From Stegostoma tigrinum (Eukaryota): DNA of 64,000 bases. Position numbers and translations under genes: made by a program. The notes beneath the pieces were generated by a model, which did no database searches, was not told where the DNA came from, and saw only the letters and a program-made list of their open reading frames with translations. Shown here in pieces: positions 1 to 64,000 of the stretch; position 1 is the stretch's first letter; each line of letters starts with the position of its first letter. The DNA is taken from contig NC_081369.1 of assembly GCF_030684315.1 (NCBI RefSeq), positions 2,842,689-2,906,688 of the forward strand, in the 5' to 3' direction.

Positions 1-132
1 ATGTAAAGAGAGGGGGAGCCTACCTTCATCTCTTCAATGTGACTGTCCGGGACGCTGGAACATATTTCTGTGCAGTCAAAAATCAGCATCAAACGGTTGA
101 TAACAAACCCTCTGCGCAACTTGATGTCTACG
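1..132 (+). CDS. Gene A, Ig V-set exon (3' part only; 5' end outside window)
   Basis: Frame from nt 3: VKRGGAYLHLFNVTVRDAGTYFCAVKNQHQTVDNKPSAQLDVY, containing the V-set DxGxYxC motif; phase-1 donor G|GTTAGT at 132/133; paralogous to 34797-34926. Confidence 0.9.
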
Positions 133-384
133 GTTAGTGCAAACAGAGTTAAACGTTAACGTTTGGCTCCAATGAACGATGAATGTGTTAGCAAAAAATT
201 TTTTCGTAAACATATACAGTGCATATAAAAGCGTTCACTTCTTTGGAACCTTGTGTTCAACAATGTACACAACAAAAACACATCATAGTAACATTACACA
301 GTTCAGCAACTGCACTATGTCAGCAACTGGTTTTTAGTTATGGAGTGGAGAAAGCTAATGCAAAACTTTCATGTGAGGCACTTC

Positions 385-685
385 TTACAATGTGAGCTTG
401 GAGTAACGGAGTGAATTTGTCTGGAGCTTATTGGCAATATTAAGCATCTCTAAGGCTTTTGAGTAGGTTTGTAGCTCGGGTTGTGGATGTTGTGGTTTGT
501 TGGCTCTTCCAATTGGCTCGTTGTTCCGCAGACGTTTCATTACCCTGCTGGGGAACATCATCACTGTCTTTCCGGGAAAGGACAACAGTGCTTCATCGGA
601 GGCTACACCATCGATGTTCCCCAGCAGGGCAATAAAAAGTCTGCGGAACAACGAACCAGCTCGGCGAGCCAGCCAACCACAATGT
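385..685. mobile_element. Penelope-like element terminal fragment with inverted repeats
   Basis: TGGCTCGTTGTTCCGCAGAC (~514-533) is inverted at ~639-660; degenerate hammerhead core on the minus strand at 531-564; absent from the gene B intron. Confidence 0.55.
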
Positions 686-1255
686 TAAGCATTTTAAATG
701 TCCTTTTATTTTTAACTTTGAAAAGCCAAATTCCTATTCCCCTCGTTTAGATTGTGGCCGTCTCATTTTCTATGATCCAATTGCCAAACCGCTGATTGCG
801 AGGAGGGAGACAACGCAAATGTATTTGTATTGATTAAGAGATAACACAGGGTGGAACTGGAGGAACACAGCAGGCCAGGCAGCATCACTGGAGCAGGAAA
901 GTTGACGTTTCGGTCGGGGTTTACCCTTCCGAAAAAGGGGTCTCCTTCTTTGTGCTCCTCCAGCTCCACGCCGCGTTTATTTCTGATTCCAGAATCTGTA
1001 GTTCTTACTATCTCGTTGTATTAATTAATATGGACACAAGGTAGTATCCAATTTTGCTGAACGTGCAGGTAATGTACCAATTGCATTAGGACGTCGCGGC
1101 ATGAAAAATGTAATAACAACTCCCGCCACTATAAGTAATGACGATCATTGCAGCTGCCATATCCAGAAGTAACAGCTGGTTAGTTCATTAAATCATTTAA
1201 GTTTTGGTATAGAAGCCCAGTGTTCACATTTATGTGAATTTTATTTACAATACAG

Positions 1256-1561
1256 CTTCACCAGCTCCCCTAAACATTGTATTGATACGTTCCGAAGATC
1301 CTTCATCTGCTTCTTTCAAGCTGCAATGCAGAACATCTGGCTTTTATCCGGAATACTTTAACCTGACTTGGCACAGAAACGGGGCACAAATCTTCACTGG
1401 ATTTAGAAATGAAAAACAGGCAAAAGGCGAGGGACTTTATGAAGTGGTCAGCTCTTTGGACATACCAAATATACCGGAAAGTGACACAGTCTACATGTGT
1501 CATGTGTATCACGTTTCAAGCGCATTTCCAGCAAATGCCAGCTGCACTGTGACGAAAGACG
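1256..1561 (+). CDS. Gene A, Ig C1-set exon
   Basis: Acceptor TACAG|, donor G|GTAAGA, phase 1-1; LQCRTSGFYPEYFNLTW...YEVVSSL...YMCHVYH carries the C1 motifs CxxxGFYP, W and YxCxVxH. Confidence 0.93.
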
Positions 1562-2559
1562 GTAAGATTCTATGACACGATGTACGTTAATCTTTCAGAC
1601 ATTGTTTAAAAACGTTGACCGAGTAGAAAGTGGTTGCTAAATTCAGTTGCCTCCCTTATGTCAATCCCGAAATTTGACACGATTGTACAGTTAAGGGTTT
1701 CCTTACTGCAACTTATTCCGAAGGTGTGTGGTATATTGTTAGGTCAGATACTCCAATACAGGACATTCGTCATCGAGGGGTCCCGTAGTTTAAGTACATT
1801 ATGTTGCAATTTACTGTGAATAACTGGAAATCTTAAAGAGGGACAAAGAACTAGAGAGGAATATCAACACGTTATCCAGCACAGATGAGGCCGTTTGATC
1901 CATTGACTGCACTGTACCTATTTACATTCATCACACTTTCCAGCAATTAGCCCATAACCTTGAATTTTATGACAATTTAAATGCTCATCCACGTTCATTT
2001 CGTAAAGTTTTCCCATCTGTATTAACCCCCTCCCCCCCAACAGTACGTTCCTGATACTCAACACCTTCGCTGAAAAACTACTCCTCAGATTTCACTCTAA
2101 ACCTCTTGCCTTTCCCTGCCCAAATTATAACATCTCGTCGTTTGCCTTCAACTGAAGGCTACAGAGATAGTAGGAACTGCAGATGCTGAAAAATCTGAGA
2201 TAATAAGGTGTAGAGCTGGATAAACACAGCAGGGAAAGCAGCATCAGAGGACCAGGAAAGCTGACGTTTCGGGCAGACCCTCTTCTTCAGACCTTTTCTT
2301 CTTTCTGCAGAAGAGGCTGAGCCCGAAATGTCAGCTTTCCTGCTCTTCTGATGCTGCTTGGCCTGTTGTGTTCATCCAGCTTTACACCTTGTTGACTAAA
2401 AGGAACAGTTGCTTTTATTCCACCCTGCCCATTCCTTCATTATCGCAGGCACCTCAATCAGGATTCTCCTCAACCATCTCTGCTCCGAAGAAAACACTCC
2501 GTGTTTCTCCAAACTCTTCATGGCGAAAATGTTCCAAACCAGACAGCATCCTTGTAAAT

Positions 2560-2777
2560 GAGAGATAATGGGAACTGCAGATGCTGGAGATTCCAAGATA
2601 ATAAAATGTGAGGCTGGATGAACACAGCAGGCCAAGCAGCATCTCAGGAGCACAAAAGCTGACGTTTCGGGCCTAGACCCTCTCTGATGAAGGGTCTAGG
2701 CCCGAAACGTCAGCTTTTGTGCTCCTGAGATGCTGCTTGGCCTGCTGTGTTCATCCAGCCTCACATTTTATTATCTT
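2560..2777 (+). mobile_element. Penelope-derived short palindromic element with hammerhead core and 15-bp TSD
   Basis: Perfect 87-bp inverted arms 2595-2681 and 2691-2777; TSD AGCATCCTTGTAAAT at 2545-2559 and 2778-2792. Family members near 840-1010, 2165-2395, 3444-3630, 17360-17490, 25880-26215, 40570-40950, 43838-44068, 58156-58296. Confidence 0.85.
2684..2711 (+). ncRNA. Minimal hammerhead ribozyme motif
   Basis: CTGATGA - A - GGGTCTAGGCCC (helix II) - GAAAC - GTC; palindromic ACGT for a dimer-type helix III; helix I is weak. Confidence 0.55.
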
Positions 2778-2833
2778 AGCATCCTTGTAAATCTCCTCTT
2801 CACCCACCTCAGTGCAATCAAATCTATCTGTAT

Positions 2834-4020
2834 TGTTGGGCTGAAAGTATGTGGCAGATTATTTTTAAGCCTGATATGAAATGATTACAAGAAGATGTGC
2901 ACTCATTGTATAGATAATTTGTTTAGTTAATACTTCACACATTTATGAATTAATTGTCGCCATTTTAAATTACGGATAGACATTAAAGTGAAATGGTTCT
3001 GTTAAACTATTCAGAAATCTATTTTTAGAAGTGTTTTTCACACTGCCTTTTGGATCACGTGAGACTTTGGCGTTGGCAGCATTTGGAGCTCTGTCCCAGA
3101 TTCCATAGTGCCAGTTTCACGAACTCTAGCCCAATGGCGAAAGGTCAATGACCAAGGTAAAGCCGCTGATATTAAATTGTGTTTGAATCTGAATCTGAGA
3201 GGCATGGATAGAGTCGATAGCCAGAGACTTTTCCCCAGGGCAGGATTGACTGCCATGAGGGGTCATAGTTATAAGGTGTTCGGAGGAAGGTATAGAGGAG
3301 ATGTCAGAGGGAGATTCTTCACCCAGAGAGTTGTGAGCGCAATGAATAGTTTACCAGTGGAAGTCGTGGAAGCAGAGTCATTAGTGACATTTAAGCGACT
3401 GCTGGACATGCACATGGACAGCAGTGAATTGAGGGGAGTGTAGTGATAATGGGAACTGCAGATGCTGGAGAATCCAAGATAATAAAATGTGAGGCTGGAT
3501 GAACACAGCAGGCCCAGCAGCATCTCTGATGAGAACCTCTGATGAAGGGTCTAGGCCTGAAACGTCAGCTTTTGTGCTCCTGAGATGCTGCTGGGCCTGC
3601 TGTGTTCATCCAGCCTCACATTTTATTATCTGAGGGGAGCGTAGGTTAGGTTGTTTTATTTTTGGATTAGGATTATTCCACGGCACAACATCGTGGGCCA
3701 AAGGGCCTGTACTGTGCTGTACTTTTCTATGTTCTATGTTCTATGTTACACGCCATATCACCACTTCCAGTACTTTTCCACGTTTTCCGCTGTGCAGAAT
3801 AGAAGCTGAAAACATCTTTCATCGTGTCTTTTTAGCTGCACATTATTCTGTTCCCCACCCATCCAAGGTCATGTGGGTACCTCCCAACCAAAGAAGGCCG
3901 TTTTTACGCGAAACCTGTAATTTTGCACTTGTCTTCAATTGCTGATTTTCATGTCCAATTAACACTTAATGATTAGCCCTGAATAGTCTGGTTTCAACAT
4001 TTTTTTTATTGCACACTACA
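2834..4020 (-). repeat. 3' LTR of ERV copy 1 (interrupted by CR1 at ~3196-3745)
   Basis: Direct similarity to 8224-9056 and 36845-37479; on the minus strand it starts TGTAGTG after PPT-like ATCAGAGTGGTC and ends AACA. Confidence 0.7.
3196..3745 (+). mobile_element. CR1 LINE 3' end
   Basis: RGMDRVDSQRLFP...RGRFFTQRVV; (TTCTATG)n tail. Confidence 0.85.
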
Positions 4021-7000
4021 GACCACTCTGATATTTTCAAGATAGATCATCAAAACCTTATTCAAGCATGTACATATTGCTCAATAGATTCAACTTGGTT
4101 ATACATGTGGTATAGTTTACAGACCATTACACACGTGCATAAAAAATGAAAAAAAATTAACAATATTGTAACAAGGGTGATACCATAAGAGTGAGAGTAC
4201 TGCTGAAGCTTTTGGTAACTGTTGCTGAAATATGACCCTCTAATGATGCGTAGTAAAGGTTCCGCAGTTGTCTACTTTGCGAATGAATTGAGCATGGCAG
4301 CAAGTCATGGCAGTTTCGTGCTGTAAAAGTCATGGTGTGCTTCTGCCAGTGGGAACCAATCTGCAGGACAGCCTGCTGTTTCTTAAAGATCACATGTGGA
4401 GATACCAGACTCAATTGGCTAGTGAAGTTATAGTGAAGTTATAGTGAAGTTACACAGTTATAGTTTCCTATTCTTTGATAATGTGTCTTCATTTCTAATT
4501 TCATCATAGATAACGCACATTTTGTCCCTAAGTAGGCTGGCGGATGTTTCCTCTCTTTTATCATTAAATTTTATGACACAATGTGAGTGCTGATTGCACG
4601 CTTGCGGGTCAGGTCAGTTTCATGGATGATCGAGTCATTAACGGTAACTTCCTGCGCGAATATCCCTGCCTTGATGCAACAATACAAAACATGCTTGAAA
4701 GGTAGAAGGATATAAAAGGCATGCTAAGCTTTCTGGGGCTTTGTTACTATAAGGTCTAGTTGCTGTTATGCAGCTATTTGCCTGAAAGTGAGCATATCCC
4801 CAAACAGATGAGGTCGGGTGCTGAACGGGAACCACAATTACTGTTGTGTGCTGTTTAAAATCACAAGAACGGCATTAGATGCTGTGACATTGCAATTGCT
4901 CTATAGCACATCAGGCATAAGTGTTCAGTTAGTAAATGGTGAGGTGAAAAAAATTTCTAATACAGCAGCTGTACGGATAGCAATACTTTGGTTAATTGAT
5001 GTCACTGTGCGAAAACTATACAGTTCGAGCAGATTACAATGTACTCAGTTAGTTTCGGCAGGTAGATTCATCTGGGCGTGATACATTTCCAAAACAGCAT
5101 TTTCAGCAAAAGTCCATACCATGCCGTTCAAAAACCAATTTGCTAAGTCTCTATGGACTAATTATTTGGTCACCGCAACGAATAGTTTAATAGGTTCCTC
5201 AGTTATTTGCCCAGTTTTAGCAATTTTATGTTTGGAGCCTCAACACCCATGGAAGTTAGCAGACCTATTCCTACTTCTGATCAATATAGAACAGTGAAGA
5301 GTACATCCCTCCTGCCTTACCTCTAATGTTAACGGTGTGTTTACAGAGCGGCAATGAGAAGGTAATTTTTCCATTGTTCATCTCCACTGTCAAAATTAAA
5401 ACAATATCCTGTTTGAACACAAGGGTACAGACTATTGGAGTACTACTGGAGATGGGGTAATTGAATTGTACTTAATGGACCTGGATTTATGGCCCACCAA
5501 GACGGTTTACACCCCTTTTATCTCTCGAGCATTTTGACACAACAGCTACTCAACCCGCATACGAGCCACTGCCAGGCAACATCTCCCTTCGGCGCTGTGT
5601 CCCAAGATTTCAGTAAGAAACCAGTCCTGTGGTGAGTTCTAATTAGGTTAAGTGAGGCACATGCCTGCTTCAATAAGACAGCATCGCCACAAAGCTTTGG
5701 GCCATTTCTTTAGCAGTCCAGGCCTGCACCTCACTGATTTTATTTCTCATATTGTCAGGAATCACACGCTCTCCCCGGCCCATTGTATTCTCAGCAAAAT
5801 AACACACCGGCTTGGTCCCTGGATTTTCTTAGGATTAATTTCTCTGCCTTTATTCTTGAGATGCTAAATCAAAGTTGCTATGTCTTTGGCTATTGCTTCC
5901 ATTGAAGGGCGATGTAGCAATATATCATCAATATAAAGGGTTAACTCTCGCTGGAGAGAGGGGACATCTCCAGATCCTATTAAACCATGGCAGAGAGTTG
6001 GAATGTGCAAGGAGCCCTGTGCAACCCACAAACCGAGTGCTGTCCTCCCACCTGTGTGAAAGCAAACTGATTTTGTGAATTCTTATCAAGGAAATGAAAA
6101 TATTTGAGAGGTAGATTCCAGCAAACCATTCATCAACTCCCAACGACAGTGGCTCCGGTAATGTTACAATCTCTGGGAGAGCCAATGTCAATGCTGGGGT
6201 GTGTTGGTTTAACTGTCAGCCATCTACCATCATTCTCCAGTTACTACCTGGTTTCTGCACTGACCATGCAAGGCAGTTATACAGGAAGACAGCAGGTCAT
6301 ACAACTCTTGCTTTCACTGACCCTTCAATAGTATCTGCGATCTCCTTGTGTCTTCAATACTGCTTGCCGTTAACATTTCGCAAAGGGAGTGAAATGTATT
6401 GGGTTTTCCACTTAGCTTTCCCAACCACGACATTCATCCTTTATACATCAAAACAAGACGTTCCTGTTAGAGTCCATACTCCCATTCCCCTAACAACAAT
6501 TGCACCAGAGCCTGCACCCTCGGTCTTTCTGCTCTCTCAAACCTATTAAAAGTGATTTTATTTCCCGCATGTCTAGACCATAGCAAGCCAGGCCGCAATG
6601 TGCTGTTTATTTCCATTTCTCCAATGAATTGCGATTGGGATGTGTGATCTCTCTACCGTTGAGTCGACTCCCCCTTTTGGTCGCATCTCAGTGTTCTGGC
6701 CACCTTCTCAGTCTCGGGGATTATTCACTCTCCACATCTGCTCCAGGTCCTCTCATGTAGGGTACAGAAGGAACTCTGATATATCCTTTTAATATTTTTT
6801 TCTGGGAAGTAGCATCTAAATCAGAATTGGGTCCTCACAGCATGGGAGGGGTCGATGTCCCCTTTTGTCCCTGACCGGATTTACCAATATTTTTTCCAGA
6901 GGGAACACATAACACTGATGGTGATACCATGCATTTTCTGTCTATTTCAGACCTGTCTGTGCCTGTTTTCCACACAGCAGCAAAGATCTCATTTTGCTGA

Positions 7001-8223
7001 TTTTCTTTTTTTGTTTCCTGTCCTTCCCTGGGTTTCCCTTGTTACCGCTCTCCTGCATTATGCTTGGCGCACTTCCGCATCCACTAACTGTCCAAACAAC
7101 ATTACAACTTCACCGAATGGTCTGCCCTGAGCTCGCCCCAACATTGCCAGCAGCGTCCCTCTGAGATGCGTGGCACGATCTGGATTCTCATTCGGGTTGC
7201 GAAAGCTTCCGGGTCCGGTTGCAAATCGTTTGTACACTCTCCTGTTTGTCTCAATCAGGCACTTCCCTGTGATATTGTACGGCATGGTACAATTTCCTGC
7301 TCCCAATCCATGGTGTCCAGGTAAGTAATTCTGACTGCTACACGTGTACATGCAGCTAATGTTCCAGGCCCATAGGCCTATATAGAACATTATATGTGGC
7401 TTCATTTGAAAGAAAGTCTCCAATATTCTGGAGTCCCTCATTATTGAGAAACATTAGACACGCACAGGGCCCCAAAGCGGGTTAATCCAGCTCCCAGTGC
7501 CCTACTTTTTGATGGAATATTTTTCCCAAATCCTGCAATCCTGTCAGTGGGTAACCCGGCACAATGCGAGCATGCTGTGGCGGGGTGGGGGGGGGGGCGG
7601 TTGCTGCTGGCCGCGCCCTTTAGCTGTATTAGTTACTAACTGGCGCGCCGAGGGGGCATAATATCACCGTTAGAGTCTCCTTCCCATCAGTCCCCTCGTA
7701 CTCCGAATGGACGAATATCACTCTCAGTGATCGGGGACCCGATCAGTTGAAGCGAATAAAAAGGGCACTTGAGCTAGATTCACTTTCCAGTTTCTTTTTC
7801 CCGGTTCGCCCGCTTTTTGTGCTGGACTGTGGCCAATTTGCAGGTTCTGCCGGTCTGCTTCTTCTCAACTTTATGCGCGCTTTCCTGAGCAGTCCGAGCC
7901 ACCGTCGCCAGCCCAGCGGTCAATGTACCATTCGCCTCCTTTCAATCTCGCACCTCCCGGGGCAGCATACGGGAGGCCACTCAGTAGGATCCACCCCATG
8001 TGGGTGACACCCTTGATTTGCTTTGGGAAACCTACTTCCCTCAGACAGCCCTTCATGGCACAGAGTCATCCTTTGGGATTCTGCTCTAAATTATTTTGTC
8101 TGCTACAACCAACCTAACCCATTGAATTAATCACGAAAGGACCATCCCAGGACACCGAATGTTCTTCAAACTATCATTTTCTTGAACGTTTTGCTCAGAT
8201 GCTGCTCGCATAGCCTAATATTT

Positions 8224-9056
8224 TGTTCAGCCGAAAGTCCCTAACTGGTTCTTGTAGGTCTGATCAAGAAAATGCGTGCACTTCAGTAGAAAGCTAATTA
8301 TAGGGTTGAAATATTTCACATATATATGAATTAGTAAAGTGAGTCTATTCGATATATAGTTCAATACATATATAAAAGCTAAATCGTGAGTTTAAATGAC
8401 TGAGATGTACATTAACGATGCGAGTCTCACACTGCCTCTCTGCTCCTTGGGGAGTTTGGCGATGGCTGTACTTGGAGCTCGATCTCCGGTTCCACGGCAC
8501 CTGGCTCACGCCCAACAATGAAAGTTTATTGACTGGGGCTAAGTCCACCGACATTAATACTATTCTGAATCTAATGTTACACGCTGTTTTACTGTTTTCA
8601 AGTGTCTTTAGTGGTTTTCCAGGCATTCCGCTGTGCAAAAACAAAAAATGATATGGAGGTGCCAGTGTTGGAGTGGGGTGGAGACGAAGTCAGAAGTCAC
8701 ACAGACCACGATATAGCCCAACAGATTCATTTGAAATCACAAGCTTTCTAAGCGCTGCTGTTTGGTCAGGTCCTCTTCACCTGATGAAGGCGCAGCTGTT
8801 GGAAAGCTTGTGATTCCAAAACAAAACGTGTTGGACTATAACCTAGCGTCTTATGACTTCTAACAAAAACTAAAACATTTCCAAAGTGGATCTTTTTTAA
8901 CTGCGCAATAGCATTCCCCTCCAAGCCAAAAGAAGCTGTTTTGCCATAACCTTGCGTTCTTCCATTTGCCTTCAATTGTACATTTTCATGTCCAATTAAC
9001 CTTTGAGGCTTAACTCTTATGGTCTGTTTTGGAAATGCTTTAAGCAAAACACTTAG
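8224..9056 (-). repeat. 5' LTR of ERV copy 1 (with Penelope-type insert at ~8650-8865)
   Basis: Blocks such as CTTCAATTG..ATTTTCATGTCCAATTAAC are shared with 3933-3963; followed on the minus strand by a degenerate tRNA-Ser-like PBS (TAGGCTATGCGAGCAGC, 8217-8201). Confidence 0.68.
8777..8813 (+). ncRNA. Minimal hammerhead ribozyme motif, second family (degenerate helix II)
   Basis: TCAC-CTGATGA-...-GAAAGCTT-GTGA; helix I TCAC/GTGA, palindromic AAGCTT. Confidence 0.45.
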
Positions 9057-9559
9057 GATAGTATGGTGACCCGAAACGCTCACAGTGCTCAAGCTGTGGT
9101 CTAAGCAAAGTCCTGTAAAACGTCAACCTCGTCTCCTTGCTCTTATAAATCTACACCGTCACTGGTAAGACCATATGCCACGTTTGTCTTCTTAACCACC
9201 CTGTTGAACTGCCCTGTTACCTTCAGGGACCCGTGGACAGAAGTCCAGACCTTTCCTGTTCGTCTGAGCTCTTTGTCTCACGCCGTTCAGTGAGAATCCC
9301 CGTCTTGTTACTTCTTCCAAAGACCGCTGAATACCTTCACACACGTTCAGAGTGCGATGTAGGCAAGGGTGTACCCATTCATCCCAAAATTCAACAGAGT
9401 CTAGTAGATCTTCTGATTGCATTGCGATATTGTTTACTGGGAGCACATTTATTGCCCATATGCAATTGCCAAGAGCGCAGTTTACAATCATCCAATTTTC
9501 AGTGAGTCACATGTAAGACAGTTAACATTGGCAGAATTATTTCCAAGAGGATCAGGCCA

Positions 9560-10085
9560 TACAGTCATAGAGATGTACAACACAGAAACAGACATTTCAT
9601 TTCAACTTCTCCATGCAGACCAGACATCCTAAATAAACTTTGTCCCATGCGCCACCATTTGGCATATATGCCTCCAAACCATTCCTCAAGATGCCTTTTA
9701 AATGTTGTAATTGTACCAGCCTGTACCACATCTTCTGGCAGTTCATTCTAACCATGCATCGCCCTCTGCATGAGAAAGTTACTCCTTCGGTCCGTTTTAA
9801 ATCTTTCCCCTCTTACCTTAAACCAATGCCCTACAGCTTAGGACTCCGCCACACTGGGAAAAGTACCTTGACTATTTACCCTATCCATGGCCCTCGCAGT
9901 TTTACAAGCGCCTGTAAGGTCCATAAGGTCACTCCTCAGCTTCTGCGGTTCCAGAGAAGATAGCCCCAGACTATTCAGCCTCCCTCTGTAGCTCAAACCG
10001 TCCAAACCTGGCAATATTCTAATATATCTTTTTCCAAATGCTTTGAAGTTGAACAGCATGTTTCCTGTAGCATGGAGACCGGTAG
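9560..10085 (-). mobile_element. CR1 LINE 3' fragment
   Basis: ILPGLDGLSYRGRLNSLGLSSLE; paralog at ~42310-42840. Confidence 0.8.
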
Positions 10086-10610
10086 TTTTACGACAAATGC
10101 CATTCCGGGTTTTTATTGAATTCAAATTTCACCATTGCACTGGTGGCATTAAAATCTACTTGCCAAGAGCTTGTAGCTCGCTCTTGTTAGTCCAGTGAAG
10201 TACAAGTATGCAATTGCCTCCCCTCAACAGTTAGATTGGATGCACATGGAGAAAGATTTCCTTTGAAAAGGTGTCAATTAATTTGTGCTCCAAAGTGAAT
10301 CTCAAAGAACGTCATCCCATTATAACTGTTATCTGATCTGAACTGTTTTTATTTGAATATTACCAGTGTTGGATATATTAATTATCTTTATTGCTTCATC
10401 TGCCTTTCTTTCTCCACATTCTTATGGTTTGCCCTCTGTATCTAACTGCATTTAGGAACGCTGAGGGGAGAAATTGACATGTGAAATTTCATGTACAGTA
10501 GCAAAATATTTACAGGGCAGTTTAATGGGAAACAAAGCATGTATTATTTAAATTTGTACGTCTTGATTTCCAATACAATTTCTCATTTTAATGCTGTGTT
10601 ATTCTAATAG

Positions 10611-10724
10611 ATTTTGCCTCTAAAATCAGTATTCCTGTTGTTGCTGGATGTTCCACTGGAGCACTTGCAATTCTATTGTGCACAGCGGCGATTGTCAAGT
10701 GTCGTCTATTCATTATAGCTAAAG
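10611..10724 (+). CDS. Gene A, transmembrane exon (uncharged TM)
   Basis: AATAG| ... G|GTATGA, phase 1-1; DFASKISIPVVAGCSTGALAILLCTAAIVKCRLFIIAK; conserved at 43404-43517. Confidence 0.85.
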
Positions 10725-11162
10725 GTATGAACAATGATAGGCATTCTAAATGAAATAACTTGCATACAAGCATTGAATAAACAACCTGAAGTGCATGTAC
10801 ACAATGAGGTAATGAAATCTGACTCGTTCAGTTAAATTAAATATGTGTTGTAAAAGTATTTGAAAACATTTGTGTCACTTCAACCTTGCATTGCATATTC
10901 AGATTCATAGCTTTAGTATGCTAATGCCTATCTTTTCAGATCTGAAGTTAGTCCAGTGAATTTCACTGATGAAGTAATATTTTCACTGTGTCAACACAAA
11001 CTAAATAATGTTACTTGTGCTCAACATTTTGAGATACACCCTGAATCTAGTTAACCTCTTATACATTTTGTCTATGTGAATGGCATGGCATTTTGCCATC
11101 AGACTGATGAACGCAAACATCACACCTTTCTTGACAATTAATGCCAAATTTATTGTCACTAG

Positions 11163-11206
11163 GTTCAAAGGAAGAAACAAGAAATCCTACTAAGCACAAA
11201 GATGAG
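11163..11206 (+). CDS. Gene A, cytoplasmic exon 1
   Basis: CACTAG| ... GAG|GTAAGG, phase 1-0; GSKEETRNPTKHKDE; paralog at 44178-44221. Confidence 0.8.
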
Positions 11207-11786
11207 GTAAGGTCTCCAGCCATCGACTTTGCTTCAAAATTTATCTGAATGATTCAGAGACTGCAATCAAAAAAAATCTGTTCTGTAAAACTACGTAAAA
11301 ATCTATCTGGATGGAGGTGAAAAGTTTTATTATCATGACCAAATTAGCCTTTAATATGAAAGGAACACAGAGAAAGAAATGCCTGGAAGTATTAGTCACT
11401 GAGAACTATCCTACTTACAATGAATATATCCATCATTGTACAGTCATTCATGTTTCAAGATTCTCTTACAATGTTATTGATTATCTTTTGTCACATGTTG
11501 GTGGATGGACATAGTTATGTAGTCTATTCCTCAACAAAACTGCTCCAGAAAAGTATACCTACCACACTCTTAAAGTCATCCTTCACAGCCTTTGCACTCG
11601 TTAATATGTCTTGATTGAATCCAGCCATGATTGTTGCAAAACCTATGTACTGCACTTCACTGATCTCTTTATTTTGCCTATGCATCACCTTACTACTGGT
11701 GTTTGTGGCTTATAAGCTTCTGCCAATGTTTCCTCTGCTTGATGTTGCTTAGCTCCATGAAAGCAGATTCCTCATTTCATTTTACA

Positions 11787-13219
11787 GTAGTAGTTCTTTG
11801 ATGAGGTTACAAGACAGGTTGACAAGGGTCAAGCAGTGGATGTGGTGCACATGGACTTCAGCAAGGCATTTGATAAGGTTCCCCATGGTAGGCTCATTCA
11901 TAAAGTCAGGAGGTATGGGATACAGGGTGATTTGGCTGTCTGGATTCAGAATTGGTTGGCTGACAGGAGGCAGAGAGTGGTTGTAGATGGTTAAGTATTC
12001 TGCCTGGAGGTCAGTGCTGAGTGGTGTCCCACAGGGCTCTGTTCTTGGGCCTCTGCTCTTTGTAGTTTTTATAAATGACTTGGATGAGGAGGTTGAGGGG
12101 TGGGTTAGTATGTTTGCTGATGACACAAAGCTTGGAGGTGCCGTTGATAGTATCAAGGGCTATTGCAGGCTTCAGCAAGACATTGACAGAATGCAGAGCT
12201 GGGCTGAGAAATGACAGATGGAGTTCAACCTGGATAAATGTGAAGTGATGCATTTTGGAAGGTCGAACTTAAATGCTGAATATAGGATTAAAGGCAGAAT
12301 TCTCGGCAGTGTGAAGGAATAGCGGGATCTTGGTGTTCAAGTGCATAGCTCCCTTAAAGTTGCCACCCAGGTGGATAAGGTTGTTAAGAAAGCATATGGT
12401 GTTTTGGCTTTCACTAACAGCGGAATCGAGTTTAAGAGCCATGAGGTTATGCTGCAGCTGTACAAAATCCTGGTGAAACCACACTTGGAATATTGTGTCC
12501 AGTTCTGGCTGCCCTATTATAGGAAAGATGTGGAGGCTTTGGAGAGGGTGCAAAGGAGGTTTACCAGGATGCTGCCTGGACTGGAAGGATTGTCTTACGA
12601 GGAGAGGTTGACTGAGCTCAGACTTTTCTCTCTGGAGAGAAGGAGGAAGAGAGGTGACCTGATCGAGGTGTACAAGGTAATGAGAGGCATGGATAGAGTC
12701 GATAGCCAAAGACTTTTCCCCAGGGCAGGATTGACTGCCATGGGGATCATAGTTTTAAGGTGTTAGGAGGAAGGTATAGAGGGGATGTCAGAGGCAGGTT
12801 CTTTACGCAGAGAGTTGTGAGAGCATGGAATGCGTTGCCAGCAGCAGTTGTGGAAGCAAGGTCATTGGGGTCATTTAAGAGGCTGCTGGACATGCATATG
12901 GTCACAGAAATTTGAGGGTGCATACATGAGGATCAATGGTCGGCACAACATTGTGGGCTGAAGGGCCTGTTCTGTGCTGTACTGTTCTATGTTCTATGTT
13001 CTATGTTCACTCAGACAGTTGTGAGTGCATAGTTTACCAGTGGTAGTCATGGAAGCAGAGCCATTAGTGACATTTAAGCGACTGCTGGACATGCACATGG
13101 GCAGCAGTGAATTGAGGGGAATGTAGTTTAGGTTATTTTATGTTTGGATTAGGATTATTCCATGGCACAACATTGTGGGCCGAATGGCCTGTACTGTGCT
13201 GTACTTTTCTATGTTCTAT
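11787..13219 (+). mobile_element. Young 5'-truncated CR1 LINE (RT C-terminal half) with two tandem 3' ends
   Basis: [43 protein letters not shown]; (TTCTATG)n at ~12985-13006 and ~13207-13219; absent from gene B. Confidence 0.92.
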
Positions 13220-14406
13220 TACTTTGATCTGTGATCCAAAAATACAGATCCCCTCCATTACTATTGATGCAACAGTAGCAGATCCTGTTTTCCTTTATCT
13301 GTCCTAAATTTCATTGGATAATCAGTTTTCCTGATCATCCTACAGCGATTTTTCATAAAATTAATTACATCACAGCAATTCATTTCTATTTTTTGGCTTT
13401 AAATCATTTACCTTGTTGTCCCTGTTACATGCATCGAGTAGACAGCCCTTGAAATTGTGTTATTTCTCGTGATTTCCAGCTTTGATAATACTTACCTTCA
13501 TTTCCTCTGGCCTTGTTGGGTTGTCACTCCATATTTCAATGACTCAGGTACAGAGGTGCAGATCGCACGTGAAGAATTGCCAATATTAAAGCAATATTGC
13601 ACAAAAGTCTGAGTATATATGTCAAACAAAGTTGATATTTTGTGTTTTGTTCTATGAATGAATGAAATTAACAGTTAAATTATGTCACTGCTTTATATAT
13701 GGCCAGGTTCCCAGTTAATCTGTTGCCTCATGTTTCTATCTGAACAAAAAATCTTCAAATAGAAATTAACATTTTGCTGGAAAATGCTATGAATCATTTT
13801 GTGCACTTTAAAGCTTCAATAGAATTGGATTGTATGTTCATCATCACTAAAAACCTTACTGTCCTATTTATTACCATTCAAGCTGGACTATTGAAAAAAA
13901 ATTACTGAGATCTAATTATTTCATTACTATTCAACTTGCCAATAAATATTTGCTTCTTACAGTATAATTAGATTATTAATTTAAGTATTGAACGGAAAAT
14001 ACGCGGGATGCTAGTTTGAAACCAATTAATACAACCAATAGAGTAGAGTTTTAGTTATTACACACAGTTTGAATTGTACTTTTATTTCCAAATGAAGGGA
14101 TATGTGTATCGGTAACATAATTTACATTTGTAAAGGAAATGCAGATCAATTCCATCAAAATCTACAGCAAAATCTTCACAGCATCTGCAACTTGTTACAG
14201 GATGTAATGTTGAATGATTTTTGTATGAATGTTGAAAATTGATAATGTTGAATGAATGAACTGGATACAGAAGGTTGCATCTGTTAAGAATGTAACAGAG
14301 TGCTGTAGCAAACCCAAGGAGATAAAGTAATTCTCATTGATTACTACATGTTAATTTTTGACTCCAGAAAATATAAATTCATGTGTGTTAAACTTTTACT
14401 TTCCAG

Positions 14407-14517
14407 AGGAAACAAGAGACAGCTGAAGCCAGATTAATGTATGCTGATCTTAAACTGGTCCACTCAAAGGATGCTAAAATTCTTAAGCTCCAGGCTGAAA
14501 GCACAATATATGCAGAG
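14407..14517 (+). CDS. Gene A, cytoplasmic exon 2 (ITIM LMYADL plus TIYAE)
   Basis: TTCCAG| ... GAG|GTACTT, phase 0-0; RKQETAEARLMYADLKLVHSKDAKILKLQAESTIYAE. Confidence 0.85.
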
Positions 14518-14656
14518 GTACTTTTCTGTTCATGTGTTAGAATTCAGTAATTGTTTTCTTGATTATAAGCACTTGGTTTCAAGACAGCATTGAAAAATTC
14601 TCAGCATTTTATGAAATTTGAAGCAAAAATGAACTACTTTCAATGTAATCTTACAG

Positions 14657-14791
14657 ACCAAAGACAGCATGGGAAAAAGCCAGCCAAACTATGCTGCTCT
14701 GAATTTGAAAGGTCCCAAGGTAACCTTGAAACCAGAACAGAAAACTGCAACTCCATTGTATGCAGCGGTGAAAAACAGCAGCCAAATTTAG
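14657..14791 (+). CDS. Gene A, last coding exon (PNYAAL, PLYAAV); whole product is a SIRP-like V-C1-TM-ITIM receptor
   Basis: TTACAG|; TKDSMGKSQPNYAALNLKGPKVTLKPEQKTATPLYAAVKNSSQI, stop TAG at 14789-14791; paralog at 45774-45902. Confidence 0.82.
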   Translation, partial: TKDSMGKSQPNYAALNLKGPKVTLKPEQKTATPLYAAVKNSSQI

Positions 14792-16429
14792 AGATGTATG
14801 GATAAAATCAAATGGTATTGGTATTATGTGTGGTTTGTATCCAATTCTGTCCGGTGCAGTTCTCTTTGTAGTCTTTCACTGCTTTCAAAAAGCCATCATT
14901 GACCTTTTATCTTCCTTTAATGACTCATGAACCAACTCAATTTTGCCACCAAACTTGCTTAAAATGTAACATTTGACTTAGCAACTGGCTTCATTCAAAT
15001 TATTAAACTCATCGTTCTCTTAAACTCTCTGCTATGTTTCACATAATAAGTAAGTACCATTGTTTTTAAGCAGCTTTCTAAAATCTCCTGTACTGTCAGA
15101 TTTTTCTTACCATTTTACTGTTAGTTACATCATGAAAATACCAATATTTTCATTTCCTTTTGTCTTTTCTTTCAGTGTAGGATGGCTCTTGCTGCGTCAA
15201 ACATATGTTTCAGTTGTTCATTGTTTCATTCTTTTAATTTGTTGATGTTTTGTTGCATTTTTTTAATTGACTTGATTGTTCAACCCACAATCATTCAAGC
15301 AATAGTTCTGATTTTATCAGTCCTGTCTATGTCATTCTTGTTCTGCATAAGTATTAATGCCTTTCTTTTTTCTTTTGTGAAGCTGAATAGGCCCAAGTGA
15401 TAATTGGCTACAATTATTGTTCACTCATAGTTGCATCTAAACTTGTCAGGAATGTTTAGGAAGCCAGTAAGAGTCAATCACATGACATTGGGTCTTGAAT
15501 CACATTTTGGTCAGAAAGAAGAAGATTCACCCATTTCCTTCTGAAATGGCATTAATAATCCCAATACCTTTTTATTTTTACAAAAGTCATGAGGGTTATA
15601 TGACCAGAATTTGAATAAATTTCAATTCTGGACTTTAAAATTGGATTCAATTTTCCCCTTCTTCCATCACAAAATGTCAACCCAGGATCTAAGAACATTA
15701 GGTTTGGTTCAATGAATTACGAGACCATGAATATGACCACCATGCCAATGCCTCCTTGACTTCATTAATTGTCGTCTCTTCGACTCAAACATGACTGTAA
15801 AAGTGCATGTAACGGATAGTAGTGCTCTGTCCATCCAATGTTTATACCAATGTTTCAACCTTGATAACCCACCTATCTGGCTGCCAACATTAATGACAAA
15901 ACACCTCCATGTAAAGCTACTTACAGCATCTCAGAAATAAATACCTTGACAAATCAAGACTGTTTCATCATGAGAATCATCATTTCATTTGCATTTCTGA
16001 AATCTACAGTTACTCTGGTTTCATCCTAGTGTCAGGCATAATTTGAGGAATGTCCTGTTGATTGTTTTACTCCAAATCAAAATGTCAAGCATTATTATGA
16101 TAAATAAAGCAGAGATATGTATTCACCAATTTATACTTTATTCAGTCCTACCCTTTCCCTGTGGGATTTAAATACACATAATGCTCAGTGTGGGATTTTA
16201 AAAGAAATAATATTTAGTGCAAGATTAAGTTTCTGATTTTGTGTTACTAACTGGGTATTTTTGAAATTCTGTATCTGAAGTTAATAATTGACTTGGACGT
16301 TTTTTTTTAACCATGACAATTGCTTTACAAAAAGACTTCACAAAACATGGTTGTGGGATGATTAGGTTTTGTGCACTCATGGGCTTTTGTTTGTCACAGA
16401 CTTCATCCAAACTAGCAATGTTAGGGATT

Positions 16430-16910
16430 GAGTCATTGAGACAAAGAGCTATACAGCATGGACATTGACCCTTCAGTCCATCTTGTCCATGACAACCAGA
16501 TATCCTAAATTAGTCTTGTCCGATTTGCCAGCATATTTTCCCATCTCCCTCCAAACCCTTGCTCTGCATGTACCCATCCAAGTGCCTTTTAAACATTGTA
16601 ATTGTTCCAGCATCCACCTCTTCCTGTGGCAACTCATTCCATATATGTGCCAACCTCTGTTTCAAAAACCTGCTTGTTAGATCCCTTTTAAATCTTTCCC
16701 CTCTCACCTTAAACCTACGCCTGCTAGTTTTGGATTCCATCACCCTGGGAAAAAGACATTGGCAATTCATCCTATCTATACCCGTCATGATTTTATAAAC
16801 TTTTACAAGGTCATTCCCCAGCCTCTGATGCTCCAGAAAAACTAACCCCAGCCAATTGAGCCTCTCCCAAAATCTCAAACATTCCAACCCTGGCAATATC
16901 CTTGTAAATT
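16430..16910 (-). mobile_element. CR1 LINE 3' fragment
   Basis: FTRILPGLECL...VYKIMTGIDR...WNELPQE. Confidence 0.85.
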
Positions 16911-18234
16911 GAACATAGAGTTGCAAAAGTAGCCTTTGGGATATCAAATGCTTGTTAGAGAGTGTCAAAATTGTCTTGTTTAAGATTAACTGAAATGTAA
17001 CTATGCTGACAGTGATCCTTTGAATAGTCAAATTCAGTCTGCTTCTTGGAAAAGGATGGATTCACAATCAGGAACTGATAGATGTTGTGAATTAGATGAC
17101 ATGGAATGTAGAGTTTGTGATAGTTAAAAATAGAAGTTTTGGGATTACCAAAATATCCAACTTAACATAAGTTCAGAGACATTCAGGTGTACGTTAGCTC
17201 TCGGGAGAAATTCTCTAGTCTACAATTTGCCATGGCAATTGGCTTAGACTTGCCAAGATGTTACATACAAATGATTTGCATTGAGTTAGATGTATAGTAC
17301 ATTGGAAACTGCACTAGGATTTTGATTTGGGTTCTACTCAAAAGCTAAATTCTTTCTTAGATAGTAGGAACTGCAGATGCTGGAGAATCTGAGATAACAA
17401 AGTGTAGATCTGGATGAACACAACAGGCCTAGCAGCATCAGAGGAGCAGGAAGGCTGACTTTTTTTGGGACTTGCACCTTCTTCAGTTTTTTTTCTGGAC
17501 TGTACGCTTTACTGTGTGCTTAAAATCTTTGAAATTGTTTAGGAAATTGATAGTTTTGATTATCCTATTTGATCTTTGTTCTTTTGTCGTGCACTTAATT
17601 TGTTAATAAAATAAAATATGTAGTATACTGTGCTTTTCTTTCCATGAGATGATGCTTTGTTAAAACCAAACAAACAAAACAATGATCTATCAAGCCAAAT
17701 TCCAAACGAGATCTGATTTTTATTGGTTAAAAGCAGACATCAGCTGGAATCATCACAATGGCCACATCGTGCATCCTTAATCCATGCTTATCTCATCTCA
17801 CAGTTTGGCATTGATAAGCATGTCCTTTGTCATATCTACTTCCGATCTCAAAAATATAAAATACTTCAATTCTCTAGACTGTGTTCTCCAGCTGATAGAA
17901 GTATCCTGAGAATTCAGTCATTTATCTTTGGAGATATAATTTCACTACTTTAGTTTCTGATAACGCAGTGTTTAACTTTTTAGGCATCAAAATTCCTCAT
18001 TGCAGGAAAGCATACTGGGACATTGAAAAATCATATTTTTTGACACAGTTGCACAATTTCTGAAAATCAACATCGAAGCAAAAAGGCAGTATTTTTCCTT
18101 TCATTAAACATGATGAATAAGTCGTGCAAGTGCAAAGGGTTTTGATGAGATCTCAACTGAAATACTGCACAATGTTTTGTTATCACTGTCTAATGTAGGA
18201 TATATGTTTGCTCTACCACATGCAATTGTAAAAT

Positions 18235-19525
18235 GTCAGTCATGAGAAGACCATAGAAAGGGTACAACCAATCGAAAATGCACCAAGTTCTGGAAAATGA
18301 TTATAGCTTTGGTTCAAACATGTACAAAAGAGCTGCCTTCCAGAGGTGAGATGACAGCAATAGTCCTTGACACAAAGGCCACATTCAACTGAGTGTGGCA
18401 TCAAGGAGCCCGAGCAATATTGGAATCAATGGAAATCAGGAACAAAATCTCCACTGGTTGGAGCTATACGGGGCACATAGAAAGATGGTTGTGGCAGCTG
18501 GAGGTCAGTCACCTTGACTCAAGGTCATCTCATCAGGAGATCCCATCATGAGTTCATCAGGATCATATACTCGGCCCAACCATCTTCAGCTGCTTCATCA
18601 ATGACCTTCCCTACGTAATAAGGCCAGTGGTAGGGCATTTTCCATTGATTGCAAAATGTTCAGCACCATTCAAAACTCTGCAAATATTCAAACAGTTCAT
18701 GTGCAAATGCAACAAGATCTGGACAATAAGGCTTGGGCTGGCAAGTGGAGCATAATTCTTGTGCAACACAAATGCCAAGCATTGACTATCTCCATTAAGA
18801 GAAAATCTAACTACAGCTCATTCACACTCAATGACACTATCATCATTGAACCCACCCCCCCAGCCGTAGTACAAACATCACTGGGGTTACCATTGACCAG
18901 AAACTCAGCTAGACTTGCCACATAAACACAATTGCTCCAAGAGCAGTCAGAAGCTTGGAATACTGTGGTGAGTAACGCACCTCTTGACTCCCCAGAGTCT
19001 GTGCAACATGTGTAAGGCACAAGTCTGGAGTTTGACAGAATGCTCCCCTGTTGCCTGGAAAGGTGTAACACCAAATACACTCAAGAAACTTTACACCATC
19101 CAAGACAAAGCAGCCCACTTGATTGCCATTAAATCCCCAAGTATCCATTCTCTGTGCCACAAGCACACAGTAGAGGCAGTGTGTAATATCGACAAGACAT
19201 ACTGCAGAAATCTTCAGGCAGCACCTTCCAAACCCATGACAACTTCTGTCCTGAAGGACAAAGGCAGCAGACATATGGGGACACCACCACCTGTAAATTC
19301 CCCTCCAAGCCATTCACCTGACTGGGAAGCATATCGCCATTCGTTCACAGTTGTTGGACTAAAATCCTAGACTTCCCTCACTGAAGGCATTTTGGGTCAG
19401 TCTACAGCTGGTGGATTGCAACGGTTCAAGAAGGCAGCTCACTAATGCCTGCTGAAGAGCAACTACCGAACAGCAACAATACCTGGCCAGCCAGCAGTGC
19501 CCATGTCCCACGAGTGAATAAAGGA
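18235..19525 (+). mobile_element. Old non-LTR retrotransposon (CR1/L2-group) RT fragment
   Basis: Degenerate LGPTIFSCFINDLP and YKAQVRSxMEYSP motifs; paralog at 49500-50580; related antisense pieces at ~20290-20600, 24000-25090, 50750-52560. Confidence 0.7.
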
Positions 19526-20609
19526 CAATGTCATGAGGATAGTTTAGTGGTGATTTTTGACCAACACACACATATGGGCTGAAACATATTTTTTGTGTTA
19601 TCCATTTTGATGAGTCTATGAGCTGTGACTCTAAAAACACAAACAAAGTTGAAGATCCTGGATAATGTAAGCTACGAAAACTAAGAACAAGCACAATTTA
19701 TAATGTTCCAAAAAAGGAGTAAGCTCAGGATGATTAGGAAGTAACTTATCTGAGTTTGAGGGATTTAAGTTCAAAATCCCAGACCCTAAATTATTGCTTA
19801 GAACTTTGAAGGTGATACTTGGAGCTGAGCGTACTTCAGTATTTTCTGTGAATAATCAGAAGAGAGGCGATCACACTGTCATGACCAGGGCTTGAAATAA
19901 GAGGTTAGGTCAAAGCTACAGATGCGAGAGGGACAAAAACTTTTTCTGGTGTTGCAGCATAATTAAGTGATAGGTTGATATTTATGAAGGGACTTTCTAA
20001 ACTGTTTAAAATATGATACATGTAAGTCACTTGGATTATTCTATTTTTGCTTCATTTAGAATAGACGAATCATAGAAGCCCTACAGTATGGAAGCAGGCC
20101 ATAAAACCCATCAAGTCCACACGAAGCCTTCAAAGAGCATCCCATCCAGACTCAGCCCCTCAGCTTGTCCCTGTGACTCTGAATTAACCGCGGCTTATCA
20201 CCTAGCCTGCATATCTTTGGAAACTATAGGCAATTCAGCATGGCCAATTCAGCTAAGCTGCTCATCTTTGTTCTGGGTTGGGGTATCCAGATTTATGAGG
20301 GCTGTTAGAGCTGCACTCATCCAGGCAAGTGGGGAGCATTCCATCACACTCTTGGCTTGTGCCGTGTAGATGGTGAACAGCCTTTGGAGGGTCAGGAGTT
20401 GAGTTACCCCCTGCAGGATTCCTAGACTTTGGCCTGCTCTTTCTGTTATTGTATCTAAGTGGCAGTCCGGTTCAGTTTCTGGTCAATGGTAAACACCAGG
20501 GTGTTGCTAGTAAAGGATTCAATGACGGAAATGACATTGAAATGTGTTGGGACGATGGTTAGATTGTTTCTGACTGGAGATGGTCATTGACTGGCATTTG
20601 TGTGATGCA

Positions 20610-21360
20610 GAGGGAGGGTGTGGTGAAGCAACAGAGAGAGAGTAATAGTGACAGAAAGAGGGGTGGGAGTGGACAGGAGGACAGAGAGGGCAACAGGGAG
20701 AGTACAAGGAGGAAGGGAGAGGTAGAATGAGGAATAGGGAATAAGAGAGATATAGGAAGAAAAGGAAGAACTGGCTGAGAGAAGGAGGAGTAGTTGAGCA
20801 AGGATGTGGGTGAGATTGCATGGGAACTTGAGGCAGAGAAGAAGGGGAAGTGTGGCAGGATGGCCTGAGACAGAGGGTATGGGTGGTGGGTAGGGACAGG
20901 GGAGAGAGAAAGAGTGAGGTGTTTGAGGGAAGAGGAATATGGGAAAGTCAGAATGAGAGCGAGGTAGAAACAGAGGGCAGGTGATAAAGGAAAAGAAGGG
21001 AGTGCAGGTGAGAGAGAAGCTGAGGGAGTTGGGGGGGGAGGGTGAGTGCAATGGATGGGGAGAGGCATGTTGGTTCCAGAATGAGTGCATATTCTGTTCA
21101 GAGAAAAAGAGTGCTGTAAGATAGCAGCCTAGACAAGAGAAAGAGGGAGAGAGCAAACAAGGGGGAGAGAGAAACAGCAAGAGAGAGAGAGGGCAAGAAA
21201 TAGGAGTGCAGAATGGAAATTGGAAGAAAGATTGGGATGGACAGAGTGTGGGGTTAGTCGAGGTGATATAGGAAGGAGAGAGGGGATGGGAAGGTGAGAG
21301 GATGAGGAGTCAAAGAAGAGAGAGAGAGAGAGAGAGAGAGGTGAGGGATGGACAGGTGGA
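20610..21360 (+). repeat. Purine-rich (GA) low-complexity tract
   Basis: Strong G/A strand bias ending in (GA)n at ~21317-21340; alignable to 30130-30900. Confidence 0.8.
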
Positions 21361-22987
21361 GAGGTTGGAGAATTTGGGATTGTTCTTCAAGGAGAGAAGT
21401 AGGTCAAGAGGAGATCCCACAGAATGTTCAACATTATGGCGGGTCTGGAAAGAGTAGATGGGGGTAACTGTACCCATTATTGACAGTAAATTGGATAATT
21501 GGAAGTAAATTAGTTTCTGTTTTAATTGCCATGGAGAAAAAAGCCAGACTTTTAATATAAATCAATACATGGGTAAATATGAGATATAGATGAAAACATA
21601 TATCTCCAGGTGCAACATAAAGAGCAAAACTGCGAGTAAGAATTCAATGTACCAAAGAGTTTCTTGCATGTCAAAACATTACACTGGATTCCAATGTGGA
21701 CATTAATGTGGTCTTCTATTTTACTCACAGCACTGTTGGCAACATATCCATTGTGAGCAGTTAAATTGATTCAAAAAGTCCATTCTTGTATGATTGAAAG
21801 AAAAACAGTGAAGTGCTTTTCAAATAATTTAGATCATCAGACAAGTGGCAGTGAAGATGAGTAAATTAAGCAAACATGGTTATGAATTAAATGATTCTTT
21901 CAGGCGATTATACAGCTAGACTTAAGTCTGATTTGGAGAAAGTCAGGTGAGGCCCAGACAGCAATGTATTGCAATGTTCCTTTGAGATTACAATGTGAAA
22001 CACCATCTTTATGATGCTTTTCAACTACTTGCTGTGAAACACCCCAGAGTTCACCGCCTACATTCCTAAACTATGTACCAATTGGTCTTTGACAGCCAGG
22101 ACTTCATCCATGCCAAATTGGTATATGCAGCAACTGAGAGACATGGCTAGTCAATTTCACAGTGAGCAGTTCCAGTGTATAATTTTCAGTACTACCACAT
22201 ATAATTTTGAGAGATTTGGAGCAATGAAATAACTTACTGGAGCAGTAGGCTCCACAAACATTCTCAAGCTCGATGATGTGGGAAACCAACACATTACTGC
22301 AAAAGGTGAGGCTGAATCGTTTACAACAAACGTCAACCAGAAGTGTTGAGTGGATGAGCATAGTGGACTCCTCCAAATATCTAAAACATCACTAATGCCA
22401 GTCTTCAGTTGATTTGATTTACTCTACATGATAACACAAATGCTGCAAAGGTTATTGGCTTTGACAACAGTCCAGCTTTCGTACTGAATTGGTGTGCTCT
22501 AGATATGGTAGGATACTGGCCCAAGCTGTTCATGCAGAGATACATCGATGCATTTTATCAGACAATGTGGAAAATTGAAACAAATAAAAACAGAAATGAC
22601 TAGAGAAACATAGCAGATCTGGCAGTTCTGTGGATAGAAAAACAGAGTCAGAGGGGACACAAGTTTTTGTTGATTAAAATGCAAATTCCAGAATCTGATT
22701 CAAATCACTGCCCTGAGATAAGGTTTTATCAGTGTCTGCCGAGCTTTCTAAACTTCAATCAGACAGAGATGCAAAAGGTGACATCTTACATCAGGCATGA
22801 TTTGAAAGTGTGTGGCCTCGCTCACAAACTGTCTCCAAGTTATAACCAGGAATCAGGCTGGTTTTATTCTGAAAGAACGAATTTATGAAATGACACACTG
22901 ACTGACTGCGACTACAAATTGTGTGTTGTGTAAACAAAATAGAATGCATCTGCAAATAGACAAACATCTTGGATGAAATGATTCACC

Positions 22988-22990
<3 letters not shown>

Positions 22991-23050
<60 letters not shown>
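22991..23050 (+). repeat. (TG)30 microsatellite
   Basis: Directly visible. Confidence 0.97.
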
Positions 23051-23054
<4 letters not shown>

Positions 23055-23059
23055 AGAGA

Positions 23060-23940
23060 GATGGCACTGTCAAAACAGGATTGTATGGAAGATTTTGCAG
23101 TGACAGGACAGTGGTGGGGTCAGCAGTAGCATGACATGAACCCTAGGTCACAGTTGATGCCATCTTCATGGGTACAGAATTTGGTGATCAGTCCACCTTG
23201 GAGGGTGCTTAGCCGAAGAATAGAAACCAAATGCTGTTGACTGCTGATGTGTTCCCTGATTTTGTGCAGTGTCCATTCATCGATTTCTGTCATGTCTACA
23301 TGGTCTTGTCAACATACAATAACTTGGGGCGTGCTTGTCCGCAGTGTATGCGATAGACGACATTGGCTGAGCCACATGAATATCTGCCATGGACATGTGG
23401 GGTTGTGTTCCCATGTGTCAAGATGCTCTGACTCATCAATGACATGTTGAAGGCCACAAAGAACATGGCAGAGTTTCTCCACTCCAGGGAAGTACTGGGC
23501 GAAGAAAGGTATCCTATCTGTCATATCCTGCATCTGTCTTCTGAGGAGATTGTCACAGTTTTTCACTGTGGCACGTTGGAACTGTTCATCAATGGGTTGA
23601 GCATTATATCCCATTCCTATGAGGGTGTCCTTCAACACCTTCAGAAGTCCACCACATACCTCCGCATCTGTTCACATCTTGTGTATGAGCAGGGCTTGTC
23701 TGTAGGGAATGGCTTTCTAAATATGTCTAGTGTGGAAGCTAGAGAAGTGCAGCATCATGAGGTTATCCATGGGCTTGCAGTAGAGTGAGGTACTAAGGTG
23801 TCCATCCTTGCTGGAGATGCATGTGTCCAGGAATAAAACTGATCCTGAAGACTAGTCCATGCTTAGCCTGATGGTGGGATGAAACTTGTTGATGTCATGA
23901 AGTAGTTTCAGTGATTCCTCGCTGTGTATCCAAAGGATTC
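23060..23940 (-). mobile_element. Penelope-like element RT C-terminus / GIY-YIG fragment
   Basis: LKDTLIGMGY...IDEQFQRA...DRIPFFAQYFPGVEKL resembles the PLE thumb/linker region. Confidence 0.65.
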
Positions 23941-25584
23941 AGCCTCTGATCTTCAGGTAAGCATCCTCTGAGGCAGACTTCAGGATACACAACAATGCAG
24001 AATCACCACATTGAGATTGATAACCAAGGGATCCTTAATGCGACTCTTGGCCAAATGCAGCCTTGATGCCAAGCACCGTCACTCTCATCTCATCTCTGAA
24101 ATTCAGATCATTTGTCCATGTCTGAAACAAGTCTGTAATGAGGTCAGGAGCTGAGTGCCCCTCAGCCAACTGAGTATTACTGAGCAGGTCATTGCTCAGC
24201 AGATGCTACTTGAGATCATTGTTGACACATTCCATCACTTTACTGCTGATCGAATGGATGCACTGGACAATAGTTGATTGAGTTGGATTTGTACTGCTTT
24301 TAGTGTGTGAAATTACTTGGGCAATTTTCCGTGTTGTCATGTAGGTATTTACAGGTATGCTAGAACAACTTGGCTAGGGGTGCGTCAATTTCTGTAGCGC
24401 CTGTCTCCAGTGCTAATGTCGTTGTTAGGGCCTATAGCCTTTGCAGTATACACTGTTTCTAACTGTTTCTTGATATTACATGCAACAAATCGAAATGTCT
24501 GTAGACTGGCATCTGTGATGAGGTTCTCAGAAGGAGGCTGAGAAAGATCACCCACTGGGCACTTCTGGCGAAGGCTGCAGCATATCCTTCAAACTTGTTA
24601 TTTGCACAGAGGCACGGGGCTCTTTCCTCATTGAGGATGAAGGTACCCATGGAGTCTCCTCCTCCTGCAGTGAGTTGTTTAATTGTCCACCAGCATTCAT
24701 GACTGGATGTATCAGGACTGCAGAGCTGAGATCTGATCCATTGGTTGAGGCATTGATTACCTCTGTCTATCATTTGATGCGTATACCGTTTGTCAGTCAA
24801 GTTGTCCTGTCTGGTAGGCTCACCTCATTTTTAGGGAGTCTTGGTGCTACTCCTGGTATGTCCTCCCGTGTTCTCCATTGAACCAAGTTTAATCCCCCTG
24901 CGTGATGGTGATGTTTGAGTGACGCTGCACTGGGCCATGAGTTTGTAGATTGTGTTGAAATACAATCCTGCTGCTGCTGATGGTCCACAGCGACTCATGG
25001 TTACCCATTCTTGAACTGCTAGATCCATTCAAATAACCCTACTGCATGGCGATAGTGCCACACAAGACGTTCAAGAGTATTCATGATGTGAAGGCTCTGT
25101 GCTTTGTTAAATCGAGGAACTTTAATCCCACAAGTGCCATCATTTGTTATGATTCCAGCGATGTTATTATTGAACATGTCAGCTCTCAAAATGAAAACGA
25201 ATTGATTGATCATATCAATAATAGAGGAGATGACAGTGGTGTGGCCTGGAATAGCAATCTGGAGTAACAATAATATTTTGGGCACCTGAGTTTGAATCGT
25301 GCCATGTTTCCAATCAAACATGTTTCAGTGTGTCCCACGTAACATTACAACAGGAACTCCCTGTCCCATGGGGCATCAGACTGATTTTTCCTTCATAACT
25401 AGTGTGTGTTTGTTCTGATCAGTAAACCTTACTGCAACAAAGCAATTTTTTGAATTTTGAAAATGATTTTCAATGTTGGTAAGAGTTTTATGGAAGTGGA
25501 ATATACAATAATGGAAAAGTAAAAGTTTGGGCAATGCCCAACTGTGAAGGACCGTCAATGAATTGGAGATGGAATTTTTTAAAA

Positions 25585-26275
25585 ATTCATTTACAGGATG
25601 AGTGCATCACTGGCTACGCAGCATTTATTGCCCATCCCTTATTGTCCAGATGGCAGTTAAGAGTCAACCACATTGCTGTGGGTCTGGAGTCACAAGTAGG
25701 CCAGACCAGGTAAGAATGGCAGTTTCCTCCCCAAAAGGACATTGTGAACCAGATGGGTTTTTCTGACAATCAACAATGGATTCGTGGTTATTACTCAACT
25801 CTTAATTCCAGATTTATTGAATTCAAATCCACCATCTGCCATGGTAGGATTCAAACCCAGGTCCCCAGAATGTTGTATCAGTGATAATGGGAACTGCAGA
25901 TGCTGGAGAATCCAAGATAGCCCTCCCACCCCAAGTCGCACCTCCATCTCCTACCTACTAACCTCATCCCACCTCCTTGACCTGTCCATCTTCCCTGGAC
26001 TGACCTATCCCCTCCCTACCTCCCCAACTATAGTCTCCTCTCCACCTATCTTCTTTCCTCTCCAGCTTCGGTCCGCCTCCCCCTCTCTCCCTATTTATTC
26101 CAGAACCCTCACCCGTCCCCCTCTCTGACGAAGGGTCCAGGCCCGAAACGTCAGCTTTTGTGCTCCTGAGATGCTGCTGGGCCTGCTATGTTCATCCTGC
26201 CTCACATTTTATTATCCCCAGAATGTTGCCTGGTCTGTGGATTAACAGTCCAGCAATAATACCACTAGGCCATTG
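25585..26275 (-). mobile_element. DeuSINE/SacSINE-type SINE interrupted by a palindromic PLE element
   Basis: GCATTTATTGCCCATCCC...GGGTCTGGAGTCACA...AAGGACATT core; the insert is flanked by TSD TCCCCAGAATGTTG; related copies at ~46540-46790 and 52030-52360. Confidence 0.6.
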
Positions 26276-27589
26276 CAGGATTAAGAACGGATGTGGATTT
26301 TCAAATTACTCAATGTTTCCAAATGGAAGAAGGAGAAAAGAAACTTTGATGACCAAACTGGAAGAAACCAATACACAACTACAATTTTTAAAAAATATAT
26401 GGAACAGAAAAAGCCAGAGAAAACTGAAAAGACATGAGTTAGAAGGAAAACAGACACAGCAAAAGCAAGGAAAAAGAAAAAGTGGATAATGAGCAGCGAG
26501 TAAAAGAACAAATATAAATCAAAGAGCAAAACTTGAAATGAAAAGTAAGGAGAAGAAAAAGCAGAGGAAGATGAAATATTAAATAAAAGCTTGAACTCCA
26601 CAGGGATAGAGACCATAAGATATAGTAGAAGAAGGAATAGTGACTCAGTGGGTCACTCTGCTTTTCACAGCGACAGGAAACTGGGTTTGATTTCAGTCTC
26701 AGGTGATTGTCTGTGCAGTTTACACATGCTCCTTGTATCTATGTTGGCTTTCATTAGGTGCTCCAGTTTCCTCCCACAGTCCAAAGGTGCACACGCTAAA
26801 GTGTCTGTAATGTCCAGGGATGAGTAGGTAATGTGGATTAACCATGATTAAATATAGGGCCATGGGGATAGGGTAGGAGTTTGGGTGGGATGTTCCTAGG
26901 AGAGTTGGTGCAGACTTGATGAGGTAAATAGCCTCGTTCTGCTCTGTAGGCATTCTAAAATTCTAACACCATTTCATCCAATAAGCCTGCTTGCTATTCA
27001 ATAGTATCATGTTTGTCTGGTCCAATCTCAGCAGCTCTCAGTGTTAAAGAAACTCCACTGATTCTCTAACTGGTCCTGGTCTCTCCCACAGGGTTAAACA
27101 ATCTTTCTATATTTCTGTCGCCAAGCGCCTTAAAAATATTATCTATTTTAAGGAGCTTCCCTTTCATTCTTGTAAAGTGTAACGAGGACCGCCCCAATCT
27201 ATTTCAGTTCTCCTTGTAAGCACATTCCACCATGTCAAGATCAACACAGTGAAGTTTCTTCAGCCTGACTCCAATGCCTGTGCTTATTTGCTCAGACGAG
27301 TGGACAAAATTGTTCACTGTTATCCAGCTGTAGTCTAATTATTTTCAGCAAAATTTCCCTATTATTATATTCCATTCACTTCAAAATAAAGGGCAATATT
27401 TCATTTGATAGGGGAGGTGGTGATATGATAGCAATGTCACTGGATTAGTTATTGAGAATCCCAGGCCAATGTTCTGGGGACATGGGTTGAAATCCCATCA
27501 TGGAATGGGGAAATTTGCTTTCAGTAAAATCTGGAGATAAAAACTAACCCAATGACAACCATGCAAATTGCTGTACAAACTTCATAAGA

Positions 27590-29390
27590 CCATAAGACCA
27601 AAAGATACAGAGGCAGAATTAGGCCATTCAGCCCATTGAGTCTGCTCTGCCATTCAATTGTGGCTGATATGTTTCTAAGCACCAATCTTCTGCCTTCTCC
27701 ACATAATCCTTGACCCCCTTAGCAAACAAGAACCAATCTATAGCTTCCTTTAATGCACTCAATGGCATGACCTCCACAGCGCGCTGCAGCAATGAGGTCC
27801 ACAGATTAATCACGCTCAGCTGAAGAAATCCCTCCTCATTTCAATTCTAAAGAGTTGTACCTTCAATCTGGGTTGCACCCTTGCGTCCTACTCTCTCCTG
27901 CATCTGAAGACAACTTCTCTACATCCATTCTACTGAGGCATTTCAGTAGTATGTAAATTTCAATAAGGTCCCATCATCCATTTAAATTACAATGAATATA
28001 GACACAGCATCCTCAACTGCTCCACAGAAGATAAATCTTTCTTTCCTGGAACCATGCTTGTAAACCCCTCTGGAATGCCTCCAATACCTGCATGCCCTTC
28101 CTTAGATACAGGGCCCAAAACTACTGATAATATTCCACTGGTGTCTGATCAAACCTCATACAGTTTCTGCTCTTGACTTCTTTGAAATGAATGCAAACAT
28201 TACAGTTGACTCCATAACCACTGACTGAACCCATATGTTAACCTTAAGACAGTCCTGAGCTACGACTCCCGAGTCATTTTGTGTTTCAGATGTTTGAAGC
28301 ATTTCACCATTTATAAAACAGCCTGTACCTCTATTCTTCTCATTAAATTGCATCACCTCATGGCTTTCTTGCATAGTATTCCATCTGCCACTTCTTTGTT
28401 CACTCACATAACATGTTCAAGTCCTTCTGCGGTCTCCCCACTTAATCAACACTGCCTGTCCTTCGACCTACCTTTCTGCCTTCAGCAAACTTGCCAACAA
28501 ATCCCGGAGTTCCTTTGTCCAGGCGATCAATACATAACATGAATCGCTGTGGACCAAACACTGACCCTGCAGAGGCCCACTGGTAGTCTCTAGCTACCAT
28601 TCTGAAAAAGTCACCTTTATCCCAATTCTCTGCCTTCTGCCAGTCTGCTCATCGGCTATGCATGCTAGTATCTTTTCCCTAACACGATGAGCTCTTATTT
28701 AGTAGCCTCCTGACAAAGGCCTTCTGGAAACCCAAATAGATCGTGTTCACTGGGTCTCCTTTGTTTAACTTGCCTGCTAAGGCAAGAATTCTAACATATC
28801 TGTCAGGCATGAACTCCCCTTGATGAAGCCCTGCTGACTCAGCCCAATTTTACCATGTGCTCCCAAGTCCTCCACAATCTCACCCTAAATAATGGCGTCT
28901 AAAATCTTACCAACAATGGAGTTCAGGCTAACTGGCTTAAAGTTTTCAATCTTCTGCCTTTGTCCCTTTTTAGACAGGGTTGCTCCATTAGCCATTTTCC
29001 AGTGCTCTGTGACCCTTCCTGGCTCCAGTGCTTCCTGAAAGATCACTATCAATGCCTTTACAATCTCCTCACCTATTTCTTTCAGAACCCTAGTTTGTAC
29101 TCCATCTAGTCTACATTATTTATCCATCTTCAGAGCGTTCAGATTTCCTGCACCTTCTCCTTACTGATCTCCATTACACTTATGGCTGCCACTTCATTCT
29201 CTTGAAGCTCTGGTACGCTGATGGAGGCTTCCACTGTGAAGCCAGAGGCATAGTACCTATTAAGTTCCTCCTCCATTTCTTGTTGCCTAATACTAATTCT
29301 TCAGCCTCATTTTGTGGGAGTACAAACCACTTGCCATTCTCTTACATTTTCAATATCTAAAAAAACTCTTCCAATATTCTTTTATAAAAT
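27590..29390 (-). mobile_element. Degenerate CR1-type LINE fragment
   Basis: (CATAAGAC)n tail at ~27583-27600; INLWTSLLQRAVE; RT-like remnants upstream. Confidence 0.7.
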
Positions 29391-29399
29391 TGCAGGAGA

Positions 29400-30905
29400 C
29401 AGCATGAAAGGCTGTGAGAGGGACAATGTACATAGATGGGGGGATTGGAGGATGGGGAGAGGGAGGGTTCAGGTTGAGCAAGGTGGTGATGTTGACCAAA
29501 TGAGAGGAATATCTGGGAGGGAGCAAGGCAAGTCAAAGCAGATGAATCTAGAGACCAAGTGATAGCGACAGGATTAGGATCAGGGAGGAGGTGAGGTAGA
29601 TGAGGTAGAGAAATATGAAGTAGGGGAGAGCAATGAGGAAAGGGTAGAGATAGAAAGGGAAAGAGAGTGAATGAAGTTTGGAAAGGTTGGATGGAGGTAG
29701 GAGTAGGTTTGTGGGGGAGTTTGTGAGAGAGAGAAACAGTAATGGTGCAGTAGGAAATGTGAGGGAAGGGATAGAGGAAGCAGAGCGGGAGTCAGAGAGA
29801 GGGACAGCACTGAGAAGGGAAGAGAGTGAGGGGAAGAGTGAGGAGTGTGACAAGGGAGAGGGGAATGGGAGAAAAAGAAGGAGAACTGGTGAAAGAGAGA
29901 GAGGGAAATGAGTAAGGGAAGAGGAGAGAGAGAAAAAAAGGTAAGGCATAAGTCGGGATCGAGATTGGTGAGAGGTGAAGGCAAGATATAGAGAGAGAGT
30001 GACTGGGTAATAAAAATAGGGGAAGGGTGCAGATGAGGGTGTGTGACCGGGAGTGTGACGGGGAGGCAGAGAGAACAGAGGAGATAGGTTGGATGAGGGA
30101 AATAGAGGGGACAAGTGAGGATTAGAGGGTAGTGGGAGGGAGTGGTAAAGCAACAGAGAGAGAGTGTGAGAATGACAGAGAGGATGTGGGAGTGGGCAGG
30201 ATGGCAGAGAGGATAACAGGAAGAGTACAAGGCAGAAGGGAGTGATAGAGTGAGGAACAGGGCATAAGAGAGATGGAGGAGGACAAAGAGCTAGGTGAGA
30301 GGAGAAGGAGGAGGAATTGTGCAAGGATGTGGGTGAGAGTGCATGGGAGCTTGAGGCAGAGAGGATGGAGAGGTGTGGAGGGAGGGCTTGAGACAGAGGT
30401 TATGAGTATTGGGTAGAATCAGGGGATAGAGAAAGAGTGAGGTGTTCAAGAAAAGAAGAAAATGGGAAAGACAGGATGAGTGTGAGATGGAGAAAAATGG
30501 GAGGGCAGGGGATAAAAGAACTGGAAGGGGTGCAGGTGAGAGTGAAGCTGAGGGAGGGGGAGAGAGTACATTGGATGGGGAGAGGAATGTTGGTGAGAAA
30601 CTGAGTACACATTTGGAGAAAGGAAAAGAGGGAGGTAAAATGACAGGGGAGGGGAGAGAAGGAGAGAGCAAACAACAATGCAAAGCAGGGGAGAAACAGT
30701 GACTGGCAGAAAGATACTGTTTGAAAAAGGGAGAGAGAGCATGCCAGAAACAGGAATTCAGAAGGGAAAGTGGGAGAAAGAATGGCAAGGACAGAGTTTA
30801 GGGATGCAGAGAGGATATTGGGAGGAGATAGGGTAAGGGGGGGCGGTGAGAGGACTCGGAGTTGAATGGGAGAGAGAGAGAAGTGAGAAATAGGCAGGGG
30901 GAGAG
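29400..30905 (+). repeat. Long purine-rich low-complexity tract
   Basis: ~1.5 kb of G/A-biased sequence that generates spurious S/L/P-rich antisense ORFs. Confidence 0.85.
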
Positions 30906-32226
30906 ATAACAAAGTGTGAGACTGGATGAACACAGCAGGCCAAGCGGCATCTCAGGAGCACAAAAGCAGACGTTTCGGGCTGAGACCCTTCATCAGAGAG
31001 GGGGATGGGGACGGAACTGGAATAAATAGGGAGAGAGGGGAGGCACACCGAAAATGGATAGAGGAGAAGATAGGTGGAGAGGAGTGTATAAGTGGGGAGG
31101 TGGGGAGGGGATAGGTCAGTCCAGGGAGGACGGACAGGTCAAGGAGGTGGGATGAAGTTAGTAGGTGGGAAATGGTGGTGCAGCTTGAGGTGGAAGGAGG
31201 TGATAGGTGAGAGGAAGAACAGTTAGGGAGGCAGGGACGAGCTGGGCTGGTGTTGGGATGCAGTGGGGAAAGGGGAGATTTTGAAGCTTGTGAAGTCCAT
31301 ATTGATACTATTGGGCTGTAGGGTTCCCAAGCAGAATATGAGTTGCTGTTCCTGCAACCTTCAGGTGGCATCATTGTGGCACTGCAGGAGGCCCATGATG
31401 GACATGTCGTCTAAGGAATGGGCGGGGGAGTTAAAATGGTTCGCGACTGGGAGGTGCAGTTGTTTATTGCGAACCGAGCAGAGGTGCTCTGCAAAGTGAT
31501 CCCCAAGCCTGGGCTTGGTTTCCTCAATGTAGAGGAAGCCACAATGGGTACAGTGGATACAGTATACCACATTGGCAGGTGAACATCTGCTTAATATGGA
31601 CAGTCATCTTGGGGCCTGGGATGGGGGTGAGGGAGGAGGTGTGGAGGCAAGTGTAGCACTTCCTGCGGTTGCAGAGGAAGGTGCTGAGTGTGGTGGGGTT
31701 GGAGGGGAGTGTGGAGCAGACAAGGGAGTCTTGGAAAGAGTGGTCTCTCCGGAAGGCAGACAAGGGTGAGGATGGAAAAATGTCTTGGGTGGTGGGGTCA
31801 TCCCCCTCTCTGATGAAGGGACTCAGCCCAAAATGTCAGCTTTTGTGCTCCTGAGATGCTGCTTGGACTGCTGTGTTCATCCAGCTTCATACTTTTTTAT
31901 CTTGGATTCTCCAACATCTGCAGTTCCCATTATCTCTGATCACAATTTTAACCTCACTGCAAAGCCTCTTCCAGGGATGCCTAACCTGAAGAAGTTACCC
32001 TCCTCCCTCCGAACCAACATCAGGGAATCTCTATCCATCTTCGGTCTGCCTCCCCCTCTCTCCTTATTTATTTCAGAACACCCTCACCATCCCCCTCTCT
32101 GATGAAGGGACTAGGCCCAAAATGTCAGCTTTTGTGCTCCTGAGATGGTGCTTGGCTGGCTGTGTTCATCCACCTTCATACTTTGTTATCTTGGATTCTC
32201 CAGCATCTGCAGTTCCCATTATCTCT
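30905..32226 (-). mobile_element. Penelope-like element 3' part (GIY-YIG endonuclease) with inverted terminal segments
   Basis: VYCIHCTHCGFLYIEETKPRLGDHFAEHL...PVANHF; termini match the palindromic family; TAGGCAGGG-AGAGA duplicated on both flanks. Confidence 0.82.
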
Positions 32227-33504
32227 AGGCAGGGAGAGAGAAGTGGGTCAAGAAGGGATCCCGCAGGGTGTTCAACATTATGGAAGGTATGGATAGAGTA
32301 GATGGGGAAACAGTTCCCATCATTGACAGTAAATCGGATAAATGGAAATAAATTGGTTTCTATTCTAAGTTGTTATGGAGGGAATAATCAGACTATGAAT
32401 AACTGTCGATACATGTGGGTAGATAAGAGGTACAGATGAAGACATATCTCTTTAGATGCAACATAAAGAGCAAAATTGGGAGTAAGGGTTCAATGTATCA
32501 AAGTGTGTTTTGGATGTCAAAATGTTAGAGTGGAATCCAATATGAACTTTACCATGGTCTTGTATTTTAATCCCAGCACTGATGGCAACATACCCATTGT
32601 GAACAGTTAGATTGATTCAAAAGTCCATTCTTGCATGGTTGAAAAAAAATACAAGGAGAAGTGTTTACCAAGCAGCCTGGGGAGAATCAGACAAAGTGGC
32701 AGCGAAGATTTGAAAACATGGCTCTGAAGTGAATGATTTTGAAGGCGATTGTCCAGCTGTGCTTCGGTCAATTTTGGAGAATCGAACCGGTGCTGTGAGG
32801 CTGCAGCGCTAACTAGTGAACCACCGTGGAGCCCTATTCTGCAGTTCACCTCAGCTCATCGAATACAATTCCCGTCGACTGCAGCTTTCATACTACAAAT
32901 AATAATTTCGAACCGTTTATATTTCACACTCTCGGTTTTGATCAGTTTTACGTTTCCGTTATTTATATCTCATGACGTTAAACATCACAACAACGGCCGC
33001 TCTTTGCTCTACACACAAAAAGTAGGGAATCAGGGAATGTGGAAACTTTATACCACGACTACTCGAAACATCAGCTAAATTAGGTAAATCCACACCACTC
33101 ATTAGCCGGCGTGACAGCAACTTCATTTAATTAGAGAAACGACCACTTACAAGAAATAAGACAGAAATCACACCACACCAGGATACAGTCCAACAAGTTT
33201 CTTTGAAATGACAAGTTTTCGGGGCACTTCACCTAAAGAAGGATCAATACTCCGAAATAAACATGCAACTCTCTCAAATAAACATGTTGGAAAGTAACCA
33301 GGTGTCGTGTGATTTCTGACTTTGAACACCCCAGTCCAACTACGGAACCTTCATCGCAAGAAATAAGAACGTTGCCTTTTTACACAATTAAATCATTGAT
33401 CCAATATTCTGGGCAAGTAATCACTAAGATTACGCACGATTTACATCAGTGACTTAATAAGCCCTGGTATCTTTCAAACCCTAATTAAAATACAAATGGC
33501 TTTG

Positions 33505-33810
33505 AATAATAGAATCCCTACAGTGCAGAGCATCGACCCTCTGAAGACCATTCCGCCCCATTCCGGTTACCCCACCAGATCGCCACCCCGCATTCCCGCG
33601 GTTAACCCACCTTTGCCTGCAGATCCCTGGACACTGCGGACAATGACCAACCCACCGAACCTGCACATCTTTGGGCTGCGGGTGGAAACAGTAAAAACCC
33701 ACTCAGACACGGGAAAAATGTGCAAACCCCACACAGACAGGCACCATCTCGAACACGGATCCCTGGATCTGGGAAGCAGTAGTGACAACCACTGAGCCAC
33801 CGAGCCACCG
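33505..33810 (-). mobile_element. tRNA-derived SINE (HE1-like)
   Basis: Minus strand GGTGGCTCAGTGGT A-box and TGTGTGGGGTTTGCAC core; related copies at ~26640-26960, 53145-53470, 56410-56700, 59150-59460. Confidence 0.7.
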
Positions 33811-34226
33811 AAACCTGTTTTCCTTGAAGGGACCTTAGTTGAATCCTGTGGCTGAACTGAAATTCTGACAAAAAATGTTCTCAAAGGAAGGATATTGTCG
33901 TTATGTGGACACGGGTAAAAAATTAAAGGATGGAGTTTTGTATTGGTCTGGTCAATATTGCACCCAAGCTTGGTGGGTCATGTGAGTGGACTACTCTGAC
34001 AGTAGTTTCACCATCTCGGGGTAGATTTTGCTGTAACTGTGTCGGTCTGTGTTGCCATTTCCGCTCACTGTTACCTCAAGAAGATCTTATATAAAAAGGC
34101 ATGCATGTTGTCCACTGGGCAAGCAATTAGTCACGTGCTTTTGCCATCATGTAAACGCAAGTGATTAAAATTGATGCATAACTGATGTACCAACAAACTT
34201 TCATCAGTTCTCTTTATAATCAATGT

Positions 34227-34280
34227 ATGAGCAGCCAGATTTTTATTGTCGCTATTTTTTTGAGTGGATCACTGTGGAAC
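34227..34280 (+). CDS. Gene B, candidate signal-peptide exon
   Basis: MSSQIFIVAIFLSGSLWN followed by GTATGT, with a TATAAAAA near 34090. The phase (0) does not match the phase-1 V exon, so it is either the wrong exon or carries a 1-nt lesion. Confidence 0.3.
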
Positions 34281-34614
34281 GTATGTTTTCTGTGCATTCT
34301 GTACATGCTCCTTCTCGCAGTGTTTGAAATGTTCTTTATCAAGGCGGAAGAATAATTGAACTGTTATTTGAAAGATAATCGGTGACATTTTTCGTATGTT
34401 TTTCACGTCAGAGTTCCGTGTCCTGGGAATCCTCTGGACAAGTGAAAAAATGTTTGCGGTAGATGCATTCGGGCAGAAATTCAGTTAGTGGAACAGAATT
34501 TAAAGAGCAAGACATGCTAAATTGCTGCTGTTCGAGTGGATTGGATCATTTATGTTATTTCATGCTGTAGGTCATCTTCCCTGTTTTATCATTGCGCATA
34601 TCTTCTGTTAACAG

Positions 34615-34926
34615 TTGCTGTGTGCACTTCGGACACCGTTACTCCGGATGTTAGGCAAATAAAGACCCTGATAAATAAAACAGCTACCCTGCGATGCCCT
34701 TTCTCCTTCGATCTCAACCACGCAAACATAAGTGTTTTCTGGTGGCGAAATGGTAGTCAAACGGTTCTGGAGGAGGACGGCAGAAAACTCTTCAAAGTAG
34801 GGAAAGGTGGAGCCTACCTTCATCTCTTCAATGTGACCGTGCTGGACGCTGCAACATATTACTGTTTAGGCAGTTATCAGCCTCAAAAAGCTTTTCATAA
34901 TCACACTACTCAACTTGTTGTCTACG
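34615..34926 (+). CDS. Gene B, Ig V-set exon
   Basis: TAACAG| ... G|GTAAGT; VRQIKTLINKTATLRCPF...VFWWR...AYLHLFNVTVLDAATYYC...QLVVY with canonical C-W-C; frame open. Confidence 0.92.
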
Positions 34927-35610
34927 GTAAGTCTTACCACAGTTATACATTAAGTGTTGATTCTAATGAACAGTAAATGCAAGTTAGCAGTTACTTTTTC
35001 ATAAGTATAGACAGTAAATATAAAATCGTTCACTTCTTCGCAGTGACATGTTCAATAGTGTGGTTTAAAAAAAGCATCACCAGCGACATGACAGAGTTCA
35101 GCAATTGTACTGTATCAACAAATGGTATTGGAATTTGTGTTACATTGAAAGCTAATGTAAGGCTTCCAAGTGAAGCATCTTTTACAATTTCGGCATCGGG
35201 CACCAGTAAATTGTCTGGAGATGATCGGCAATATGTCATCTTATTTTCAACTTTGAAAAGCCAAATTCCTATTCACCTCACTTGGATTGCCGTTCGCTCA
35301 TTTTCTGTGCTCCAGTTCCCAATTCGCTGATTGCCATGAGTGTACAGTTTGAAATCTCAAACATATTTGAAGAATTAGTACAAACACAAGGTAGCATTCA
35401 ATTTTGCTGAACGGACAAGTGAGGTATCAATTGCATTAGGGGGTGTCGCTACATGATAAAAGTAATAGCAACCCCCACCTGTATAAATAACGACGATCAA
35501 TGCAACTGCCATACACCGAAGTAATGGTTGATTAGTTCACTAAATCGTTTAAGTTTTTGAGCAGAAGTCCAATGTCCACATTTATTTAAATGTTATTATT
35601 TATAATGCAG

Positions 35611-35930
35611 CTTCACCAGCTCCCCTAAAAATTGTATCGATACGTTCCGAGGAACCTTCAGCTGCTTCTTTCAAGCTGCAATGCAGGACGTCTGGCTTTT
35701 ATCCGGAAGACTGTAACCTTACTTGGCACAGAAACGGTGCACAGATCTTCAGTGGATTTAGAAATGTAAAACAGGCAAAAGGCGAGGGACTTTACCAAGT
35801 GGTCAGCTCCTTGGCCGTGCCAAATATTCCGCAAAGTGACACAGTCTACAGGTGTCAAGTATATCACATTTCGAGCTCATTTCCAGTAAATGCCAGCTAC
35901 ACTGTTCGGAAAGAAGGGAAGATTTTATGA
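35611..35930 (+). CDS. Gene B, Ig C1-set exon; donor lost, reads through to GKIL-stop
   Basis: ATGCAG|; about 80% aa identity to the gene A C1 exon (20 of 102 residues differ by manual count); the homologous donor at 35917 is GGAAGA; TGA at 35928-35930. Confidence 0.88.
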
Positions 35931-35976
35931 CACATTGTACGTTAATCTTTCAGACATCATTTAAAAAGGCTGACGA

Positions 35977-35982
35977 AATAAA
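35977..35982 (+). terminator. Candidate poly(A) signal for a secreted V-C1 transcript of gene B
   Basis: AATAAA 46 nt after the read-through stop; the aligned gene A sequence (~1621-1630, GAGTAGAAAG) lacks it. Confidence 0.4.
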
Positions 35983-36844
35983 AAGTAATTCATGCAGTCA
36001 TCTGCGTTTAATTATGTCAATCCCGAAATTTGACATGATTGTATGGTTAAAGGTTTCGTTTCTTCAACTTATTCCGAACGTGTTTAGGATATTGTCAGTT
36101 GAGGTACTGCCAAAAGTGAATATTCGTCCCATAATTTTAATAAAATACAAGTAATGTTACAATTCATTTCCGAAGATACATTCAGTGTTAAATAACTGGA
36201 TACATTAAAGAGGGACAACGAAATGGAGAGGAAAATCAGTCAATAAATGTGGAGCTGGGAAAGCACAGCAAGTCAGACAACATCCTGACGAAGTGTCCAG
36301 GTGGAAACAGTGACCTTCCTTCTTCTCTGACATTGTCCGATCTGCTGTGTTTTTCCATTCCCACATTTATCGATGCTAGTTTCCAGCATCTGCAGTCCTT
36401 ACCGCCTGCGAGACGAATATCATCAGGTTATACAGCACAGAAAAAGCCCTTTGGTCCATTGAGTGCAGCCCACCTATTTATACTAATCACACTTTGCAGG
36501 ACTTGGCCCATAGCCTTGAATATTATGACATATTAAGAGCTCGCCCATATACGTTTCTTAAAATTTTCTTAATTGCGCAATCTCTCAGGCAGTGAATTCC
36601 AGATACCCAACACCGTCTCGATGAAAAATCAATCCTCCAATTCGCACTAAGCCTCTTGCCAATCCACCCTGTCCGTGCCTTCATAATCGCATACTCCTCA
36701 ACTAGGGGTTCCTTCAATCTTCTCTGCTCCAAAGAAAACAGCCCGTGCTTCTTCAGAAACTTTATAGCTAAGATGTTCGAAACCAGGCAGCATCCTGGTG
36801 AATCTCTTCTGCGCCCTCCCCAGTGCAATCAAATCTTTCTGTAT

Positions 36845-39800
36845 TGTGCGGCCTGAAGTATCTAACGGATCATTTTAAGGTGTGATTGAAATGATTACAA
36901 AAGACGAGTGCACTCATTACATAGCTAATTTATTCGGTTAATTATCCATAGGTACATGAATTAACAGTTGTCATTATAAATTATAGATATATGTTAAAGT
37001 TAAGCAGTTGGGCTAAACGACCCAGATATGTATTTAAGAAGTGATTCTCATACTTCTTTTCGGACTCGGTGGGGACTTTGGAGATATCAGCACTTGGAAC
37101 TCTATCTCAGATACTACGGCGTCGGTCTGACGAACTCCAGCCCAACGGTGAAAGTCTGATGATTGGGGCAAAATCCTCGATACGAATAAAGTTTTCAATC
37201 TCCTGTTGGATGTTTTATCACCATTTCATTCCGTGTGCTCCACAGTGCAAGAAAAAAATTGAAAAAATTCTCCCAGGTGGCTCCTTTATAACTGTACATG
37301 ACTCGGTTTCTCACCCAGCCAAGGCCATGCAGTTAGCCCCCAGCCAAAGAAGGCAGTTTTTACACTAAGCCTGATATTTTCCACTTGTCTTCATTTGCTG
37401 ATTTTCGTGCCCAATTCACTTTTAATGATTAACCTTGAATGGTCTGGTTTAGAGATGTCACTTGTAAGTCCCCACGACACACCATCCATTGATGTCTTCA
37501 ACTTCTTTGAAAACCTTACACAAGCACGTACATGCTGCTCAATAGCTACAAGTTGTTTATACATCTGATATAGTTTACATGCCATTACACAGGTACATAA
37601 AAATGAGAATTAAACAATTAATAACAGTATAAACAGCTGGATATTGTAGCAGTGAGAATACTGCTGAAGCGTTTGTTGACCGCCCGTTAAATATGTCCCA
37701 CGAATGATGCATGGCAAGGGCTTCTGAATTGTCTGTTTTGCGAATCAATTGGTCAGGGCTGATGTCATGACAGTTTCATGCTGTAAGAAGCCATGGTATG
37801 CTGTTGCCAAATGAGAAGTCATCTACTGATGCTTGGCAAGGAAATCCTGCAATTTCTTAAATATCACATTTGAAGCTATGCTACTCAATGCACATTTATC
37901 ACCGTCCATTCTTTGTTTATGTGGAATTTATATCCAATTCATCAGAGATAACATGTACTTTGTCCCTGCATAGCTTTGGCGGATGGTTTCACTGCCTTAA
38001 CATTGAGGTAGACAATATTAGTGCTGGAATCAAATATGTGGCTCAGGCCAAGTTCAGGACGATTGTTTCATGGTTGAAAGGAAGGAACATATAAGGGACA
38101 TACCAGAACTTCTGGCTATTGTGCCCAGTGCGTCTAATTGTTGTTATCCACCCATTTTTCATAAAACACAGGCGTGTGCAGCATGCCACAAAACAGATGA
38201 CTTAGAGTGATAAAATGGCAGCATATTTGCTGCTATGTACAACTTAAAATAAAAATAAATTGTCATTACGTCCTGTGGCATTGTAATTACTCTTTAACAA
38301 ACCAGTCATAAGTACTAAGTTAGTAATGGTGAGGGGAAATAATTCTTTCCAAGACAACAGATGTCTGGATTGCAATACATTGGTCACCACGTCGTTGTGC
38401 TAAAACGGTACAGCGGGAGCAGATTACAATGTATTCAGTTAGCTTCACGAGGGTGTGATACCTTTCCTAAACAGTGCTATGAGCAAACTTCCACACCACG
38501 TCAGTCAAAAACCAATTTGCTAATTCTCTGTGGGCTAATGATTTGGTCCATGCAACAAATAGTTTAATAGCTTCCTTAGTTGAGGTTGCCCAGCTTTAGC
38601 AATTTTATTTTGCAGACTATCAATATCCAAGAAGGTAACACACATTTTTCTGACTCTATTCAACCTAGAATAGTGAGAAGTACACCTCTCCTGCCTCGCC
38701 TCTGTAATGTTAATGGTGTGACTACAGAGCGGCAATGGGAAGTTAATTCATTTCCATTGATTATCTCCACTGTCACAGTCAAAACAATATTTGGTTTGAA
38801 CTTTGGAGCATAGGTGTCATACAACTGCTGCAGTTTGAGAAACTGCATGGCATTTAATAGACCTCGATTGATGGCCCACCATAATAATCCCCAAGATGGT
38901 TTACGCCCCTTTCTCTCAGTTGCATTTTAACACAGCAGCTAATCACCCCGCAAATGAACCACTGCCAGGCAACATCTCCCGTAGGCGCTGTGTCCCAAAG
39001 TCAAAGTAAGAAACCAGTTAAGTGGTGAGATGTTATTAAGTTGTGAAGGATGTGCATCTTCAACAACTCAACATCGCCATAAAGCTTTGGAATATTTCTT
39101 TCGCGGTCTCGGCTTGCACGTCACTGATTTTATTTCTCACTTTGTAAGGAAGCAAACGCTCTCCTCGGCCCATTGTATTCACGGCAAAATAATACTTTGG
39201 CTTGGTTCCTGGATTTTCTTAGGAGTAATTTCCCAGACTCTGTTCCACTGCTGAGTCAAAGTAGCTATGTCTTTGGCTCATGCTTCCTCTGAAGGACCAC
39301 GCAAAATGTCATCAATATAAAGGGCTGTTATATCTCTGGAGAGAGAGAACATCCCCAGATGCTGGCTATGAAACCGTGGCAGAGATTTAGACTATGTTAG
39401 TAGCCCCAACAACCTACAAACTGTGTGCTCGCTGCCCTTCTGTGAGAAAGCAAACTGATTCTGCGAATTCTCATCAAGTGCAATGGAGAATAAAGTATTA
39501 GCTGGGTCACTTACGGCATACAAATCATCAGTTCTCAATGACAGTGAGTCCAGTAATGTTACTATATCTGGGAGAGCTGATGCCAACGGTGGCTCGCGTT
39601 GGTTTAACCTTCAGTCATCGACCGTCATTACCATCTGGTTTCTTTACTGGCCATAGATGTCAGTTATACAGGAAGATATCAGAACTACAACCCTTGCTCT
39701 CGCTGACCCTTCAAAAGTGTCTGTGATCTCCTTATGCCCTCAATGTTTGCTTACCATTAACAATTCGTGCAGGATACGGAACTTATTGGGGTTCCCAATT

Positions 39801-42200
39801 GACTTTCCCAATGACAATTATCATCCCTAATATACCAAAACAGGCTTCCCGATTGGAGTCCATAGTTTTATCCCCCTCACAACCCTCACAAATTCTATCC
39901 CTCCAATATTTTCATTTCCGCTTCCCATTAATACAGATACCATCCGCGGTGGGCTATTCCTCATTGCCAATCGCACCGGTGTCCGCACCGCCCGGGTTTC
40001 CGCTCTCTCAAATCTATTCATAGTTATTTTGGTCCCATTGTCTGGAAGGTATCGAGCAAGACCATAACTTGCCATAAATGTATCCAATGAATTGTGATTC
40101 AGATGTGTGGCCTGCAGAACCATGAGTTAAGTTCCCCTAATGGTCACATCTCAGTGTCCCGGCCACATTCCCAGTCGAGAGGATTACTCACTCTCCACAT
40201 CTGGTCCAATTCCTCTCATGCAGGGTGTAGAAGGAATTCTGATGCACCCTTCTTTTTTTCTGGGAAGTAGCATCTAAATCAAAATTGGGGTCTCACACCA
40301 TGGAAGGGGTTGATGTCTCCTTTGGTCCTTTGCCAGATTTGCAAATCTTCTTCCAGTGGGAACATGTAACACTGATGGTCATACCAAGCATTTTCTCTCT
40401 ATTTCAGGCCTGCCTGTGCCTGTTCTCCACAACACAGCAAACATCTCATTTTGCTGACTTTCTTCATTCGCTTCCCGTACTTCCCTGGGTTTCCCTTGTT
40501 ACCGCTCTCCTGCATGAGCTTGGCGCACTTCTGCATCCACTAACTGTCCAATGAACATTACAAATTAACCATAATAATAAAGTGTGAAGCTGGATGAACA
40601 CAGCAAGGCCAACCAGCATCTCAGGAGCACAAAATCTGGCGTTTAGGGCCTAGACCCTTCATCAGAGAGGGGGATGGTGAGGGTTCTGGAATAAATAGGG
40701 AGAGAGGGGGAGGTGGCCCAAAGATGGAGAGAAAAGAAGATAGGTATCTTGTTTTCTCTCCATCTTCAGTCCGACTCCCCCTCTCTCCCTAGTTATTCCG
40801 GTTCCCTCTCCCCGTCCCTCTCTCTGACGAAGGGTCTAGGCCTGAAACGTCAGCTTTTGTGCTCCTGAGATGCTGCTTGGCCTGCTGTGTTCATCCAACT
40901 TAACACTTTATTGTCTTGGATTCTCCAGCATCTGCAGTTCCCATTGTCTCTATTACAAATTCACCGACTGCTCTGCCCTGAGCTGGCCCCAACATTGCCA
41001 GCAGCATCCCTCTGAGATGTGTTAGTCCAATGTGTATGAGCTGGATTCTCATCCGGGTTGTGAAAGCTTCCTGGTCCATCCGCGGAAATTGTTCGTATAC
41101 AATCCCGTTTGTGTCGCTAACTCGGGAATCGGGCACTTCCCTGTGATATTGTATGCCATGGGACAGCTCCCTGCTCCCAATCCGTGAGAGATCCGGATAC
41201 TTAGTTCTCACTGCTATGCGTATCCAAGCAGCTAATGCTCCAGTTCCTTGTGCTCCATGTCTAGCGTTATGTGTGGCTGTGTATGTAGGCAAGCCTCATT
41301 ATTGAGAGAAACATTAGACGCCACGAGTCCCACAGCCAGGTTAATCCAATCTCCCAGTGTCCTGATTTCTGATGGAATATTTTTCCCCAAATCCTGCAAT
41401 TCTGTCAGTGGGTAATACTGCACAATGAGAGCATGCTGTGGGGGGGAGGGGTGCTGCTGGCCGCGCCCTTTAGCTGTATTAGTTACTAACGGGCGCACTA
41501 AGGGGCACAACATCACCATTAGGGACTCCTTCCTCCTCAGTCTGCTCGTACTCCAAATCGGACGCATATGAGTCCCAGTGATCAGGGACCAGCTGAAGTA
41601 AATCAAAACGGCACTTTAGCTCGATTCACTTTCCAGTTTGTCTTTTCTTTTTCTCTCCCGGCTCGCCCGCTTTTTGTGCTACAACGTGGCAAATTTGCAG
41701 GTTATACAGTTTGACTGTAGTTTCTTTCCAGCCCGGCAGTTAGACACACCATTGTTTTGCCCTTCTCACATTCTGATCACTTAATCTGCGCCATCACCAT
41801 CCTTTCCAATCCAGCACTCCAACACCACCCATCCATCCAGATATCACCAGCTCCGATGAAGCATCGCCTCGGCCGGAAACGTTTGCTTGCTCTCTCTCTC
41901 CATGGAAGCTGCCTGACCCGCTTTGATTCCAAGTACTTTTTGTTTCTGTTGCAGGCTGTACGAGTCTGCTTCTCCTCTACTTTATCTGCTGTTTCCTGAG
42001 CGGTCCAAGCCGCCCTCACCAGCGCAGCATTAACGTCCCGTTCGCCTCCTTTAAATCTCGCACCTCCCGGGACAGCATACAGGAGGCCGCTCAGCAGGAT
42101 GAACCCCATGTGGGTGACGCCCTTGGCTTGCTTTGGGAAACCTACTTCCCCCAGACAGTCCTTCCTGGTGCAGAGTCATCTCTTGGGATTCTGCTCCTAA
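36845..42200 (-). mobile_element. ERV copy 2 (duplicated with the gene unit; 5' LTR missing)
   Basis: RT ALPDIVTLLDSL...ANTLFSIALDENSQNQFAF and YIDD; gag YPLTELQDLGK, HLRGMLLAMLG; env QRRGRR/GVLLTILG...HHSWDIF...VFSLLQYP; 3' LTR at 36845-37479. Confidence 0.85.
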
Positions 42201-43403
42201 TCCGTTTACCAAAACTCAGTGGTCCCTCCATAGCCAACCGGTCACTAACACACGGGACAGATTTTTTAATGAACATGAGTTCCAAAAGGATATTAACGCA
42301 GCTGACCTTCGAATTATAGAAATGGAAAGCATGAAAACAAATCTTTCCTTCCAACTTGTCCATGCCGGGTAGATATCCTACATTCATCTAGTCACATTTG
42401 CTAGCATTTAGTACATATCTCTCCAAGCCCTTTCTATTTATACACCCATCCAGATGTCTTTCAAATGTTGTAATTGCACCAGCCTCTACCACTTCCACTA
42501 GCAGTGCATTCCAGTGCAACACCCTCTGCATGAAAAAGTTGCACCTTGGGTCTCTCTTAAATCTTTCCCCTCTCGCCTTAAACCTATGCCCTCCAGTTTT
42601 GACTCCCTGCCCCTGGGGAAAAGGGCCATGGATAGGTATTCACCCCATCCATGGCCCGCCGATTGTCGAAGCCTCTGTAAGTTCACCCCTCAGCCTCAGA
42701 TGCTCCAGAAAACAAAGGACCAGCCTATTCAGCTTCTCTCCCTCCAGCCCAAATTCTCAAATCCCTGAAAATATCTTTGTAAATCTTTTCTGAGCACTTT
42801 CAAGTTTAACAGCACCATTTCTACAGCAAGGAGACCAGTGTTTCTAAAGTAAACACCATTTCAGGTTTTCAATAAATTCAAATATCACCTTCTGCATTGG
42901 AGGCATAAAGATCCACAAGCCAGGAGCTTACTGCTCTGTGTTGAGAGGCCAGTATATTATAACTCTGTAATTGTCTCCAGTCAACAGTTAGATTTGTTGC
43001 ACATGGAGACAAAAAGTTGTTTAAAATTGTGTCAATTACATTATGCTCCAAAGTGAATCTCGGACAATGTTGACCTATGATCACTGCTATCTGATCTGAA
43101 ATCTTTACAACCAAATATTGCTGGTGTTGGATTTATAAACTATCTTTATTTTGCTTAATTAAAAGACGACCATTCAAATATCATCATCATTGCTGTAACT
43201 TCCCCAAAATCAGATGACTTGCCCTTTTTGTATTCAAGTGCATACAGGAAAACTGACTGTATAAATTGATATGTGAGATTTCATGAACAGTATTAGAATA
43301 CTAAAAAGGTGGTTTCATGAGAAATGAAGCATGTGATATTAAAACTTATATATTTCTGTTTTCCAATACAATCTCTAATTTTAGTTTTATGTCCATCTAA
43401 CAG

Positions 43404-43517
43404 ATTTTGCCTCTAAAAGCAATATTGCTAAGGTTGCTTTATATGCCGCTGGAGCACTTGCAACTCTATTGCGCACAGTGATGAGTGTGAAGTGTCTTCT
43501 CTTCATTACATCTAAAG
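43404..43517 (+). CDS. Gene B, transmembrane exon with charged residues
   Basis: AACAG| ... G|GTACAA; DFASKSNIAKVALYAAGALATLLRTVMSVKCLLFITSK; Lys codon 43430-43432, Arg codon 43472-43474. Confidence 0.7.
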
Positions 43518-44177
43518 GTACAAATAGGAATATATGTACTGAATGAAATAACTTCCGTACAAGTGTTGATTAAACAACCTGAATTGCATTCACTTAATTG
43601 GGTACTGAAATCTGAATTCTCCAGCTAAAATAAATTTCTGATGAGAAACAACTTGCAAAATTACATGTTCATATTCATAGATTTAGTATGCTAAAGCCTA
43701 TCTTTTCAGATCTGTAGGTAGTCTGGTGAATTTGACTGATGAAGTGATACTTCCACAGCTTCAAGACATAACTCAATATGTGCACTTGTGTTGAACATTT
43801 TGAGTTACATTCTGAATCCAGTCGGCCTCTTATACTATGATAACAAAGTGTGGAGCTGGATAAACATAGCAGGCCAAGCAGCATCGCAGGAGCACAAAAG
43901 CTAACGTTTCAGGCCCAGACCTTTCATCAGAAAACCTTTTCTGATGAAGGGTCTAGGCCTGAAACATTAGCTTTTGTGCTTGTAAGATGCTGCTTGGCCT
44001 GCTGTGTTCATCCAGCTCCACACTTTGTTATCTCAGATTCTCCAGCACCTGCAGTTCCAATTATCTCAGCCTCTTATACTATGTTTCTATTTGAATTACA
44101 TGGTAATTTGTTGGCTTACAGATGCGTGCAAACATCATATCTCTCTTGACAATTTATGCTGAATTTATTGTCACCAG

Positions 44178-44221
44178 ATTCAAAGGAATAAATAAGAAAT
44201 CCTACTCAACACAAAGATGAG
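44178..44221 (+). CDS. Gene B, cytoplasmic exon 1 with premature stop (DSKE*)
   Basis: CACCAG| ... GAG|GTAGAG; TAA at 44189-44191 where gene A has GAA. Confidence 0.7.
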
Positions 44222-44334
44222 GTAGAGACTTTTGTCATCAACTTTGCTTTGAAATTCATCTGAATGATTCAGACATTGCAATCAAAATAATATGCTTTAA
44301 TCTATCTGTATGAAGTCAGAACATTTTACTGTTT

Positions 44335-44640
44335 TGACCTACCTTGACTTCATTTTCTCCCCTTTGGTCCAAGCACTTCCCACCTACGTCCAGGACACAA
44401 ACCATGCTCTTTGGAAACTTCCAGTTCCCTGCCCCCACTATTTCATCTTTACCATGGATGTGCATTACCTACGCATATTTATTCCCCACAGGAGGGCCTA
44501 CAGGGCCTCAGTCTTTTCCTCTCCAACAGACCCATTCAGTTCACCCCCACCAATACCCTCTTCCATCTCGTTGAATTAGTTCTCACCCTCAAAAGCTTTG
44601 CCTTCAATTCTTTCCACATTCTCCAAATCCAGAGGTGTTT
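44335..44640 (+). mobile_element. Penelope-like RT fragment
   Basis: LDFIFSPLVQALPTYVQDTNHAL...IFTMDV..L..IPH. Confidence 0.7.
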
Positions 44641-45523
44641 TATGCATCACTTCACTGCTGATCTATGAATGAAAGGAACACCATTGTTTATCCATTAAAT
44701 TATTTCATTGCTCTTTGTATGACCATTAATGCTCCCATTAATATGTTGCCACATGTTTCTATCTGAACAAAAACCTTTAGATAGAAATTAACAATTTGCT
44801 GGAAAATGTTGTATGGCATTTTCTGTACTGTAAAGATTCTATACAATTGGATCGCAAGTTCATCTTCACTAAAAAATCTTCACTGTTCCATTTGTCATCA
44901 ATCAAATGGTGCAATTGAAGTAACTATAGAGATCTAATTATTTCATCAGTATTTAACTCACCAAAAACATTTGCTTTTATCAGTATAATTAACTCATAAC
45001 TTATACATTTCGCAAATAAAAAGAGAGAATGCCAGTTCTAAACTAATTAATACACAAATCAAAAATAGTGTACAAGTTTAGTAATTACATACAGTTTGAA
45101 TCTGTACTTTTATTTCCAAATGGAGAAACATGCATCTAAGTAACTTCAATTATCTTTGTAAAGGGCATACAGAGCAATTCCATTTAGAAAATACACAATA
45201 TGTGCAACTTGTTCCAGATTTCCATATGAGTGTTGAAAATTAATAATGTTGAATGAATGCAGCCATTTTTTGCAGAGGAGACTGAATTTAGCAGGGTTCC
45301 TCTTCTAAGTTTTACCACATTCAACCATGAGGTTATATAGTTTATGAGCAGGGTTGCTTGAGCAAATGACAAAGCTTTCATTTATGTTGAGTGGAGAGAC
45401 GGAGATTGTATATAGAAGTTTTAAGCTATTACTAATGTAACAAAGAGATAGCAAACTGAAGGAGACAAATTTATGGCCAATGGTTACTTAGAAATTAATG
45501 AATGCTAAACCTTAACTTTTCAG

Positions 45524-45634
45524 AGAAAACAAGAAACAGCTGAAGATGGATTAATGTATGCTCATCTTGATCTGGTCCATTCAAAAGATGCTAAAATTCC
45601 TAAACTGCAGGATGAAAGAACAATATATGCCGAG
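45524..45634 (+). pseudogene. Gene B, ITIM exon (LMYAHL, TIYAE); open but downstream of the stop
   Basis: RKQETAEDGLMYAHLDLVHSKDAKIPKLQDERTIYAE; splice sites intact. Confidence 0.72.
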
Positions 45635-45773
45635 GTACCTTCCGGTTCATATGTATGAATAAAGTAACCATTTTCTTAATTGCAATCATTTGGTTTTGAG
45701 ATAACGTTGAATAATTCTTAACTTTTAGTGAAATTTGAAACAATAATTATCTACTTTCACTTTTGTTTTACAG

Positions 45774-45902
45774 ACCAAACATAGCATGAGCAAATGCCAG
45801 CTGACATATGCTGCTCTGAATTTGAACGATCCCAGATTAACAGCAAAGCCAGAACAGACAACCTCAACTCCATTGTACGCAGTGGTGAAAGCCAGCAGCT
45901 AA
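45774..45902 (+). pseudogene. Gene B, last exon (ITIM LTYAAL, PLYAVV); open but downstream of the stop
   Basis: TKHSMSKCQLTYAALNLNDPRLTAKPEQTTSTPLYAVVKASS, stop TAA. Confidence 0.72.
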
Positions 45903-48900
45903 ATTTAATGATACTCAGACTAAAATCAAGTGATATTGGTATTATGGGTGTTTTCTATTGTTTTCTGTCTGGTGCAATCCTTTTTGTGGTCCTGGATTGC
46001 TTTCAAAAAATAGTTGTTAACTTTTCTCTTCACGCCTCATGAACTAACTTCATTTTGCCCTCAAACTTGCTGTACTGTTTGAGATAGCAACTGGCTTCAT
46101 TCTAACTATTAAACTCATCATTCTCTTGAACTCTCCACTATGTTACACATAATAAGCATCATTGTTCTCTAACAGCTTTCTAAAAACTCCAATACCATCG
46201 GGTTATTCTCACCATTTTACTGTTAGTTACATTATGAAAATACTGATATTTTGATTTCTGTTTGTTTTTTGCAGTGTAGGATGGTTCTAACTGTGCCAAA
46301 TACGCATCATTTTTTCATTGCTTTATTCTTTTTAATTTGTTCATGTTTCATTGCATTTTTTTACTTAAGTTTGTTGTTTGATCCACTATAATTCAGACAA
46401 TAGTTCTGATTTTATTAGTCCTATGTCATTCCATTTTAACCATGTTCTGTAAAAGTATTTACGCCTTTCGTTTTCCTTTTGTGAAGCTAAGTAGGCCCAA
46501 GTGATAATTGGCTACAATACTTTGTTTTAATTTGTTCATTGGATGCACTTTCATTGGCTGGGCCAGCATTAATCATCCATTCCTAATTGCGCTTTAACTG
46601 AGTGGGTTACGAGGACAGTTCAGAGAGCCATTAAGAGTTGACCAAATGACTTTGGGTCTTGAATCACATTCAGGTCAGAGCTAGTAAGGACAGCACATTT
46701 CCTTCTGTAATGGGTATTAATGATCCCTTTTTTTTACAGAAGTCATGAGTGATACATTCTCACAATAAAACTAGCTTTCAATTCCAAATTCACACATTGC
46801 GTTTCGCTTCTACGATGGGGGCTTCACGTTGGTTTCACAGGTCGGCACAATATCCAGGGCCGAAGGGCCTCTACTGCACTGTAATGTTCTATGTTCTCTG
46901 TTCAATGGAGGAATTTTAATTCATGTTCTCAGAAAATTAGTCTGGGCCACTGAATTACCAGACCATTGACATAACCATAACGCTAACGCCTCCTTCCTGC
47001 TCAAACATGACTCTTCAAGTGCAGATATCAATAGAAATTCTCAATCCATCCAATATTTATACCAATGTTTCAACCTCAATATCCCACCTTTTCAATAAAG
47101 TGCATTCCTGCAAAACTATTTGCAGCATCTCAGAAATTTGCACCTTGACAAGCCAAGAACATTTAATGCTCATAATCTTCATTCTCTTTTTGCATTTCTG
47201 GAGTCCAGCAGTTACTCCAGTTTCATTTGACCATAAAACATAACTTGAGGAATGATCTGTTGATTGTTTCACAGCAAACAAAGCTAATATCAAGCTTTAT
47301 ATTATTTGGGTAAATTGGTCTGGTATTTGTTTCCGCTCAAGTTATTCTTCATTCAGTGCTACCCTTTTCCTGCTGGATTTACATGTATAATGTTTAGTGT
47401 GAGCTTGAGTTACTGTTTTTTTGTTACTAACTTGCTTCACCCCACTACTTCACCCCCCTACTGCTCTTTCTGATGTTGATAATTAGCCTGGAAGTATTTT
47501 GCTAGCAGGCAATTGGTTTTCTAAAACAATTTGCAAAGCAGGACTCTGAGGGGTTTGGTTTCTGTGCACTCATAGACTTTTGTTTGCCACAGATTCCTTG
47601 CAAACTAACAAGGTTAATAATGGGGTAGAGAGTTGTGAAAGTTGGTTTGCTTAACAGTCAGGGACATGTAACATTGCTGAGAGAGAGAGCCTTTGAGTTG
47701 TGAAGTTCTTGGGAAAGGATGGAAATATTGTGAAATGTTCATCAGCAGGGACTGATAGATGTAGTGAATTAGCTTACCTAGAAGTGTAGAGTTTTTGTTT
47801 GTCCAGAAGCAGAAGTATTGGGATAACCAAAAAAATTCAACTTGCATTAATTCTGAGAAGCTCAGGTATGAATTAGCTTGGGGAAGAAGCGATCATTGCT
47901 CCAGTCGAAAATTTGTTGTGTCAATTAGCATAAACCTACCATCATAATATTGTGTGAAATCTGTATTGAGGACTGCACTGGCATTATGTTTTTGATACTA
48001 ATTAAAAGCAAATTCCTTTCTTATCAATTTATTGAGGGATGTTTTGTGATTAATGGGATTATACATTTTACTGTGTGTTTATAGCCTTTGAATTTGTGTG
48101 GAAGTTTAAAGTCTTGTTTATTCTATTTTAACATTGCTCTTTTGTAATGCATTTGCTTTGTTGAGAAAGCAAAATCTACAGTATCATGAGCTTTTGTTTA
48201 CATGAGATGACACTGTTCAAACCAAACAAATAAAATGATGATCTATCAACTCGACCCTGAAGTGGTTTCTGATTCATTGAGTTAAAAAAATTCAGCTGGG
48301 AACATCACAACTACTATAGCAAATTGCAATCTCAGCATACACATCGTGCACACTCAATCTACACCAGTTATCACATCTCGCAGTTTGGCATTGATGACAG
48401 TTTTCATTGTCACATCTGCTTCCAATCTCAATAATATCAAGTTCTTCAGTATTCTAGACTCTGTACTCTTAACTAGCTGATAGGCATAGCCTGACTGTTC
48501 AGTTATTTACTTTTGCAGATATAATTTCACAAATTTAGTTTCTGATAATACATTGTTTAACTTTTAAAACATCAGCAATGTTTTACCTGTGCTCTGTGTT
48601 AAGATTTTGTTGTTTTTTTCTTTAAAAATGACTTTTGATGTCTCTGTAAAAGAAAAAATATAATGTGATATTGATAGAAGTCAAATGAGTGAAATGAGTG
48701 GTTTGATTTAGAAGCAATCATGTTGGCATACATCTGAATAAGACTTAAAACACAGAAATTAATGCTTTTGAAAAGCAACGGTATAATTAATGTAACTTGC
48801 CCATGATATGCAACTTAAAGGGTTACACCTCAACCAGAATTTCGTGAAACATTATTTTTTTCTGGGCCATATTACATAGCATATTGCACCAACCTAAGCA

Positions 48901-51900
48901 ATCATTGTTTTCTTATGAGGTATTTCATTTATATATAAATTCAGGATATGATCTCAGAAGAGGTATGCTCAAGAGCATGGGGACAGTTAGCTGTAATATT
49001 AATATTTAAGTAAACATAGAACATAGGAGCACAAGAAGGCTATTCAGCCTTTCAAAGCTGCTCCATCATTCAATATAATCATCCAAGGTGGTATCCTGTT
49101 CCTGCTTTCTCCTGGTACCCTTTGGCTCCTTTAGCACAAGTAATTATATCTAAATCCTTCTTGAAAACATTAAATGTTTTTGTCTCAACCACTTTCTGTG
49201 GCAGAGAATTCCATAAGCTCACAACTTCCTGTGTGAAGAAATTTCTCATCATTGCAGGAATGTGTAATAGGACATTTGAAAAACCATACTTTTTGATGCA
49301 GTTACAAAGTTTCTGGAAGTGAATGTGTAAATAGAGAGGCAGCATTTTCCCCTTTATTTAAGGAAATAGGTGAATCAAATGAATAACTTATGCAAGTACA
49401 AAAGGTTTTGATGAGATCCCAGTTGCAAAATTGCACATGGTTTTGATTTCACTGTCCAATGTAGAATAGACCTTTGTTAGCGAAGATGGAATACCATGAT
49501 GCCAGTAAAGAGAAGACCATTTAATGGGTACAACCAAACAAAAATAGATCATGTGCTGGAAAATTATTATAGCCTTGGTTCAAACATGGACAAGAGAGCT
49601 GCATTCCAGAGCTAAGATAAGAGGGACAGCACTTGACACCAAAGCCACATTCCACTGAGGGTAGCATCAAGGAGGACGAGCAATACTGGAATTGCAAGGA
49701 GCAAGTTTTTGGTGATTGGCGTCATACATAGCACATAGGAAAATGGTTGTGATTGCTATAGTTCAATCATCTCAGCTCCAGGATATCTCATTATGAGTTC
49801 CTCAGGATTGCATCATCGGCCCAACTATCTTCAGCTGCTCATCAATGACCTCCCCTACATTATAAGGCTGGAGGGGGGCAAAATTGCCACTGATTGCAAA
49901 ATGCTCAGCACCATTCACAACTTTTCAAGTATCAAACCTGTCCATTTTCAAATGTAACAAGTTCTGGACAATATCCAGGCATGGGCTGACAAGTGGGAAG
50001 GAATGCTCGTGCCAGGCAAATGCCAGACATTCAATATCTCTATTAAGAGAAAATCTAACCATAACCCTTCACATTCAATGCTATTATCAACACTGAACCC
50101 TCCCCCACCCCTAGTATTAACATCACTGGAGTTAATATTGACCAGAGTCTCAGCTGGACTTGCCACATAAACACAATTGCTATGAGAGCAGGTAAGAAGC
50201 CTGGAATACTGTGGTGACTAACTTACCTCTTGATTCCCCAAAATCTGTCCACAACATACAAGGCACAAGTCAGGAGTTTGATGGAATACTCTCCAGTGGC
50301 CTGGAAAGGTGTAGCTCCAGAAACACCCAAGAAACTTTACACCATTCAAGGCAAAGTAGCCCACTTGATTGGCAGCACATCCACAAGCATCTATTCTCCT
50401 CACCGCAGACACTCAGTAGCACCAGTATGTACTATTGATAAAATGCAATGCAGAAATTCACAAAAGATTCTCGAAGAGTATCTTCCAAACCCAAGGCCAC
50501 TTCGATCTTGAAGGACAATGACAGTAGATAAATGGAAACACCACCACATGCAAGCTGTCCTCCAAGCCACTCACCATCCTGTAAATTGACCTTTGAGACA
50601 GAAGTGGTTTTGTGTTTCAAAGGTGAAATCTAAGGAGCTTTATTGGATTCTTACAGTGCATCTTGCGATGAATCACAATGACTTTGCGGAACATCAGTAC
50701 TGGATGGAGAATATACTTATGGGTTGCCAAACAAGTGGGTTAATTTGTTCTGGGGAAGGATATAGAGCTGTACTCATCCAGGCAACTGGCAGGCATTCCA
50801 TCACACTCTTAACTTGTGCCTTGTAGAAGATGAATGGTCTTTGTAGAGACAAGAGGTGAGTTACTCGCTAAAGACTCCTGGTGTATTAAAATGGATAGTC
50901 CAGTTCAGTTTCTGGTCAATGGTAGATCCCAGGGTGTCTCTCATGAGGGATTCAGTGATGGAAATGACAATAAATCATGAGACAATGGTTACATTGTTAG
51001 TGACTGGAAATAGCCATTACATGGCATTTGTGTTGTGCAAAGTTTCTTCCTATTTATTCATTCAAAGTGGATGTTGCAGAGATCTTGCTGAATTCAGATA
51101 TAGACTGCTTCAATACCTGAGCAATGAATGGTTAAAAAAAATGCACTGAGTTCATGACTGAATGCCCTCAATTCTCATTTTATGACAGAGGATAGATCAT
51201 TAATGATACAGGTATAGAAGATTGGGCCTAGGACACTGCCCTGAGGATCTGCTGCAGAATGCAGGATGAGAGTGGGGAATGACTGACATTCGACCACCAC
51301 AACCATCTTACTTTGTGCCATGTGCATCTCCAATCAATGGAGAGCTATCCCACTGATTCCCATTGATTCCATGTTTGCTAAGGGATCTGGATGCAACTTT
51401 TAATCAAATGTAGCCTTGATGTCAAGTGCTATGACTCTCACCTCAGCTCTGCAATTCGCCTCTGTTGTACATGTTTGGCTGTACCAACGCTGTAATGTAG
51501 TCAGTTGCTGAATGCCCTTCGGCAAACTGAGTATCACTCAGCAGGTCATTGCTCAACTGGTGGAAGATGAGAACATTGTTGTTGACACCTTCCATCACTT
51601 CACTGCTGGTCAAATCTATGCATGGGACAATAATTGATCGGGTTGGATTTGTCCTGCTTTTGGTGTATGAAATTACCTGGGCAATTTTCCATGTTGTCAG
51701 GTATTTATAGCTGTTCTGGAACAGCTTGGCTAAGGGTGTGTCAATTTTTGTAACACCAGTTGTCAGAATGTTAGAATGTTGTTAGGGCCTATATCCTTGT
51801 TTCCTGATATCACATGGAGGGCTGTCTCTCATCTGTGATGGTGGGGACCTCTAGAGGAGGCTGAGATGGATCACGTATGAGGCACTTCTGATGAAGGCTG

Positions 51901-54169
51901 CAGCATATCCTTCTGCCTTATCGTTTACACTGATGTACCAGGCTGCTTCACCATTGACAATGAAGATAGCTGTGGGACGCCCTCCTCCTGTGAGTGAGTT
52001 GTTTAATTGTCCACACTGGTCTCAGGGGAGGGAATGGCCTAGTGGTATTGTCACTGAATTGTTAACCCAGAGACCTAGGGTAATGTTCTGGGGATCGGAG
52101 TTTAAATCCTGCCATTGCAAATGATGGAGTTTGAATCCAGAAATATCTAATGATGGCCATGAATCCATTATCAATTGTTGGAAAAACCATCTGGTTCACT
52201 CATGTCTTTTAGAGAAGGAAACTGCCATCCTTACCTGGACTGGCCTACATGTGACTCCAGAGCCACAGCAATGTCATTGGCTCACCGCTGCCCTCTGGGC
52301 AATTGGGGATGGGCAATAAATGCTGGCCTATCCAGCAACACCCTTATCCGGCGAATGAGTAAATAAGAAATAACGAACCACAATCATGACTGGATGATGC
52401 ACGACTGCAGAGCTTACATCTGATCCATTTGCTGTGAGACTGCTTAGCTCTGTCAATCACTTGCTCCTTATCCTGTTTGGCATGCAAATTGTCCTGTTTG
52501 GTAACGTCACCAGCTTGATACCTCATTTTTACATGTGCCTGGTGCTGCGCCCAGCATGAGGTTAATTTCCCTGGATTTTAAAGAGAACGATGCCTTTTTA
52601 ACTTAATTGGTATTTGACTGTTCTGATCAGTAAACGTCATCACAGCGAGGAAATTTTGTGAATTTTGAAGATGACTTTGAAAGCTGTTGGAACTTTTGTG
52701 GACATGGAATGTATAACAGAAGATAACTGAAAACTTGCCAAAGCTAAACTGCAAAAGATTGTCAATAAATTACAGATGGAAGTCCAAGGAGGGTCATGAA
52801 ATGATGCAGAATTCAAATTATAATCCAATATGTCCAACTGAAAAAGGGAAACTAGAAATTGTGGTGTCATAACTGGAAATAACTAAGCTACAACTACAAG
52901 TGAAAGAAGATTTAATAGAGAAAGTCAAGGCAAAATGTAAGGACATGAATTAGAAGAAAAAGCAAGGAAAATGAGTAGAAAGATAGCGTGGATAATGAGC
53001 AGTGAGTAAAAGAACAATGGGAGTAATGCAAATGTGCATCGATGAACAAAACTTGAAAGTAAAGAGACTAAAAAGCAGAGAAAGATGAAATATTAAATAA
53101 AAACTGACCTCCATAGGAATAGAAACCATAAGATTTAGAGAAGAAGGCATGGTGGCTCAAAGGTTAGCACTCCTCCTCACAGCGCTAGGGACCTAGGTGT
53201 GATTTCAAGCCTCAGATGTCTGTCTGTGTGGAGTTTGCACTTTCTCCGCATGCCTGTGTTGGTTTTTGTCAGGTGCTCCATTTTCCTACCACATTTCAAA
53301 GATGTGTGTGTATTAACCGTGACCAGGATTGTGCAGGCTAGGTGGGTGAAACAAGGTTAATTGTGGTGTCATGGATATACTGTAGGAATATAGGTGGGAT
53401 TCTCTTTGAAGAGTCTGTGCAGACTCAATGGGGCTAATAGCCTCTCTCTGCACTGTAGGAATTCTATGATTCTAATGCCTTTGGCCCAACAAATCTGCTT
53501 ACCATTCAATGGAATTGCTATGGACCAGACCTGACCCCCTCAAACTATTTTAAGTAGGTAGCCTAGACCCTAACTTTTTCTGATGCGAACTGGGTGTTCC
53601 AGATGTGGTGCAACTGGTCAAAACACTTGGCTTTAAGCAAAACAGTTGAAACATGAACAAAAGAAAGTGGAATTTAGAGTAACTTTATTATTGGGAAAAA
53701 AAATCTAACTGACCTGAAATAGCAATTTAACTAAATAACTATTCCAACATCATCACATTCCATAAACATACCAGGCCGGGAAAATTGTTTTTGAATTTTG
53801 GCTTGTGTTTTTCTTAGCCCTAAATGACCTCCGGCTGGTAATTCATGCGCTACCCACAGCACCTACTTTCTATAACCCAGTGATAATACAACTTGATGAA
53901 CTTTTGCTCATTTCTCATCTACCTGAATATGTGATAGTCTCCATTTGCGCATCAAGACATCATTTTTAATATAGTAACATTTTTGGAATACAGTCAAATT
54001 CTTCCTCTGTGCATGCTTTTTGATACAATTGCTTCAGTTTTTCATCTTCAGTTAACAATTTGTGGTCTGGTTTCAATGTACATTTGTTCGTTGATGGTTA
54101 CATGTTGTCTTGTGCAATATTTGTGTTTTCATTCCCTGTAGCTTGAGATCAGGAATGCTTTGAATTTAG

Positions 54170-55600
54170 GGATAACACAGTGGGCCAGGCAGCATCAGAG
54201 GAGCAGGAAAGTTGATGTTTCAGTTGAACCCTTCTTCAGAATGGGGGAGGGGGAATGGGATTCTGAAATAAATAGGGAGAGGAGGGGCGGGGCTGGTGCA
54301 GGTAGGTGGGATGGTGATAGGTGAGGACAGATAGGGAGTGGTGGGGATTGGTCAGTCAGGTGAGAGGAGTGGATAGGTGGGAGAGAAGACAGACATGTCA
54401 TCCAGGGAGTGGGAGGGTGAGTTGAAATGGTTTGCGACTTGAACGTGTTGCTGTTTGTCATGAACAGAGCACAGGCACACCACAAAGCAGTCTCTGAGCG
54501 TCTGCTTGGTCTCACCAATGAAGGGGAGGCCACATTGGGAGCAGCGGACACAAGAGGCCATATTGGCAATGTGTGGGTGAATATCCATCTGATGTGGAAG
54601 GTTGTTTTAATTCCTTGAATGGAGGTGAGGGAGGGTGTAGGAGCTGGCGTAGCACTCCCTGCAGTTGAAGGGAAAGCTGCCTAGCTTGGTGGGGCTAGTG
54701 GGGAGTGTGGAGTGGATGGAGGAGTCACGGAGAGGCCGTTTCCTCTGAAAAGCAGATAGGGGTGGGGAGGGAAAAAATGCCCTTGAATGTGGGGTCAGAT
54801 TTCAGGTGGTGGAAGTGGCAGAGAATGATATGTTGAATATGGAGATTGGTGGGGAGATGCTACACCTGCCCCTACACCTCCAAACTCACCCCCATCCCAG
54901 GCCCCACTAAAACCTTCCACATCAAACAGATGTTCGCCTGCACATCCACTAAAGTGGTCTATTGTATCTACTTCTCCTGATGTGGCCTCCTCTTCATCAG
55001 TGAGACCAAGTGAAGGCTCAGAGACCACTTTGTGGAGCACTGACGCTTGGTTTGCGACAAAAGACAACACCTCCCAGTCGCGAATCACTTCAACTCCCCC
55101 TCCCAATCCCAGGACAGCATGTCCATCCTGGGCCTCCTCCAGTGTCACAACGATGCCACCCGGAAATTGGAGGAATAGCACCTCATATTCCACCATGGAA
55201 GCCTACAACCCAATGGTCTCAAAGTGGATTTTACTAGCTTCAGAATTTCCCCACCTCCTGCTTCATCCCAAGACCAGCATCCCCTCTCTTCCCAGCCTCA
55301 TTGATCCGTCCGTCTTCCCTCTCACCTATCGGCTGCTCCCACCTCACTCACCAATCCCCAACACTACATACCTACACTCACTTTTACTAGCTTCCTGCCC
55401 ACCTCCTTGACCTGTCAGTCTTCTCTCCACCTATCCACTCCACTGTCCACCTTCTATCCCCGTCGCCCCTTCTTTTTTTTCAGAACCCCCTTCCTCTCTC
55501 CCATTTCTGAGTAAGGCTCCCCACCCAAAACGTCAAATTGCCTGCTTCTCTGAAGCTGCCGACCTGCTGTGTTCTTCCAGATCCACACTGCGTTATCTCC
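54170..55600. mobile_element. Inverted pair of Penelope-like GIY-YIG fragments
   Basis: Minus strand VRCSQCGLPFIGETKQTLRD...VANHFNSPSHS (54195-54790) and a plus-strand copy of the same region (54850-55600). Confidence 0.8.
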
Positions 55601-56789
55601 TATTTAATCTACTCTGTTCCTGATTTCTAGATGGAAGACGCCATCCCTTATTCTACCTGTATCTTGGGAATCAGGACTTCTAACTTATTTCCCTCTCCAT
55701 TCAGGATGCACTGTAGCCGTTTCGTGAAACTCCTTGCGTGACAATATCAATGTCAGAATTCATGGAATGAGAGGATCGGCAATGACTCTGGAAGAAATTG
55801 TTTCCTGAGATGAAAAAAAAACAAGAAGAAACTGTTCCAAGTGAATTAAATGTAACATATGCAAATAATTAATTCCCAGGGAGTGAGGAGGTAACTCTTC
55901 TTGTAATCCTTCTGCCTCGTGACAAATGGGCAATTAAGAGTGCCTGCAGACAAAAATATCCCGAGTTAAAGGGATTTATTTCACATACACAGCTAACACT
56001 GAATGTCACAAGGATTAAAAAAAAAGGATCATCAATAACATCACACCATGAACTTGAAAGTCAGGAAATAACGCAAGGATTCAAATCCAGGATTCTTCCG
56101 CAGCAGAACTTCGAAGCACAACACCACACCAGGATCAAAGCCCCGATATTCACAGACAGATACAGTTGTTTGGAATTAAAGATAAATGCCATCCTTAATT
56201 GAGGAATAGCCAAGTTAGGTTCTGAGACTTAGCTTCGTCACTTGTGGGGTCTCAGTTTGGTCGCTGCAAGCAATTAACGTTTAAATTATTGTTTCAGTAT
56301 ACGATTGAGTTTTTTTTTCGAACAGTCGGATCAAAAGGATCTCGTGGTAATTTACATACACCACCTGTTTCCGGAGTCACATCTAGGGCTGCAGAAACGC
56401 TTGTCTTCACAGAATCACTACAGTATGGAAGCAGGTCATTCGGCCCATCAAGTCCACCGACTCTTCCAAGGGCATCCCACCCAGATCCACAACGCTGCAT
56501 TTCACATGGCTAATCCACCTAACCTACATATTCTTGTTACATTGTGGACAATTTAGCACGGCCAGGCCACGTAACCTGCACATGTTTAGACTGTAGGAGG
56601 CAACCGGAGCACCCGGAGGAAACTTACGCAGGCAGGGGGAGAATATGTGAACATAAACCAGGCAGCTCAAGGCTGGAACTGAACTCGGGTCCCTGGCGCT
56701 GTCTTGCTCCTCCCTATTCCTGAGACACCATCACTGCTGTGGACTTTGCCATTGCTGCACTCGCTGTCTCTTTCACTGTCATCGTTTTC

Positions 56790-57110
56790 CAACACAGGGA
56801 AAAAAAAATTAGAGTAAAATGGTCTCTGGGGCTATCCTGTCTACCTCGCTTCTTTTCCTGGTGGTCCTCCACTCACAACCTGCCTGCAGCATAACTACTT
56901 CAGAAAACATTCTGTCACCAAGGTTATTTAGCTTCGTGGTCGATCCTCTGTGCCTCCAGAAACCAAGTCTTGAGGCTCGGCACTTGAGCTGTTTGAACGG
57001 GCAGCACTTCCCTGCAGACGTGGATATCCAGGCTGGCAGAAACACAATCACAGATTCCCACGCATGCTGCAAGACAGTGCAACACATTGCCTTGGGCTCC
57101 CCTGCTGTGC
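56790..57110 (-). mobile_element. CR1 ORF1-like fragment
   Basis: Cys-rich start (MCC...WE...GKC) and EWRTTRKR...APETI, resembling the CR1 ORF1 zinc finger/linker. Confidence 0.5.
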
Positions 57111-58066
57111 TCAGTTGAATTCGGCGAACTTTACCGTAGCAATTATTTTTCTGGGAACTGGGATGCAGATAGTCGAAGGTGTAGCAATATTTCTTGAGAT
57201 TGGATAATTAGTCCAGTTTGCTAAGTGAGGTTCAAATTCTGGAGATGAAACTTTTTTTTGCGGGAGAGCAAGGGGAAAGGGGAGAGAGAGAGAGAGAGAA
57301 AGAAAAAATTGGGAACATACCTTCCAGCTGCTCAGCTTCGGAACTGGTCTTCTCATGTTGTGAAGACATAAGCATCAATGTGTGTAAAACCCTGAGTATC
57401 TGACAGACTGCTTTCAGTTTATGTTTATTGGTCTGAAAGGCGAAGATCAGGCTAATAAACGACACCATTGTGTATAGGCACCCAGTTTCCCACTCATTGC
57501 CTTCACCATTCAGGGGCCAATTGGTTCAGGGAGCCTTTGAAAGGACTCAACCTGTCTATTGTCACATTTACACCAGTGCATTTATAAACAATCGGTGAAA
57601 TTTACAATACGACTTTTTAAGTGTCCTGTACAATGCGCGATATTACATTTGATATCAATGTGTAGATATTTTTGACATTCTTTGATTGTTGTCACTTCCG
57701 AGGAACCAATGCTTGAATTTAGTCGCTTCAGTTAACTTGCGGTTGGGGACATTGCAGCACGCCTAATTATCATCAATAATTTCCACCAGCAGCATTGCGC
57801 TGCAGTGCTTGCAGTTAATTTGGAGTGGGGTGACTAAGGTTATCAACTTAATGCAGCATGTTAGCTCTTGATCTGTTCAATTACCTTTCGGACTTTATTT
57901 ACGTAGATATGTACATATAAGATTTTCAGATCAGTAGAACAGGAATATATTCAATGTTTACTGTAGTGTCCGATTACCTCTAGTTACATTTCAAAAGAAC
58001 GGTTTTCTATTTACTCCAGCGAAATTATCTCTGTTGATAATCCCCACCTGTACTTACTTGTGATAG

Positions 58067-58519
58067 CTTGAGACACTCTAACCCGTTCCTCCGTGCAGCA
58101 GGTCCCAAAACGTGTGACTGGAGTGAAAGGCGAAAACATTTTCACTAATTGCTCAGAGATAGCAAGAACTACAGACGTGGGAGTCAGAGATAACACAGTT
58201 ATGGAGCTGGAGGAACACAGCAGGCCAGAAGGGTCCAGACCCGAAACGTCAACTTTCCTGCTCCTCTGATGCTGCTTGGCCTGCTGTGTTCCTCCATTAG
58301 TCGCTCTGCGTCTTTTCTCATTCCCACTGAAATAGTGGAAGGGCAACTTTTGATACGACTGCAGAGAGAAAACTAAAATAGCGGTGCGTTTTCTTCAAGG
58401 GTCCTCCAAGTTGTATCCGATCAGTGTGAGATTCCAAGTTCGCGGGGTTTATTACTGCGGCGTGAGAGAAGGGGCAGGGATGATGTCCAATGGCAGTGGG
58501 GCAGAGCTCAGGGTAAACG
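58067..58519 (+). pseudogene. Gene C, disrupted Ig V exon with a J-like GxG G-strand
   Basis: 5' part SVQQVPKRVTGVKGENIFTNCS, 3' part GVYYCGVREGAGMMSNGSGAELRVN, donor G|GTGAGT; in-frame TGA at 58069-58071, a further stop, and a repeat insertion at ~58156-58296. Confidence 0.78.
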
Positions 58520-59957
58520 GTGAGTGATACTGAGGGAGTGAAGGGCCTTCTGAAATTAGTCAGTGAACAAGCAAATAAAAATAACTGAATTTCTTCAGTG
58601 CTGGTTTATGGTTCTACTATCGAATGCTTTCTGGTGAAATCGCCATATTATTTGCAGGACTGTTGGTATTTGAATACTAGACTTTAGCCAATTATTTCCT
58701 TCTTACGGATTATGTGGGTGTTCCGAAACATTCCTTACTTTAAAAAATACTAAGAGTAAAGCCTGTATTGCCACTATTGGTTACTTACCCCAAATTCCCT
58801 TGAGAGGATGTTCTTCCTCCACTTCCTGGAGCCGCTGTCATGCCTAATGCTAAGGCGATTGACATTTTAATCCTACAGCATTTAACAACACGCAATGCAT
58901 TTCGAAGGCATAATGGTGCCTGAGTTGCTCGGGTATTGGAGGTCCTGGTCTGCCCATTAGGATGTAGTCCTTGTGTTTAGGGATTTTATGGTTGACACAA
59001 AAGGCTAGGGACTGTTGAGGTGCAGTGGTAATGACCTTACCATTGAGTAAGGCAGCCTGAATTCAAGTTTCACTTGCTCCAAACATGCAGAATAATGCCC
59101 CTGTTCAAGTTAATTCAGCAATCTTAATGCACAAGGCACCTTGGTGAGGGGAGGCCCACTGCCACCTCACAACACCAAGGACCTAGGTTCAATTCCAGCC
59201 TGGAACGGTGGTCTGTATGGAGTTGCACATCCTCCCCGTGCAAGTGTGGGTTTGTTCCAGGTACTGTGAATGTCTCCCACAATTGAAATATTTGCACGTT
59301 AGGTAGATTGGCCATAGTTCCCAGGGATGTGCACACTAGCTGAATTAGCTATGGCAAATGTAGTGTTACAGAGATAAGGCAGGTCTGGATGGGATGCTGT
59401 TTGGAGGGTTGGTGTGGACTCTATGGGCTAAATGGCCTGTTCCCATACTGTAGGGAGTCTAAGGCAGAATGGATTTTGCAGTTGGCACAGACATGTGTAT
59501 AAGGTGAAGCAAGTGACTGTTAAATTGGTAATTATATAAATTATGTTCTTTTTCTCGAAATGCTGCCTGGAATTACAACTAATCTCCCACAGATAACTGT
59601 AGAGCTTTCTATCAGATTCTCCCTTTGGGTTTTATTCCAATTCTCTTTCAAATGTTTCCACTGAAACATCTTTGCTGCTTTTAGAAAAGAGATTCCAAGA
59701 TGTGACATGCTGTATAAGCAAAGTTTCCCCATTCCCTTTCCAAATGTTACCTATTTGTCTGCCAATCATACTAAATCTACGTCCTTGGATAAGCAACAAT
59801 TCCACAACTGTAACTATTCCTTTTCTTTACCGTAACTAAGTGCTGATTTTGAGCAGCTATATCAATTTGCCTCAATCATTGCAGCACCATAAAGAGTGTT
59901 GCTAGCTTCTCCACTAATTTCACACAATGAAAATCCAATGCCCTTGGTGTCATTCTG

Positions 59958-59960
<3 letters not shown>

Positions 59961-59998
<38 letters not shown>
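59961..59998 (+). repeat. (TA)19 microsatellite
   Basis: Directly visible. Confidence 0.97.
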
Positions 59999-60001
<3 letters not shown>

Positions 60002-60646
60002 ACAAATATATTGTGAGGACATTCAGATTCCATAATCTAATCATCCTGAACCCCACTTGGATCTCCATTATTCTTGCGAATGAAATGCACCCCTTTAATT
60101 TACAATTTTATTCACCAAGTCTGTTGCAGTTTTACAAGACGCCAGTGCTTTTGATTATCTCATAATTGGTACAAAGAGGCTCCATATATTCCAAGACACA
60201 TCATTCCTGTGTATCTTTAACAACAAATGCTCCTCATAAAGAGAAGTGCCATTGATGGCTCTCAAAAGTGCCTGAATGCCTCTCTAGCTTATAGATACAT
60301 GAAGAGAGACAGGCAGAAGTGATGAGTCATATTAAGCCCCACAAATATATTCACAAAATCCAGCATGGGCAAAACTTACTTCATAGAACATAAATATTAA
60401 TAATGTTAAACATGATCATTATGTTGATAAATGCTAAAATGATCAGAAAAGGTAATTGTGTGTGCTTTAATCCATGTTTGCTCAGGTAACACTGCAATAG
60501 AACCTCAGGATAAATAGAAAGTCTATAAGCTCAATGAGAGGCGATGGGTTTGATTTATCAGTGTGGCCTATTATCACTTGTTTTTTTCTTGTTTACCATC
60601 ATTTCTGCTTTAAATGCTTATGTTCCACATTCTCTGTCAACTTTAG

Positions 60647-60760
60647 GTAAAGAAGAAAGTGTCTTCCTGTATACCTTAGTGTCTAGCTGCATAGCAGGAG
60701 GTTTTATAATTTTAGCTCTGGCAATTTTTGTCAGGCGATGCAAAGTAGAGAGATCTCATG
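60647..60760 (+). CDS. Gene C, transmembrane exon (probably part of the pseudogene)
   Basis: CTTTAG| ... G|GTAATA, phase 1-1; 114 nt, the same length as the A and B TM exons; GKEESVFLYTLVSSCIAGGFIILALAIFVRRCKVERSH. Confidence 0.7.
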
Positions 60761-61149
60761 GTAATACTGTGGGAGTTAGAGAGGGTAGGTTATTGTATCA
60801 ACTGGGATCTGGATTTTGAGATTGCAGGCCACTGTACAGAGATAGTTTGTCCTACTGGTGGTTGAGGCTTGTAAAGAAGAAAGAAACTAAAATGTACCAG
60901 GCAGATCAGGAAAACTTCAACAAACAATAACTGTATTGAGAGGTTTTTTAAAGATAACTGGAGATGAGAAGTTGAACCGAATATGCTAAATGTGTCTTAG
61001 GCTGAATTGAATAAAGAAGGCACAGAAACCATGAATCAGGAGTACAAGCTAAAAGTAAGTACATCAAGACAGCAATATTTTCAACCAGTCAATGGATCAG
61101 ACAGCATCAGTGGAGATTAAGGCAAGGGTAATACTTCAGGCCGTGAACA

Positions 61150-62085
61150 CAGCAGGTATGCTTAGTAAGCTGGCAGATGACACCAAAATTGGAGATGCAG
61201 TGGACAGCGGAGAATGTTACTTCAGAGTACAATGGGATCTTGATCAAATGGGCCAGTGGTACGAGGAGTGGCAGATGGAGTTTAATTTAGATAAACGTGA
61301 TGTATTGCACATTGGAAAGGCAAATCAGGGCAGGATTTATACACATAATGATAAGGACTTAATGGGGAGTGTTGCTGGACAAAGAGACCTTGGAGTGCAG
61401 GCTCGTAGTTCCTTGCCAGTTGAGTCACAGGTAGACAGGATAGTGAAGAAGGAGTTTGGTGTGCTTGCCTTCATTGGTCAGTGCATTGAGTATAAGAGTT
61501 GGGTGGTCATATGATGGCGGTGCAGACCATTGGTTAGGCCACTTTTGGAATATTGCATGCATTTCTGGTCTTCCTGCCAAAGGAAACTTGAAAGGGTTCA
61601 GAAAATATTTACAATGATGTTGCCGGGGTTGGAGGGCTTGAGCTATAGGGAAAGGCTGAATAGACTATGGCTATTTTCCCTGGAGAATCGGAGGCTAAAG
61701 GTTGACCTTATAGAGGTTTAAAAGATCATGAGGGGCATGGATACAGTAAAGAGACAGCTTCTTTTCCCAAGGGTGGGGATTCCAAAACTAGAGGGCATAG
61801 ATTTAAGGAAAAAGGGAAAGACTTAAAAGGGACCTAAGGGAAAACCTTTTCATACAGAGGGTGGTGCATGTATGGAATGAGCTGTCAGATGAAGGGATGG
61901 AGGCTGGTACAATTACAACATTTAAAAGGCATCTAGATGGTTATACGAATAGAAAGGGTTTGGAAGGATATAGGTCAAATGCTGGCAAATAGGAGTATAT
62001 TTATTTATGATATCTGGTCGGCATGGGAGGGTTGGACAGAAGGGTCTGTTTCTGTGCTGTATATCTTTTAGACTCTTTGACTCTA
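61150..62085 (+). mobile_element. CR1 LINE 3' fragment
   Basis: KLADDTKIG, WQMEFNLDK, VRPLLEYC, LERVQK. Confidence 0.9.
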
Positions 62086-62849
62086 TAACACAGACATTAA
62101 CTCTCTTTTTATTTCCATAAAAAAGTCTGACCTGCTTTGTTTCAGTAATAAAAATAATAGTCCTGCCTGCTAATGTCTGAACATCTTTTGAGTGTTGGCT
62201 GTTGCTGCTCTGTACCAGCAATTTAACTCCATGTGTTAGTTCAGAGCTTTAACAGAAAAAATGTACCTTCTGAATTAAGCAAACTCAGAACTTGAATGTC
62301 CACTAAGCTGGGAGTGGACATGCGCCAATCCATATCCCATTTGGTCAGGATGTGAAAAGGAACTATGAATTCGAATTAGCATTCAAATAGATGACACCAG
62401 CTCAAAGTTAGTGGTCTCCATTGTCCTCAGCAGAAACTTACTAATCAGCCAACGTCATTTAAGGTGGAAAAACAGAAATTGCTGGAAAAATTCAGCAGGT
62501 CTGGCAACATCTGACAGGAAATGGAGTTAGTGTTTCGGGCCAAGTGACCCTTCTTTAGAACTTTACAGAACTTCAGAAGGGTCACTGGACCTGAAACTTT
62601 AACTCTGTTTTCTTACCACAGATACTGCCAGCCCTGCTGATGTTTTCTTGCAATTTCTTGTTTTGTTTCTGATTTGCAGCATCAGCAGTTCTTTCATTTT
62701 CATTTAATTTAATGACATTCAAGGCCGTGATGTGTTGTGTTTGTTCACCCCAAATATGCTTTGTGCTGTTATTTTCCTTAAACAGTTTTGGTTTGGTGTC
62801 AATTTGGTAAGTAACTAATATTCCTCACAAATTCTTCTCAGATCATTCA

Positions 62850-63695
62850 TGCTTATTTGCCAGTATTTGGCCTGTACCTCTCTAAACTCTTCCTATCCGT
62901 TTACCTGTCTAAATGTCTTTAAAATGTTGAAATTGTGCCCACCTGTATACTTCCTCTGGCAGCTCATTCCATGTAATCACCACACTGTGTATAAAAAAAG
63001 ATGCTCCTCAGTTCCTTTGTAAATCTTTCCTCATTCACTTTAAACATATGTCCTCTAGTTTTGGGCTCCCCTACACTGGGGATAAGACCTTGGCTGTTCA
63101 TATTATCCAAGCCCCTCATTATCGTATAAATCTCTATAATGTCACCCCTCAGCCTCCTACGCTGCAGGAGAAAAAACGTCCCTGCCTATCCCACCTCTCC
63201 TTAGAACTTCCGTTCTTAGTAATATCCTTGTAATTTTTTTTACACTCTTTCCAGTTTAATAACATCCTTAGGGCAACCAGGATTGTACACAGTGCTCCAG
63301 ATGTGGTCTTACGAATGTCTTGTACAGCTGTAATATGACGTCCCAACTCCTGTACTCATTACTCTGACTGATGAAGGCAAGCATGCTAAATGCTTTCTCC
63401 ACGATGTTGTCTATCTGTGCCGCCACTTTCAAGGAACTATGTACCTGCACCCCTAGGTCTCTCTGTTTGACAGAACCCCTCAGGGCCCTAACAGTGTAAG
63501 CCCTGCCCTGCCTTGTCTTACCAAAATGCAACAATTCGCATTTATCTACATTAAATTCCATCCGCCATTCCTCGGCCAACTGGCCCAGCTGATCAAGATT
63601 CCATCGTATTCAAATATACCTTCTACACTGTCCACTAAACCACATACTTTGGTGTCATCCGCAAACTTCCTAAACATGCCTTCTATATTCCTTGC
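62850..63695 (-). mobile_element. CR1 LINE 3' fragment
   Basis: AEEWRMEFNVDKCELLHFG...VRPHLEHCVQ. Confidence 0.9.
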
Positions 63696-64000
63696 AACTT
63701 ATAGTGAAAATTTATTTCAGTCTAAATCGGGAATTAAGAAGCTGTCAACTGAAACGACTGCCACAGTATATTAATTAGGTAGCTTGCTTGAAATGTGTTT
63801 TTTCTAAACAACAATCTTATCTGCTTAGGTTTCTACTTTGCATAAATGCAGATGGTCTTCTATGTATGGGAATATGTGAGCTGGGGACAGCAGTTCCTCA
63901 TTGGGTGCATATCAATGCAGTGTTTGCTTAGGAGTGCGGTGAGTGAGAGAATTTGGTGTGGTGATGGAGGACATGCTTTGCCTGAACTTTTGGTTTTAAA

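Follow-up and report, generated by a model that had tools for sequence, protein, structure and literature searches.

A predicted inhibitory V-C1 receptor gene of Stegostoma tigrinum belongs to a large, probably paired chondrichthyan family that may be related to SIRP

Several described proteins join a V-type Ig domain to a C1-set domain. The SIRP cluster adjoins NSFL1C, and activating SIRP members carry a transmembrane (TM) lysine for the partner DAP12. PRARP and Xenopus VJC1 are non-rearranging VJ-C1-TM proteins with inhibitory motifs, found in bony vertebrates in few copies and linked to the MHC or to TCR genes, and B7-H6 (NCR3LG1) is a ligand. The SIRP cluster is located on chromosome 20 (PMC9652883), and among SIRP features is a VJ that is joined in the germline and carries GxG in its G strand (PMC11599192). 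UrIg has several C1 domains and is located in the MHC, and the current model places C1-bearing VJ precursors of the antigen-receptor type in MHC paralogons (PMC10751288, the model in its section 13).

We analysed a 64,000-nucleotide stretch of Stegostoma tigrinum DNA (the window), which opens within a V-C1-TM receptor gene. Six exons lie on its + strand: the 3' part of the V exon (1..132), a 312-nt exon that starts 180 bases upstream of the window; the C1-set exon (1256..1561, phase 1-1); an exon for the stalk and an uncharged TM segment (10611..10724, helix 255-285); a 44-nt juxtamembrane tail exon (11163..11206, phase 1-0); a 111-nt tail exon (14407..14517); and a second tail exon that runs up to the stop (14657..14791). 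All 10 splice ends within the window are canonical (GT donors 5/5, AG acceptors 5/5), the phases run 1-1-1-0-0 with open reading through to the stop, and paralogues keep the same exon ends. The initial annotation had proposed six phase-compatible exons, and these agree with the database protein P0001 (381 aa), which is identical to our exon model from residue 43 onward; as a gene they are incomplete in the window, with the V start and a seventh, leader exon lying upstream. The leader exon, MFVSGSLWNLCFLCISYP (L001:9150-9204), precedes the window by about 540 bases and has a GC donor. The C1, TM and tail exons are covered by two DNA runs, possibly from the source sample, with zero differences. 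Six further runs, presumed to be RNA (X1-X5, X8), fell mostly on repeats, and no exon joint was seen among the matches listed.

Both ectodomain assignments held, since the V-set and C1-set domains exceed their Pfam cut-offs (C1-set 38.7 bits, cut-off 21). The C1 domain has FYP, C-x-V-x-H and 13 residues from Cys to Trp, and true C1-set domains are defined by FYP, x-V-x-H and 13 residues from Cys to Trp (PMC2785349). The TM helix holds no charged residue, as had been read from the sequence, and its exon encodes an AGC-x-x-G motif that is common among tailed family members. The V domain is encoded by a single germline exon that includes the G strand and ends at a GT donor, and with no separate V and J we rejected a rearranging receptor of the Ig or TCR kind, in line with the earlier view of a non-rearranging gene. 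A J-type GxG is absent from the V of this gene and its close subfamily and present in 23/33 family V exons. The layout had also been likened to one TCR or Ig light chain; V-C1 stands, and we found no evidence for TCR- or light-chain-like pairing. Homodimer prediction for the V-C1 ectodomain gave an uninformative score of 0.07.

The tail carries four tyrosine motifs at the reported spacing of 23/14/23, arranged as two copies of a 37-codon module. The first copy contributes the ITIM LMYADL (14434) and TIYAE(T), with TIYAET created only across the last exon junction; the second contributes PNYAAL (14684), decayed from the LTYAAL of paralogues, and PLYAAV (14753). Only LMYADL, one motif of the four, fits the strict ITIM/ITSM consensus, and tail motifs vary from 1 to 6 per protein across the family. 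Because the number of modules varies, the four-tyrosine layout says little about SIRP-alpha identity, and we rejected it as proof of that identity. ITIM/ITSM pairs with a spacing of about 23-25 residues are found widely, as in PD-1 (Y223/Y248; PMC12151841).

The gene is one of a large family. About 49 family C1 exons (11/49 with stops) lie in two clusters on contig C19, which accounts for 49/55 of the genome-wide C1 matches and 38/39 of the V matches. V(J)-C1 relatives occur in Callorhinchus, Heptranchias, Heterodontus, Scyliorhinus, Chiloscyllium, Amblyraja and Mobula, that is, in chimaeras, sharks and rays, and word-based protein searches returned chondrichthyan relatives only; the cartilaginous-fish family first suspected is supported. 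Its members are of two types, tyrosine-tailed and short-tailed with a membrane arginine at the N-terminal end of the TM helix; one TM-Arg exon is at C19:2,252,022, within cluster 1. At least two tail tyrosine motifs were present in 1/10 TM-Arg proteins vs 26/46 without TM-Arg, counts that were drawn from 77 rows after dropping 6 with no C1 motif and then 15/71 with no TM, that include the lungfish protein and a few misclassified rows (P0098, P0094, P0104, P0109), and whose rows are non-independent. Against four close paralogues, dN/dS of the window gene was 0.97-1.64 for V and 0.24-0.40 for C1. One cluster holds related ectodomains joined either to an inhibitory-type tail or to a short tail with a charged TM, which suggests, from sequence motifs, that the family is very likely of paired-receptor design. 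The inhibitory reading suits the tail of this gene; the family as a whole pairs tyrosine tails with TM-Arg short tails.

Such a design would suggest a working scheme in which a ligand, self or microbial, is bound through the fast-changing V domain and the tail serves as a substrate of Src-type kinases. SHP-1, SHP-2 or SHP-2L may then dock through their tandem SH2 domains on the tyrosine pairs spaced by 23 residues, and the recruited phosphatase would damp signals of sibling receptors whose membrane helix has an Arg at its outer end and which likely borrow an ITAM adaptor. We found no published description of the family in the literature searched, and one may exist; if our reading holds, it adds to shark immunology a large cluster of innate receptors that is apparently undescribed.

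Expression of the window copy itself is in doubt because its leader donor is GC: the site reads CAG|GCACAT vs CAG|GTACA(C/T) in 4/5 aligned paralogues; in the remaining one the site is gone. GC-AG introns occur, and we consider that the copy is probably spliced correctly. A lesser but real possibility is that it is on its way to becoming a pseudogene, or is a weak allele, with poor leader splicing and little surface protein. The poor match of the donor at +4/+5, the decayed third tail motif and the death of both family neighbours in the window are in keeping with this, as is the N-terminus of P0001, which is non-signal and maps nowhere within 9.5 kb upstream. Set against it, none of the seven coding exons is interrupted, dN/dS is low for C1, and an in-frame ATG just upstream of the V acceptor encodes MYLLLTVAVCTS, a possible short signal. 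The family outweighs this copy in importance, as the copy may be decaying.

We then compared the family with the described systems. With SIRP (SIRP-alpha 2wng, SIRP-gamma 4i2x; lungfish P0151, coelacanth P0161) it shares a true C1 and clustered inhibitory and activating-type members, and it resembles SIRP in part in its germline VJ-type V, although this gene lacks the GxG, and in its tandem tyrosine pairs, whose motifs vary in number and mostly miss the strict consensus in this copy. It differs in having one C1 rather than V-C1-C1, about 50 copies, and a 16q-type rather than chromosome-20-type locus; the short-tailed members have Arg near the outer face of the membrane in place of the central TM lysine of SIRP-beta. 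B7-H6 (4zso, 3pv7, 6yjp) shares the V-C1 ectodomain at 26-30% identity, and some family members are auto-named NCR3LG1-like; the family is set apart by V domains mostly with J-type GxG, by ITIM tails and by its paired design. PRARP/VJC1, compared by description, shares the VJ-C1-TM-ITIM layout and is MHC- or TCR-linked, whereas the family lies among 16q genes. UrIg (9dmx), Ig light chains and TCR chains share the V-C1 layout; Ig and TCR rearrange, in contrast to the one-exon germline V found here.

Ectodomain scores gave SIRP no clear lead over light chains or B7-H6. The family profile scored 67 bits with SIRP-alpha D1-D2, its best non-antibody match, 71 bits with Ig light chains and 57 bits with UrIg V-C1, and a V-only profile was swamped by multi-domain proteins in PDB. 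The best structural match was B7-H6 (Z 15.2, rmsd 3.4 over 183 residues, 30% identity), and SIRP-gamma reached Z 14.0 on its two C1 domains. In trees with no bona fide tetrapod SIRP, the family joined lobe-finned proteins of lungfish and coelacanth (C1 84/91, V 91/77, supports unstarred) whose SIRP names are automatic and which were both retrieved as P0001 matches. The shark family made up the top 28 of 81 matches of the coelacanth protein (P0161, V-C1-TM-2Tyr), and the lungfish protein matched the family (35.8 bits) and MHC-type exons on contig C44 (35.6 bits) equally. A clade that unites the family with B7-H6-like proteins was not rejected by AU tests (p 0.106 for C1, p 0.223 for V); in the V tree the family fell on the VJ side and separately from the V domains of B7-H6-like proteins (95/81, 97/85). 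A separate V-C1 gene pair on C14 fell outside the family in both trees and may hold better PRARP candidates.

Cluster 2 has BBS2 exons at a distance of about 120 kb and an NDRG gene at about 200 kb, and MLYCD is also on C19; we take these neighbours, with their human map positions and paralogon, to be markers of human 16q. An exon that we assume to be OSGIN-like, with only a generic oxidoreductase match, lies 70 kb from cluster 1 and has paralogues on C23 and C5; another, presumably AMFR-like, gave no match in PDB and Pfam searches. NDRG genes are on C5, C19, C23 and C255 and SEP genes on C5 and C23, the NDRG and OSGIN paralogue names being assigned from neighbours, not trees. Contig C23, where a p47/NSFL1C-type gene adjoins FAM110, is presumably of chromosome-20 type and a duplication sister of C19. 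The SIRP arrangement was not seen: the family lies on C19 among BBS2, NDRG and MLYCD, with the NSFL1C-type gene on C23. Synteny placed the clusters among 16q markers without locating a SIRP counterpart: no Ig match was found in 540 kb scanned around the NSFL1C-type gene, and C23 received 0/55, 0/44 and 0/81 of the matches in genome-wide searches. The MHC-type exons are on C44, not C19, and DAD1, a marker of the TCR-alpha/delta region, was placed on C5 and C17 rather than on the NDRG scaffold C255. CD47 and opioid-precursor profile searches of the shark's own genome, run without a positive control, were blank.

Because the family lies on a human-16q-type chromosome, we read it as a SIRP ohnologue, a genome-duplication sister, rather than an orthologue, and hold this tentatively, at just short of an even chance. 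For the window gene we favour the description of a predicted inhibitory V-C1-TM member of a likely paired family, possibly a SIRP ohnologue rather than an orthologue. The caution of the initial annotation that SIRP orthology was not established is upheld by this position on the sister chromosome, away from the SIRP locus; its relevance to SIRP origins is supported, and we rejected a 1:1 orthologue of a known receptor.

It is less probable that the family is a VJ-C1 lineage of separate origin, similar to PRARP or allied to B7-H6, with a SIRP-like tail by convergence and its sister-chromosome position by chance. The common spacing of ITIM/ITSM pairs, the duplicating tail module, the leading structural match and AU results for B7-H6, the single C1 and the TM Arg would all fit such a lineage; C5 and C19 together, however, hold just 199 of the 3,199 Mb assembled (about 6%), which makes chance placement there unlikely, and both the V tree and the exclusion of the C14 pair speak against it. 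That the family is true shark SIRP (a co-orthologue), moved between chromosomes in one lineage, is improbable: the lack of a SIRP-like exon near the NSFL1C-type gene, the SIRP-alpha profile match, the SIRP-named closest Atlas clusters and the 23/15/26 tail spacing of a lungfish SHPS1-like protein favour it, yet 16q genes neighbour both clusters, the layout is V-C1 and not V-C1-C1, and a move onto the exact sister chromosome is less likely than reciprocal ohnologue loss.

Extending the ohnologue reading, a VJ-C1 receptor gene may have existed before the second vertebrate genome duplication on the ancestor of human 8q/16q/20/14q11, with sharks keeping and expanding the 16q copy, tetrapods the chromosome-20 copy (SIRP), and the 14q11 copy perhaps being RAG-split into TCR-alpha/delta. 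We regard this full claim as a long shot; if true, a precursor of antigen-receptor type would lie outside the MHC paralogon that the current model assumes. The family would add a C1-bearing VJ lineage outside MHC paralogons, and a chondrichthyan-wide VJ-C1 paired family on the sister of the SIRP chromosome makes a synteny test possible in coelacanth, lungfish and gar.

The two dead neighbours are both on the + strand of the window. A tandem paralogue at 34254..45902 is a pseudogene with V (34615-34926), C1 (35611-35916), TM (43404-43517) and tail exons (44178-44221, 45524-45634, 45774-45902); its start codon is gone, its leader donor is deleted through, its C1 donor is GG, and a stop falls within the first tail exon. 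A third remnant (58072..60760) has a V exon split by a repeat insertion and a 114-nt TM exon (60647-60760), with no C1 exon found between the two, and its V exon ends in a J-like NGSG motif.

The gene at the left end of the window is real and was read correctly in the initial annotation, which described a six-exon V-C1-TM gene with a four-tyrosine tail arranged like that of SIRP-alpha. Its exons on the (+) strand lie at 1–132 (part of V), 1256–1561 (C1), 10611–10724 (TM), and 11163–11206, 14407–14517 and 14657–14791 (tail, the last to the stop), with canonical splice ends at 10 of 10 sites and a single frame open to the stop. Profile search placed both the V-set and the C1-set domain above Pfam cut-offs, and the C1 satisfies all three C1 hallmarks listed in PMC2785349. 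The database protein P0001 (381 aa) is identical to our gene model from residue 43 onward, and AlphaFold models its V and C1 domains with confidence, along with a helix at 255–285 and a disordered tail. The V lacks a J-type GxG. Re-reading of the sequence bore out the four tail motifs and their tyrosine spacing (23, 14 and 23); the third is altered in this gene (LTYAAL to PNYAAL). Of the four motifs, LMYADL alone matches the strict ITIM and none matches the ITSM, as these are defined in the literature, so the predicted inhibitory action may be weaker than that of SIRP-alpha. Read-through of the last intron (window 14503–14523) would turn the second motif into TIYAEV, a canonical ITSM, with a stop soon after, where the spliced form has TIYAET. 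The introns are filled with LINE reverse-transcriptase fragments and SINE-like repeats (window ~11790–13220, 2160–2780 and 3180–3740).

The V exon starts 180 bases upstream of the window, and homology to the Heptranchias relative P0003 placed a leader exon at L001:9150–9204, also upstream. The leader donor is CAG|GCACAT in the window gene and CAG|GTACA(C/T) in four of five aligned paralogues, the site being lost in the remaining one. Residues 1–42 of P0001 are not signal-peptide-like and had no match in the 9.5 kb upstream. An in-frame ATG immediately 5' of the V acceptor makes a 12-residue hydrophobic start possible, though six further ATGs intervene between it and the leader's start codon. 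Across four paralogues the replacement/silent ratio was 0.24–0.40 for C1 and 0.97–1.64 for V (simple counting method, without significance test). With none of the seven coding exons interrupted and purifying selection acting on C1, the gene was functional until recently and may still be so; the other two family copies in the window are dead. Fast V change with gene birth and death is compatible with pressure by pathogens or polymorphic self.

The C1 exon gave 55 genome matches (best candidates scored), 49 of them on contig C19: 29 in cluster 1 (2.13–3.00 Mb), which contains the window (G000:C19:2,842,689–2,906,688), and 20 in cluster 2 (9.18–10.26 Mb). Stops interrupt 11 of the 49, and genome matches place an additional family gene at C19 13.68 Mb. 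Relatives are known from holocephalans, sharks and rays, automatically named SHPS1-like, NCR3LG1-like, tapasin-related or light-chain-like. J-type GxG strand ends were present in 23 of 33 full V exons inspected. By membrane segment the proteins fall into two classes: an AGC-x-x-G class, in which tyrosine tails are frequent, and an Arg class, in which the tail is short; at least two tail motifs were found in 1 of 10 Arg-type proteins versus 26 of 46 others, in a count of non-independent rows that left out 6 of 77 without a C1 motif and then 15 of 71 without TM, included the lungfish protein and misclassified a few rows (P0098, P0094, P0104, P0109). The tail unit is a phase-0, 37-codon module (23+14) present in up to several copies. 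The literature drawn on (PMC2785349, PMC3716694, PMC5112662, PMC9652883, PMC11599192, PMC12151841, PMC13262535 and PMC10751288), outside which key directly relevant papers lie, yielded no description of this family. One paralogue has a duplicated TM exon (L116:4876 and 6318; C19:2.723–2.724 Mb), neither copy with a GT donor. Stretches L102 and L107 are inverted near-identical copies with zero substitutions between C1 exons, and L109 and L111 join identical V proteins to differing C1/TM exons; these sequence patterns are what recent duplication or conversion would leave.

In both domain trees the family members make up one side of a branch (C1 93/94, V 95/77). The V tree grouped the family with lobe-finned SIRP-named proteins (91/77), and the C1 tree with P0161, a coelacanth protein automatically named SIRP-like, and lungfish SHPS1-like C1 domains (84/91), to the exclusion of B7-H6-like, MHC and Ig domains and a separate V-C1 gene on C14; these trees left out tetrapod SIRP and PRARP sequences, and their supports are unstarred. 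With P0161 (V-C1-TM, two tyrosines) as query, the best 28 of 81 matches were all in this family. A clade with B7-H6-like domains, however, was not rejected by AU tests (p 0.106 and 0.223), and B7-H6 was the best match in the structural search (Z 15.2, 30%). The family profile scored SIRP-alpha D1-D2 at 67 bits, light chains at 71 and UrIg at 57, and the lungfish protein showed no preference for the family over MHC-type exons. The C14 V-C1 gene pair, with a J-type GKGT strand (L101:92–544 and 4632–4973, C14:32.137–32.142 Mb; L180:5221–5544), falls outside the family in both trees and is a candidate PRARP/VJC1-type. Two genes with long C1-exon runs (L096 and L097, C20:34.37–34.48 Mb) group with V-multi-C1 proteins of 976–1176 aa.

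The region following cluster 2 holds a first exon that we take to be AMFR-like, then BBS2 exons and an NDRG gene; MLYCD is also on C19, and an exon ~70 kb past cluster 1 is presumably OSGIN-like. Human 16q carries genes of these types. NDRG loci number four (C5, C19, C23, C255), OSGIN-like loci three (C19, C23, C5) and SEP loci two (C5, C23), and this sharing argues that those contigs are duplication sisters within the genome. On C23, FAM110 adjoins a p47/NSFL1C-type gene, and NSFL1C and FAM110 form the human 20p13 neighbourhood of SIRP. PMC9652883 places the SIRP cluster on chromosome 20. A scan of 540 kb of C23, covering the surroundings of its NSFL1C-, OSGIN- and NDRG-type genes and including 4,447 bases read as N, detected no Ig domain, and C23 contributed 0 of 55, 0 of 44 and 0 of 81 matches in three genome-wide searches (best candidates scored); C5 and C19 combined make up ~6% of the assembly. 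The neighbours on C19 and the Ig-free stretch of C23 therefore put the family off the SIRP locus but on a sister of the chromosome-20-type C23. The window gene resembles SIRP in its predicted working design, whereas its family differs in locus, C1 number and activating residue; all three tests argue against SIRP proper. We consider it likely that the window gene encodes an inhibitory-type receptor within a paired-receptor family of cartilaginous fishes, and that family is itself the likely genome-duplication sister of SIRP.

Other loci were noted in the same searches of this assembly (G000). The chromosome-20-type contig C23 holds the third OSGIN-like paralogue, at G000:C23:1,147,771–1,148,742, against two OSGIN genes in humans. 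DAD1 lies at G000:C5:31.67 Mb, away from the NDRG scaffold C255, with a second, partial match at C17:61.13 Mb. A rhodopsin-family GPCR exon lies ~70 kb left of cluster 1 (L030:8722–9360, (−) strand).
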